NCBI RefSeq assembly: GCF_035594765.1
Contig: NC_085846.1
Span: 21,501,190-21,565,189 of the forward strand
DNA from: Anolis carolinensis
Taxonomy: Eukaryota
DNA: 64,000 nucleotides
Reading direction: 5' to 3'
Part shown: piece after piece, positions 1 to 64,000 of the stretch
Layout of the letters: every line of letters starts with the position of its first letter
How positions within the stretch are numbered: the stretch's first letter is position 1
The notes under the pieces: model-generated
What the model saw: only the letters and a program-made list of their open reading frames with translations
The model's database searches: none
Told to the model about the DNA's origin: nothing
Translations under genes and position numbers: made by a program

Positions 1-839
1 GATATATGTTATATTTCTATTTAATGGTTGGGGAAAAGCAAAACAAAAACAAAACCCTTGAACAAAGTATAAGGATTGTAGGATGATGACATCAGAAGGC
101 CCCATAAAATTCAGACAATGAAGCAGTGTGATGGTGAGATGGAAGCTTCATCAGTACCATCTGTCTCTCAGCTTTCCAAATGTGCTGCCTTACAAAACAT
201 GTTTCTTTTTAAAAAGCCATACTAAGAAGTGCTTTTGCATTTTTAGAGACAAATGTCTATATAGACATATCTGTTTCTGCTTATTTTTATTGCCCATAAA
301 GTATAGACTTTTTATCTTTCCAAGTACAGAAGCTTATGTTGGCAGTTCTAAATTGACTAGTCAGCAAGAGTTTACCATGACTGGCATGAAAAATATATCC
401 CACATTGCTTGCTTTTCAGCTTGCCATGTGTCAAAAAGAGAAACCCAGAGCTCATGCATTTCTGAATGGCATGCCATTAGAGTTGGTCTCTTCATCCCAG
501 AACAATGGCAGGCTATAATTGTTCAGCCATAGTAGCTAAAGTTGGTCCTCCATATCTACATATTCAGCCATACACAGCTTGAAAATTTTTTTTTCAAATT
601 CCAAAAACAAAACTATTTTACCATTTAATATACCACGTCATTGTATATAACGGGACTAAAGCATCCATGCATTGTGCTGTCCACAGCGGCGTCTTGGAAC
701 CAGACCATAGCGGGTACTAAGGGCCAACTGTATGTATGTTCCTTGTCAGTGAAAATTCGCATGATTTTCATAAGGTGTTCTTAGATAGGAATATGGAGAA
801 GTGATTCACCATTACCTTTTTCTGAAGTATAGTCTATAT

Positions 840-974
840 CAATTGTTCTCAATCTATGGGTCCCCAGATGTTTTGGCCTTCAACTCCCGGAAATCCTAAC
901 AGCTGGTAAACTGGCTGGGATTTCTGGGAGTTGTAGGCCAAAACACCTGGGGACCCACAGGTTGAGAACCACTG
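840..974. mobile_element. hAT (Charlie-like) MITE, 135 bp
   Basis: TIRs CAATTGTTCTCAATCTATGGG...CCCACAGGTTGAGAACCACTG; perfect 8-bp TSD GTCTATAT (832-839, 975-982). Same family at 5205-5339, 57258-57392 and partially at 56439-56510. Confidence 0.85.
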
Positions 975-1673
975 GTCTATATATAGCATATTGTGGTTCT
1001 TGCTGTCCCCTGTTTAGTACTAACCAGTGCTGGGCCTGCTTAGCTTCCTTGATCAAATGGGATCTGGTGCTTTCAGGGTAGCTAGAATAAAGCATCACAG
1101 TGGCTATTTGTATGTTACTCTCCACCAACATACTCCCACATTCTACCCGAGGGCCAGATCTGGAAGCAAATCTGATTCTCAATGGCTGGAGGCAACAGAT
1201 GTGGAAAATGACTCCACTGCTGCCCCAACTCGATGTTTTAACTTTCCCCCAGCTGATTTCTCACCTTCAGGCTTAATTTGCTTTAGGATTCATGTATTTG
1301 TCTGATTTTTTCATCTTAAAAACATGCAAAAAGCATAAGTGGGTTAAAATCCCAAAGAAGGGTTACAAAATACCTTTATTGGACATCTTAAATATAAAGA
1401 CAAAACAGAAAACTCCAAGAAATACTTAGAATTAGATGAAGTTTTTATCAAGCACCTCCATGCCACCAAAGTTAAATAAAATATCTTTGAAGAAGGAAAA
1501 GACAATATCCTTTGTCTGGAAACATTTATTCTTATCTCTTCCAGCTGGAGCCCTCTGAATTTGGGTGCTGGGTGCATCTACACTGCCGCTTTAATGCACT
1601 TGGGCACCACCTTGATTCCCATCTCCTTGTGCGATGGAATCACGAGAAATGTGTCTAAAAAAATGTCTTTATA

Positions 1674-1823
1674 CGTGAGTTGCTGTGAGTTTTCCAGGCT
1701 GTATGGTCATGTTTCAGAAGCATTCCCTCCTGATGTTTTGCCCACATCTATGGCAGGCATCCTCAGAGGTTGTGAGGTCTGTGGGAAACTAGGCAAGTAG
1801 GGTTTATATATCTGTGGAAGGTC
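1674..1823 (-). mobile_element. Penelope-like element fragment (terminal repeat region)
   Basis: Matches the recurrent GAGTTTTCC.GGCTGTATGG...GGCAGGCATCCTCAGAGGTTGTGAGG repeat, which elsewhere in the window is joined to GIY-YIG-coding remnants. Boundaries approximate. Confidence 0.7.
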
Positions 1824-1859
1824 TGTAGACCTCTCTTTGAAAGAGTGCTGGAGCCTCAC

Positions 1860-2790
1860 CAAACTTGCCAGAAGTCCCTGTTGGCTGTTGCCATCCCTAA
1901 CTCCTTCAAGGTCAAGCCAGTCTCTTCAAGGATACCATCCATCCATCTTGCCCTTGTTTGGCCCCTCTTCCTTTTTCCTTCCATTTTCCCTAGCATAGTA
2001 TCTTCTCCAAGCTTTCCTGTCTTCTCATGATGTGGCCAAAATACTTCATCTTTGCCTCTAATATCCTTCCCTCCAGTGAGCAGCGGGGCATTATTTCCTG
2101 GAGGATGGACTGGTTGGATCTTCTTGTGGTCCAAGGCACTCTCAGGATTTTCCTCCAACACCACAGTTCAAAAGCATCTATCTTCCTTCGCTCAGCCTTC
2201 CTTATGGTCCAGCTCTCACATCCATAGGTTACTATGGGGAATACCATTTCTTTAACTATGTGGACCTTCATTGCCAGTGTGATTTCTCTATTCTTCACTA
2301 TTTTAACGAGGTTGGCCTTTGTTCTCCTCCCAAGAAGTACAGTAGAGTCTCACTAATCGCTTATCCAAGCCTCTGGATTATCCAAGCCATTTTTGTAGTC
2401 AATGTTTTCAGTATGTCGTGATATTTTGATACTAAATTCGTAAATACAGTAATTACAACATAACATTACTATGTATTGAACTACTTTTTCTGTCAAATTT
2501 GTTGTGTAATATGATGTTTTGGTGCTTAATTTGTAAAATCATAAGATATTTGCTTATCCAAGCTTCTGCCGGCCCGTTTAGCTTGGATAAGTGAGACTCT
2601 ACTGTAATTGTCTTCTTTCTTGGCTGCAGTCTGCGTCTGCAGTAATCCAAAGTCTGTCCCTGCCTCCACCTTTTCTCCCTCTATTTGCCATTTATTAGTC
2701 GGTCTGGTTGCCATAATCTTGGTTTTCTAGATGTTTCACTGCATCCCAGCTTTTGCACTTTCTTCTTTCACCTTGGCGATAAGGCTCCTC
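1860..2790 (-). mobile_element. Bov-B (RTE-clade) LINE 3' fragment, interrupted by a MITE at 2340-2604
   Basis: Broken ORFs encode VFPIVTYGCESWTIRKAERRKIDAFELWCWRKILRVPW, the C-terminal region of RTE/Bov-B reverse transcriptase. Homologous to 27460-28668. Confidence 0.85.
2340..2604. mobile_element. Tc1/mariner (pogo/Tigger-like) MITE
   Basis: TIR CAGTAGAGTCTCACT...AGTGAGACTCTACTG flanked by TA on both sides. Confidence 0.85.
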
Positions 2791-2984
2791 AGCCCTCGCC
2801 AAACTACATCTTCATGATTCCATGGCATTGAGCCGTGGAGGGTTAAAGCGGTGCCAAACCGCGTTCTTTCTCCCAAGGCCGGGTTCCTTTTCCGTGGCTC
2901 TTTAAGCGCAAGAGGAGGTTCTTGTTTGGGGTTTTGTTCCGCGTGTGAAAGGGAGGCCATGCCGCTAGAGGGCTCTGGCCATTG

Positions 2985-3700
2985 TCAAAAAAAAAGGAAG
3001 AGAGGAGACACACACGCACACACACACGCAGAGGGGACTGCTCGTTTTCCCCCCTTTTTCTGCCGCTGACGAGTTTTGGGGGCTGAACTTCCCAGGTCAG
3101 AACCAGCGAGAAGGGAAAAGCCCTGTTGTTGTTTCGCCTGCTTGCGTTGCAGCCGCCGACGCCTTGGCTCGCTTCGGATTTGAAGAGCTCTCCTTTGGCT
3201 TTCCCGCCCGCCCGAGCCTTTTTTTCCTCCCTTCTTTAAAAGGGCGAGACTTTCCAACTCTTGCTTCAGCCCGGAAGCCACGAAAAAGACTTTGATTTCC
3301 AGGTAAAACTCCCGACGGTCTGGGGCTTGGGCGAAAACCAAAGTCCAGCCAGGCAGCCAGGCAACTTCCTCGTTTGGAGGGGGAGGAGGGAGGAAAATGT
3401 AAATACAAATAGACATAACAGAAAGGAGGAGACGTCTGGCTCCCCGTCCCTGCGCGCCTTCGCCCCGGCGCCTTTCTCCGGCGCCCCCGCCGCTTCCCCC
3501 GCCCGGGATTGAATCCAAGACATCCGGATGGTTCCCAAAAGATAATTAATAAGAGAGGTTTAAAAATAAAGAGGGAAGGGGGGGGGGGGGTAGGAAAGAG
3601 AGGCCTTTCCAAACGTGGGGCTGACGTAGGGCCTGACGTGGACTGGGGAGGGTTTGGAGGGACTACTAGGAAGCATGGTCTTTTCTTCCCAAGTAAGTGC
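2985..3700 (+). promoter_or_regulatory. CpG-rich promoter / probable non-coding first exon of the zinc-finger gene
   Basis: GC- and CpG-rich island in an otherwise CpG-poor region. ETS motif CCGGAAG at 3271, paired TGACGT (CRE/ATF) at 3622 and 3634, candidate donors CAG|GTAAAA (3302/3303) and AA|GTAAGT (3692/3693). Confidence 0.6.
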
Positions 3701-3835
3701 CTCTAAAGGAAAATAAATATCTTGCTGCCATGGCTAAGCAGTTCAGCAGGTGAAGCATTGCCCGAAGAGGGTTTTTTATGATGCTCCTCCAGGTACAAGA
3801 GAAGCCTCACCTGTTGAATTTTTGGGCCCTTACTA

Positions 3836-4005
3836 GGGCCCTTCCACACAGCTCTATATCCCAGAATATCAAGGCAGAAAATTCCACATTATCTGCTTTG
3901 AACTGGGATATATGGCAGTGTGGACTCAGATAACCCAGTTCAAAGAAGATATTGTGGGATTTTCTGCCTTGATATTCTGGGATATAGGGCTGTGTGGAAG
4001 GGCCC
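3836..4005. mobile_element. Palindromic MITE (PIF/Harbinger-like)
   Basis: TIR GGGCCCTTCCACACAGC...GCTGTGTGGAAGGGCCC with long internal inverted arms. Relatives at about 35432-35597, 38668-38788 and 39899-40050. Confidence 0.7.
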
Positions 4006-4022
4006 TAGGAGTCCATCTTCAC

Positions 4023-4206
4023 CAAGCATGGGCAAACTTGGGCCTTCCTCCAGGTGTTTTGGACCTCAGCTCCCACCATTCCTAACAGCCAGAGTCCCCT
4101 TCCTAAGAGGCTGAGCGGGGGAAAAAAAGGGGGCCTGAGGCTGTTAGGAATGGTGGGAGTTGAAGTCCAAAACACCTGGAGGAAGGCCCAAGTTTGCCCA
4201 TGCTTG
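4023..4206. mobile_element. Palindromic hAT MITE
   Basis: TIR CAAGCATGGGCAAAC...GTTTGCCCATGCTTG; near-identical 8-bp TSD ATCTTCAC/ATCTACAC. Same family as 25415-25614. Confidence 0.8.
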
Positions 4207-4540
4207 ATCTACACTGACCGCTTAATCCAAAGTGAAACCCGCAGTTGCACTGTGCAGATGATGCAGCACCCACCCCCCGCGCTACACTGACCATTTAATG
4301 CTGTTTCAAACCATTATTGAAAAAAGGTAGGAAATCCTGGAACCAGTTTGAGGTCCCAATGGTGGCAACACTAACCACAAAGCGCTTATGCGCATTAAAG
4401 GCTTTCTTTTGCACACTACAGTGAGTCACTGAGTTTTCCAGGTTGTATGGCCATGTTCCAGAAGCATTATCTCTTGACACTTTGATTCCCATGGCCCAGG
4501 GTGATGGAATCATGAGACATGTGTCTTCAATAAGGTCTTT

Positions 4541-5143
4541 GGGTTACCGTGAGTTTTCCAGGCTGCATAGTCATGTTTCAGAAGCATTCTCTCCTGGCAT
4601 TTTGCCCGCATCTATGGCAGGCATCCTCAGAGGTTGTGAGGTCTGCTTGAAACTAGGCAAGTGGGGTTTATATATCCAGGGTGGGAAAAAGAAGTCTGTC
4701 TGTTGAGTCAAGTGTGAATGTTGCAATTGATCACCTTGGATTGCATTTAATGGCCTTGCAGATTCAAAGCCTAGTTGCTTCCTGGGGGAATCCTTTTGTG
4801 GGAGGGGTTAGCTGGCACTGATTGTTTCCTATCTGGAATTCCCCTGTTTTCAGAGAGTTGTTCTTTATTTACTGTCCTGATTTTAGAATTTTTAAAATAT
4901 TGGTAGCCAGATCTTGTTCATTTTCATAGTTTCCTTTCCATATTTGAGAACACAGAAATGCTGGACCACTCTAATAACTATCAGGTCACAGAGAAGCCAT
5001 TGAAATCAGCAAGCATGTGGACAAGTTCAACAGAAAAGGAGGAAACCATGAACATGAACAAATTATGGCTGCCAGTATTAAAAACTCTAAAATCAGGACA
5101 GTAAATAAAGAACAACACCCTGAAAACAGGGGAATTCCAGACA
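4541..5143. mobile_element. Penelope-like element, inverted pair of fragments
   Basis: 4541-4935 is antisense. 4940-5143 is sense and encodes a degenerate FENTEMLDHSNNY..EAIEI..H...FNRK, the C-terminus of a GIY-YIG endonuclease. The two halves share inverted sequence. Confidence 0.75.
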
Positions 5144-5204
5144 GTGCTCTTTTTTGGAGTATCCCCCAGACTTTGCTTATCTAATTTCAAAACAAACTGC
5201 AGAG

Positions 5205-5339
5205 CAGTGGTTCTCCACCTGTGGGTCCCCAGATGTTTTGGCCTTCAACTCCCACAAATCCTAACAGCTGGTAAACTGGCTGGGATTTCTGGGAGTTGTA
5301 GGCCAAAACACCTGGGAACCCACAGGTTGAAAACCACTG
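5205..5339. mobile_element. hAT (Charlie-like) MITE
   Basis: TIR CAGTGGTTCTC...AAAACCACTG; degenerate 8-bp TSD CTGCAGAG/CTGTAGGG. Confidence 0.8.
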
Positions 5340-6004
5340 CTGTAGGGTGTGTTTGCAGCATGCAGCATCTAAACGCCATACACTGAAGCTGCCTTCAAAC
5401 TGCAATAAATGGTCAGTGTAGATGTGCCCTTTGTTGTTTGAAAGCACCTGGGGAACCATGCCTGGGGAGGCAGGAGGAGGAGCAAGGCTGTAGGTTGGAG
5501 CATACCTCCCATCCTTCCTAGTCACAGATGATGCTGGCCAGAGATTATGGGGGCTGGAGTCCCAACAATAGAAAGCTTTTTCATCCCAATGAGAAGAATA
5601 AAAGTAGAGAAACCAGGATGATTTCAGAGAGGTGTTCACCTGTAGGATCAGGAGAGAGAAGATGCTCAAAGCAAAGTAAAGACTTTCTGTATATATTTCA
5701 GATTTCAGTATTAATGTCAAAAATATGTAGTATGATTTTACATAAGATTTATGCTATATTAGAACAGTAAAGACAAATATCACTTAAGTAAAATAAACAT
5801 TAAATATTAAATAACCAAACAAAAATAAAATAAGGTGTTAACACTAAACTAATCTGGGAATCTGCTATTGCAACACATCCAATGAAGTGGTTTAAAACCA
5901 GCATAAAAAAAAGATTGAAGGCCCAAGGTGACGGGGTTGGTCTTGGATGCTGAGCAGGGGACCCTTATTCTTTCAGAGGCCACAGCCTTCTGCAGAAGTG
6001 ACTG

Positions 6005-8401
<2,397 letters not shown>

Positions 8402-10319
8402 GACCAGGCCCTGAACCAGCTTGCCAAGTCACGTCAAACCTTTGTCTAATGATACAAAACAACAATAAGACAGAGACTGAACACATTCAAAAGTCTCTGC
8501 TTTTGGAAATACAAAAATTCACCAAACTGAAAAACTATCCAGATTTGTTTCTGTAATGTCAAACAAGAATGGGAAAAGACATATGGAAACCTTAATTTGC
8601 CTTAATTTGCATGCTTTATTGTAGATCCACCTCTGAAGAAATGAGGAATTTTGTTCAACACATTTGTGGTGATAGTTTAGAATATGGGTGTGGGGATTCT
8701 TGAGACAATAGAAATTGATAGGCGCATGGGAGATGGAGTCTGGATACTACGACAATGGCTATTTCTTTTTTTAAAAGTTACTTGTTGAGCCTGCCTTGAC
8801 AGTAACATTCAATGGAGCTGGAAGTCTATCCATGTTAGAGGCTTTCAGTTTTTGGATCAGAATTGGTCAGCCTTTTGCCCATTGCTGAATATTAGCAGAA
8901 TCTCACTCCATTTCATAAAAGTCTGACAGCCAGTATATGAGACTTTGGGTACTGCTCATTGGGTGGATCCATCCCTCACTGCAGTATACAGAGTTAAGAC
9001 CTTTCAGAGGTGACCTTTGTTGGTTATTTGTTGCATGAGATCCAGATGCGGTCACTCAAATAAAACACTTCTGTGTCAAAAGAGATGGCATTTCCCAAGG
9101 AAGCCCATTTCAGTATTGCATTCCCAGGGACACTGCCATTGAGTTTTGCAGGCTGTATGACCATGTTCCAGAAGCATTATCTCCTGAAGGCTCCCTCCTG
9201 AAAGCCTTTGACAGCAAATTGAACATTGCCATTGTGTCTCCAGCTAGCTTTCTGGAGAGCTGCCTGAAGAGCGTGTTTGTCCATCATAACGTGTGTCACA
9301 AACACTGACTGGCTAGTGCCTGTGACGTCATGGAGGCTCTTTTACTTGCCGCCCTTTTTCTGGGGCGTTCCACATGTGAGGAAACATTTCTGTAAATATT
9401 TCAAAAGGAGACAGTGAAGAGATTAAAAGGGTGCAATGCCAACAAGACTATAGATGCTTCTTTGCAGCAATGCTCTGCCATTTTACAAACCTGTTATTTT
9501 GCTCTGTGGCTCCATCTGTTATTGTTTTAAAAATGATTTTTATTGTACTTGTCGGTTACTTTCTGTATTATATGATTCTAAGCCTCATCAGTAAGAAGGT
9601 TAGGGGATTGTTTGCATTGGGATTGAGGCACAGATAATAATATCTCAAGTTGCTTGTTCAAATACAGTCAGCCTTCCACATTCAAAGGAGTTAATGGCAC
9701 AGGACACTGGTGAAAGTGAAAACCTGGGAATAAAGAAATGTCAGTTTCTTTACTTAAGAGAACACCTTGTTAGGAATTTCTTTGTCCTTCAGCACAACTC
9801 TGAGGTCAGTATCTGCTGGAAGCTGGCTATTGATCCACACTGGGGGAACTAGAGATTCCTAGGGATTGCATTTTAATTAAATCTACAAAGTCAGAGACAA
9901 GTTTAGAAAGCATGTCACCCTCTTCTTCATAATATGTGGGCAGCATATCTGTGTTACTGTTGTTGGATAAGAACCAGACCTTAGGCAAAGTTGTTGTTTT
10001 TTAGACTGCAGTTTCCAGAATTCCCCCAACCAGAATGTCTTAGTATAATGCTTGCTAGGGGATTTTGGTCACTGTAGCAGAAATTTCTCTGAGCTCGCAC
10101 AGATATAGCACTAAAGAAGCAGTCTATTTTTCATTCATTTCCAGTTGTCTGGATGCCTGTTAGATAGCTGAACACTCCATTTACGAGACAATTGTAGTTT
10201 TAATGGGTTCTTCCTTTCCATTTGTATTTTTTTCTTCTCAACGGTCATTTATATTTCTTCACCCACAAATCTTGCAGTAATGCCTAGCTTCATAATTGCC
10301 ATGGCTTCATTCAATGTGT

Positions 10320-10325
10320 ATTAAA
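10320..10325 (+). terminator. Candidate polyadenylation signal of the ZNF gene (ATTAAA; alternative AATAAA at 9059-9064)
   Basis: ATTAAA followed about 20 nt later by a GU-rich tract GTGTTTTGTGTGG. Confidence 0.35.
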
Positions 10326-11237
10326 ATTCAAAGAACTGCATGGAAGTGTTTTGTGTGGTCATTTTTATATCACAGGTGAAGCTGGAGACATTAGTTTTTT
10401 TGGGATGACATTTCAGAATAATGGAATGGTAAGTGGAAATGCAAATTTAGTGGAGGCTGTCATTGTTCGAGCCATGAGGAGAGGCAGGTAACAACAACGA
10501 TAATGATGATAGTAATAACTATTAAAGAGACGAGGGATATATCCCCCTCCACAGTTGTCGTAATCCCTTGCCAGTGGTTATGCTGCCTAAACTGGTGGGA
10601 ATTGTAGTTTCAGCCACAACTGGAGAGCCATGCATTCTGTAAATAATTTCTCTCAAAATGTTGAATTGTGGTTCCCAGTATCCTTAGCCACCAGAGTCCT
10701 GGGAGATGCAATTCATCACTATCTGGAGGAATTGCCTGCATAGGAGAAGATCCAGAACATGTTACTATTTCAACAATGTAAAGCTTTCCATACTTACTGC
10801 AAAGGATCATTTGATATGAAGTCAGCTTTCGAAAATCCATGGCTACCCTAACAATAACTCCCAAGAGCCTCCGGTCATCAACTGCATTGCTCAAGTCTTG
10901 CAAACTTCTTTGCTGTCCAGGCTCCTTCACTGTCCAGCCATGGTGTGGCATGGATGAACCTGACTTTTGAGGCTTGGCAATTTTACTTATTTCCTTTATA
11001 GCTACTTACTAAAAGATCTATACCACTGAATTCAACAAGTTTTGTTCCCAAGTAAGCATTCAAGGAAGGAATAAAGGAAAATCTAGTCCAGGGATGGAAA
11101 CTGTAACCCTCCTGATCTTGTTGGACTGCAAACCCCAACATTCTTCACCTATTAGTTAGACCTGCTGGGACTTGTATTCCAACAACATTTGGAGATCCAT
11201 CAGATCCCTCTTCTCAGTCCCTTTAGGCAGCAGCTAA

Positions 11238-11855
11238 CACTATGTAACACTATTTGAAACATTTTCTGTTTCTAGTTTGAAAGTACAGTAGAGTCTCACT
11301 TATCCAACATAAACGGGCCGGCAGAACGTTGGATAAGCGAATATGTTGGATAATAAGGAGACATTAAGGAAAAGCCTATTAAACATCAAATTAGGTTATG
11401 ATTTTACAAATGAAGCACCAAAACATCATGTTAGACAACAAATTTGGCAGAAAAAGTAGTTCAATACGCAGTAATACTATGTTGTAATTACTATATTTAC
11501 GAATTTAGCACCAAAATATCACGATATATTGAAAACATTGACTACAAAAATGCGTTGGATAATCCAGAACGTTGGATAAGCGAGTGTTGGATAAGTGAGA
11601 CTCTACTGTATTATTTCCTGTTTAATTGTGCGGTACTTACTTTGAAAGTAGTTGTCATACTCCAGAAGCTTTGTTTTCGTGGCTGCCACAATCTACGTTG
11701 AATTTGTTGAATTCATTGAAAAACTATAGCAAAATGTGCTGCAGGATGTCCTGCAAAAACAAACTTTTTTACAGTTTAAGAAAACTTTTCCATGTTTTTA
11801 GGACTGGGAAATGACATTTTTAACCCAGGAACATAGAAAATCATGGTACATAGTG
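11238..11855. mobile_element. Chapaev3-type non-autonomous DNA transposon with a nested mariner MITE
   Basis: CACTATGTAAC...GGTACATAGTG termini with TAA/TTA flanks. Confidence 0.6.
11286..11608. mobile_element. Tc1/mariner (pogo/Tigger-like) MITE, 323 bp
   Basis: TIR CAGTAGAGTCTCACTTATCCAA, TA TSD. Very similar copies at 21263-21585 and 26384-26706. Confidence 0.9.
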
Positions 11856-12451
11856 TTATGAGAGATGGGAGCAGGTTAGAATTCTTTGCAACAGGCAGTA
11901 ATCCTTTTCCACAGGGCACTGACGTTACTGGGAAAAAATACTGGTTCTGAATGTCACTCCACCACCTTTCACAAGGTTTAAATATTGAGGTGATTTCCCC
12001 AAAAGGGCCAACTTTTTCTCATTTCATGTATATGGAGCACTCAAATTGCATCATCTATGGATTGTTGACTCCCAAGGTTTTGGGTAACTCACATTTGCAA
12101 CTGCGGCCTGTCCACTGGGAATAACAAATATTTCTAAAGTTTTACAGGGTTATCTTTCCTCTGCCTTTAAGCACAGAATTTCTTTTTGAAAGTTCAGACA
12201 TTTCTGTTGCTTCCTCTTATCCCTAGAAGGGGATTATATATCAAACTGCTCTTGAATAGTTTCTTTTTGCTGGCTGCATGTTACCACAATTACACATTTC
12301 CTCTGTTGTTGTTGTTTTTAATGGGGCCATTTATATTCAGTGTTAACTAATGACTGAACATCATCCCTCTGTTGTAGTGTGCCTTCAGGCCATTTCTGAC
12401 CTATAGTGACCCTATAGTAGGGATATCCTGGCAAGGGTCATTTATAAGAAC

Positions 12452-12762
12452 TAGGTTGCTTTGAGTTTTCCGGGCTGTATGGCCATGTTCCAGAAGCATT
12501 CTCCCCTGAAGTTTCACTCACATCTGTGGCAGGCATCTGCAGAGGTTGTGAGGTATATTGGGCTTTATATACAGTTTCTGTGGAATGTGCAGGGTGGGAG
12601 AAACCCCATTTACCTAGTTTACAACAGTCCTCACACCCTCTGAGGATACCTGTTATAGACAAGGGTGAAACGTCAGGAGAGAATGCTTCTGGAACATGGC
12701 CATACAGCCCGGAAAACACACAGCATCCCAGCGATTCCGTTCACAAAAGACTTCAACAACAT
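12452..12762. mobile_element. Penelope-like element, inverted terminal-repeat pair
   Basis: About 12452-12597 and 12590-12762 are inverted copies of the same repeat. Confidence 0.75.
12637..12677 (+). ncRNA. Minimal type I hammerhead ribozyme motif (Penelope-derived)
   Basis: CCU-CUGAGGA-U-ACCU...GGGU-GAAAC-GUC-AGG: core intact; stem II still pairable with an A-U closing pair. Confidence 0.55.
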
Positions 12763-13776
12763 ATTCAGAAGAAGTTTGCCCATTGCCTCCTCTGAGGCTG
12801 AGTGTGTCACCTACCCAAGAACACCCAGTGGGTTTTATATGCCCAAACATATATAAGAAGGCACAATGGTGTTGCTTTTCTTAAAGGGAGGGATTTCTGG
12901 ATTATGGATTTTTTTTTAAGTTGGCAAAAGAACTATTTCCAAAATTCGCCTTTTATGGGAAATTTCCTTTTATCCCCAGCAGGGGAAGCTAGGATTCACA
13001 TGTCACAATCACACAGAAACCATAGAGACAAACGTGACAACAGCCGAATGGAAGTTGTCAGCTCAGTGACCCCAGGAAATGAAAGGCAAACGAAAGCGGA
13101 TCTTGAGATAGATTGCTGCCTTTTGTTGGTGTGCTAAATGTTACTGTCATGCCAAATTCTTCATGAAGACTGAAAAAAAAATTGAGATAGCTGAATTTCA
13201 TTTCAAAAAAAATCAAAGCTCTTCCCTTTTAGATTAAAAATGCAATAAAGCATGTATTGTGTGAAATGGATCCACTTTGTGATTACAGTTAAGATTTAGG
13301 GTGCATCTGCATTGTAGAATTCATGCAGTTTGATACCACTTTAACTGCTATGGAACCTAGGGAATTGTAAATTTACAAAGTTAGAATTCTCTGCTAAGGA
13401 GTGCTGGTGCTTTACCAAAGTATAACTCCCATGACTCCATAATATTGAGCTATGGCAGTTGGTGGTGTAAAATGCATTGATTCTACAGTGTAAATCAGGC
13501 ATGTACAAACTTCGAATCTCCAAGGTGTTTTGGACTTCAACTACCACAATTTCTTACCTCCTGCCTTTTCCTTTCTCCCCTCAGCCGCTTAAGCATTTCA
13601 AACGTGTTTACATTGATTCAGAATTTGTGGATACAAGGGTTGACTGTAATTGCTTGGTTGCCTACAGACTCCTAGTGATTTAATTAAAGTTTTAGTCAAG
13701 CCTAGTATCCTACAGTAGCGAAGAGATCAAACTGAAAATTTGGATCAAGACAGATAAACTGTGTGTGTGTGTGTGT

Positions 13777-14020
13777 GTGTCAGGAGCGATATGAGAAACT
13801 GCAAGTTGCTTCTGGTGTGGGAGAATTGGCTGTCTGCAACGATGTTGCCCAGAGGACGCCTGGATGTTTTAACATCCTGTGCAAGGCTTCTCTCATGTCC
13901 TCGCATAGGAAGCTGGAGCTGAAGACGGGGGCTCACCCCGCTCCCCAAATTCGAAATGCCGATCTTTTGGTCAGCGGTCCTGCTGGTACAAGGGTTTACC
14001 CACTGTGCCACTGGGGGCTC
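13777..14020 (-). mobile_element. tRNA-derived SINE (Sauria-type head, probably a Vingi-LINE-derived tail)
   Basis: Reverse strand begins GGAGCCCCCAGTGGCACAGTGG (A box) and ends ...CACACCAGAAGCAACTTGCAGTTTCTC..CGCTCCTGACAC. Related copy at 29717-30007 and tail fragment at about 55715-55850. Confidence 0.7.
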
Positions 14021-17000
14021 CAACCTATTTGATGGCCATAGATAAGTCATTATCTGCCTCAGTTTTGCTGCCTGCAGCAGGGGTATAATACTAGCCAATC
14101 TAAAGGAATGTTGCTGTAGTTACACATAAGGTATCTGAATATCTTTCATAGCTGAAAGCACTTCATAAAATGACCACATCACATCAGAAGATGATCTTGT
14201 TGGAGATTGAAGATGATAGATGGAGGCCCAGAGGCACCCCACAGAATGATGCCCCACTCAGCTTTGCAGAACAAATAACACAGGAATGTTTACTAAGTCC
14301 AAGAGATCAACAGAACAATGGTATTTACAATAGTCCCTCAGTTTGCTTACAGAAATCAGCAGTTACTGTATAAACAATTCTTTCATAGTCCATGGATCTG
14401 CTTCAGTGAAGATCAACAGCCAACAGGGCCTCAGAAATAGTCAGGCCTCTCTGAGTACAGATCCATCTTCTTTCCAGTCAGTACTCAGTAGACTCACGCA
14501 CACACACACAGAAAAACCTGTTCAAACTGGTTCTCCAGCAGCAGAATAGCAACAGTTACAAACCAATTCCCCAGGTCCTTGCAAACTCAGCCAATCGGCT
14601 TCATGTATTTGATTTTTTTTCCAGTTAACACATATATAGTATCTTTGCAAACCCTGACTAATACAATCTGACACCATCATATCTTCTGTGACATTCTTCA
14701 CGTTGTTATTTTCATTTCAGATTGCTCCTTGGATGTTCTTGGGTCTGTCTGCTACAAACCATGCTTGGAGTGAACCAGATTCCATTCCTGGCACTGGCAA
14801 CATCCTTGCATTGCTTTCCTCTTTGTTCTCATTATATATATTTTAAAAATTCTCCCTGGAGGGGGAATAGGCCTCTTGGGAAATGTGACGATAATGACCT
14901 TTAATTGAAACAACTTTCTAAGAGAATGGTTAGAAAGGCAGGTCTCTTGCCATTGCTCCGCCTGAAGCATACATAAGCTCCAGGGAAGGGTTGGCAATGC
15001 CTCCGATCCTCCTACCCAGAGAGACAATGGGTTAATTAGCTCTCACTGGATGCCATTAAAAGTTTCCACTTTTTGAAAACAGTCCTAACTGCCAATAGCC
15101 TCTCCGGAGATGGAAGAAGCAGCTGGCATGTTCACCTTTGGTTTGCTGCCAAGAAAGGCATCTCCTCCCCTTCCTTCTGCTCCTCACGCTCTATTCTGCT
15201 TTTTTGCAGCAAAGGCATTGTGCATTGTCTAAGGCTGGAGCAGATGGTGGGAGAGGACTGGTGGCAGCCAGTTCTCAGTGGAGGCATGGCCCATGTGCAC
15301 AACCACTTTATTTCCTTGATGCCAAAAGCAGAGTCTAAATACAGCAAACAGCCAATCTGTGCTCTTGGGATACCCAGTTAGTGAGCAATGACCAGAGATC
15401 TTCATACTGACAGGTAACTATTTTTCAGGGGATTTCAAATCATTGGGTCAGGAAGCATTTAAGGAAATTGCATTGTAACCGTGATTGCAGGACAAAGAAA
15501 CTGGTGGCAAACAGGAGATACAGATGGTTCATCCACACAATGATGACTGCTGACCATTTCCATATGAATAATAACCCACATATATGTGAACCAACACACA
15601 CATATAGAAGTGGACCCTTGGTATCAATTGGGTTTTTTTTTACCACAACTCATCTACACATTCCAAAATCTGTAGATGCTTAAGCCACATTATATGCAGT
15701 GGTGTCTTTTATATAAAACGGGAATCAAAAAATATTTTCTAGCTGTGGATTGTTTAATCTGTGGATGCAGATCAATTGATACAGAGACAGACAGATGTAC
15801 CCCTCTCTCCATAAATGTATCAAAAGATCTTTGGGGATCTTTCCACACATGTAAAGTGCTATGATTCCACTTTAACTACCACAATCTGGAATTCAGTAAG
15901 GCAGTTATTAATGTGTAGCCCAGAGTTGAACATTCCTGAATAGTTTGCATTCATGAGTCCTACATATCCCCTAATTTAAGGCAACTGCAGTAGTTATAGT
16001 TGATAGAGAATTCTGCCCATTTCCCCATCCTATGGAATTCTAGGTTTTGCAGTTTACAGAGAATCATTTACAGTTCTTAGCCAGAGAGCTCTGCTGTATC
16101 ACCAAACTAAAAAATCCCAGGATACTTTAGGATGTTTCTATAACAGTTAAAGTGGAATACATTTCAGCCCTCCATACCCATGGATTTAACCATTCATGTA
16201 TTGAAAACGATCCAAAATACCCCCCCCCCCAAAAAAAAACCCATTGATTTTGGCTTTTAAAATAAGGGACACTGTTTTGCTATTCCTTTGTATATAATAG
16301 GAACTGAGCATTCAATTTTGGTATCCACAGGAGGTGGAATGAGGGGGTTGGAACAAAATGCCAGTGGATACCAAGAACCAATTGCAGTATGTAACATGAT
16401 CTCAAACTGACTTAATTCTAGGACAGGTCTGGAACTACGCCCCCTTACCAGCACAAGAAAAGCAACTAATATATATTAAAAAATCATAAAGAGTTGTATG
16501 ACAATTGATGTGGGTTTTTCAGAGACGATGGGGAAGAATGCTCCTATCTTTCAAGGAAATGGGCTCCAAACCTCTGCTTGACTTTACATTGACTCTGCAA
16601 GCCATGACATCTTTTGACAGATGCTGTGTACAATGATCTTCTGAGGAGCAGCGCAGTTAATAAGTACAATTACAATTTTATTTTATGTTGTGGTCAAGGA
16701 TTGGCAAGACCAAAAAATATTACATCCACTTATAAAATGTACCAGGCAGAAGCACAGTCAAAAGCACACCCAGTTCTATCTTGGGGATGTACTGTTCCTA
16801 TAAAAGGGTGGGAATCATGTTTCTAAAATCCAAGGACTGGAATCATGCCGTCTGTCAGATATTCTTGGGCTCCAACTCCCAACATTTTTTATCATTGCTA
16901 TCTCCTGAAACTTGCAGCCTGGTCGCATGATTCCCATCCCTGGAATAAACAATAGCCTGGAATGAGGAAAAGAACAGTTAAGTAGCTGACCAGTCCAGAA

Positions 17001-17274
17001 CCTGGAAAAGTTACTTTCATTGGACCATGGTTTCAATGTTGGTTGGAGGCTTTTGGGCATGATAGCACAAAGAAACTAACTTCTCCAGACAAAACCCAAC
17101 AATTGTTTGTGTAGAATCACAAAATTATAAAATTCTATCATGTGCCATTTGTCATATGTAGTGTTTCATAATAACGATTGTACATTTCCTCAGCTCTACT
17201 ACAGATCTGGTCACCTATCGGGAATCTGTATCAAGCCTTTGGTTATTGAATGAAACCATGATTCATGGGATCAA

Positions 17275-17938
17275 CAGCAGTATGTGTGAAAAAGACCTTA
17301 GAGTCCTCATGGACAACAAGTTAAACATGAGCCAAAAATGTGATGCGGCAGCTAAAAAGGCCAACGAAATTTTGGCCTGCATCAATAGGAATCTAGTGTC
17401 TAGATCCAGGGAAGTCATACTACCCCTCTATTCTGCCTTGGTCAGACCACACCTGGAATCACACTGTGTCCAATTCTGGGCTGGAAAGTGTCCAGAGGAG
17501 GGTGACTAAAATGATCAAGGGTCTGGAGAACAAGCCCTATGAGGAGCGGCTTAAACAGCTGGGTATGTTTTAACTGCAGAAGAGAAGGCTGAGAGGAGAC
17601 ATGATAGCCATGTATAAATATGTGAGGGGAAATCATAGGGAGGAGGGAGCAAGCTTGTTTTCTGCTGCCCTGCAGACTAGGACGCGGAACAATGGCTTCA
17701 AACTACAGAAAAGGAAATTCCACCTGAACATCAGGAAGAACTTCCTCACTGTGAGGGCTGTTTGGCAGTGGAACTGTCTCCCCCGGACTGTGGTGGAGGC
17801 TCCTTCTTTGGAGGCTTTTAAGCAGAGGCTGGATGGCCATCTGTTGGGGGTGCTTTGAATGCGATTTCCTGCTTCTTGGCAGGGTGTTGGACTGGATGGC
17901 CCATGAGGTCTCTTCCAGCTCTATGATTCTATGATTCT
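17275..17938 (+). mobile_element. CR1 LINE 3' fragment
   Basis: Broken ORFs [18 protein letters not shown]...[14 protein letters not shown] and RKNFLTVRAV..WN.LP..VVEAPSLEAFK.RLD; (ATTCTATG)n tail. Confidence 0.9.
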
Positions 17939-19413
17939 AGGAATGGCATATCATGTCACACTGATTGTGCATCCAATTCAGTATTGTTTATGCCGAAGAA
18001 TTTGGAAAAATTAACTTTTGTTTGGTCCAGTAATTCCCAGAATGCGCCAGCCACCATGGAGGGTGTCCTTTTCTGGATGAGATATTATGGAAGTTGTAGA
18101 CTGCCACTGAATACCAGGTCCTGTAAGCTATATGCCAGATAAAGAAACTGTGAAAAATACCTCCATGTATTCCTTCCCTTAAGAAAACCCAATGAAATGT
18201 ATGGAGTCACTATAAATACATAGGCAACTTGAAGGCACAGTCCTAAAAAGTAACCCTTTCAAGCTGTTGTGACTATCAGAGGCTCTCCATCAAGGAGACA
18301 TCTTTCATACAACATGTTACCAAAGATTCTTATTACCAGAGGTTGAATCTGAAATAAACCGCATGTAATACAAATAGATAGAGTTATGATCATCCTCCAA
18401 AATTCCACTGAATGCCATATATTTCCGTAGTTAAGGAATACAAACACATACTGTTTTATTTCCTGTAGAGAATGGTTAAATAGCAGGAAAAGGCTCGGAC
18501 AGCACCATTAAGGTCCACCACCTCACCCCTTTTTCAGAAGCCTCATAAACTAACCGTAATACTATTAAGCCAGTTTTCCCAGGTAACATGTATTGGGAGT
18601 TGAAGTCCAACACAGCTAGAGGCCGACAGTCTCTGGGAAAGCTGCCAGAGATTATAAGAATATACCCAAGGCTGCCCACTTGATTATTTTTCAATATGGC
18701 AGTAAAGAATGTGCATTTCCAGTTTCTTGTTACTGAACCCAAGAGCAGCTCTGTTCGATCATAGTTTGAATGAACTTTCCTAAAGAGATCAGCCAGATGC
18801 CACTGGGGACAAGGCCATCAAAGTAACAGATTTCTCCAGTTGGTTCCTCCCAGCAAGTTGTGTATACTTGTACTGTGGCTATTATCCATGTTGGACCACT
18901 GGTTCATATACCCAGCATTGTTCAAAACTCCCCAATGACTCATAAAAAGTTCCTTCTCAGTTTAGCATTAATGGAGGATCCTTCAGATGGAAAGGCAAAC
19001 AGTCGAATCTGTGACTTTATCCAAGCAAAGCATGTTCTACCACTAAATGTCAGGCAGGCTAGGGATGCTGTTGCAAACATCACAGCAAAGGCAGCTATGC
19101 CCCCGATCCTCAGCCCAAAACTCTTGATTTAATATATCCCAGACACATGACACTTCCATGCTCCACATTTGAACCTACAGGTTGCCTCACTTACGCATCA
19201 GCTCCTGAAATATTATTATTTTATTATTATGTTTATTTATATCCTGTTTTTCTCTCCACAAGGAGACTCAAATATCTGCCCCATAGGAGTAGACATCCTG
19301 GATAAAATAGTGTTCCAAGCCACAAAACACTGCGGTGGAACAATTCCAGGCTGGACTGCAGGCTGCCACACCACTTTTGTCAAATACATCACAGCCTCTT
19401 ATTGCCCAATGTC

Positions 19414-19973
19414 CTATGCTGTGTGAGGCTGCATGGACGCCTCTGAAGCTGGATCCCCTTTCCAGGCTGCAACCGACCCTTCTCCTGTCGTCTCCCCCTT
19501 CCAACCCACTAGGTTGCCATCCCCAGGAGCTGGATCCCCAGCTTTCCAAGCAACAATGGCACTCTCAGCTGATGGCTCTCCAGTCTTCCATGCTGTAGTG
19601 GTGCCAGCAACATTGCCTTCGATGGCCGGCACAGTGCCAGCAACATTAGGCTTCTCCTTCCAGTCAGTAGAAGAAGTGGTTGGTGCCATGGCGCCTGGGG
19701 CCTCGGGCTGCCCACCTTTCCAGGCAGTATGGGTGGTCATGTGGCGCTCCAGCAACGTGCGGTGGGAGAAGTACTTGTTGCAGATGCAGCACTGGAAGCG
19801 TTCGGGGCGGTGGGTGCGCATGTGGACATTGAGGGAACTCTTTTGAGTGAAGCGCTTGCAACAAATAGAGCACTGGAAGGCACGCACCCCTGTATGGGTC
19901 ACCATATGCTTGAGCAGGTAGTCCCTCAGGGAAAATGAGCGCCAGCAGATGCTGCACTGGTGGGGCTTCTCAC
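19414..19973 (-). CDS. ZBTB45: ZBTB45 last coding exon (fingers 2-4 and C-terminal tail)
   Basis: Acceptor TCTTTCTTCCCCGGCAG|; stop TAG at 19414-19416. Confidence 0.92.
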
Positions 19974-22900
19974 CTGCCGGGGAAGAAAGACAACAGTGTT
20001 TAAGTTTTGCATTTTGGTTGATCTATGCTTTATTAACATGCTGCTGGAGACAGGCACACACAACACAGTAAGATTGGCTAGAGCAGAATATTGTTCTTGC
20101 TCAGTTCATGTTTTATAGCATTATTTACTGCATACACATTGCTGTAACTGAACACCAATAGTCTGTGTATTTGCAGCTGCCCCTCACCATTATTGTGATG
20201 CTGATGCTGCTAAAAATCCTGCAGCTAGACTGAAGACAAGGAGGAATTTGTTACCAGGAGCTTTTCCCCCCAAAGATTTTGTTACGAAGATATTATAAGT
20301 ATATAATGTATGTATACAATGGGTTTGGGTTTTTTCCAGGAACCTCTGTGGATACCAAAATCCATCGATGCTCAAGTCTCATCATATGCAGTAAAAAGGT
20401 ATCACTTATAAGGTAAAAGTAAAGGTTTTCCCCTTACATTAAGTCTAGTCATGTCCGACTCTGAGGGTTAGTGCTCATCTCCATTTCTGAGCCGAATAGG
20501 CGGCATTGTCCATAGACATCTCTAAGGTCATGTGGCCAGCATGACTGCATGGAGCGCCATTACCTTCCCACCGGGGCAGTACCTATTGATCTACTCACAT
20601 TTGTATGTTTTTGAACTGCTAGGTTGGCATAAACTGGTGCTAACAGTAGGAGCTCACCCCGCCATTTGGATTCGAACGGCCGACCTTTTGGTCAGCAAGT
20701 TCAGCAGCTTAGCAGCTTAACCTGCTGCGCCACCAGGGGTATCCCTTATATAAAGTGGCAAAATCAAGGTTTGCTTCTTTGAAATTTATTTTTAAAATTT
20801 CAAGCCATGGATGACCGAATCCATTGATGCAGAATCCATAGTTACAGAAGAGCAACTGCATATAGATACCTGTTAACAAGCTCTCTGACAAACAAATTCC
20901 CCTTTTACAAAGTTTTATTACTTTTTACAACTAAATTCCTCCTTGTCCTCTGTAAATAATTAAAATACTGAATGATATGGAAAAAATCAGATTGCACAGA
21001 AATTCTTAGCAATAAAACATTTTCTCTTGCCCACTCAGGAGCCAACACGGGGCAGCAAGTGAGCAAATGTGGCTTTTTAGGTGTTGTTGGTCCCTTATTC
21101 TATCACCACTGGCTATGCTGGCAAGGGCTGATCGAATATGTAGTTCAACAAGATCTGGAAGGTCACGTGTTATTGATTCTTGCCTTAGCATTTTTTTAAG
21201 CAAGTGATTTGTAGTGCATGTAGGTAGTACCAGATTCAATCAATAAATCACCATAAATACTACAGTAGAGTCTCACTTATCCAAGCTAAACAGGCCGGCA
21301 GAAGCTTGGATAAGCGAATATCTTGGATAATAAGGAAGGATTAAGGAAAAGCCTATTAAACATCAAATTAGGTTATGATTTTACAAATTAAGAGCCAAAA
21401 CATCATGTTATACAACAAATTTGACAGAAAAAGTAGTTCAATACGCAATAATGTTATGTTGTAATTACTGTATTTATGAATTTAGCACCAAAATATCACG
21501 ATATATTGAAAACATTGACTACAAAAATGGCTTGGATAATCCAGAAGCTTGGATAAGCGAGGCTTGGATAAGTGAGACTCTACTGTACGAGGTAGCTTTT
21601 CTATGCAACCAGGCATGACCTCAACATTACATTTTCCTTGTGCCTTTCCTGCATCTTATCACCATTCATCCATCTTTTAAAAATTCCCAATAGTTGGCTT
21701 CCAGATTTGTTTGGACTACAACTCCCACCACCCCACACAATTTGCAACAATGGAGGATTTAATGGGAGTTGTATTCTATCCATCTACGGGAGTCACTCTC
21801 CCCTAGTCTTGTAAGGTGATCAAACTGTGAACAAGTTCATGATGTGCCTACTACTGTCCACAGAAGGCCTTGCTCTGCTCTTCCTCACCCAAACCCAGAC
21901 ATTCCAACCCTCTGTATGTGCATTACCGGAATGGATGAACATATGCTTGGTGTAGTTTTTGCGGGAGCTGAAGGTTTTCTGGCAATGGCTGCATTGGTAA
22001 GAAGGCTCAGAGCACCGTGAGGGACCTGGCTGTTGATTCTGCTGCTCTCCGCCGTGCATGGCGCCCGAGCCCATATTGCTGGGGCCAAGCTGCACCATGT
22101 TAGTGCCACCTGCATCCTGCTGCTGTGGTTGCTGCTGGATACTGTAGAAACTCTGAGCCACCCCACTAGGTTGGGGCAGATGAAACTGGAAGATGCTGGT
22201 GGTGCTGGTGGCTGCGTTGGCACTGCTGACTTCGGGTTTAAGCTCCCGTTGGATGCCCAGTGAAGAGACAAAGGCCAACCCCCCACCACTGTTAGTGCTG
22301 CGTGGTGGGAATGCAGAAGAGGGTCCGCCCAAGTCTGGCTTGAACTCCCCTGCCAAGCTTCTCAAGTTGGAGATCTCCAAACCACAATCCGAGTGGAACT
22401 TCTCCCTGTCTCGGGTGACAGAAGCTGTAGCCTCTTCATTGCTTTCTTCTCCCTGCCAGGAGGGGATGAAGGACTCTGAAAAAACATCCTGGTTCCCAAA
22501 AAAATCCTGTCCCTCAGCAGTGGCATAATCCATGTGGATGCTCTCCTTCCGGTTAGCACCACTAGTGTTCCCAGAATTCTTTGTATCTGTCTCATCAGGA
22601 AACCCAGCAGGGAAGTTAGTGCTCCCACCACACTCGGCAAAGCAGCTCAATTTGCCTTCTGGTTCTGAAGTGGCAGTAGTTGCCACCACACCTTCCCTGC
22701 TTTCCCTGCCTGCTTCCTCTTCGTCCTTGATGATGACAGGCATTACTTCAGACAGCTGGAGCCTTACCGGCTGACGCTGCTTGCGGCTATGGCAGCTGGG
22801 TGTTGCCTCTGCTGGGTGCAAATAAGCCCCTCCAGCTTCCCCATCACTGATGCCCCCCTCGCAAGTGGCTCCTCTCGCCTCCCTGTGTTGGGAAGAGAGC

Positions 22901-23466
22901 AAGTCCCGCAACTTATAGCGCACCTCTGAGGCGCAAAGCAACTTGGGAGCTTCAAGGTGAGTGGCCTCGATGTCACTAGGTCGTGAGACACTGGCAATGG
23001 CCTCTTTGGAGGTCAGCTGCTCTTGAGGCTTGGCAGGGAGAACCCTGGGGATAGAGAGGGAGACTGGTGGAGGAGCCGTGGGGGGCTTAGGGCTGCGGCT
23101 CTGAGAGATGATCTGGGTGCATTCGTCAATGACGGTCTTGATCTGGAGGATGGAGGCCGCTGTGAGGATCTGCAGTGCTTCGGATTGGGCCACCACCAGT
23201 GAGCCGCTGTACATGAATTCCACAAGCTGGCGTACCACTTGGCTAGGCACCACCGGTGGCACCTCGATCTCCGAGTAACCCAGCAGCAGCTTGTCATGGA
23301 AGAAAGGGCTGCCGGCGGCCAGCACGCACCGGTGGGCACGAAGAGTAGCCTCCTGAATATGCACTGTTACATCGCAGAAATGGCCACCCAGCCTCTGCCC
23401 ATTCAGGGTCTCTAGGAGAGACTTGCTGAAGTTCTGGAGGTGGATGTAATGGACAGCTTCAGCCAT
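19414..23466 (-). CDS. ZBTB45: Zinc finger and BTB domain-containing protein 45; complement(join(19414-19973,21927-23466)), 699 aa
   Basis: BTB domain [35 protein letters not shown] and fingers [84 protein letters not shown] match ZBTB45 as recalled. The phase-1 GT-AG intron restores SGEKPH; total CDS 2100 nt. Confidence 0.93.
20410..20739 (-). mobile_element. Sauria SINE
   Basis: (ACCTTT)n-type tail and body CTATTGATCTACTCACATTTG shared with the other copies. Confidence 0.85.
21263..21585. mobile_element. Tc1/mariner MITE in the ZBTB45 intron
   Basis: Same TIR and TA TSD as 11286-11608. Confidence 0.9.
21927..23466 (-). CDS. ZBTB45: ZBTB45 first coding exon (BTB, linker, finger 1)
   Basis: ATG at 23466; donor TCCG|GTAATG; probable upstream acceptor TTTCAG| at 23554 with a pyrimidine tract. 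Confidence 0.92.
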
Positions 23467-24814
23467 GCCAACCTGTGTCCTATGGCCAAACCCTTCTGAA
23501 GAATAGTGTACATCAAAAAAGGAGAGATCTTGCGAAGAATTCTATAGTACGATCCTGAAATATATGATGGAAAGAGGAAAAGTAAAGCAGATGTAAAGGG
23601 TTTTATTACAGTGGACCCTCAGTATCCACAGAAGGATGGCTCAAGTACCCTTCACAGATACACCCCCTCTTCTAAAATGCATGCTCAACTCCCTAATAAA
23701 AATGGGAGATAACAGAAAAAAATATACACATTACCTTGTTTGATAAAGAAGTCAATTGATAACTTTGTAAAAAGAATGGGAACCATTTATAAAGAAAAAA
23801 GCAAACGTAAAAATGCTTGAAGATTGAGTCAAACAATGAGATAGCAAACTAGAACGAAAAAAAGTCTATAAAAGATTAACAGGAACATAATATTTTCATC
23901 GCATGTCTTAGAGGTCTAAAGTCCATTTTAACCTTTTAATTTTATTATTTCAATGATTGTTTTTTTAGTCAGGAGGGTGGAGACAGGTAGTTTTTTATGT
24001 TTTAATATCTGAAAGATTATTTATAATTGATATGTATATATTTTTATAGTTTTATAATATTATATTTTACTATTGTAGTTATTGTCTGAATTTTGCATTG
24101 AACTATCACCATAGTTGTAAGCCACCCTGAGTCTTTCTTTGAGGGTGAGAAGGGCGAGGTATAAGAACAGTAAATAAATAAATAAATAAATAGTTTTCAT
24201 TGGTGCATAAAGTGGTGTAAGTCATATATGGGGAAATTCTTGTCTTTACAAATTGTACAACAACACTCATATTGCTGAAAAACCTAATAAATATATATTT
24301 AAAATATGCAAGATGAAGTCCAGACTAAAAAGGGCATTTGGCAGTTGTGAACTGTAACCTCAGCAACCACAGACAGTATCATCAACAGTAGAGAATGGGG
24401 AAACAGAATGTGTAAGGGGTCCAGACAAACCATATCCCAAAATACAAAACATGGACAATCTTGCATTTTTTCAAAACTGCAATAACAACTAACTATACCT
24501 CTGTATCAAAGACAGACATTAAGTCATCCTACTATGGGACTAACTCTCACGGGGCTGAAAGGTGTGGAGGTCCGACAACATCTGCAGGATCGCAGGGTTA
24601 TCTATGCCATGTTTTTCTAAACCACACAATCCTGGCACAGAAGAGGGGAAGAAGAGAAATAAACATTCAGCACTCCACAGCCAAATCATTTCTGATAGTA
24701 ATGATACAAAAGAGGTTTGGAGATTTGGGGGAGAGGAGCTCAATGGAAAGCATTTTGCTCCTATTTCCAGCCATTGTTTTTTTCCCAATGGAAAGAAATA
24801 CCTCTGAATCAATA

Positions 24815-25412
24815 CAGGCTGAGTATCCCTTATCCAAAAATGCTTGGGACCAGAAGTGTTTTGGATTCTGGAATATCTGCCTATAGGTAAAGGTAAAGGT
24901 AAAGGTTTTCCCCTGACATTGTCTAGTCGTGTCGACTCTGGGGGTTGGTGCTCATCTCCATTTCTAAGCCAAAGAGCAGGTGTTGTCCGTAGACACCTCC
25001 AAGGTCATGTGGCCAGCATGACTGCATGGAACGCCGTTACCTTCCCACCGGAGCGGTACCTATTGATCTACTCACATTGGCATATTTTCGAACTGCTAGG
25101 TTGTCAGAAGCTGGGGCTAACAGCCGGACAGGAGCTCACCCTGCTCCCCGGATTCAAACCACTGATCATTTTGCCAGCAGGTTCAGCAGCTCAGTGGTTT
25201 AAAATATATAGGCGACAGGGTATAAGTCTAAACGCAGAATTCATTTACATTTCATATACATCTCATCCGCATAATCTGATGGTAATTTCATTCACAATAT
25301 TTTAAATAGTCCTGTACATGAAACAAAGTTTGTGTCCAGCAAACCACTGGAAAACAAAAGTCTTACAATCCCAGCCATTTTGGATTTGGGAGGATTTCGG
25401 ATTTCTGGATAA
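24815..25412. mobile_element. Tigger4/MER46-like MITE interrupted by a Sauria SINE (about 24885-25200, - strand)
   Basis: TA-CAGGCTGAGTATCCCTTATCC..AAATGCTTGGGACCAGAAGTG at the start and GGATTTCGGATTTCTGGATAAGG at the other end, with SINE body in between. Confidence 0.65.
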
Positions 25413-25414
25413 GG

Positions 25415-25614
25415 CAGGCATGGGCAAACTTGGGCCTTCCTCCAGGTGTTTTGGACTTCAACTCCCACCATTCCTAACAGCCTCAGGCCCCTTCCTTTTC
25501 CCCCTCAGCCGCTTAAGCGGCTGAGGGGGAAAAGGAAGGGGCCTGAGGCTGTTAGGAATGGTGGGAGTTGAAGTCCAAAACACTTGGAGTAAGGCCCAAG
25601 TTTGCCCATACCTG
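25415..25614. mobile_element. hAT MITE forming a spacer-less 200-bp palindrome
   Basis: 100-bp arms centred at 25514/25515 (GCTT|AAGC); three mismatches by eye. Confidence 0.88.
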
Positions 25615-25759
25615 GTGTAGACCAACACCTAGTAGTCCAATGCTCTCAAACCATGCTGGCTCTTAAAGGCACAGCCTACTTTCTCTTAATTGTATGCTTC
25701 CCAGGGCTGAGCCCTGCCTGCCCTCTTCCCCCCTCAGTGGGAATGATTGACAGTCCTCT

Positions 25760-26000
25760 GGAGTCCCGCCCCCCAATAAGGAAAAAGCAACCCAAGCAAT
25801 CACATTACCTGAGAATCCTAGGGGATCAGAGAGCAATGGGAGCCGGAGGGGGCGTGTCCGTCAAGGCGTTGTGGGCGTGGCTTCCGAGGGGCGGGGCCCT
25901 GCTCGCTTACTTCCTGTGACCTCCTCCTTCCGCACACGTCCCCATCCCTCCGCCTCCTCTCCCAACGCTCGCCCATAGAGATAGAAAAATTAGAGCCACG
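25760..26000 (-). promoter_or_regulatory. ZBTB45: ZBTB45 promoter / non-coding first exon
   Basis: CpG-rich; GC boxes (GGGGCGGGGC at 25888, CCCGCCCCC at 25765), ETS motif CAGGAAGT, CCAAT. Candidate minus-strand donors GAA|GTAAGC (25911/25910) and CAG|GTAATG (25809/25808). Confidence 0.6.
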
Positions 26001-26383
26001 CACACAAGATCAACCAGCGGGTTTCATGCATGACCCTATGGAGAATGAAAGAAGCACATTCACCCATCCCATTGGCAATTTAAGGAGAAGTGTTCACAAC
26101 GTTCCGCCAGGGGGAGCCAGTGCTCACCAAATAGCAGATCCTAGGATTTCAATTCAAGCCGAATGATAGTGAGTTGCTGTGAGTTTTCCGGGCTGGACTT
26201 CCCACAGATATCCCTAACCAATGCCATATCCCTTCCCACAGAATCCCTAACCATATGTTGCTAGTGTTCTTGGGAGGTCAAAGTCCAGCAACATCTGGGA
26301 CTGAACATTCAAATTTATGTGAATCTAAATTTCATAGATTTCCAGTGTCCCTTACAAATTGACAGTCTAAATGGGAAAATATA

Positions 26384-26706
26384 CAGTAGAGTCTCACTTA
26401 TCCAAGCTAAACGGGCCAGCAGAAGCTTGGATAAGCAAATATCTTGGATAATAAGGAGAGATTAAGGAAAAGCCCATTAAACATCAAATTAGGTTATGAT
26501 TTTACAAATTAAGCACCAAAACATCATGTTTAACAACAAATTTGACAGAAAAAGTAGTTTAATACGCAGTAATGTTATGTTGTAATTACTGTATTTACGA
26601 ATTTAGCACCAAAATATCATGATATATTGAAAACATTGACTACAAAAATGGCTTGGATAATCCAGAAGCTTGGATAAGCGGGTGTTGGATAAGTGAGACT
26701 CTACTG
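26384..26706. mobile_element. Tc1/mariner MITE
   Basis: Same TIR and TA TSD as 11286-11608. Confidence 0.9.
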
Positions 26707-26719
26707 TATATATAAATAG

Positions 26720-27095
26720 TCCTTGCTTAGTTTTTCCATACCTCACAACCTCTGAGGATGCCTGCTATAGATGTGGGCGAAACGTCAGGAGAGAATATTT
26801 CTGGAACATGGCCACCCAGCCCGAAAGACATAGAACAACCCAGTTTTCCGGGCTGTATGGCCATGTTCAGGAAGCATTCTCTCCTGACGTTTTGCCCACA
26901 TCTATGGCAGGCATACCTCAGATGTTGTGAGGTCTGTTGGAAACTAGGCAAGTGAGGTTTATATATCTGGTGACAAGTGTTAACGTTTCAATTAATCACC
27001 TTGGTTAGCATTGAAAAGCCTTGCAGCTTCAAAGCCTGGCTGATTCCAACCTGGGGGAATCCTTTGTTGGGAGGTGTTAGCGGGCCCTGATTGTT
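26720..27095. mobile_element. Penelope-like element, inverted terminal-repeat pair
   Basis: About 26720-26840 sense and 26840-27095 antisense. Confidence 0.75.
26749..26789 (+). ncRNA. Minimal type I hammerhead ribozyme motif (Penelope-derived), best-preserved copy
   Basis: CCU-CUGAGGA-U-GCCUGC(UAUAGAU)GUGGGC-GAAAC-GUC-AGG: core intact, 6-bp stem II, predicted cleavage after C26786. Confidence 0.65.
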
Positions 27096-27243
27096 AACAG
27101 AACAACACTCTGGTGAGATCCTGATCTCTGTCCTGGAACGTTCACAGTCAGGTGGCCTTCAGTTTCAGCAGGTCTTAAAAAACTGACATTTTAGGCTTCA
27201 AATGTTCATCATAGTGTCTCAAATGAGGCTCCAGAGATTCCTA

Positions 27244-28789
27244 AGTAAAGGTAAAGGTTTTCCCCTGAAGTTAAGTCCAGTCGTGTCCGACTCTGGGGGT
27301 TGGTGGAAATCTCCATTTCTAAGCCGAAGAGGCGGCGTTGTCCGCAGACACCTCCTAGTTCATGTCGCCAGCATGACTGCATGCCGTGCTATCTTCCTGC
27401 TGGAGCAGTACCTATTGATCTACTCACATTTGCATGTTTTCAAACTGCTAGATTGGCAAACCGCCTTTGACTGTGTGGAGCACAATAAATTGTGGCAAGT
27501 TCTTGGTGGTATGGAGATATGACTTGTTTTTATTGTTATTATCTGTTTTATTGCTTTGTTTTATTGTTGTGGACTGGACTTGGCCCCATGTAAGCCGCTC
27601 CGAGTCCCTTCGGGGAGATGGGGCGGGGCATAAAAATAAAATTATTATTATTATTATTATTATTATTAACAAGTCAGCGTGTCCATCTTCTGACCAAGTA
27701 GCAACAGTAAGGATAGACCACGGAACAACAGACTGGTTCAAGATTGGGAAAGGGCTGTATACAGGCAGGGCTGTATACTCTCACCCTACCTATTCAATTT
27801 GTATGCAGAACACATCATGCAACGTGTGGGGCCTGAGGAATCCAAGGCTGAAGTTAAAATTGCTGGAAGAAACATTAATAACCTTAGATATGCAAATGAT
27901 ACCACTCTGATGGCTGAAAGTGAGGAGGAGCTGAGGAGCCTTCTAACCAAGGTAAAAGAAGAAAGTCCAAAAGGTGGGTTGCAGTTAAACATTAAGAAAA
28001 CCAAGATTATGGCAACCAGACTGATTGATAACTGGCAAATGGAGGGGAAAAGATGTGGAGGCAGTGACAGACTTTGTATTTTAGGCGCAAAGATTTCTGC
28101 TGATGCAGACTGCAACTAGGAAATCAGAAGATGCTTACTTCTTGGGAGGAGAGCAATGACCAATCTTGATAAAATAGTGAAGAGTAGAGACATCACACTG
28201 GCAACAAAGGTCCCCATAGTTAAAGCAATGGTATTCCCCGTAGTAACTTATGGATGTGAAAGCTGGACCATGAGGAAGGCTGAGCGAAGGAAGATAGATG
28301 CTTTTGAACTGTGGTGTTGGAGGAAGATTCTGAGAGTGCCTTGGATCGCAAGAAGATCCAGCCAGTCCATACTCCAGGAAATAATGCCAGACTGCTCACT
28401 GGAGGGAAGGATATTGGAGGCAATGATGAAGTACTTTGGCCACATAATGAGAAGACAGGAAAGCTTGGAGAAGATAATGATTCTGGGGAAAATGGAAGGA
28501 AAAAGGAAGAGGGTCCGACCAAGGGCAAGATGGATGGATGTTATCCTTGAAGGGACTGGCTTGACCTTGAAGGAACTGGGGCTGTCGAAGGCAGACAGGG
28601 AGCTCTGGCGTAGACTGGTCCATGAGGTCACGAAGTGTCGGAAGCAACCCAACACATAAATAACAACAGCTTGGAAGAAGCTAGGGCTAAAAGTGGGAGC
28701 TCACTCTGCTGCCCAAATTCAAACCGCCGATCTTTCGGTCAGCAAGTTCAGCAGCTCAGCGGTTTAATCTGCTGCGCCACCGGGGCTCC
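27244..28789 (-). mobile_element. Sauria SINE split by a Bov-B insertion (SINE parts about 27244-27460 and 28671-28789)
   Basis: SINE sequence stops at CTGCTAGATTGGCA and resumes at TTGGAAGAAGCTAGGGCT on the far side of the LINE. Confidence 0.8.
27460..28668 (+). mobile_element. Bov-B (RTE) LINE, 5'-truncated, pseudogenised reverse transcriptase
   Basis: AFDCVEHNKLW, INNLRYANDTTLMAESEEEL (YADD motif mutated) and VTYGCESWT..KAERRKIDAFELWCWR; in-frame stop at about 28117. Confidence 0.92.
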
Positions 28790-29716
28790 TTAAGCGATTC
28801 CTAGACAGTACAATTTAAATTGAATTCATGAATAACCAAATCCTCAAAAGTCAAAGCCACAAATGTGGAAGGATGACTGTAGTTGTCAAGTCCTTGAAGT
28901 TGCACCTGGGAACAAGAAAAGTTTGATACTCCATTTTTGGAAAAATGTAAAGCCCAAGTTAATCTAGAATTGTTTCCATCTTGGTCAAAGTGCACCAGCT
29001 CCTTTATTAGTATTTTTTAAAAGATGCCCAGTTCTTTCTTTCTAGGCAATGTCCTGCCTTCTTTGAGCTCCAGAACAGCTTTCTTTTATGCCTCTGCCTG
29101 TTTATACTGTTTTCTCTCTCATGGTAGCTACTTCCGCTGTCGAACAAAGACTGTCTGAGAAGGACTAATTGGGCACTGGCACAAATATCTTCACAGCGAA
29201 GCTAATTCCTTCTTCATGATTATGCCAGCCTCTTTGCAACAAGAAGACTGCCTGGTTTACAGGCATGCTTTTCACACAGTAGTGTGAGAAAGAAGACAAA
29301 TAAATCAGTGCAGTGAACAAGGTTTTATTTGGGGAGCGGGGCCTAGGACTGGGTACCTTCAGTGGGCCCCATTAGCTTGAAAGAGAAAGGGCAGGCAAAA
29401 GAAAAATTCCCCAAGGCTGTCCTCTTATAATAAATGAAACAATACGCTTTGCAAAACCACCAGCTTTGGTCTCAGGACTTGTTTAGAGGACACACAGTGC
29501 AACCATTTGTCTGAAGCAAAGCAGGTTTGAGGTTTGGTGAATGCCAGAAGGGAACCCCATGAATGCTATTTTGAGTTTTGCAGTGGAAGAGCAGCAGGTA
29601 TAAATGTACTAAATGTACTGAATCAGAGCTTTTCAAACATTTCATGTTGGCGACACACTTTTTAAGCATGCATCATTTTGTGACATGTTAGTTCAGTTTT
29701 ACTGGCAAACCGAAGG

Positions 29717-30007
29717 GTTTTTTTCATGTCACAAGCAACTTGAGAAACTTCAAGTCGCTTCTGGTGTGAGAAAACTGGCTGTCTGCAAGGATGGTGCCCA
29801 AAGGACACCAGATGTTTTGAAGTTTTTACCATCCTTGTGGGAGGCTTCTCTCATGTCCCCGCAAGGAGCTGGAGCTGATAGAGGGAGCTCATCCGCACTC
29901 TCCTCAGGTTGGATTGAACCGGCAACCTTCAGGTCAGCAACCCAACCTTCAAGTCATCAGTCCTGCTGGCACAGAGGTTTAATCCACTGCACCACCAGGG
30001 GCTCCAT
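29717..30007 (-). mobile_element. tRNA-derived SINE (probable Vingi-type tail)
   Basis: 9-bp TSD AACCGAAGG (29708-29716, 30008-30016); same family as 13777-14020. Confidence 0.8.
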
Positions 30008-33000
30008 AACCGAAGGTTAAACCAATCCCCTATTAAAAGAGATACTAACATATACATGTAATAATGAAACATATAATGAAAATATTTCATTTACACTAAT
30101 CATTTCACATATATTACACATAGACTCAGAGGTTTTTTTGTTCTGTTTGCATGACACATTGACACACTGCAGCCAACACACTAACATGTCACAAAACGCA
30201 CATAGGGATCGGGACACATGTAACCATGCATTCTTCATAACAAGAATTTCCCAAGCCCACTGCCCTTCTTCATCCACCGAATCTTTGTCCATCTGATCTA
30301 TTTACTCCCCAAACTGGGAAAATACATTACTTGATCTCAGTTCCCATCATCCTTTGTCAACATGTTGAATGATCATAGAAGATGCAATCCAACAAATTTC
30401 AGAGGATCACAAATTCTTCACCTCTGCTGTGCTCCATTCTAGTTGTTCCTTTTTAATTATTTGTAAACTTATAGAAGGAGAAGGGCAGGAGAGCAGGTCT
30501 AATGGGAGCTATTCTGCTCTATTCCCTGACCCATTCATATCCTTGAAATCTCTCATCCCAGATGCCACTATAGTCTCCTGTGAATCTTACTTCCCCCCAC
30601 TTTCCGAACTTGCTGAATGAATGAGCAGAGCTCTCTCCATATCCATCTCCATCCCTATGTGTAGGTGTCTCTGTTCTACAATGACTATAGCTCAAGCTGC
30701 CTCAATTTTTTCCATAGTGTCAAAGACAAAGGAAAAACTAAAATTGGCTTCTGGTGACAGGAGAATCATTCCATAACCTCTTCTTTTCAAATTCAGAAGC
30801 CAAGCAAAGCGGGATCTGTAACAAAGAGTCCTCTTACGAAAGATCACAACCATAGGATACTCTGATCGGGTCTCATCAATAGTGAATCAAACAGGATTCT
30901 GTCTGCTTTTGCTTGCTGTCTCATTAGGAAAGTAATCTAACCTAATCTCTAAGTACAAAGGAAGGAATAGCAAGCCCAGGGAAATATGGATTTGCAGATC
31001 TATCAATAAGTCAGCCAAATCTTTTGTAAATCTTGGGATTTTCCATGTCAGCTAATTCCTCCTTCATGTGCCTGGATAATGCAGGGATGTCAATTAATCA
31101 CTGTTGGGTGTCTATGTTCCGTAATACTAAACATTCGGTACTTTTAAATTATCTCAGTTTGGCAGGGACAGTCACAATTAATCTTCAAACGCCCCCCCAC
31201 CCCCCCAAAAAAACAAAACTTTTCCAACTGCTTTGGAAGTGTCTCAGTTTCTCTCTTCCTTCAGTGTCCTTCTTTGTCCTCAGTTTACCTGAAATGATGC
31301 TGTCTGAATTCAAAGCGCAAAAGTAGTTTTTTGCACTCAGTGAACTCAGCAGGGGAAGAAATGAGAAGGGGCAAAATCCTGCCTTTCCCAGTAGAGGAAA
31401 GCAAACAGCTGCAGCCTCTCCCCTCCTTTCCCACTTAAAACTTTTGCCATCTGGTTTCATCAGTGAAATGTTGGAGGGTGTGACATTTAAGAGTTCATAC
31501 TCTGTATAACTTTCAAAGTAACTGGACATCGAGTCAAGCTTTGGAAAAACTACTTGTCTTTATTAATTACATGAACTCCATGGACATCTTTCGCAACCCC
31601 TGCCCTAAGCACCACAATATATTTAGGAGGGATTTACTGAATTTAGACACATAGTCCACTCTCTTTAGGCTCCTTGCTCACTGATATGACTGAAGTTCAT
31701 TTGTTAAAAGCTTACTCTCTCTGAACTTTGCTCCTGCCCACCTACCATAAACTGTGCCCTAATTGATTAATGTTTATCTATTTTAGTTCCTAGCATGAGA
31801 TCATGAAGAGTCGGAAACGATTATGCGACTGAGCAGCAGCAGCAGCAATTATTTTTAGGCTATTCCCGAAGAACTGAGTTAGTTTTATGTACATAAAGTT
31901 AAATAAAAGCCTTTACAATTACATAAAATATGATACATCTGACACTTTATTTGCATGCCCAAAATATAGGCTGAATCTACACTTAATCAAAAAACTTGGA
32001 GTAAACTGCTCCAAAGCTACCTTGATGCTGGTTTCTTGCACCGTAGTCTTCTTAAGCTTGGCACTCATGTACTGAGAGCTTCAGATCAGTATACTCAAAT
32101 ATTCCATGCCTGAAACCTGGGATACAAGATGTGGCCAAGCAATAGTAGAGTGTGGTCAAGGTGGCAAAAGTTATTAATGGGGAAGTACATAAAAGCTATA
32201 GGAGAGGCTGCAGCAGTTTGCTTTCGCCTCACCCTGCTGAGAAGGGCAAGGCTATGCCTTTCCTTACCCCAACAGAAAGTTATTTGAAAACTACTTTTAC
32301 ATTTAGAAGTAGCCAGAGAACACAGGGAACAAATGGAAGCAAAACAGATTTTAAAAACAGAGGATTAGTCAGGACCATCTCTGTAGGGTGTGCAACTGTG
32401 CTTATCTGCATCTTATAGAATGGAGATCTAGATAAACATGTGTGTGTTTCAGTCTTTCAAGTGATATAGGATAGGAAGGTAGCCACAATGGTAAGAAGAA
32501 AGAGACCTGTGCATGTTTTGGTGTTTGAAGATACCAAAAACCTGGTTCTGGTTAACTTCATTCATTTGCCAATTTATTTCTGCAGGCACATACACCTCTG
32601 CTCCAGAAGGCGGAAGCAATCAGCATCAAGCAGCATCATGGGAATGGCATGGCAGGGGAAATAAAGGCACAAATGGTTCAAGAAAACTTGAAAACTTGAA
32701 AATAAAAACCACGGAGCAACTTGATATAAGCAGATAGGGAATCAAGATTAATTCCCAAGATTAAGTTTAGGAAATTTCACTCTGTGATGGTGTCGTCCTG
32801 GAATGAACTCTGTTATCTTTTCCTCTATGCAACAGCTTCCATTAGACTTTTTTTTTTTTTTTTTGCTGTGTGTGGCCTCATAGATGTACTAGGTGCCAAA
32901 ACACTGGACTTCACATTTGGACCTACCCAAATGTACTGGACTCCACCTCTGACTCTCTTTTTGACTGGCTGTAGAATATAGCGTGGCGTTCTAGATGTTG

Positions 33001-33269
33001 CTGGGCTCCAATTCCCATCAAACTTGGTCACTCTTTCTAATGGTGAAATGTGATGGGTCCAATAGTTCATCCACATCTGGATGGCTGAAGATCGCTCTTC
33101 CGTCAGTTGGAGGCTTCTCTTGATTCTTGACTCCAGGGATTACACATCAAAACTTCCTTTCTTTTCAAGTTTACTGCACAAGGTTGAGAACTGGTTTGAA
33201 GGCTGGAAAAGGATAAAAGGCATTTGAAAGGTTCAGCCCAGACTATTTGTAAAACTACATCTCTGTATA

Positions 33270-33707
33270 CCAACCGGCTCAAACATTGTGATCTGCGGAG
33301 TACCTACCTCCATCTCAAGCATGGCTGATGGGAACGAGAGAGGGGGCCTTCTCCATGGTCGCTCTCCACCTCTGGAATTGCCTCCCAAAAGAACTAAAAA
33401 CTGCTCCCTCTCTCCTCACCTTTAAAAAGTCGCTAAAAACCCACTTTTGCTCTCTGGTGTACATCTCGAGATTAGTACATCTCGACAAACATCATTATCT
33501 AGATATGTCAAATCTTTATGCCTTGTCTGGAATTGACTTTAACCTGATGGTTTGTCTGCTATTAAGTTCAAGTTAGGCTGTTTTATATCGTTTGATGTAT
33601 TTGATTTAATTTGTTTATATATTTTCTCGTTGGCATTGAATGTTTGCCATATATGTTGGAAACTGCCCTGAGTCCTTTCAGTGGGATAGGGTGGTCTACA
33701 AATAAAG

Positions 33708-33774
<67 letters not shown>

Positions 33775-33776
33775 GA
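33270..33776 (+). mobile_element. L2 LINE 3' fragment ending in a (GTT)n microsatellite (about 33708-33776)
   Basis: AFSMVALHLWNCLPKELKTAPSLLTFKKSLKTH is an L2 RT C-terminal motif; CCCTGAGTCC..GGGATAGGGTGG tail. Another L2-type tail at about 23930-24192. Confidence 0.75.
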
Positions 33777-34485
33777 AAGTGGCTTGCAATTGCTAACATC
33801 TTATTTAATGCTTCGGGACTGGAAAGTGGTCAATGAAGTATTGCTTCTTTGTCTTACATCATGCCAACTGGAAAATATATCTCAAACATCCTATTCAATA
33901 AGCAACAACAAACCTGGTTGTAAGTATGAAGTTAGCCACTTTTTCGTTGGCAGATTATAGTTGTGTACCTATATTTCTTTAAGTCGATTATAAACAACAG
34001 CTGGGCACAAAGGCAGCTCTACCATTAGGGAGGGTGAAGTGGATATATCAGGCAACAGATGTTGGTATTGGGGTGAAAGTGGTAGCAAGGTGCTGGAAGA
34101 ACGGGTTCTGTGTGCTATGAACTGAGCCACCCTTCGCTATGTGTGGTCCTTAGGTATGCTACAAGATTTGTCTCATCACCGTTGCTGAAGTCAGACTCAT
34201 TTGCCTGCTCAGGCTGTATTCACAATGCAGACTTATAGTCATTGACACCACATTAACTGCCATGGGACACTGATATAGTACAATAGTAAAACACACTTAA
34301 AAACCAGGTATGCACAGGAGGTCCTGGAAACTAACCCCAACAGATACCAAAGACCCACTGTACTCCTGTTTTTGCTTGCAAGGATATTGTATATTCCAGA
34401 TACGAGTTATTGCAGATGGATAGTTGCTTAATTAGATAGCAATTAAAGACTTAACAAATCCTGCAGAAGATTCATCTTTGCTCTC

Positions 34486-34701
34486 TCTTGCTTCCTCAAC
34501 TTCTGCAGGAACCCAACTGCCACTTAAGTTTAGCTTTTGGCTTAAATACCTATGGCCTAAAGCAAGGGAGCAAAGGTGGCTTCTTGCTTCATCTGCTTCT
34601 TCAGAAACCCAACTGCCACTTAAGTTCAGCTTTTGGCTTAAATACCCATGGCCTGAAGCAAGGGAGCAAAGGTGGCTTCTTGCTTCCTCAGCTTCTGCAG
34701 G
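34486..34701. repeat. 96-bp direct tandem repeat, about 2.25 copies
   Basis: TCTTGCTTC recurs at 34486, 34582 and 34678; units are about 90% alike by eye. Confidence 0.88.
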
Positions 34702-35683
34702 TATACATAATTGCTTTCTGGAAAATATAGAAAGGAATGCTGAGCTGATGTTTGGTTGGATAAACTCACAGTTTAGAAAAGTTACTTGTTGGATTGCGCT
34801 GCTGTTGCCCAAAAATTAAGTTTACAAATCTCTGCTCAAACTTCAAAATTCAATTTTAAGAACTCTACTGGCTTCTCCCCTAATATAACCAGTTTCCATT
34901 TCCAAGCCCTTGGGAGCCAGTGGCCAAATTGTTCCCGCCTCCCCAAGGTAAACGATACACTGTCTCTCTTCATTGCCATGAGCCTGCTTGAATCCTATTG
35001 AGTGCAGACTACCGGGGGAACCAAACACACAAGACTCTTTGTCTTGGTACATCAGGCCTGACCTACATTCCTACTGGAGTGCTCTCGGTTTCTACAGCAC
35101 AACGGGCTGAGAATCCAGAGGGGAAGCAAAATTAAACAGCATAACCGGAGAGCAAAGCCACACATCTTGGGCTGAAACAGGACTGTGAGGTGTGAATGGG
35201 GGGAGGCAAGGATTTCAGGTTTGACTTCTTCCCCCCAAATGGGCTACATTCTTCTCTTCTGTTGGATTTCAATTTCCATTGAAATCAGCCGAAGTGCCAG
35301 CACTGGGCAGAAGCTCAATTGGAGCTCTATTGCTGGCTAGGAGTGGATCCTGTCTAGGGTCATCTGGACAACAGCCCTGGATTCGGCACAAATGTAAATC
35401 TGGCTGGATTGCTTGGTGAAGGTGCTCTCTTGAGCTTGATCTACACTGCCCTGTGTCCCAAGATCTGATCTCAGATTATCTTCTTATCCCAGATTTTCTG
35501 CTTTGAACTGGATTATATGAGTCTACACTGTCAGATAATCTGGGATAAGATAATCTGAGGTCAGATCTTGGGACATAGGGCAGTGTAGATCCAGCCTTTG
35601 TCTTGATACAATGTGTATAATCTGGGCTTACAAAAATGTTTTTTTGATTATATCTAATTGCAGGAATATTTATATAAAAATAA

Positions 35684-35974
35684 CACAGCCCAACCCAATT
35701 TTTTTTCTTGGTTTCTTGGTTTTTAGGCCTGTTCCTGGGGTTATTTGAGGTTCTGGTTCAGAAAGCTGCATTAGATAGGCTACATCTGCTCTGTTTAATA
35801 TGGTTATCATGATTTTCCATGGGTGAGTAGATGAAGACTAGTATATTCTGTATGTTCTGTATCTCAAAAACTAGCAACGATAGGGGAAAACTGGTGCCAT
35901 TTTTGAAATCAGCAGTTCAGATATACCCAGAAACAAGTCTAACATTTGAGGCACAAAATATGTCTTGTCCAGTG
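35684..35974. mobile_element. Chapaev3-type MITE
   Basis: CAC...GTG termini with TAA on both sides; a 5' fragment of the same family at about 36354-36407. Confidence 0.55.
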
Positions 35975-37211
35975 TAATGCATTTCTGCTGAAACACTGCA
36001 AAACAGTTGTTTAGATGATCATTTTGGAGTTGCCTCCCTGATAGTGTCATCCAGGACAGACTGCACCCTCTGCACCTCCCTTGTGACACCACTGCCTCAT
36101 TGTGAAAGATCAGCCTTTGAAACCACACAACCTTTGTGGCTGTCCCTTTATCTATATAGATTCTTATGCATTAAAACTGCATGCTTCTCTTGCCCATTCC
36201 AATCAGATGCAAACTCCAGCAAATAAATCATGGTTTATGAGAATCAACAGTAAACACATCTGTTCCAGTTGTTCCTCCTGCTGTCTCTTGTGAAATATGT
36301 TTTGCAGATTTTTGGAGGCATGAATAAAAACCCAAGCTGGTTATCACAACTTACACAGCCCAACCCCAAAAAATGTTTTTGTGTGTCTTGTTTTTTAGGC
36401 CTGTTCCTTTGGAAGAGAATTGCACGAGTACAGTGGACCCTTGGTATCTGATGGAGTTTGGCTAGGGACCCCAGTATATACATGGAATAGTAAATTGGCA
36501 TCCCTTATACATTTTTTTTGGCAAAATCAAGTTTAGCTTTTTTGGATTCATTCTCATATTTTCAAGCTGTGGATAGTTTTATCTATAGATACAGAATTTG
36601 TGGGTATAGAGTGCTGCTGACTTCTAATTCCACTAATGCTATAATCCACTCATCCTGTTAGGCTATATTTTAACTACGCTGAAAAAAATAATATAAAACT
36701 TAAAATTCATGCATACTTTATTGCATAAAAATGAATCTCTTTTTTTCTATGGTTACTGGGTTAACCCACTACCTGCCTTGATTGAAGAGACAAATGTTGC
36801 TGATACAGTTTGTTGCTCACTAGCACAAAGCAAAGAAAGGGTGGAAAGGGAGTATAAGGAGGGTGGGTAGGTGAAACCATGGAGATAAAATTCATTGATA
36901 AAGGGGTCATGCTATACTCCCAAGCTCTGCCAAGCTGGAGCTGAATTTGTCCAGTTCTACCCATGAACTAAACGGGGAACTCTGCTAATGCCTAACGAAT
37001 CAGTGTGACAAAGGGTAAGTTAAATTATGCAAGCTTTGAAGCACATGGATAAAGTTCATTTTTTCATTCCTCTTTTCACAAAGTTAGGAATCAGTCATTG
37101 AGTGCAATTTGCTGGACGTAGATTCAGGACAGACAAGAGAAAAAAGTTCTTCCCTGGTTGCTGGTGGCAAGGAAGAAGGACTGGTGCAGAAAAAGGAATT
37201 TCAATAGCTAC

Positions 37212-37675
37212 ATAGAATCATAGAATTGGAAGAGACCTCATGGGCCATCCAGTCCAACCCCCTGCTATGCAAGAAAAGCACAATTAAAGCACCCTCGATA
37301 GATGGCCATCCAGCCTCTGGTTAAAAGCCTCCAAAGAAGGAGCCTCCGCCACACTCTGGGGCAGAGAGTTCCACTGCTGAACAGCTCTCACACTTAGGAA
37401 GTTCTTCCTAATGTTCAGGTGGAATCTCCTTTCCTGTAATTTGAAGCCATTGTTCCGCGTCCTAGTCTCCAGGGCAACAGAAAACATGCTTGCTCCCTCC
37501 TCCCTATGACTTCCCCTCACATATTTATAAATGGCCCTCATCATGTCTCTTCTCAGCCTTCTCTTCTGCAGGCTAAACTTGCCCAACTCGTTAAGCTGCT
37601 CTTCATAGAACTTGTTCTCCAGACCCTTGATCAATTTAGTCGCCCTCCTTTGGACATATTCCAGCTTGTCAACAT
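37212..37675 (-). mobile_element. CR1 LINE 3' fragment
   Basis: Minus-strand [11 protein letters not shown]...RKNFLSVRAVQQWNSLPQSVAEAPSLEAF; CATAGAAT tail repeats. Confidence 0.9.
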
Positions 37676-38086
37676 CTATTTATACCTAGGAGTTAAAGTC
37701 CCAGGAGTCAATCCTCTTTTGTCTTAGGTCACTTTATTCTTTAAACAACACAACATTGATTTTTTTTAAAATCACTATGCCCTTTTGGATTAATTGTCAT
37801 TGGCTTAAATACTAACCAGCCAACTTGTCAAGACACAAGTAGGTCTCCATTATTCTCATCCTGCTCTACCATTGACCAAGTGTAGACTTATTTAAAGCAT
37901 TGCATTCAACTGCAGTATATGAGTCTAGATTGCCCATATAATGTAGTTTCAAATTACAAAGAATTCAACAACAGCTAGTGTGTCATGAACTCCCAGTTAA
38001 TAAACCTCCACCCTCAAGACCATTACATCAATGAATACTTCTGGCTATATAGTGATCAGCAGTAGAGAAATGCTATTATCTGCATA

Positions 38087-38363
38087 AGTAAAGTTAAAGG
38101 TTTTCCCCTGACATTAAGTCCAGTCGTGTCCATCTCTGGGGGTTGGTGCTCATCTCCATCTCTAAGCCAAAGAGCTGGCGTTGTTCATAGACACCTCCAA
38201 GGTCATGTGGCCGGCATTACTGCATGGAGCACTGTTACCTTCCCGCCGGAATGGTACCTATTGATCTACTCACATTTGCATGTTTTCGAACTGCTAGGTT
38301 GGCAGAAGCTGGGGCCAATAGCGGGAGCTCACTCCGCTCCCTGGATTTAAACCGCTGACTTTT
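38087..38363 (-). mobile_element. Sauria SINE, 5'-truncated; the same insertion is present at about 56510-56697
   Basis: TSD TGCATA; identical truncation point and downstream flank in the second SLC27A unit. Confidence 0.82.
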
Positions 38364-40559
38364 TGCATACTCTGAACTAAATGAGCTAGCACTCTCTCTC
38401 TCTGACATGCAGGGAGTTAGGCCAGGATCACATTTTGGGAACAAATACCCCAAAGCAGAGGGTTGTTGCAAGCAGGGACAGGTTAATCTCTGCCGAATTG
38501 CACTTGCTCTCTCCAGCTTCCTCAGTCATCATATTTCCAAGAGGGGAAAATCATGGTAGTAGCAAAGAGTGGTAAGTCTGGTTCTGGTATTCGAATGTCA
38601 TCATTGTGTTCTACTTTTACTATTGTAATATCCTTTAATTCAGTTGTTACCAGACTATTGTGCAGCTGAGCCCCTTCCATACCGCTGTATAAAATCTACA
38701 TTGAACTGGATTATATGGCAGTGTGGACTCCGATAATTCAGGTCAAACCAGATATTGTGGGTTATGTGCCTTGATATTCTGGGTTATATGGCTGTGTTGA
38801 AGGCCTCTGAGTTCACAATTTCCCAGAAAAATCCAAAGGGAGAGTCCAGTGTGCAATTCCTGAACCCCAAATGTTGCCCATCACAACAGATAGACCCAGA
38901 GATCAACTAGTCAACAATTAACAAGTAGGCTGTTTCACTTTCTCACCAGAAAGGTTTGGTTTGTTTGTAACCCTGGAGATTTCAATGAAGGTTTATTCTT
39001 CTGAATATTTTCATCACGAAGATAGACAGAATCAAATTCATAGTTTATTATGTACTTTCTTGTAGAGGGCTTCACGTTGTCATAGTGTTGTTATGTGCCT
39101 TCAAGTTGTTTCCAACCTATTACAATCCCAGTTGGACCCTACTGCAGGGTTTTCTATTATGATTTGTTCAAAATAGGTTTGCCATTGCTTTCCTTTGAGG
39201 CTGATATAGTGTGAATTGCACAAGTTACTCAGCGTGTTTCATGGCTGAGCAGGGATTTGAACCCAGATCACCAAAGCCCTAGTCCCATGTGAAAACCACT
39301 GACTCCACAGTGTGTTTCTAATGCCTCCAAGGGAGACTTTTTTGTGAAATAAGAAAGTTAACTGGATCAGTGAGTCAGCTGTAATAATGTGGTGGAAAGA
39401 ACTGTGTGCTTGTTCGCTGAATGGGAGAAGAGCAGGAGTATTATGGTACATAAAATGAAGGAATTTACTGTGAACAAACCAAATAATTTTGCTTGCCAAC
39501 AATACAGTTTCATTTAAATTAAATTACATAAAATTAGGCCAACTTTTTTAATAAGGAAGAATTGGCACTCAGCACAAAATGTGTCTATGATTAATACAGA
39601 GACGAATACTGGTATGCCATTTTCTTGAGAAATCTTGAGCAATAGGAATGTGTCATCTTTAGAAAAGTGACCTGGTGGGTGCGGGGATAAGGCACTCAGC
39701 TGTGTAACCCCCAATGATCTTTTTGATACAAAAGATCTCATTTTCTGTAAAAGACCTACCAAAAAATCATAACAAAAGATAACACCCAGGGCACTGAAAT
39801 CATCGCACTCCAATGTCAGCAACGAAGCACGATGTAAAGTAGCACAATAAAAGTATCCTGTGAGTAGAATCACAGGGGAAAAAAGGAACAATAATTTCAG
39901 GGCCCTTCCACACAACCATATAACCAGGATAACAGGGCAGAATAACCCGCAATATCGGCTTTGAACTGGAATATCTGAGTTCACACTGACATATATCCCA
40001 GTTCAAAGCAGATAATGTGGGATTTTATTCAGCTGTGCGGAAGAAGCCTCAGATGAGGTAGCTTTGATGGAACAGCAATCCCAAAAGACCCCCAATCAAG
40101 AAATATTTCAAAAATCTAATCTCAGAAGTGAACGTGTCTCAAATGAAACTTCTGATAAATCTGATTCGGTTCCAAATTTTCACTACTTTTAAAAAACAAT
40201 ACTGCCAGGTTTCAGTGCAGTATGATTTCATATAATGCCATTCCAATGTAAAGTATGAAGTCATAAAGCAAACTGTGTTATGTGTGAAATGTTGCAAGGA
40301 AAAGCAGTTGGGAGACACCAGGCAGCAAAGAGCGAGGCAGCATTCAAGTGTGATCTCCTGCCAGTGAAAGTTTAGAGACTGGTAGCCAAGGATTTCCTCA
40401 AATCAGCCTGCAGGGACAGAGGGGTGGGAAGGGTGAGAATTTTCCTCTTGGTTGGTTGTTGCTCTTTGCTTCTTGTCTTCCACACAGAAGGAGTTGGACA
40501 GAGCCCTCAAAAAGCAGCGTGCCTGCTGCTGCCAAGGCATTTGACTCCAGATCCTAGCC

Positions 40560-41037
40560 ATGCTGGACCTGTATACAATTGCGCTGGGGCTGCTGATTCT
40601 TTTGCCCCTCCTGGGAAACATTTTCTTCCCTTACCTTTGGCTGGACCTGGTCTACTTCTGTACCATAGTGAAAAGTGGATACAAACTCCTACAGTGTCTT
40701 CGGCGGACTCCTCCTGTTACCCTCCTGGATGCTTTCTTGGAGAAAGTCAAGAAACATCCCGAGAAGCCACTGATTCTCTTTGGAGATGAGGTCTATACCT
40801 ACCAAGACATTGACAAGCGCAGCAATCAGGTGGCCAGAGTGTTACAGGGCCATGTGGGGCTGAAAGAATATCAAACGATGGCTGTTTTCCTGAAGAATGT
40901 TCCTGCCTATCTCTGGGTCTGGATGGGCTTGGAGAAAATTAGCTGTACCATGGCGTGTATCAATTACAACATCCGATCAAAGTCCCTGTTACACGTGCTC
41001 AGCTCCTGCGATGCCAAAGTGCTATTGACCACTCCAG
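40560..41037 (+). CDS. SLC27A2-like: SLC27A copy 1, exon 1
   Basis: GCCATG start, N-terminal hydrophobic anchor, donor CCAG|GTGAGC. Confidence 0.92.
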
Positions 41038-44000
41038 GTGAGCTACACTGTGTGCTTATATCCAAATGGGGATCAGAGATGTGTTTACGTTTTGTTCTCT
41101 TTGGTCATTGTCTTATTCCCCCCATAACTTTCTCAAAAGTTTTGGATAAATATAACCTCTCCTGCATTTAATTTGAAAAACTATTTGAAAACTGCTGTAA
41201 ATGCAGGAAACAGAGCGAGGAGAATCTGTGTCAAAAGTCATATAGATACCACTCAATATCTAGCTGTTAGTTTGAATTTCTCTTAGCAATACAGCTTCTA
41301 GAGCCAGGAAAGCTAGTTTTCTGCAAAACTAATTGGTCAAGAGACCTGGGTGTGTAATTTGAAAGAAATATATATGGTTGACTGTATTCTGGAAGCAATG
41401 GGTGTTGTATAGGTCTGGTTCTCATGCTTTGAAGGATGCATCTACACTGGAGAATTAATACAGTTTGACGTCACTTTAACAGTCATGGCTGGATGCTATA
41501 GAATCATAGGAATTGTAGTTTTACAAGGTCTTTAGTTCTCGCAATCATTGTTGGCGCCTCACCAAACTACAAATCCCAGGATTCCATACATTGACCCTTG
41601 ATGATTAAAGTGATATCAAACTTCATAAATTATCCAGTGTAGATACACCCAAAGACATGAATGGATCTTAAATTAGGAGCAGGTACAGTTTTTAAAGGCC
41701 GTTACTGCTGGTCTGGCTTCTTACGTAGTGCAAGTAAACCTACAGGTGTGCAGGTTTTCCACGTACAGTTACTACTTTCCCTTCATTTCCATTATTTGTT
41801 TCATTAGTGTTTTCTTACATGTCTGTCTGTTTTAATACTTGCATCTGGCTTTCTTATTTTATATTATTTTTACAAGAAGTTCATGTTAACTACTACTGTA
41901 TGTGGCGTTCTGCCCTCTGCAGGATGTCTGGAGAATGACTCATAGATATCCTTACAAGGGATATGTATTAGGCTTGTGCAGTCCAGGTAAACCTTGATCT
42001 GTTTCGTGTCCCGGTTTCGGTGGAGGCCTTGATCCATTTTTTTGGGAGCCTTCTGAAATTGGGAGGGGATATCTGTTTTTGCTCTGGGGTGCCGAAAGAT
42101 CAGCCCATTATGTGGGGGCTTCCCAGGCTCCCCTTCCCGTCCCTTTAGGCATTTAAGCTCTACTTTAGAGGGAAGGCACTCAGCTGCAGGCAGGCTCATG
42201 CTTTAAGGAGGCTTTTTGCCCATTTCTTACTCTAGAGGAGGTGCCTGGCTGCAGACAGGCGCATGTGCTTTCTGGGCCTACAAGCCACACATACTTTTCA
42301 AGGCAAGGAAGCAAGTTTACTCCAGAGGAGGCGCTCGGCTGCAGATAGGCACACACACTTTTTGGGCCTGCATGCCACACATGCACTCTTTCCAAGGCAA
42401 GGAGGCTGCTCACAAAAAGCAGGAGAAGCACCAGGATCGGCTCCCACTTGCTTTTGTGTCAAGCTGATTTTTGTACCAGGACTGGGCTTCCTATTACGTG
42501 CTCCTAAAGGTGCCGAAGGTTTTGGCATCATTTTTCAAAAGGCTGTGACTTCTAACAAGGTCATGCCTTTCCAAAGATCATAAAATCTCCAAAAAGTTAT
42601 GGAGATTTCCATTTTCCAAAATAGAGACGATCTTTCTGGGCATTACTACGTTCTCTCCAGTGTGACTTTATGGTCAACTTTCTGTAGAAGCATACCATAT
42701 AATTGCACTTGGGGACCTAGGAAATGCCTAGAGAATACATATTTTGTCATGTGAAGGTAAATTAAACTGTGAATTATAGATCTTGTGGCTACAGAAGGGT
42801 GTGTGTGGAGGAAGTCATACTGTACTCCTCCCTCCAGAATGGCAATGTGTTTTATATAGATTTATTTTAAAAATCAATTGTTGATCATTTTGAAAACCAA
42901 ATACAGATGTTGACAATTGCTTGCGAATTTCTGAATGGATCAGAAAATTATGTATGTTAACATAAATATAAAAATTATTATTTATTATTATGTTTATTTA
43001 TACCCCACTTTTTCTCTCCACAAGGAGATTCAAAGTGGCTTACATTAAAAGCATTTTAATCTACAATCTACAAATGTACAAACTTTAAAACAGAATTAAA
43101 CATCAATAGTATTGTAAAAAAAATCATGGTTAAAATCCATAAAAACATATTCAAAGTTACAAAATATAAAAGGTTAACAGCTTTTCTTGACTTGGACTTT
43201 TATGTCAGCATTAGAGGAAAGAGGACATTTCTGCTGGGCTGGTGAACAAAAGGAAACCCATCCTCACTGAATCAATAGCATTCTTTATTCATGGAAAGAA
43301 AGGAAAGCTGAACCAAATGAGTGCCAAAACAAATGCTGTTCCAGATTTTGTTGCCTCTATATAACTTTTGTCAATGGCGGTGCATTGAAAGCTATTATTT
43401 ATAATCAGATTACATCATTTTTAATTGTGGAATTTTGGGGTAGACCATTGTTTGCCAGGAGTCCCAAACATGCAAGTTAGAAAGCAAGGTCTGACCAAAG
43501 ATCTTTCTTTACTCTTTGCCAGATTTTCGAGAAGTCATTGAGGATGTCCTGCCTATTCTAAAGAATGAAGGTGTGCAAGTCTTCTATCTGAGTGATGCCT
43601 CCCCAACTCCTGGTGTGGAAGCTTTGCTGGGACGGATGAAATCCAGTTCAACTGACCCAATGCCTGTCTCTTCCAGAGCCAATATAACCCCTAATTCTAT
43701 ATCCCTGTATATTTTTACTTCTGGGACCACAGGTGAGTCGAACTTTGTCTACATTTACCTGAGAAACCTAGGCAGAAGTACAAGGCCGCTCACAACATCC
43801 TTATACCAAGAAGAGGGCGAGACACGAGGTGGCTGAGAGTGCTCCAGAGGGCTCTCAGCTGCTGTGTGCCTTCCTCCCCGTCCTTTCTGCATAAGGATGA
43901 GGTGGACCACCACTTCCTTATGCCAAGGGGACAGGAAAAATGAGGAGGGCCTGAGGTAGGTGCCCGGGGGCTACATCTGATCCCCGGGCTTTACTTTGCC

Positions 44001-44724
44001 CATGCCTGCCATAGAATCATACTGCAAGATTAACAAATACTTAGATAAGTATTCTCTTTAGGAAGCTGTAGTTCATTCATCGCAACTCTGACAGAAGGTG
44101 GCAATAGAGGCATAGTGGATGACCTAGAGATTCCTACATTAATCCACAAATAATCAAATCTGTAAAAATCAAACCTACAAACATAGAAGGCTAATTGTGC
44201 TACTTCTTGCTTGAGGCAATATTTGTCATTGTTAGATGAGCCCTTTCTCTTTCTCCGTCTTTCTCTAGGACTACCGAAAGCTGCTCCCATCACCCAGAGA
44301 AAGCTACTCATTGCGGCTGGCATGTTCGGTGTATGTGGGGTGAAGCCTCAGGATATCATCTATACCCCACTCCCACTTTACCACTCGGCTGCATTGCTTA
44401 TTGGAGTAGGAGGATGCTTGGAGGTTGGTATGTATAGAAGGGTTGAATACATAAGGGTTGAAACCCACTTCTACCTGTGTGTCTATTTGAAGAACTAGGT
44501 AGATGTGAGCAGTTTGAGAGATATTTTTGGTGAATTGACATCAAAGTGTAATGATTGTTTGGGAGAAGATTCATGCCCAGCTCTCTAGACTTTCATCATC
44601 TGAACCCTGAGATTTAAATAGGATGAATTCACAGCGTTTTTCTGTGTAAGTGTTCTGTATACAAAGTATTAATCATGAAAAATCCTGAATTCCTCTTCCA
44701 CCTTATGTAGTAGTAGTAGTAGTA

Positions 44725-44769
<45 letters not shown>

Positions 44770-45935
44770 TGTTACAGAATCAATCTCCCTTATCTGAAAT
44801 GCTTTGGATTTTGATTCCACACCCCTGATATTGGAATACTTGTATTTGCATATACTAAGTGAACGAGGAATAAGGGAAAGGGGGTTAGTCACACATCCAG
44901 CACCTGTCTTCCCTCTCCTCAAGGACCCCCTGTTCTACTACTATCAGACATCCAATGGGTGAAAGGGAGACAACTTCGCTTACACTAGGCTTGTGCAAAA
45001 AGCAGACATCCCAAATACTTCCATGGCTGTCAACACATGTTTCATCACCTTAGACGGAAGGGAGAGTAAAACCTGCCCCTGCCTCCCACAAATCCTTTTC
45101 ATTCTTCTGGATACAGACGGTAGTCACTGGGGTCATTCTGTATTTGTCCTCATGATGAATTTGTAGGAATCGCACCCTGCTGCAAACTACCATTGGTGGG
45201 TACTGGAAGTGTGACTAGCCCCCTTTCCCCAAAGGCAGAAGTTGTTGACGCCAAAAAGTTTCAGTTCTTTTAGTATTTCTGTTTTCCAGATTAAGGAGAA
45301 TCAATCTTATCTGCTTTTCCCTATTGATAGAGATGGTGAGCAACAACAGATGACGTAACATCAATTAAAATGATAAATAAAACCACTATATATTAAAATG
45401 TTGATATTATGGCTGACAGAGTTTCTATGAACTTTGTTTTTTTCTTACATCAGACTTTTTGTTGTTCCACAAGATTCATAATAACCTACTCCTTACCACC
45501 TTTCTTATTACTGTATATGCATGTATGTGACTAAGTTTCTGTGGGATCACTACTTGTGTAAGTGTGTGTTAAGAGAAAAACACCTGGTTAATTACAACTC
45601 ATGGTTGAGTAATTGGAACAATCAGGGCTAACAGGCTTGAGCCACTCCCTGAATGGGGTATATCTGGAAAATGTTTGCAATGTCTTTTGGGGGACTTACT
45701 GAATGCTTGCTGAGAGCCTACTATGAAGATGCATGAATTTAATGCAAGAGACTTTATGTGAGTTTTGTTGCTGGAAGTTTTATTATGATTTTTGACTCTG
45801 CTACTTAAGAGTAAATTTTTGATTTTCTCTTCCATTTTCGTGGCTTGTTTTTCTTTTGCTCATTGTGGATACAACAACAGACTGGATAAGTCTGGACAGG
45901 ACTGCACGCAGTTTGTTTTTCAACAAACCCGTAAC

Positions 45936-45969
<34 letters not shown>

Positions 45970-48900
45970 CTCTCTCTCTCTCTTTGGATTTCCTAAGGAG
46001 CTACACTTGTCTTGAGGTCAAAGTTCTCCGCTTCCCAGTTCTGGGATGACTGCAGGCGATATCATGTCACCGTGATCCAATATGTAGGAGAAATGATGCG
46101 GTACCTGTGTAACTCACCAAAGGTAACTGGGAGAAACCACATATGTTGGGTAAAAGGAGGCAAAATTGCTGTTGAGTCTAGAATATGAGCTGGAATAATT
46201 GCAATTTTCTTGGTATAAAAATATTTAGAATAACAATTCCTACCTATGGTTCATGTGGAGCCCCAGTGGCGCAGTGGGTTAAACTGCTGAACTTGCTGGC
46301 CGAAAGTTCTGTGTTTTGAATCTGGGGAGTGGGGTGAGCTCCTGTTGTTAGCCCCAGCTTCTACCAACTTAGCAGTTCAAAAACATGCAAATGTGATTAG
46401 ATTAATAGGTACTGCTCTGGCATGAAGGTAACGGTGCTCCATGCAGCCATACCGGTCACATGACTTAGGAGTTGTTTACGGACAACACCGGCTCTTTGGC
46501 TTAGAAATGGAGATGAGCACCAACCCCCGGACTCGGACTTGACTAGACTTAATGCCAGGGGGAAAGCTTTGCCTTTACCATCAATTGGCTTTGATCTTCT
46601 GTGTTTCCCAAGAATCAGTAAATGCCAATGGTCCATTCTCTAGAGTCTCTAGTTGAAAGTTAATCTGTGAATTACTGCCATTTGATTCCATATTGGGTAG
46701 AATGAAGGTTTGTCCACAACAGTCAAACCTGCAAATGTGGAGGGCTGACTATAAGAACCTTGTAGGAAAATCTAGCTGGGATCTTTTCAAGTCAGGATGA
46801 AAGAAAGCAATTTATAAAAGATCCCAGCTCAACCATTTAGAGTTGAGACACAGCACAGGCAAACAGCTGCTAATAGCACATCTGTATTACCACAATGATT
46901 GCCTTGACTAATTGCCTTGCAGAGGGACAATGACCGTGACCACAGTGTACAGAGAGCCATAGGCAATGGCATGCGGACAGAGGTCTGGAAGGAATTCCTC
47001 CGTCGATTTGGATTCCTGCAAATCTATGAGTTCTATGGAGCGACTGAGGGGAATTTTGGGTTCATTAACTACACTGGGAAAGTCGGAGCTGTGGGAAGAA
47101 TTCACTTCCTTCAAAAGGTAATGAAGTGGAAGATGATTCATGATTGGAGATGTGATTGGTTAGGAGGAATCCTGCTGTTATCTGCACTCCGTGAACAAAG
47201 ATCCTGCTAATATTGGCGTTTGAGTGTATACATCGATAAGAGACTTGAGAGGAATCTTCTGAAGATTGTATAGAAAGTTTGTGGTGGCATTAATGTGGAA
47301 TTATGAAGTTACTTTTCCTGCTTCAAGGATATGCTGTAATTCCTATACCAGAATAACAAACACACAGGTCATGTGAGTCGTTCATAAAATACATTCTGCT
47401 GCTTGCACAGGAACTTCTGCCTTTGGACTGACATTTCCATTTCATGTTTGTTCCATTTCAGAAAATGACAATGTTTGAAATTGTTAAATACGATGTTGAC
47501 CAGGATGAGCCAGTAAGAAACGAGAAAGGGCATTGCATCCCAGTAGCTGCAGGTATGTTTGTAAAATCAACATGCACGTATAGATTGGAGTTATATAAAG
47601 ATAGTATTATTTTTAGATGCCTTTTTCCTCTTTACAAATGATTCTGTACATTAAATACAAATTCATTATTTTAATGACAGCCCCTATGGAAAAAGATGGA
47701 AAGCCGTAAGAGGATGCTAAATGGTTTGTACCAGGACTATACATATTCATACACACACACACATACCTTAGTGGCTCAGGTAAAATCATTCTGATTGGTC
47801 TGAGGAATATTACAACCTCATTTTGCTTAAGTAACCTGAATACTGAATAGTGAGGAGGAAACAGCTTTTTTTCTGCTGTCCAGAGACTAGGATATGGAAC
47901 AATGGATTCAAACTACAGGAAAAGAGATTCCACCTCAACATTAGGAAGAGTTTGTTCAACTATGGAATACACTGCCTTGGAGTGTGGTAAAATGACTTTC
48001 TTTGGAGGTGTTTAAATAGAGGTTGGCTAGCTATCTGTGAAGAGTGATTTAATGTTATATTCCTGTATGGCAGGGGGCTGGATTGGATAGCCATTGTGGT
48101 GTCTTCAACACTATGATTCTTTAGCTTATTCCTCTGGTTCTTTTTTACTCTGCAGGCGAAACAGGCTTACTAGTGTGCAAGATCACTGAGGTCGCCCCGT
48201 TTTCAGGCTATGCAGGAGACCGCAAGAAGACAGAGAAGAAGATTCTTCGGGATGTCCTAAGAAAGGGAGACAGCTTTTTTAATAGTGGTGACCTTCTGAT
48301 GCAAGACCATGAAGGTTTTATATATTTCCAGGACCGAGTGGGAGACACTTTCCGGTAAGCAACAGAACACATCTACGGCATGGGTAGAACTGGCTCCTTT
48401 GCCTTTATTTACTGTGGTTGGGGACGCAGAATCCCTGCAGAAATGGAAAGAAATTTTTTAAAAAGCTACTTTTTAAACCTGGGGTAATACCTCTCTAAGA
48501 GGTATTCTAATGGAGATTGACCATAGACTCATGCTGCAGGAACTATAGGTGTATAGTGATGTGTTGGCTTTAGGAATCTTTAGGTTTTCCAGGACAGAAT
48601 TATGGTCAGCTCCATTCTGATAGACCTAGAAATTCTGAAAGAGACTGTATTAATCAGATCTGTGAATAATTAAATATGTACAGTTCAAACATGCAAATGT
48701 GGGTGGCTATCCGCATTTCTGTACAGTTCTCCAATGCACAAGGGTTTCTTGGGCAAAGAAAGAATAAAAACCAATTACAACAAAACAAGAAGAAAAACTA
48801 AAGAAAACATATTCAATACAGTTTAAAAATTTCCAAAATAAGCCTAGAATGCAGTTTTGAAACAATTAAACATTACTTTCAAACTGAATGACATCACCTT

Positions 48901-51840
48901 AAAAAAAGGGATGTTGTGTTGGTGGCTGATGTACCATTGGTTATGCTTGAGAATTGCTCTAAGCAATGTACACAGCAATATGTGTACGTCAGTCTACTTG
49001 TGTCCAAATGGACTGATATTCATGCACCTGTGTTTATGGTCCCATCTACACAGACATTATAATCCATCTTGAAGCTGGCTTGAGGCTGTGATGTCTACAA
49101 AATGTTCACCTCCAATGCAACCTCCAACAAGCATCCAGCCAGAAACTGTACTTTAAAAAACCTCACTGAAAAGCCCAAAACCTGCCACAAAATTTGCTAT
49201 AGCCAATCACTGTATGGCTGCTGTAAAACAGGAATTAGAGATCAACATGTGGAATACACATGAGGGCAAGGCTAGTGCTGGAACATTTGGATAAAAGAAC
49301 CAGATACATAGCTCATCTGGAAGGTAAACAAACTCCTTCCCCCTGGAAAGGAAGTTGATATTTTCCTTTCTTGCTTTGCCTTAAATTGTTGTAATGTAGA
49401 TCCTTATCAGATAAGGTGATTCTTTGCACTGCATCTTGTCGGATGAGATAGGGAGAAAAAAATATTTCTTTCAATTGGTTAATCTGCAATCTGTGAATTT
49501 GTGTGGACTCCACTCCAGCTTCAAGCTGGTTTCCAGGGTGCCTATGTAGGATTTTTGTATTTACTGCCTATGTAGAAAAACGAATCTGTTTTTCAACATC
49601 CTGAATTAGATTAAATTGCTGTGTGGAAGCACGTTGTCTACATATATACACATGCAGAATATGCGCACCACCCAGGCAGGTGATGATGTGAATTGGCAAA
49701 CAAAAAGCAAACCTTTGAGTAGAATCTCCCATGACTTCTCCCCTGAGTAAGGTGTTATTATTAGCATAAAAGACACAATATTAACAACTCCTCTCTCATT
49801 GCAGCTGGAAAGGGGAGAATGTTGCTACTACAGAGGTTGAGAGGACCTTGGCTGCATTGGACTTCATTGAGGAAGCCAATGTATATGGGGTGCCAGTGCC
49901 AGGTGGGTCTCAAATGCAGTTATTTTTATCACATCTTCGTGATGCCCTATTTAATGTCCAAATGTATGTCATGGGAAAGCTGTGACATCAGTACCTGATA
50001 TCATAGTTAGGAATTTTTATTCCAAGTATTTTTATTATTATTCCAAGAACATTATTATTCACGCTGTTAAAGATACTGATGTACTATTGTTTTTGGAACA
50101 CTGATCCTTTGGTGCATTTATAAGTTACGATTCAAAATGACCTTCTCCCACTCGGTTCTGTACAAAGTAGACTGCTTTCTTTAATGCAGGGCTAGACAAA
50201 TGCTGGCAGTCTGGGGAAGCATTTATAACATTTTTAAGGAAATAGAAAAATGGGAAGGCAAACTGTTTTGACACGAAGTGCCCCTGAACTGGCTCTGTTT
50301 TCCCACCATGGGGTTTCAGCTATTTGTCTCGTAATTCACATTTAGTTCCCCACAGGATAAAGGTGCAGTGTGTAGGAAAAAAAGGGAGGAGGGAACCATC
50401 CCTTCCTCTTGTAGAAGAAGCAACCTTTAGAGATTTTTCACATTTTTTTGTGTGTAATATGTAATCCCATTATTATTATTATTTTTAAAAACAACAACTC
50501 TGCTTTGTTTCAGGGCATGAAGGAAAGACTGGAATGGCAGCAGTACGGCTGAAAGATGGGCTCTCCTTCGATGGAAAAAAGCTGTATGCACATGCCAAGG
50601 ATTACATGCCAAACTATGCCATACCTCGTTTTGTGCGTCTCAGGGTGAGCATAAGAAAAACATCCAGAATAACACAAAAATTTGAGGGAGATCACACTGC
50701 AGATGGAATGATTAAATTAAGAAACACAGAGACCAGAGTTTGCAGGACTTGAGCTCATAGAGAAATCTTGGAGGTTTCTTATTCATAGAGATGTCATAAG
50801 CAGAGCCGCCCCAAGGTAATTTTGGGGGGTAGGCGAACCAAATCTTTGTGCCCCCCTGAATTTGCCCCCTCCCCCCCCCCGCGCACAAACCAATACCTGA
50901 GAGCTGGGGCGGCGGGGACCATCGCTCGCCAAATGGCCGAACGAGGTAGGCCAGGCTCCAGGAAGGCCTAGCTCTTCTAGGGAGACCTTGCGAGGTCTTG
51001 CGAAGTCTCGTCAGGTCTCCAGAGAAGAGCTTGGCCTTCCTTGTTCTGCCGTTTGGCGAGCGATGGTCCCCACCGCCGGGGACCATCGCTCGCCAAACGG
51101 CTGAACGAGGAAGGCAAGGCTCTTCTCGGGAGACTTCGCAAGGTCTCCCTAGAAAAGCTAGGCCTTCCTGGAGCCCGGCCCTCCTCGTTCGGCCATTTGG
51201 TGAGCGATGGTCACTGGCGGCGGCACCTGGATAAACACCGGTGCTAAATTTACACGGGGGTAAATTTACACGCCCCCCTTGATGTGCGCCCAATGCGATG
51301 GCTTCATCCGCTTCCACGTTGGACTAGCCCTGGTCATAAGTCGAAACTGACAGGAGGAACAATAAACGCAAATAAGGGTAATTAAGGAGGATGTGCCAGT
51401 ACAATGCCTTTATGGCTCTGATTATAGGCTTCCAGATGGACTCACAGACCAGCAGGCCTCCAATATAAGCCAACAATCAAAAGATTCAGCCATGGTTCTC
51501 CTGCAGGTTTTAGTGTTTGCAACCGGACACAATGAAAATCACCAAAGAATTAGGCAGGGAGTTCTTCCAATGTTCAGAGCCAAGTCTCATTCCTCTATTC
51601 TACTATATAATGTGACTAAATGATGTAGTCTAATTTGGGCTCCATGGGTTATTTTTTTTGCAGGAAGCCCTGGAGATCACTGAAACATTCAAACAACGCA
51701 AAGTTCAATTGGTGAAGGAAGGGTTCGACCCAGCCATCATCAATGACCCTTTATACTTCTTAGATGACTCGGAAAAATGTTACGTGCCCATGACTCAGGA
51801 GATCTTCAGCTCCATCACAAAGAAGAAACTGAAGTTGTGA
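40560..51840 (+). CDS. SLC27A2-like: Very-long-chain acyl-CoA synthetase / fatty acid transport protein (SLC27A2/SLC27A5 subfamily), copy 1; join(40560-41037,43523-43732,44269-44427,45998-46122,46923-47117,47462-47552,48156-48354,49805-49902,50514-50644,51664-51840), 620 aa
   Basis: Ten GT-AG-bounded exons of 478/210/159/125/195/91/199/98/131/177 nt sum to 1863 nt in frame. AMP-binding motif [27 protein letters not shown] motif SGDLL...[24 protein letters not shown]-terminal LKL. Confidence 0.92.
41434..41650. mobile_element. PIF/Harbinger-like MITE in intron 1 (duplicated at about 61783-61998)
   Basis: TIR GG.TGCATCTACACTG...CAGTGTAGATACACCC. Independent copies at about 13299-13495 and 56135-56352. 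Confidence 0.7.
43523..43732 (+). CDS. SLC27A2-like: SLC27A copy 1, exon 2
   Basis: TTGCCAG| ... LYIFTSGTT |GTGAGT. Confidence 0.92.
44269..44427 (+). CDS. SLC27A2-like: SLC27A copy 1, exon 3
   Basis: CTCTAG| GLPKAA...PLPLYHSAA |GTATGT. Confidence 0.92.
44707..44769. repeat. Compound (TAG)n(TAA)n microsatellite
   Basis: Seen directly in the sequence. Confidence 0.95.
45938..45983. repeat. (TC)n microsatellite forming the exon 4 polypyrimidine tract
   Basis: Ends about 14 nt upstream of the exon 4 start. Confidence 0.9.
45998..46122 (+). CDS. SLC27A2-like: SLC27A copy 1, exon 4
   Basis: CCTAAG| [42 protein letters not shown] |GTAACT. Confidence 0.9.
46257..46579 (+). mobile_element. Sauria SINE, near full length
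   Basis: GGAGCCCCAGTGGCGCAGTGG head; CCTTTACC tail. Confidence 0.85.
46923..47117 (+). CDS. SLC27A2-like: SLC27A copy 1, exon 5
   Basis: TTGCAG| [23 protein letters not shown] |GTAATG. Confidence 0.92.
47462..47552 (+). CDS. SLC27A2-like: SLC27A copy 1, exon 6
   Basis: TTTCAG| ..[18 protein letters not shown] |GTATGT. Confidence 0.9.
47850..48120 (+). mobile_element. Old CR1 3' fragment
   Basis: Diverged match to 17640-17938. Confidence 0.7.
48156..48354 (+). CDS. SLC27A2-like: SLC27A copy 1, exon 7
   Basis: CTGCAG| [16 protein letters not shown] |GTAAGC. Confidence 0.92.
49805..49902 (+). CDS. SLC27A2-like: SLC27A copy 1, exon 8
   Basis: TTGCAG| [19 protein letters not shown] |GTGGGT. 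Confidence 0.92.
50514..50644 (+). CDS. SLC27A2-like: SLC27A copy 1, exon 9
   Basis: TTTCAG| [22 protein letters not shown] |GTGAGC. Confidence 0.92.
50801..51332. mobile_element. hAT non-autonomous element with an internal double palindrome (intron 9)
   Basis: Perfect 8-bp TSD GTCATAAG (50793-50800, 51333-51340); CAGAGC...GCCCTG termini. Confidence 0.85.
51664..51840 (+). CDS. SLC27A2-like: SLC27A copy 1, exon 10
   Basis: TTGCAG| [34 protein letters not shown], stop TGA. Confidence 0.92.
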   Translation, partial: EALEITETFKQRKVQLVKEGFDPAIINDPLYFLDDSEKCYVPMTQEIFSSITKKKLKL

Positions 51841-52870
51841 AAGATCTTCCACAGGAAAACCAGGAGGAGGTGTAACTGGGAGACTCTTGACCTCTACCTG
51901 GGAAAGTGGAAGCTGCCAAACCAGATGATCAAAATCTGCCAACCCGGGGAACATGTTCTGATGTGTGACAAACCTGTGTGCATGAATGGCAGCTGGTGGT
52001 TCTCACGATTGGGATGATGAATGTGCTCTACATTTTACTATGAACTCTAAAGGAGTTATCTGGCGCCTTATTTGCAGAACATGGATAGCTCATTTTAAAG
52101 TTCAAACTAAAACTCAGGGCAGATTTATCATCTTGTTGGCTGCCTCTCACTACTGGTGTATGTGTGCATGTCTGTGAAATAATCCCTTTGCTTTTTCCTG
52201 ATGTGTCCACATGGGTTGTTGGTTCTGCATTGTATATATTGGAAACTCTGTAGAAGATGCAGTGAGAAGGGTCTGGTGCTCTTCACTGTCTGGAATGCTT
52301 TTCCTTCCTGTGATTCACATGTGTGTGCTGCACCAACTGATACAAATATAATCATAGGCCAAGTGTGCGACAGCAGATACTTATGGGGAAGTTCGATTTT
52401 GCCTACAGGAAGAAGATATCTTTCTCCATTGCCACATTCATATTTATTGTGGAGACCCACCTCTGTAACAGATAGAACCATTCTTTTAAATATGGTCACT
52501 GAATCTTAGGTGAAGTCACTCTCTGCCTCAGAAGACACAGCAAGATGTAATTCCCCTTAAATCAGTTTCTAGTTTACCTTACCCTAGGAAAAAAAATCAC
52601 TCTATATTCTAGAAGCTTTTATCTAGTCAGATTACCTACACAGGTAAAATATCAGAAGACCTAGAATAATGCTTAATTTGAGTAAGGACTTCATCACATG
52701 CAATAAAATCAGCTTTTCTATACATTTAAGAAACGGCTAGTGATAGAGCCCATCACATAACGCTAGCTTGTACCATGAGTTCCAGGTATTTTGCCGTTTC
52801 AAAAGTGGGGTTTTTTTCCTATGCTTCCTAAGTTAATTGGCAATCGACTTCTTTTTTAATTCCCTGCATA

Positions 52871-53189
52871 AAGTAACGGTAAAGGTTTTCCCCTGACATT
52901 AAGTCTAGTTATGTCAGACTTTGAGGGTTGATCCTCATCTCCATTTTTAAGTCGAAGAGAGGCTTCCAAGGTCACGTGGCTAGCATGACTGCATGGAGCG
53001 CCATTAGCTTCCCGCCGGAGCAGTACCTATTGATCTACTCACATTTGCATTTCTTCGCACTGCTAGGTTGGCAGAAGCTGGGGCTAAACAGTGGGAGCTC
53101 ACCCTGCTCCCTGGATTTGAGCTACTGACCTTTCAGTCAGTAAGTTCAGCAGCTGAGCGGCTTAATCCGCTGCGCCACCGGGAGCTCCC
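52871..53189 (-). mobile_element. Sauria SINE
   Basis: 13-bp TSD AATTCCCTGCATA (52858-52870, 53190-53202). Confidence 0.9.
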
Positions 53190-54179
53190 AATTCCCTGCA
53201 TAGAGACACATAAAAGCATGAAATTTAACGTGCGATGGGAATTCCCCATTGTCTCCATAAAATTCCCCAAAGAATAATATAGAAGACATCACATTTCGTT
53301 ATCTCTTGTTAAAAAGTACTTCCATGAGAAGAAACACAGAAAAGAAAACAGGGCAGGAGACAGTGGGAGGATAATGTGCCCCATGTGATGGGAAGGCAAA
53401 CAGATAACGTGATGGTGGTAGGAAAATCATTTGTTTAATTTCCAAATGGGGTGTTGCAAAGCTTAACGGAAAAACATCGATCCTCAACGCTTTACTTATT
53501 GCGTGGGATGAAGTCGTAAGATTCCTCACTTCATGCTCCCAGACTCAAATTCAATCAACACATAGATCGGATGGTCACCTATATCACCTAGTTGTCTTTC
53601 TTTTGGGTTTGGTGTTTGTATGCATGCATTTGTGGGTTGATATTTCACCCTCCTCTTTTATAGATTTCACTTTATACATGTATGTGGGACATATGGCAGG
53701 CATCAAACTGTGAAAGATGCTAAAGTAAGTCTTAGTAGATGAGTTTAGGAAGAGGAAGCAGAAGATCTGAGCAAGATGTTTCACTTGGGGTGGTGATGTG
53801 ATGTGAAGGAGTATAAATAGGACTGCCTTGAGATGCCGCTATGGAGCAGAAGCAAAAGGTTGCCAGTAATATATTTTTCCATATATATCTAGCAAGGAAA
53901 TAAATTTGGTGCCCATGAAGGGAAACCATAGTGGCAGTATGAGAAGGGAGGGAGGAGCACTGCACCACTAGAGCTTGCCATTAATTTTTAAATCCTGTCC
54001 TCTTCCAAAACGTGAAATTTGTAAAATGATTGATTGTTGTGTAAGATGAGAGAGGACAATGTATTCCAAACCTGGCCATTTTGTTTTCAAAGAGCATCAC
54101 AGCACAATTCCACCTGTTTGCCTGAAATAATGTGCTCATTGTTTATGTTTATGTGAATTAGCAGAATAGAAAAAAAATC

Positions 54180-54185
54180 AATAAA
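54180..54185 (+). terminator. Candidate polyadenylation signal of SLC27A copy 1 (alternative AATAAA at 52702)
   Basis: AATAAA immediately followed by ATTAAA. Confidence 0.3.
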
Positions 54186-54886
54186 ATTAAAATGTTGGAA
54201 AAATCATGAAATGCTGTGGATGGCAGAAACTGGATTTCTTAATTGTTACAATTGATGTCATGCAGCACTAACCAATAGCTGGTACTTGGTACGTTTCTAC
54301 AATTTTCTTAGATGTTTCAAAATGTAATGGGATGTTCAATTTGGGATTGCTAGAGGCTACTGGGATTTGAAGACCAGTAATATTCGGAGAACCAATTGAT
54401 ACTGAAATAAAGCATGTAGGGAGCATTCATATTACAGTATTGCTTCCGTATCCATGGGGAATATGTTCCTGGACTTACTATGGAAACATGAAACTACCGA
54501 TAATAGCAACCTGTGTTGAAATGAATGACTATTGGTGGACACTTACTAGAGAATTGCTCTGGAGGACTTGGCAGATGTCTAGAGAGTACACTCTAGGGTT
54601 TTCAGTGTCCCCCAGCACAACTCTAGCCTGCTGTTGGCAGACACATATCATAGAACTGTACTGGATGAACTAGAAAACGCCGCTTTAGTATTTCTAGTCC
54701 TTAACTTTCTCTGGTAGAATGTCTCTTTTTAGGACTTGATGAAGATAGATGGCAATTCATTCTCTTTGTAAGAACTCTTCATCAGTGGAAGAGATGGCCT
54801 CAGAAGGTGGTGGTTCTTTTTGTTTGGAGGTCTTTAAACAGAGATTGGGTGGTTATCTTTCAGGAGGGCTTTAGTTGTGTACAGTA

Positions 54887-55170
54887 CTGTGCTGGCCCTA
54901 GGTATTTTTCAAGTGTAGGTGAACAGAATTTTGACGCCCCCCCAAGCAATCACTGAAAAATAAAAGCGTTGGATAAGCGAAAATGTTGGATAATAAGGAG
55001 GGATTAAGGAAACGCCTATTAAATATCAAATTACATTAAGATTTTACAAATTAAGCACCAAAACATCATGTTTTACAACAAATCAACAGAAAAAGCAGTC
55101 TCGACTGCGCCCCCGTATGTTTTGTGCCCCAAGCGACCGCTTAATTCGCCTCATTGTTGGACCGGCTCTG
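54887..55170. mobile_element. hAT MITE carrying an internal fragment of the mariner MITE
   Basis: Perfect 8-bp TSD GTACAGTA; right end CCGGCTCTG; about 54966-55098 matches the interior of 11286-11608. Confidence 0.82.
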
Positions 55171-58039
55171 GTACAGTACAACCCACTTCACTCGTTCAGG
55201 GATGATCCCCATCTGAAATCTGGAGGAACTGTTGACACTGATAAAGGGTTGTACCTAGTTGTCTCATTGTAAGACATTCCTGTTGCATGTCAAAGAAGGT
55301 ACTATGGGTAGGACTGGTAGGGAGCAAAGAACACAGTACTGATTAGATAAATCAAAGTAACTTGACTGGGATCCAAGTGTGTTATCAAATCAGTCTTCGG
55401 GAAGCGAGAGGAGGTGAATGAATTCCATCTGATCCACACTTGCTCTTTTGCTTTTGCCTTCCATGCAAGAGGACAGAGCTTACAGCAAGCAATTGAAGGC
55501 TTCTGGTTCACTTTCTCAGAGTCAGCAATAATTATTACCAACATTATAAAGTTAAATAGTAAGGGAGGGGAAGGGGGGTGGGGAGAATGCCACATACTGA
55601 TACCTGTCAGCTCTATATGGGGCATTTTTTCTAACCCCAGTTGAGGAAGTTAGTGACCCTACTTTGGTACCATCTTAATTCTGGTAACACCTTCATGAAT
55701 GGCCATTGTTAATCCAGGACACGAGAGAAGCCTCCCAGCACAATGGTAACACATCCGGGAGTCCCCTGAACAATGTCTCTGTAGATGGCCAATTCTCTCA
55801 CACCAGAAGCGATAAGCAGTATGTCCTCAAGTTGCTTCTGACGTGATAAAAAACCCTATTAATCCCATTTTATAGTTAATGGACTGAAGCTGATAAATAT
55901 TAACTTTCTGAAGACCACTTGGCCTCGTGTATAAAATGATTGAATAGACACAAAAACAATGAAAAATTTCTCAAGTATATACAAAAAAAGGTTATTGTTG
56001 TAAGGCAAATAACTGACAGGTTGCTATGTTGCTTCTGCTGAAAACTGCCAGTGGCATCTATTTGTCTTATTAGGATGGCTGCTGATGAGAAGCTTGATTG
56101 CCCAACCAAAACTAGGATGCGTGTGGTTTCATCGGGCACATCTTCACTGCAGAGTGAATGCCATTTGATACCACTTTAATTGATATGGCTCAAAGCAATG
56201 GAACCATGGAAGTTATAGTTTTACAAGATCTTTAGCCTTCTCTGCCAGAGTGCTGGTTCATCAGCAAACTACAACTTCACAGGGTTCTATAACACTGAGC
56301 CATGGCAGTTAAAGGATGTCAAACTGTATTACTTCTACAGTATAGATGCACTCATAGTAGCTTGACCATTTTAACATGTATTTAACAACTGCATGTGATA
56401 TCTCCCATAAAGCCATACTCTATGAACAGGCCCTATATCAGTGGTTCTCAACTCGGGGTCCCCAGCTGGTAAACTGGCTGGGATTTCTGGGAGTTGAAGG
56501 CCAAAAACAGTGGCGTTGTTCATAGACACCCCCAAGGTCATGTGGCCTGCATGACTACATGGAGCTCTATTACCTCCCCGCTGGAGCGGTACCTATTGAT
56601 CTACTCACATTTTCATGCTTTTGAACTGCTAGGTTGGCAGAATAGGGGCTAATAGTGGGAGCTCACTCTATTCCCCGGATTCGAACCGCCGACCTTTTGC
56701 ATACTCTGAACTAAATGAACTAGCGTGCACTCTCTCAGACATGCAGGGAGTTAGGCCAGGATCGCATTTTGGGAACAAACACACCCCAAAGCAGAGGGTT
56801 GTTGCAAGCAGGGACAGGTTAATCTGTTCTGTTGCATCCAAAAGGAGAGTTTGCTGAGTAAGCTGGGCTGGAAAAAAAGAAGCAATTGTACTTGGCAGGA
56901 GAGATAAAGGAAGAAGGTGCAGTTAGCCACGGGCAGCAAAGAGCAGTACAAAACAAAGTGCAATACAAGAAACACAGGCAAACATGTCAAGAAATGTGTG
57001 GTTGTGTTATTTTTGGTGAAGGAGGGAACTCGGTATTCTGGGGCCTCTGATATCCATTAGGGTTTGGGTTCCAGGACCTCCCTGTGGACAGCAAAATCTG
57101 TGGATGTTCAAACCTCATTATATACAAAGGAATAGTAAAATGGTATCGATATAAAATGGCAAACTTGCTTTCATATCTCCTCTGGAAGTTATCATTATTT
57201 TGTGCTTAGAAATTTTTCAAATTCCTAGAGAGGATACATGCAACAAAACTCTTAAGGCAGTGGGTCTCGACCTGTGAGTCGCCAGATGTTTTGGCCTTCA
57301 ACTCCCAGAAATTCTTACAGCTGGTAAACTGGCTGGGATTTCTGGGAGTTGTAGACCAAAATGCCCGGGGACTCACAGGTTGAGAACTTCTGCTCTAAGA
57401 TATATTAGTACTGGAGGTGAGATAATGGCATTCAATCATATCCAGTTGATAGATCGCAGTTACCCAGTGTGTTTCATGGCTGAGCAAAAGACCAAGAAGA
57501 AATGGAGCCAATCAAGAAATATCTCAAAAATCCAGTCTCAGAAGTGAAGATGTCTCAAATGAGACTTCTGATAAATCTGATTCTGTTCCAAATTTTCACT
57601 ACTTTTAAAAAACAATACTGCCAGGTTTCAGTGCAGTATCTCTCTATATAAAGGGGTAATGGACTTTCTACCTAGAAACAACAAAACCACACAACCCAAA
57701 CACACGAAACTTGGCAACACAACCCAAAATCCTTGCCCCAAGGTTCGTACAATAAAATGACACATCATGAATGGAAACTTGCCCCCAAAACCCCCAAAAA
57801 ATTAAAAGTAAGTTTATGTTGGTTAAAATTGTTCTTCATTTTAAGTATTATATTGGTTTTTTTTTTACAGTTTTTGTGCACTACAAAAAGGATATGTGCA
57901 GCGTGCAAAGGAATTCATTTTTTCAAACTATAGTCTGGGCCCCCAACAGTCTGAGGGCCCATAAACTGTCCCTCTGCTTAAAAAGTTCAAGGGCTCCTGG
58001 CATACACCCTCTGTGTTCATTAGGTGGAACAAAACTTCT

Positions 58040-58251
58040 AAGGGCTGTGGCGCAGGCTGGTTAGCAGTCAGTTGCAACAAACCACTCTGACCAAGAGGTC
58101 ATGAGTTCAAGGCCAGCACGGTGCCTGCGTCTGTCTCTGTCTCTGTTGTATGTTAAGGCATTGAATGTTTGCCTTATATGTGTAATGTGATCCGCCCTGA
58201 GTCCCCTTCAGGGTGAGAAGGTCAGAATATAAATACTGTAAATAAATAAAA
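58040..58251 (+). mobile_element. tRNA-derived SINE with L2-type tail, inside the Helitron
   Basis: GGGCTGTGGCGCAGGCTGG A box, GAGTTCAAGGCC B box, CCGCCCTGAGTCCCC..(TAAA)n tail. Confidence 0.7.
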
Positions 58252-59419
58252 CTGAGAAAAAATTATGTGCACCTAAGTCAACCTGGATTCCGCGTGAGGC
58301 CCTCGCACGCTCCACCCCCGCTCCACAACCGCCACTCGTGCACAAGCCATTCCCCGCCGTGCCAGCCATCTTGCCCACCATCCCCACAACACAGTGCGAG
58401 GAAACAGAGAGAGCAGAAACAGCGTTGACATCCTGTACGGGGCTTACCGTTTCCCCCCGCATTTCTTCAGCCTTCTTTCCAAACCAACATGAGTTTGGAA
58501 GGCGGAGGAAAGGAAAGACCGCCCAGGAAGACAACAAGGGAGGCAAAATCAGCAGTTTCACCTCACAGGACTCCACAGCAGAGCTTGCTGTATGTCCTCA
58601 CACGACACTAAAACAGTACGGTGGCCTCCAAATAGCGGGTGGAGACATCCTCAGGGGGTGGGGCAGAAGGAAGGAGCCGGGACAACAAGATAGCCTGACA
58701 AACTGCCACTGCAAAGGGGGCGGATGGCTGTATGACAGAAAAAAAAGGTGTGCGCCACAAAATTGCGCTGACAGACACAGCGCAAGAGTAAGGTGGCCAG
58801 CACATCGTGGAACTGAGGAACCTTGGGGGGGGGGGGAGGGAAAGGAAGGGGCCAGGACAGCAAGGGGCCCTGAAAAACTCTGCTGCATCCTACTCTTGGA
58901 TGGGAGGGAAGGGAGCGAAGAGGCCAAACTGCTGTATCACATAAAATAAAATGGCGGAGGGCACAAAATGGGGCCAACAGCCACACCGACAGAGTCAAGT
59001 GGCCTCCAAAAAGTGCTTCGGAGGATCCTCGGGGGTGGGGGGTGGGGGTGGGAGGGAAGGGCCCAGGAGAGCAGGGGAGGCTGACAAACTCTCACACATC
59101 CTAAACTTGGACGGGAGGGAAGGGAGCGAAGGGTTTTGAGGCGAGGAGGGGAAATTGGAAGGTCTCTTTCGAGGGCAGAAAATAATTGAGTGGAAATGGG
59201 GGCCAATGGACAGGGAAGGGGAAAAGGGGGAGTTTGGGGTGAGGAGACAATAATCATAATAATAATAACATGGGGCCAATGGACAGGGGAAGGGGAATGG
59301 GGGAGGTTCGGGGTGAGGAGACAATAATAACAACAACAATAAGAATAATATGGGGCCAATGCAGAGGGGAATGAGAAATCTTTGGGGTGAACAGGAAAGA
59401 ATAATAACAAGAATAACAA

Positions 59420-59460
<41 letters not shown>

Positions 59461-59871
59461 TCCTGTTTCCCCTAAAATAAGACATCCCCAGAAAAGACCT
59501 AGTAGAGGTTTTGCTGAATTGCTAAATATAAGACATCCCCCGAAAGTAAGACCTAGCAAAGTTTTTGTTTGGAAGCATGCCCAACGAACAGAACACCAGA
59601 ACATGCAGGATTGGTAAATGTACGTACCATAGGGTGTTGTACATGGAAATATTGGTAGTAACAAGAAATTCTTGATAGGATTCTTGTCTGGTTATGCTGC
59701 TTTGTGATAACAACTACTGTACAGTATATAATAAATGTTCATTTTTTTGTTCAACAATAAATGTGAATTCTTCTTCATGGAAAAATAAGACGTCCCCTGA
59801 AAATAAGACCTAGCGCATCTTTGGGAGCAAAAATTAATATAAGACACTGTCTTATTTTCGGGGAAACACAG
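59461..59871. mobile_element. Tc2/pogo-like MITE inside the Helitron
   Basis: 23-bp TIR ..TGTTTCCCC.AAAATAAGAC / GTCTTATTTTCGGGGAAACACAG; TA on both sides; adjacent to (CTA)n tracts. Confidence 0.78.
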
Positions 59872-59921
59872 TACTAATAATAATAAGGAACTAATGGGGG
59901 GTCCTTGGGGTGACCACAAAA

Positions 59922-59974
<53 letters not shown>

Positions 59975-60908
59975 ATAATAATAATAATAATAAAAAAACA
60001 CTAATAACAGAGGGTCCTCACAGCAAAGGGTAATAGGGCTACTCTCAAACCAAGCAAATAATATATTGGGGGGGGGGGGGATGCCTAAACTCCCTTGAAC
60101 AGTTCAATAAAATGCCCATTGAACTGGATTATACGGCAGTCTGGACTCAGATAACCCAGCTCAAACCAGATAGTGTGATTTACCTACCACGAGATTCTAG
60201 GGTCCCTTCCGCAGAACTGAATGCCATCGCCCATTTCCTGCTTTGAACTGGGTTCACTCTGAACAACACTCTAACAACAAGGGCATTCCAGACATGAAAC
60301 AATCAGGGCCAGCTAACACCTTCCCAACAAAACATTCCCCCAGGGAGGAAGCAGCCAGGGTTTGAAGCTGAAAGCCCATTATATCCATAACATTCTACAA
60401 AACTGCGGCCTTCAGACTTGCCTCCAACAGACAAAACTAACAGCCAGAAATATTGTATATTCACATACTATAGAAACTAACATATACTAACTACCGCCAA
60501 TTCTTCAGTACTTTATTTCCAACACCACCACAATTTGCCACATCATCACGTGGCCGGGCACAGCTAGTGATTTCATATAATGCCATTCCAATATAAAGAA
60601 TGAGGTCATAAAGCAAGCTGTGTTATGTGTGAGATGTTGCAAGGAAAAGCAGTTGGGAGACACCAGGCAGAAAAGAGCGAGGCAGCATTCAAGTGTGATC
60701 TCCTGCCAGTGAAAGGTTAGCGACTGGGAGCCAAGGATTTCCTCAAATCAGCCTGCAGGGACAGAGGGGCGGGAAGGGTGAGAATTTTCCTCTCGTTGGT
60801 TGTTGCTCTTTGCTTCTTGTCTTCCACACAGAAGGAGTTGGACAGAGCCCTCAAAAAGCAGTGTGCCTGCTGCTGCCAAGGCATTTGATCAGACTCCAGA
60901 TCCTAGCC

Positions 60909-61386
60909 ATGTTGGACCTGTATACAATTGCGCTGGGGCTGCTGATTCTTTTGCCCCTCCTGGGAAACATTTTCTTCCCCTACCTTTGGCTGGACCTGGT
61001 CTACTTATTTACAATAGTGAAACGTGGATACAAATGCCTCCAGTGTCTTCGGCAGAATCCTCCTGTTACCCTCCTGGATGTTTTTTTGGAGAAAGTCAAG
61101 AAACATCCCAAGAAGCCACTGATTCTCTTTGGAGATGAGGTCTATACCTACCAAGACATCGACAAGCGCAGCAATCAGGTGGCCAGAGTGTTACAGGGCC
61201 ATGTGGGGCTGAAAGAATGTCAAACGATGGCCGTTTTCCTGAAGAATGTTCCTGCCTATGTCTGGGTCTGGATGGGCTTGGAGAAAATTAGCTGTACCAT
61301 GGCTTGTATCAATTACAACATCCGATCAAAGTCCCTGTTACACGTGCTCAGCTCCTGCGATGCCAAAGTGCTATTCACCACTCCAG
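60909..61386 (+). CDS. SLC27A2-like: Very-long-chain acyl-CoA synthetase / FATP, tandem copy 2, exon 1 (gene continues past the window)
   Basis: 478-nt exon with 20 substitutions relative to copy 1, open frame and the same donor. The window ends about 33 nt before the position equivalent to exon 2. Confidence 0.9.
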
Positions 61387-64000
61387 GTGAGCTACACTGT
61401 GTGCTTATATCCAAATGGGGATCAGAGATGTGTTTACGTTTTGTTCTCTTTGGTCATTGTCCTATTCCCCCCCATAACTTTCTCAAAAGTTTTGTATAAA
61501 TATAACCTCTCCTGCATTTAATTTGAAAAACTATTTGAAAACTGCTGTAAATGCAGGAAACAGAGCGAGGAGAATCTGTGTCAAAAGTCATAGATACCAC
61601 TCAATATCTAGCTGTTAGTTTGAATTTCTCTTAGCAATACAGCTTCTAGAGCCAGGAAAGCTAGTTTTCTGCAAAACTAATTGGTCAAGAGACCTGGGTG
61701 TGTAATTTGAAAGAAATATATATGGTTGACTGTATTCTGGAAGCAATGGGTGTTGTATAGGTCTGGCTCTCAGGCTTTGAAGGATGCCTCTACACTGGAC
61801 AATTAATACAGTTTGACGTCACTTTAACAGTCATGGCTTGATGCTATAGAATCATAGGAATTGTAGTTTTACAAGGTCTTTAGTTCTCGCAATCATTGTT
61901 GGCGTCTCACCAAACTACAAATCCCAGGATTCCATACATTGACCCTTGATGATTAAAGTGATATTAAACTTCATAAATTCTCCAGTGTAGATACACTCAA
62001 AGACATGAATGGATCTTAAATTAGGAGCAGGTAGTTTTTAAAGGCTGTTACTGCTGGTCTGGCTTCTTAAGTAGTGCAAGAAAAACCCCCAAACTGACTT
62101 TTTGAATCCTTTCTCTTTACACAACTGCTCTGCATTCTATCCCCATTACACATTTGGCCCTAAATTTAACACTGCGAGATGAGGGTTTAAATCTCCACTT
62201 TGCCATGGAAACCCACTGGGTGACCTTGGGCAAGTCACACTATCCCAGCCTCCCAGAAAGGCAAAGACAAACTCCCTCTGAGCAAATTCTGCCAGAAAAC
62301 CTGGCCATAGATTTGCCTTAGGGTCTCCATAAGAAAAACAACTAGAAGGCATGCAAGAAAAATAACTAGCATAAAACCATGTAATCAACAGCATTTCTAA
62401 TGAATGGATTTATCCTTCAACAGTGGATTTATTAGAAACTGGTAATTGGATTTTTTCTGTTTTTGCTCTGGGTTGCTGAAAGATCCGTTTTCTCTCGGCC
62501 CATTATGTGGGGGCTCCCCAGGCTCCTCCTCCCTTCCTTTTAGGCATTTACGCTCTACTCTAGAGGAGAGCCGCTCAGCTGCAGGGAGGCAGGCACTTTA
62601 AGGAGGCTTCTTACCTGTTTCTTACTCTAGAGGCGGCACTTGACTGCAGACAGGCGCATGCGCTTTTTGGGCCTGCAAGCCACGCACACTTTCCATGTAA
62701 TGGAGGCAAGTTCTCTTACTCCAGAGGAAGGTTTTGGCTGCAGGCAGGCATGATTTCTGGGTCTGCATGCCACACACACCTTCCAAGGCAAGGAAGCAAG
62801 TTTACTCTAGAGTTCCTTGGCTGTAGGCAGGCACACACACTTTTTTGCCCTGCACGCCACACATGCACTCTTTCCAAGGCAAGGAGGCTGCTCAGAAAAA
62901 GCAGGCAAAGATCCGGGATCAGCTCCCGCTTGCTTTTGTGTCAAGCTGATTTTTGTACTGGAAGTGGGCCTCCCGTTACGTCCTCCCAAAGGTGCCAGAG
63001 GTTTTGGCATCATTTTTCAAAAGTTTGTGACTTCTAACAAGGTCATGCCTTTCAAAAGATCATAAAATCTTCAAACAGTTATGGATATTTTAATTTTCCA
63101 AAATAGAGAAAGTAAATTAAACTATGAATTATAGATCCTGTGGCTACAGAAGGGGGGTGGGGTGGGAGTAAGTCATACTATACTCCTCCCTAAACTGCAT
63201 ATTCCATAATTCTACAGGATGTAATTAAAGTGAAATCAATTTCTGTTATGTGAAAATGCCACAGGTAAAGAAGATTCAGAGTGGAATCAAAACAACTTAC
63301 TGGATTGTTGCCCAGAAATCCTTGTTTAAACACATGCACATCCTACCTCAAATAAACTATTGTGCAATTTTACAGACTAGCAATGTGTTTTATATAGATT
63401 TATTTTTTATAGACTTTTATTGATCATTTTGAAAACCAAATACAGATGTTGACAATTGCTTGTGAATTTCTGAATGGATCAGAAAACTATGTATGTTAAC
63501 ATAAATATTAAAATTATTATTTATTATTATGTTTATTTATACCCCACTTCAATAAAATTAAGAATTTACAAATGTGCAAACATTAAAACAGAATTAAACA
63601 TCAATAGTACTGTTAAAAAAATCACAGTTAAAATCCATAAAAACATATTCAACATTACAAAATATAAAAGGATAACAGCTTTTCTTGACTTGGATTTTTA
63701 TGTCAGCATTAGAGGAAAGGGGACATTTCTGCTGGGCTGGCGAACAAAAGGAAATCCATCCCTATTACTATCCTCACTGAATCAATAGCATTCTTTATTC
63801 ATGGAAAGAAAGGAAAGCTGAACCAAATGAGTGCCAAAACAAATGCTGTTCCAGATTTTGTTGCCTCTATACAACTTTTGTCAATAGGGGTGCATTGAAA
63901 AGCTATTATTTATAATCAGATTACATCATTTTTCATTGTGGAATTTTGGGGTAGACGATTGTTTGCCAGTATTCCCAAACATGCAAGTTAGAAAGCAAGG

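What the first reader, a model, noticed from the sequence alone, without database searches (positions are those of the whole stretch)
57639..60567. Helitron inserted 341 bp upstream of the copy 2 start codon, with the empty site preserved in copy 1
Seen: copy 1 reads TTCAGTGCAGTA|TGATTTCATATAATGCC. Copy 2 has 2929 bp inserted exactly at A|T, starting TC and ending CTAG, with a GC hairpin 13 nt from the end and no TSD, which are the rolling-circle hallmarks. Inference: it separates the proximal promoter from upstream sequence in one paralogue only, a natural experiment in TE-driven regulatory divergence of duplicated lipid or bile-acid enzymes.
Basis: partly seen in the sequence, partly recalled or inferred. 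Interest (0 to 1): 0.7.

Follow-up and report, generated by a model that had tools for sequence, protein, structure and literature searches.

The report
Helitron beside one duplicated lizard gene
A 2.9-kb rolling-circle transposon sits just upstream of one of two near-identical fatty-acid/bile-acid enzyme genes in the green anole and is absent from the other; the gene next to it is still transcribed and spliced, some RNA runs across the transposon's end into the gene, and the insertion is likely a tolerated passenger with at most a minor effect on expression.

Summary
It is a non-autonomous Helitron: over 1,300 candidate hits per end, the same termini in sister copies, and a relative with the same 5' end encoding Rep and PIF1 domains. 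It carries a nested Tc1/mariner MITE and a 440-bp piece copied from another chromosome. The genes are intact 620-aa SLC27A2/A5-like tandem paralogues of Anolis carolinensis. The 'natural experiment' is confounded. Upstream of the element the copies share only 131 bp plus a 315-bp block, 1.6 kb of copy 1's upstream has no counterpart, and the 341 bp below the element differ at 12 sites. Spliced copy-2 RNA contigs occur in 5 of 5 runs laid. Four cross the Helitron's 3' junction; in two studies the main contig begins about 104 bp below it. Best reading: a tolerated insertion that leaves the core promoter working and adds minor upstream transcription. It is a new member of a known kind; a regulatory role is untested.

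The parts
57639..60567 (+). Non-autonomous composite Helitron, 2,929 bp, A|TC...CTAG|T, same orientation as the gene
57639..57799 (+). 5' terminus, shared with a RepHel-bearing relative (86%)
57800..58247 (+). Inserted 448-bp piece flanked by AAAA on both sides: 8 nt of unknown origin, 3' end of a hAT-type element (57808-57999), 42-bp spacer, Sauria-type SINE ending at its tail (58042-58247; SINE name recalled). 94% identical to one donor locus on contig C4
58248..59133 (+). GC-richer internal segment shared with RepHel-bearing relatives; low-depth locus-specific RNA contigs at 58448-58720; next at 59070-59222
59461..59871 (.). Nested Tc1/mariner MITE, 411 bp, TA on both sides; TIRs match TcMar-N3_AC/N5_AC (2 and 1 mismatches in 20)
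   Evidence: Table 2 passage of PMC3014272
59893..60567 (+). 3' part shared at about 88-93% with an abundant 1.4-1.6 kb non-autonomous family
60537..60554 (+). Subterminal hairpin (5-bp stem, 8-nt loop), 13 nt before the end
40222..40223 (+). Empty A|T site in copy 1
57508..57638 (+). 131 bp of upstream sequence shared with copy 1 (40092-40222), displaced by the element
56511..56825 (+). Distal shared block (copy 1: 38176-38489, 9.9% diverged); likely start of the duplicated unit
60568..60908 (+). Copy 2 proximal promoter and 5' leader; main RNA contigs of two studies begin at 60671-60672 (weak hint of the main start)
60909..61386 (+). Exon 1 of copy 2 (SLC27A2/A5-like, 620 aa, 10 exons, continues beyond the window)
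40560..51840 (+). Copy 1, intact 10-exon 620-aa ORF
55171..56399 (+). Duplicated remnant of the third paralogue's promoter and first intron, exon 1 deleted; end of the duplicated unit

Best explanation
This is a non-autonomous Helitron that sits at an A|T site 341 bp before the start codon of the second of two tandem SLC27A2/A5-like genes, likely inserted by rolling-circle transposition soon after the duplication, and it likely leaves the gene's own core promoter working while adding only minor upstream transcription. Shown: the termini, the empty site, the family, a RepHel relative, the intact genes, spliced copy-2 RNA contigs, and contigs that cross the 3' junction. Inferred: mobilisation in trans by the RepHel family; insertion after the duplication; a main start near 60670, about 100 bp below the element; an origin of the minor RNA in the element's GC-richer interior (same strand as the gene; the matching region lies 5' of the RepHel frames in the relative); and little protein output from the long leader, because it adds five upstream ATGs. 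The two nested pieces likely arrived by other routes: the MITE by cut-and-paste, the C4-derived piece by LINE-driven retrocopying of a read-through RNA or by templated repair.
For: Termini in sister copies: 19 of 19 3' ends are followed by T, 16 end CTAG and 18 CTRR, and 13 keep the perfect 5-bp stem. Of 19 5' ends, 8 align from base 1 with TC, and 7 of those 8 follow an A. First-look candidates number 1,467 (5') and 1,321 (3'), 40 scored each. L080 shares the 5' end and interior (72-86%), ends in CTAG|T about 7.7 kb on, and encodes Helitron_like_N (E 1.5e-51) and PIF1 (E 1.2e-54). Age is compatible with insertion near the duplication: the 3' 578 bp are 3.2% (non-CpG) from the majority of 21 sisters and 4.7% from the nearest; the paralogues differ by 4.1% pooled, range 1.0-6.4%. 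The gene is not disabled: both copies give 1,863-nt ORFs, and copy-2-type spliced contigs occur in 5 of 5 RNA-guess runs from 4 studies. In X5 the contigs upstream of 60672 have depth 5-9 against 83 for the spliced contig. X5 and X20 main contigs begin at 60672 and 60671. There is no ATG from 60671 to the start codon, and five in 60293-60670.
Against: In X1 and X8 a single contig runs from inside the element (60293, 60507) through the spliced mRNA, and X17 also bridges the junction, so upstream transcription may be more than minor in some tissues. X8 and X20 come from the same study yet differ. Contigs give no strand, start or level. The 5' and internal parts are further from their sisters (4.9-6.0% non-CpG from the majority, nearest 6.3-6.4%) than half the paralogue distance, so the order of insertion and duplication is not proven. 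Only the copy with the Helitron was recovered as mRNA, which a positive effect would also produce, but the runs were chosen with copy 2.
Confidence: 0.65

Rival explanations
1. The Helitron supplies a promoter or enhancer on which copy 2 now substantially depends, replacing upstream sequence lost by rearrangement, and it drives divergence between the paralogues.
For: Same orientation as the gene, and about 100 bp from the likely main start. 4 of 5 RNA-guess runs bridge the 3' junction. Interior contigs with 0-1 differences at 58448-58720, where the nearest other genomic copy is 88% identical. CpG observed/expected is 0.5-0.6 at 58000-58800 against about 0.2-0.3 in the upstream flank. Helitrons supply transcription starts in bats (PMC4224331, PMC4778049; passages).
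Against: Depth step in X5 and contig starts at 60671-60672 in two studies; five upstream ATGs in the long leader; 12 substitutions and 2 indels in the proximal 341 bp could explain any difference without the element. Helraiser inserts preferentially into promoters of expressed genes, so the position alone is expected.
Confidence: 0.15
2. The RNA over the element's end is not initiated in it. It is read-through from copy 1 or from the duplicated third-gene promoter remnant, antisense promoter-upstream RNA, or background merged into the contig.
For: Low-depth contigs with no substitutions cover copy-1-specific downstream DNA (53124-54238) in 4 of 4 runs, so the interval is transcriptionally leaky. 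Contigs are unstranded, and the run type is a guess.
Against: The junction-crossing contig in X1 and X8 is continuous with the fully spliced mRNA (exon 1 to exon 2 letters; for X1, 1,207 letters to the last exon, matching exons 2-9). Antisense RNA would have to overlap the mRNA by at least 31 nt to merge (inference from contig construction).
Confidence: 0.12
3. The element is older than the present paralogue pair: it was a polymorphic insertion caught by unequal crossover, or it was removed from copy 1 by gene conversion.
For: Patchy paralogue divergence (1-7%; 9.9% in the distal block) suggests conversion; the element's 5' part is 6-7% from its nearest sisters.
Against: The empty site is exact (40 of 40). 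The 3' part is 3.2% from its family majority, within half of the most diverged paralogue blocks.
Confidence: 0.12
4. It is not a Helitron but a chance insertion of mixed repeats.
For: The hairpin is no more stable than shuffles; the element encodes no RepHel; about 30% of it is nested repeats.
Against: Both termini are shared in order and orientation by 14 paired sister copies of 0.9-5.4 kb; RepHel relative; A|T target without duplication.
Confidence: 0.01

Closest known systems
Anolis non-autonomous Helitrons (Helitron-1N1_AC, Helitron-2N1-5_AC; Novick et al., PMC3014272, passages)
   Same: Species, non-autonomous structure, no TIRs, high copy number; one family (2N3) is described as carrying SINE fragments.
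   Different: This copy is a 5'/3' mosaic of two subfamilies with a MITE and a copy-private interchromosomal insert. It could not be assigned to a named family because the consensus sequences were not readable. That paper writes 'TA TSD'; here there is no duplication.
Helraiser / bat Helitrons (PMC4778049, PMC4224331; passages)
   Same: A|TC...CTAG|T junctions, 3' hairpin, insertion near promoters, contribution to 5' ends of transcripts, and retroposed sequence inside elements.
   Different: No captured host promoter was found here; no sister carries the insert; function is untested.
HeligloriaB of Anolis (PMC2997563; passages)
   Same: Anole Helitron family of several hundred copies with TC/CTRR ends.
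   Different: Membership not tested; sequences not seen. That paper found no autonomous partner in the lizard, whereas a RepHel relative with the same 5' end exists here.
SLC27A2/SLC27A5 (FATP2/FATP5) acyl-CoA ligases
   Same: 620 aa, AMP-binding domains, best solved-structure match FATP2 (E 4e-251); database names are FATP2-like, FATP5 or bile acyl-CoA synthetase.
   Different: Three tandem copies here. SLC27A5 orthology is suggested by a neighbouring BTB zinc-finger gene that resembles ZBTB45 (name recalled; cattle neighbourhood in PMC12215704) but was not tested by a tree.

Membership tests
Helitron (non-autonomous) | 5' TC terminus | tested here: met
   8 of 19 sister 5' ends align from base 1 with TC, the other 11 are blurred, mostly by TA/TG repeats
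Helitron (non-autonomous) | 3' CTRR terminus | tested here: met
   CTAG; 18 of 19 sisters CTRR
Helitron (non-autonomous) | Insertion between A and T without target duplication | tested here: met
   exact empty site, 40 of 40; 19 of 19 sisters followed by T
Helitron (non-autonomous) | 16-20-nt palindrome shortly before the 3' end | tested here: met
   18-nt hairpin 60537-60554, perfect stem in 13 of 19 sisters; thermodynamically unremarkable
Helitron (non-autonomous) | Dispersed copies with both ends | tested here: met
   14 paired sister copies L061-L074, chosen because both ends had hits
Helitron (non-autonomous) | Related element encoding Rep and helicase | tested here: met
   L080: PF14214 and PF05970 in separate, interrupted frames
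Autonomous Helitron | Own RepHel ORF | tested here: not met
   longest stop-to-stop frame on the element's strand is 235 aa with no resemblance to RepHel by eye; not scanned against Pfam
Named Anolis family (Helitron-1_AC/2_AC series, HeligloriaB) | Identity to the published consensus | not testable with these tools
   supplement of PMC3014272 not readable; supplements of PMC2997563 not requested
Helitron capture of host DNA | Captured piece propagated in sister copies, or gained at a bypassed end | tested here: not met
   2 full-length matches among 25 scored: this copy and the donor; 6 of 6 sisters aligned lack the insert; it lies 160 bp inside the 5' end
TE-derived promoter | Capped sense starts inside the element | not testable with these tools
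   only unstranded contigs were available
TE-derived promoter | RNA continuous from the element into the gene | tested here: met
   4 of 5 RNA-guess runs bridge the junction with at least 50 nt on each side; contigs, not single molecules
Tc1/mariner MITE (nested) | TIRs and TA duplication | tested here: met
   TIR from Table 2 passage

The most novel reading that the evidence does not exclude
After a tandem duplication scrambled copy 2's upstream region, a same-strand Helitron landed about 100 bp from its start site and became a working promoter or enhancer. The Helitron-bearing copy became the main, more ancestral-like enzyme, while the empty-site copy drifts (16 against 8 derived amino acids, P = 0.15). 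This would be a documented Helitron-driven regulatory split between duplicate genes in a reptile.
Probability: 0.12. Interest if true: 0.6.

Novelty: new member of a known kind. Interest (0 to 1): 0.3.

Why it matters
Helitrons are common in the anole genome, and insertion near promoters is expected, so the element alone is ordinary. The locus is still useful. It has an exact paralogous empty site, two intact young genes, an insertion seen in RNA contigs of four studies, and RNA crossing the junction, so a single reporter or CAGE experiment would show whether a Helitron feeds a host gene in a reptile. The nested piece also records a SINE-terminated interchromosomal copy with its donor still identifiable.

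Tried and rejected
(1) The hairpin as independent proof: it folds no better than shuffles. (2) The 16.9-kb, 5.4-kb and 4.8-kb sister copies as autonomous partners: their long frames look like nested retroelement ORFs, not RepHel (judged by eye). (3) My first reading that only 131 bp are shared upstream: corrected by the 315-bp distal block. (4) Helitron capture as the origin of 57800-58247: rejected, see Membership tests. (5) Ranking the paralogues by expression: no copy-1-type letters were seen in exon 1 (X1, X5, X8) or the last exon (X1, X5, X17, X20). The runs were found with copy 2, contigs drop rarer variants, and copy-1-specific downstream contigs exist, so this is no evidence that copy 1 is silent. 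(6) No RNA cover at 56756-57096 in 4 of 4 runs and at 57438-57778 in 3 of 4: a hole proves nothing, so read-through is not excluded. (7) No run listed is on record as RNA; splicing is my ground for treating them as RNA. Tissues are unknown. (8) The DNA run X4 spans the junction with only 29 letters on one side, below the tool's bar, and was not counted. (9) Motif scan: an AGGTCA half-site (60603) and a GC box (60767) are present in copy 2 and not in copy 1; the strict TATA pattern found nothing in either; a TATAAA hexamer at 60592 is read from the sequence. There was no chance control, so these are not used as evidence. (10) Protein asymmetry of 16 against 8 is not significant. (11) Earlier scan findings: none. 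(12) Paper searches (listings only) showed nothing on this locus; subscription papers and unread supplements may hold family consensus sequences. (13) The neighbouring BTB zinc-finger gene could not be named by a tool.
Full report
1. Observation. Every stated feature holds. The empty-site string is unique in the window at 40211-40239. The insert 57639-60567 is 2,929 bp, A|TC...CTAG|T; its joined flanks match copy 1 at 40 of 40 bases, with no target duplication. The hairpin lies at 60537-60554, 13 nt from the end, but is no more stable than shuffles (z -0.84). The copy 2 ATG is at 60909, 341 bp below the element.

2. The element. Searches of the own genome gave 1,467 first-look candidates for the 5' end and 1,321 for the 3' end, 40 scored each. 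I examined the 19 best non-self loci per end. All 19 3' ends are followed by T, 16 end CTAG, 18 CTRR, and 13 keep the perfect stem. Eight 5' ends align from base 1 with TC, 7 of them after an A; the other 11 are blurred, mostly by TA/TG repeats. Fourteen loci picked because both ends had hits are paired copies of 0.9-5.4 kb. L080 shares the 5' end and interior at 72-86%, ends CTAG|T about 7.7 kb on, and holds interrupted frames for Helitron_like_N and PIF1. The window's copy has no RepHel frame by eye. Its 5' half resembles the RepHel-bearing subfamily and its 3' part an abundant 1.4-1.6 kb family; L061 and L078 show the same mosaic. These features match the definition in PMC2997563 and the junctions made by Helraiser in PMC4778049 (passages). 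Anole Helitrons are described in PMC3014272 (passages); its supplement was not readable, so no family name is given.

3. Nested pieces. A 411-bp Tc1/mariner MITE (59461-59871) has TA on both sides and TIRs matching TcMar-N3/N5_AC. A 448-bp insert (57800-58247) is absent from 6 of 6 sisters aligned. It matches one other place in the genome at full length among 25 scored: contig C4, 25 differences in 405 aligned bases. There the hAT-type element has both ends, and an older repeat continues on both sides of the hAT and the SINE in 7 of 8 family copies tested, so C4 is the donor. The copy starts mid-hAT, ends at the SINE tail and is flanked by AAAA. I infer retrocopying of a read-through RNA or templated repair, not Helitron capture. 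The names Sauria SINE and RTE-like are recalled.

4. The genes. The best protein matches are Anolis carolinensis long-chain fatty acid transport proteins. Both copies give 10-exon, 1,863-nt ORFs that translate exactly to P0003 and P0094; dS 0.037, dN 0.020. A third, older paralogue (about 70% in exon 1) follows. An A. sagrei protein is 92% identical to copy 1, against 96% between the copies, so the pair is likely younger than that split or has been homogenised since. Against A. sagrei, 16 of 27 differing residues are derived in copy 1, 8 in copy 2 and 3 are unclear (P = 0.15). The duplicated unit runs from about 38176 to the third gene's first intron, leaving a remnant without exon 1 at 55171-56399.

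5. What the element separates. Upstream of it, copy 2 shares 131 bp (57508-57638) and a 315-bp block (56511-56825, whose 3' 126 bp match only these two places among 40 scored) with copy 1. Copy 1's 38490-40091 has no counterpart, and about 680 bp of other sequence stands there. Below it, the 341 bp differ at 12 sites and 2 indels. The pair is therefore not matched except for the Helitron, and the natural experiment is confounded.

6. Timing. Pooled non-CpG paralogue divergence is 4.1% (406 of 9,788 sites), range 1.0-6.4%, and 6.3% in the distal block. The element's 3' part is 3.2% from the majority of 21 sisters and 4.7% from the nearest; its 5' and internal parts are 4.9-6.0% from their majorities. 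This fits insertion close to the duplication, but not a strict order.

7. RNA. Twenty of 24 listed runs hold the copy-2 stretch; none is on record as RNA. I laid 6 of them: five RNA guesses from 4 studies and one DNA guess. The RNA-guess contigs are spliced: exon 1 continues into exon 2 letters, and in X1, X5 and X20 one contig reaches the last exon after 1,207 letters, the length of exons 2-9. They are copy-2 type; X17 carries 12 of 12 diagnostic substitutions and 3 of 3 indels in the last exon and 3' UTR. Four of five bridge the element's 3' junction (X1 from 60293, X5 from 60435, X8 from 60507, X17 from 60518); X20 does not. In X5 the upstream contigs have depth 5-9 against 83, and X5 and X20 main contigs begin at 60672 and 60671, a weak hint of the main start 104 bp below the element. 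From there to the ATG there is no upstream ATG; the longer leader adds five. Low-depth contigs with 0-3 differences lie inside the element (58448-58720, 59070-59222, 60083-60165); for the first of these stretches the nearest other copy is 88% identical. Contigs with no substitutions also cover copy-1-specific downstream DNA in 4 of 4 runs, so copy 1 is probably transcribed too. Contigs give no strand, start or level, and the runs were chosen with copy 2. The shared allelic differences inside the element's end (5 sites in X1 and X5) show that it is carried on other haplotypes.

8. Mechanism. Most likely (0.65): trans-mobilised rolling-circle insertion at a promoter-proximal AT site, a preference shown for Helraiser; tolerated because the core promoter lies in the 100 bp below it; minor read-in from the element's interior. 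Rivals: the element is a working promoter or enhancer (0.15); the upstream RNA has another source (0.12); the element predates the pair (0.12). These rivals are not mutually exclusive. The Helitron call itself is near certain.

9. Novelty. Helitron contributions to transcript 5' ends are known in bats (passages). Six paper searches (listings) showed nothing on this locus. It is a new member of a known kind; interest 0.3.

Noticed in passing
window 57800-58247 and L091 4937-5342 (G000:C4): A hAT-end + spacer + SINE piece copied from contig C4 into the Helitron, ending exactly at the SINE tail: a possible 5'-transducing SINE retrocopy with an identifiable donor.
   Followed up: yes
window 55171-56399: Duplicated promoter and first-intron fragment of the third paralogue with exon 1 deleted, sitting between copies 1 and 2.
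   Followed up: partly
window 53124-54238: Low-depth RNA contigs with no substitutions over copy-1-specific downstream DNA in 4 of 4 runs, ending near polyadenylation hexamers at 54180/54186: possibly a long 3' UTR of copy 1.
   Followed up: partly
window 40560-51840 against 60909 onward: Copy 1 has 16 derived amino acids against 8 in copy 2 (P = 0.15), with a cluster at residues 236-251; dN/dS between the copies is 0.55.
   Followed up: partly
window 60592-60772 against 40247-40430: A TATAAA hexamer, an AGGTCA half-site and a GC box are intact in copy 2 and altered in copy 1; no chance control was run.
   Followed up: no
window 19414-23541 (-) and 7457-8401 (+): A BTB zinc-finger gene resembling ZBTB45 (name recalled) and a C2H2 zinc-finger exon; the neighbourhood suggests that the cluster is orthologous to SLC27A5.
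   Followed up: partly
L080 with L092 (G000:C2, about 278.637-278.645 Mb): A 7.7-kb decayed RepHel-bearing Helitron with a GC-rich repetitive insert between Rep and helicase; L079 is a 7.4-kb relative not scanned for domains.
   Followed up: partly
L075-L076 (G000:C1:48047000-48064600): A 16.9-kb Helitron copy inflated by two tandem LTR-type retroelements with long open frames and a LINE-type fragment.
   Followed up: no
window 7889-8337, 34486-34700, 50910-51212: Short internal tandem duplications (zinc-finger repeats; two minisatellite-like pairs).
   Followed up: no
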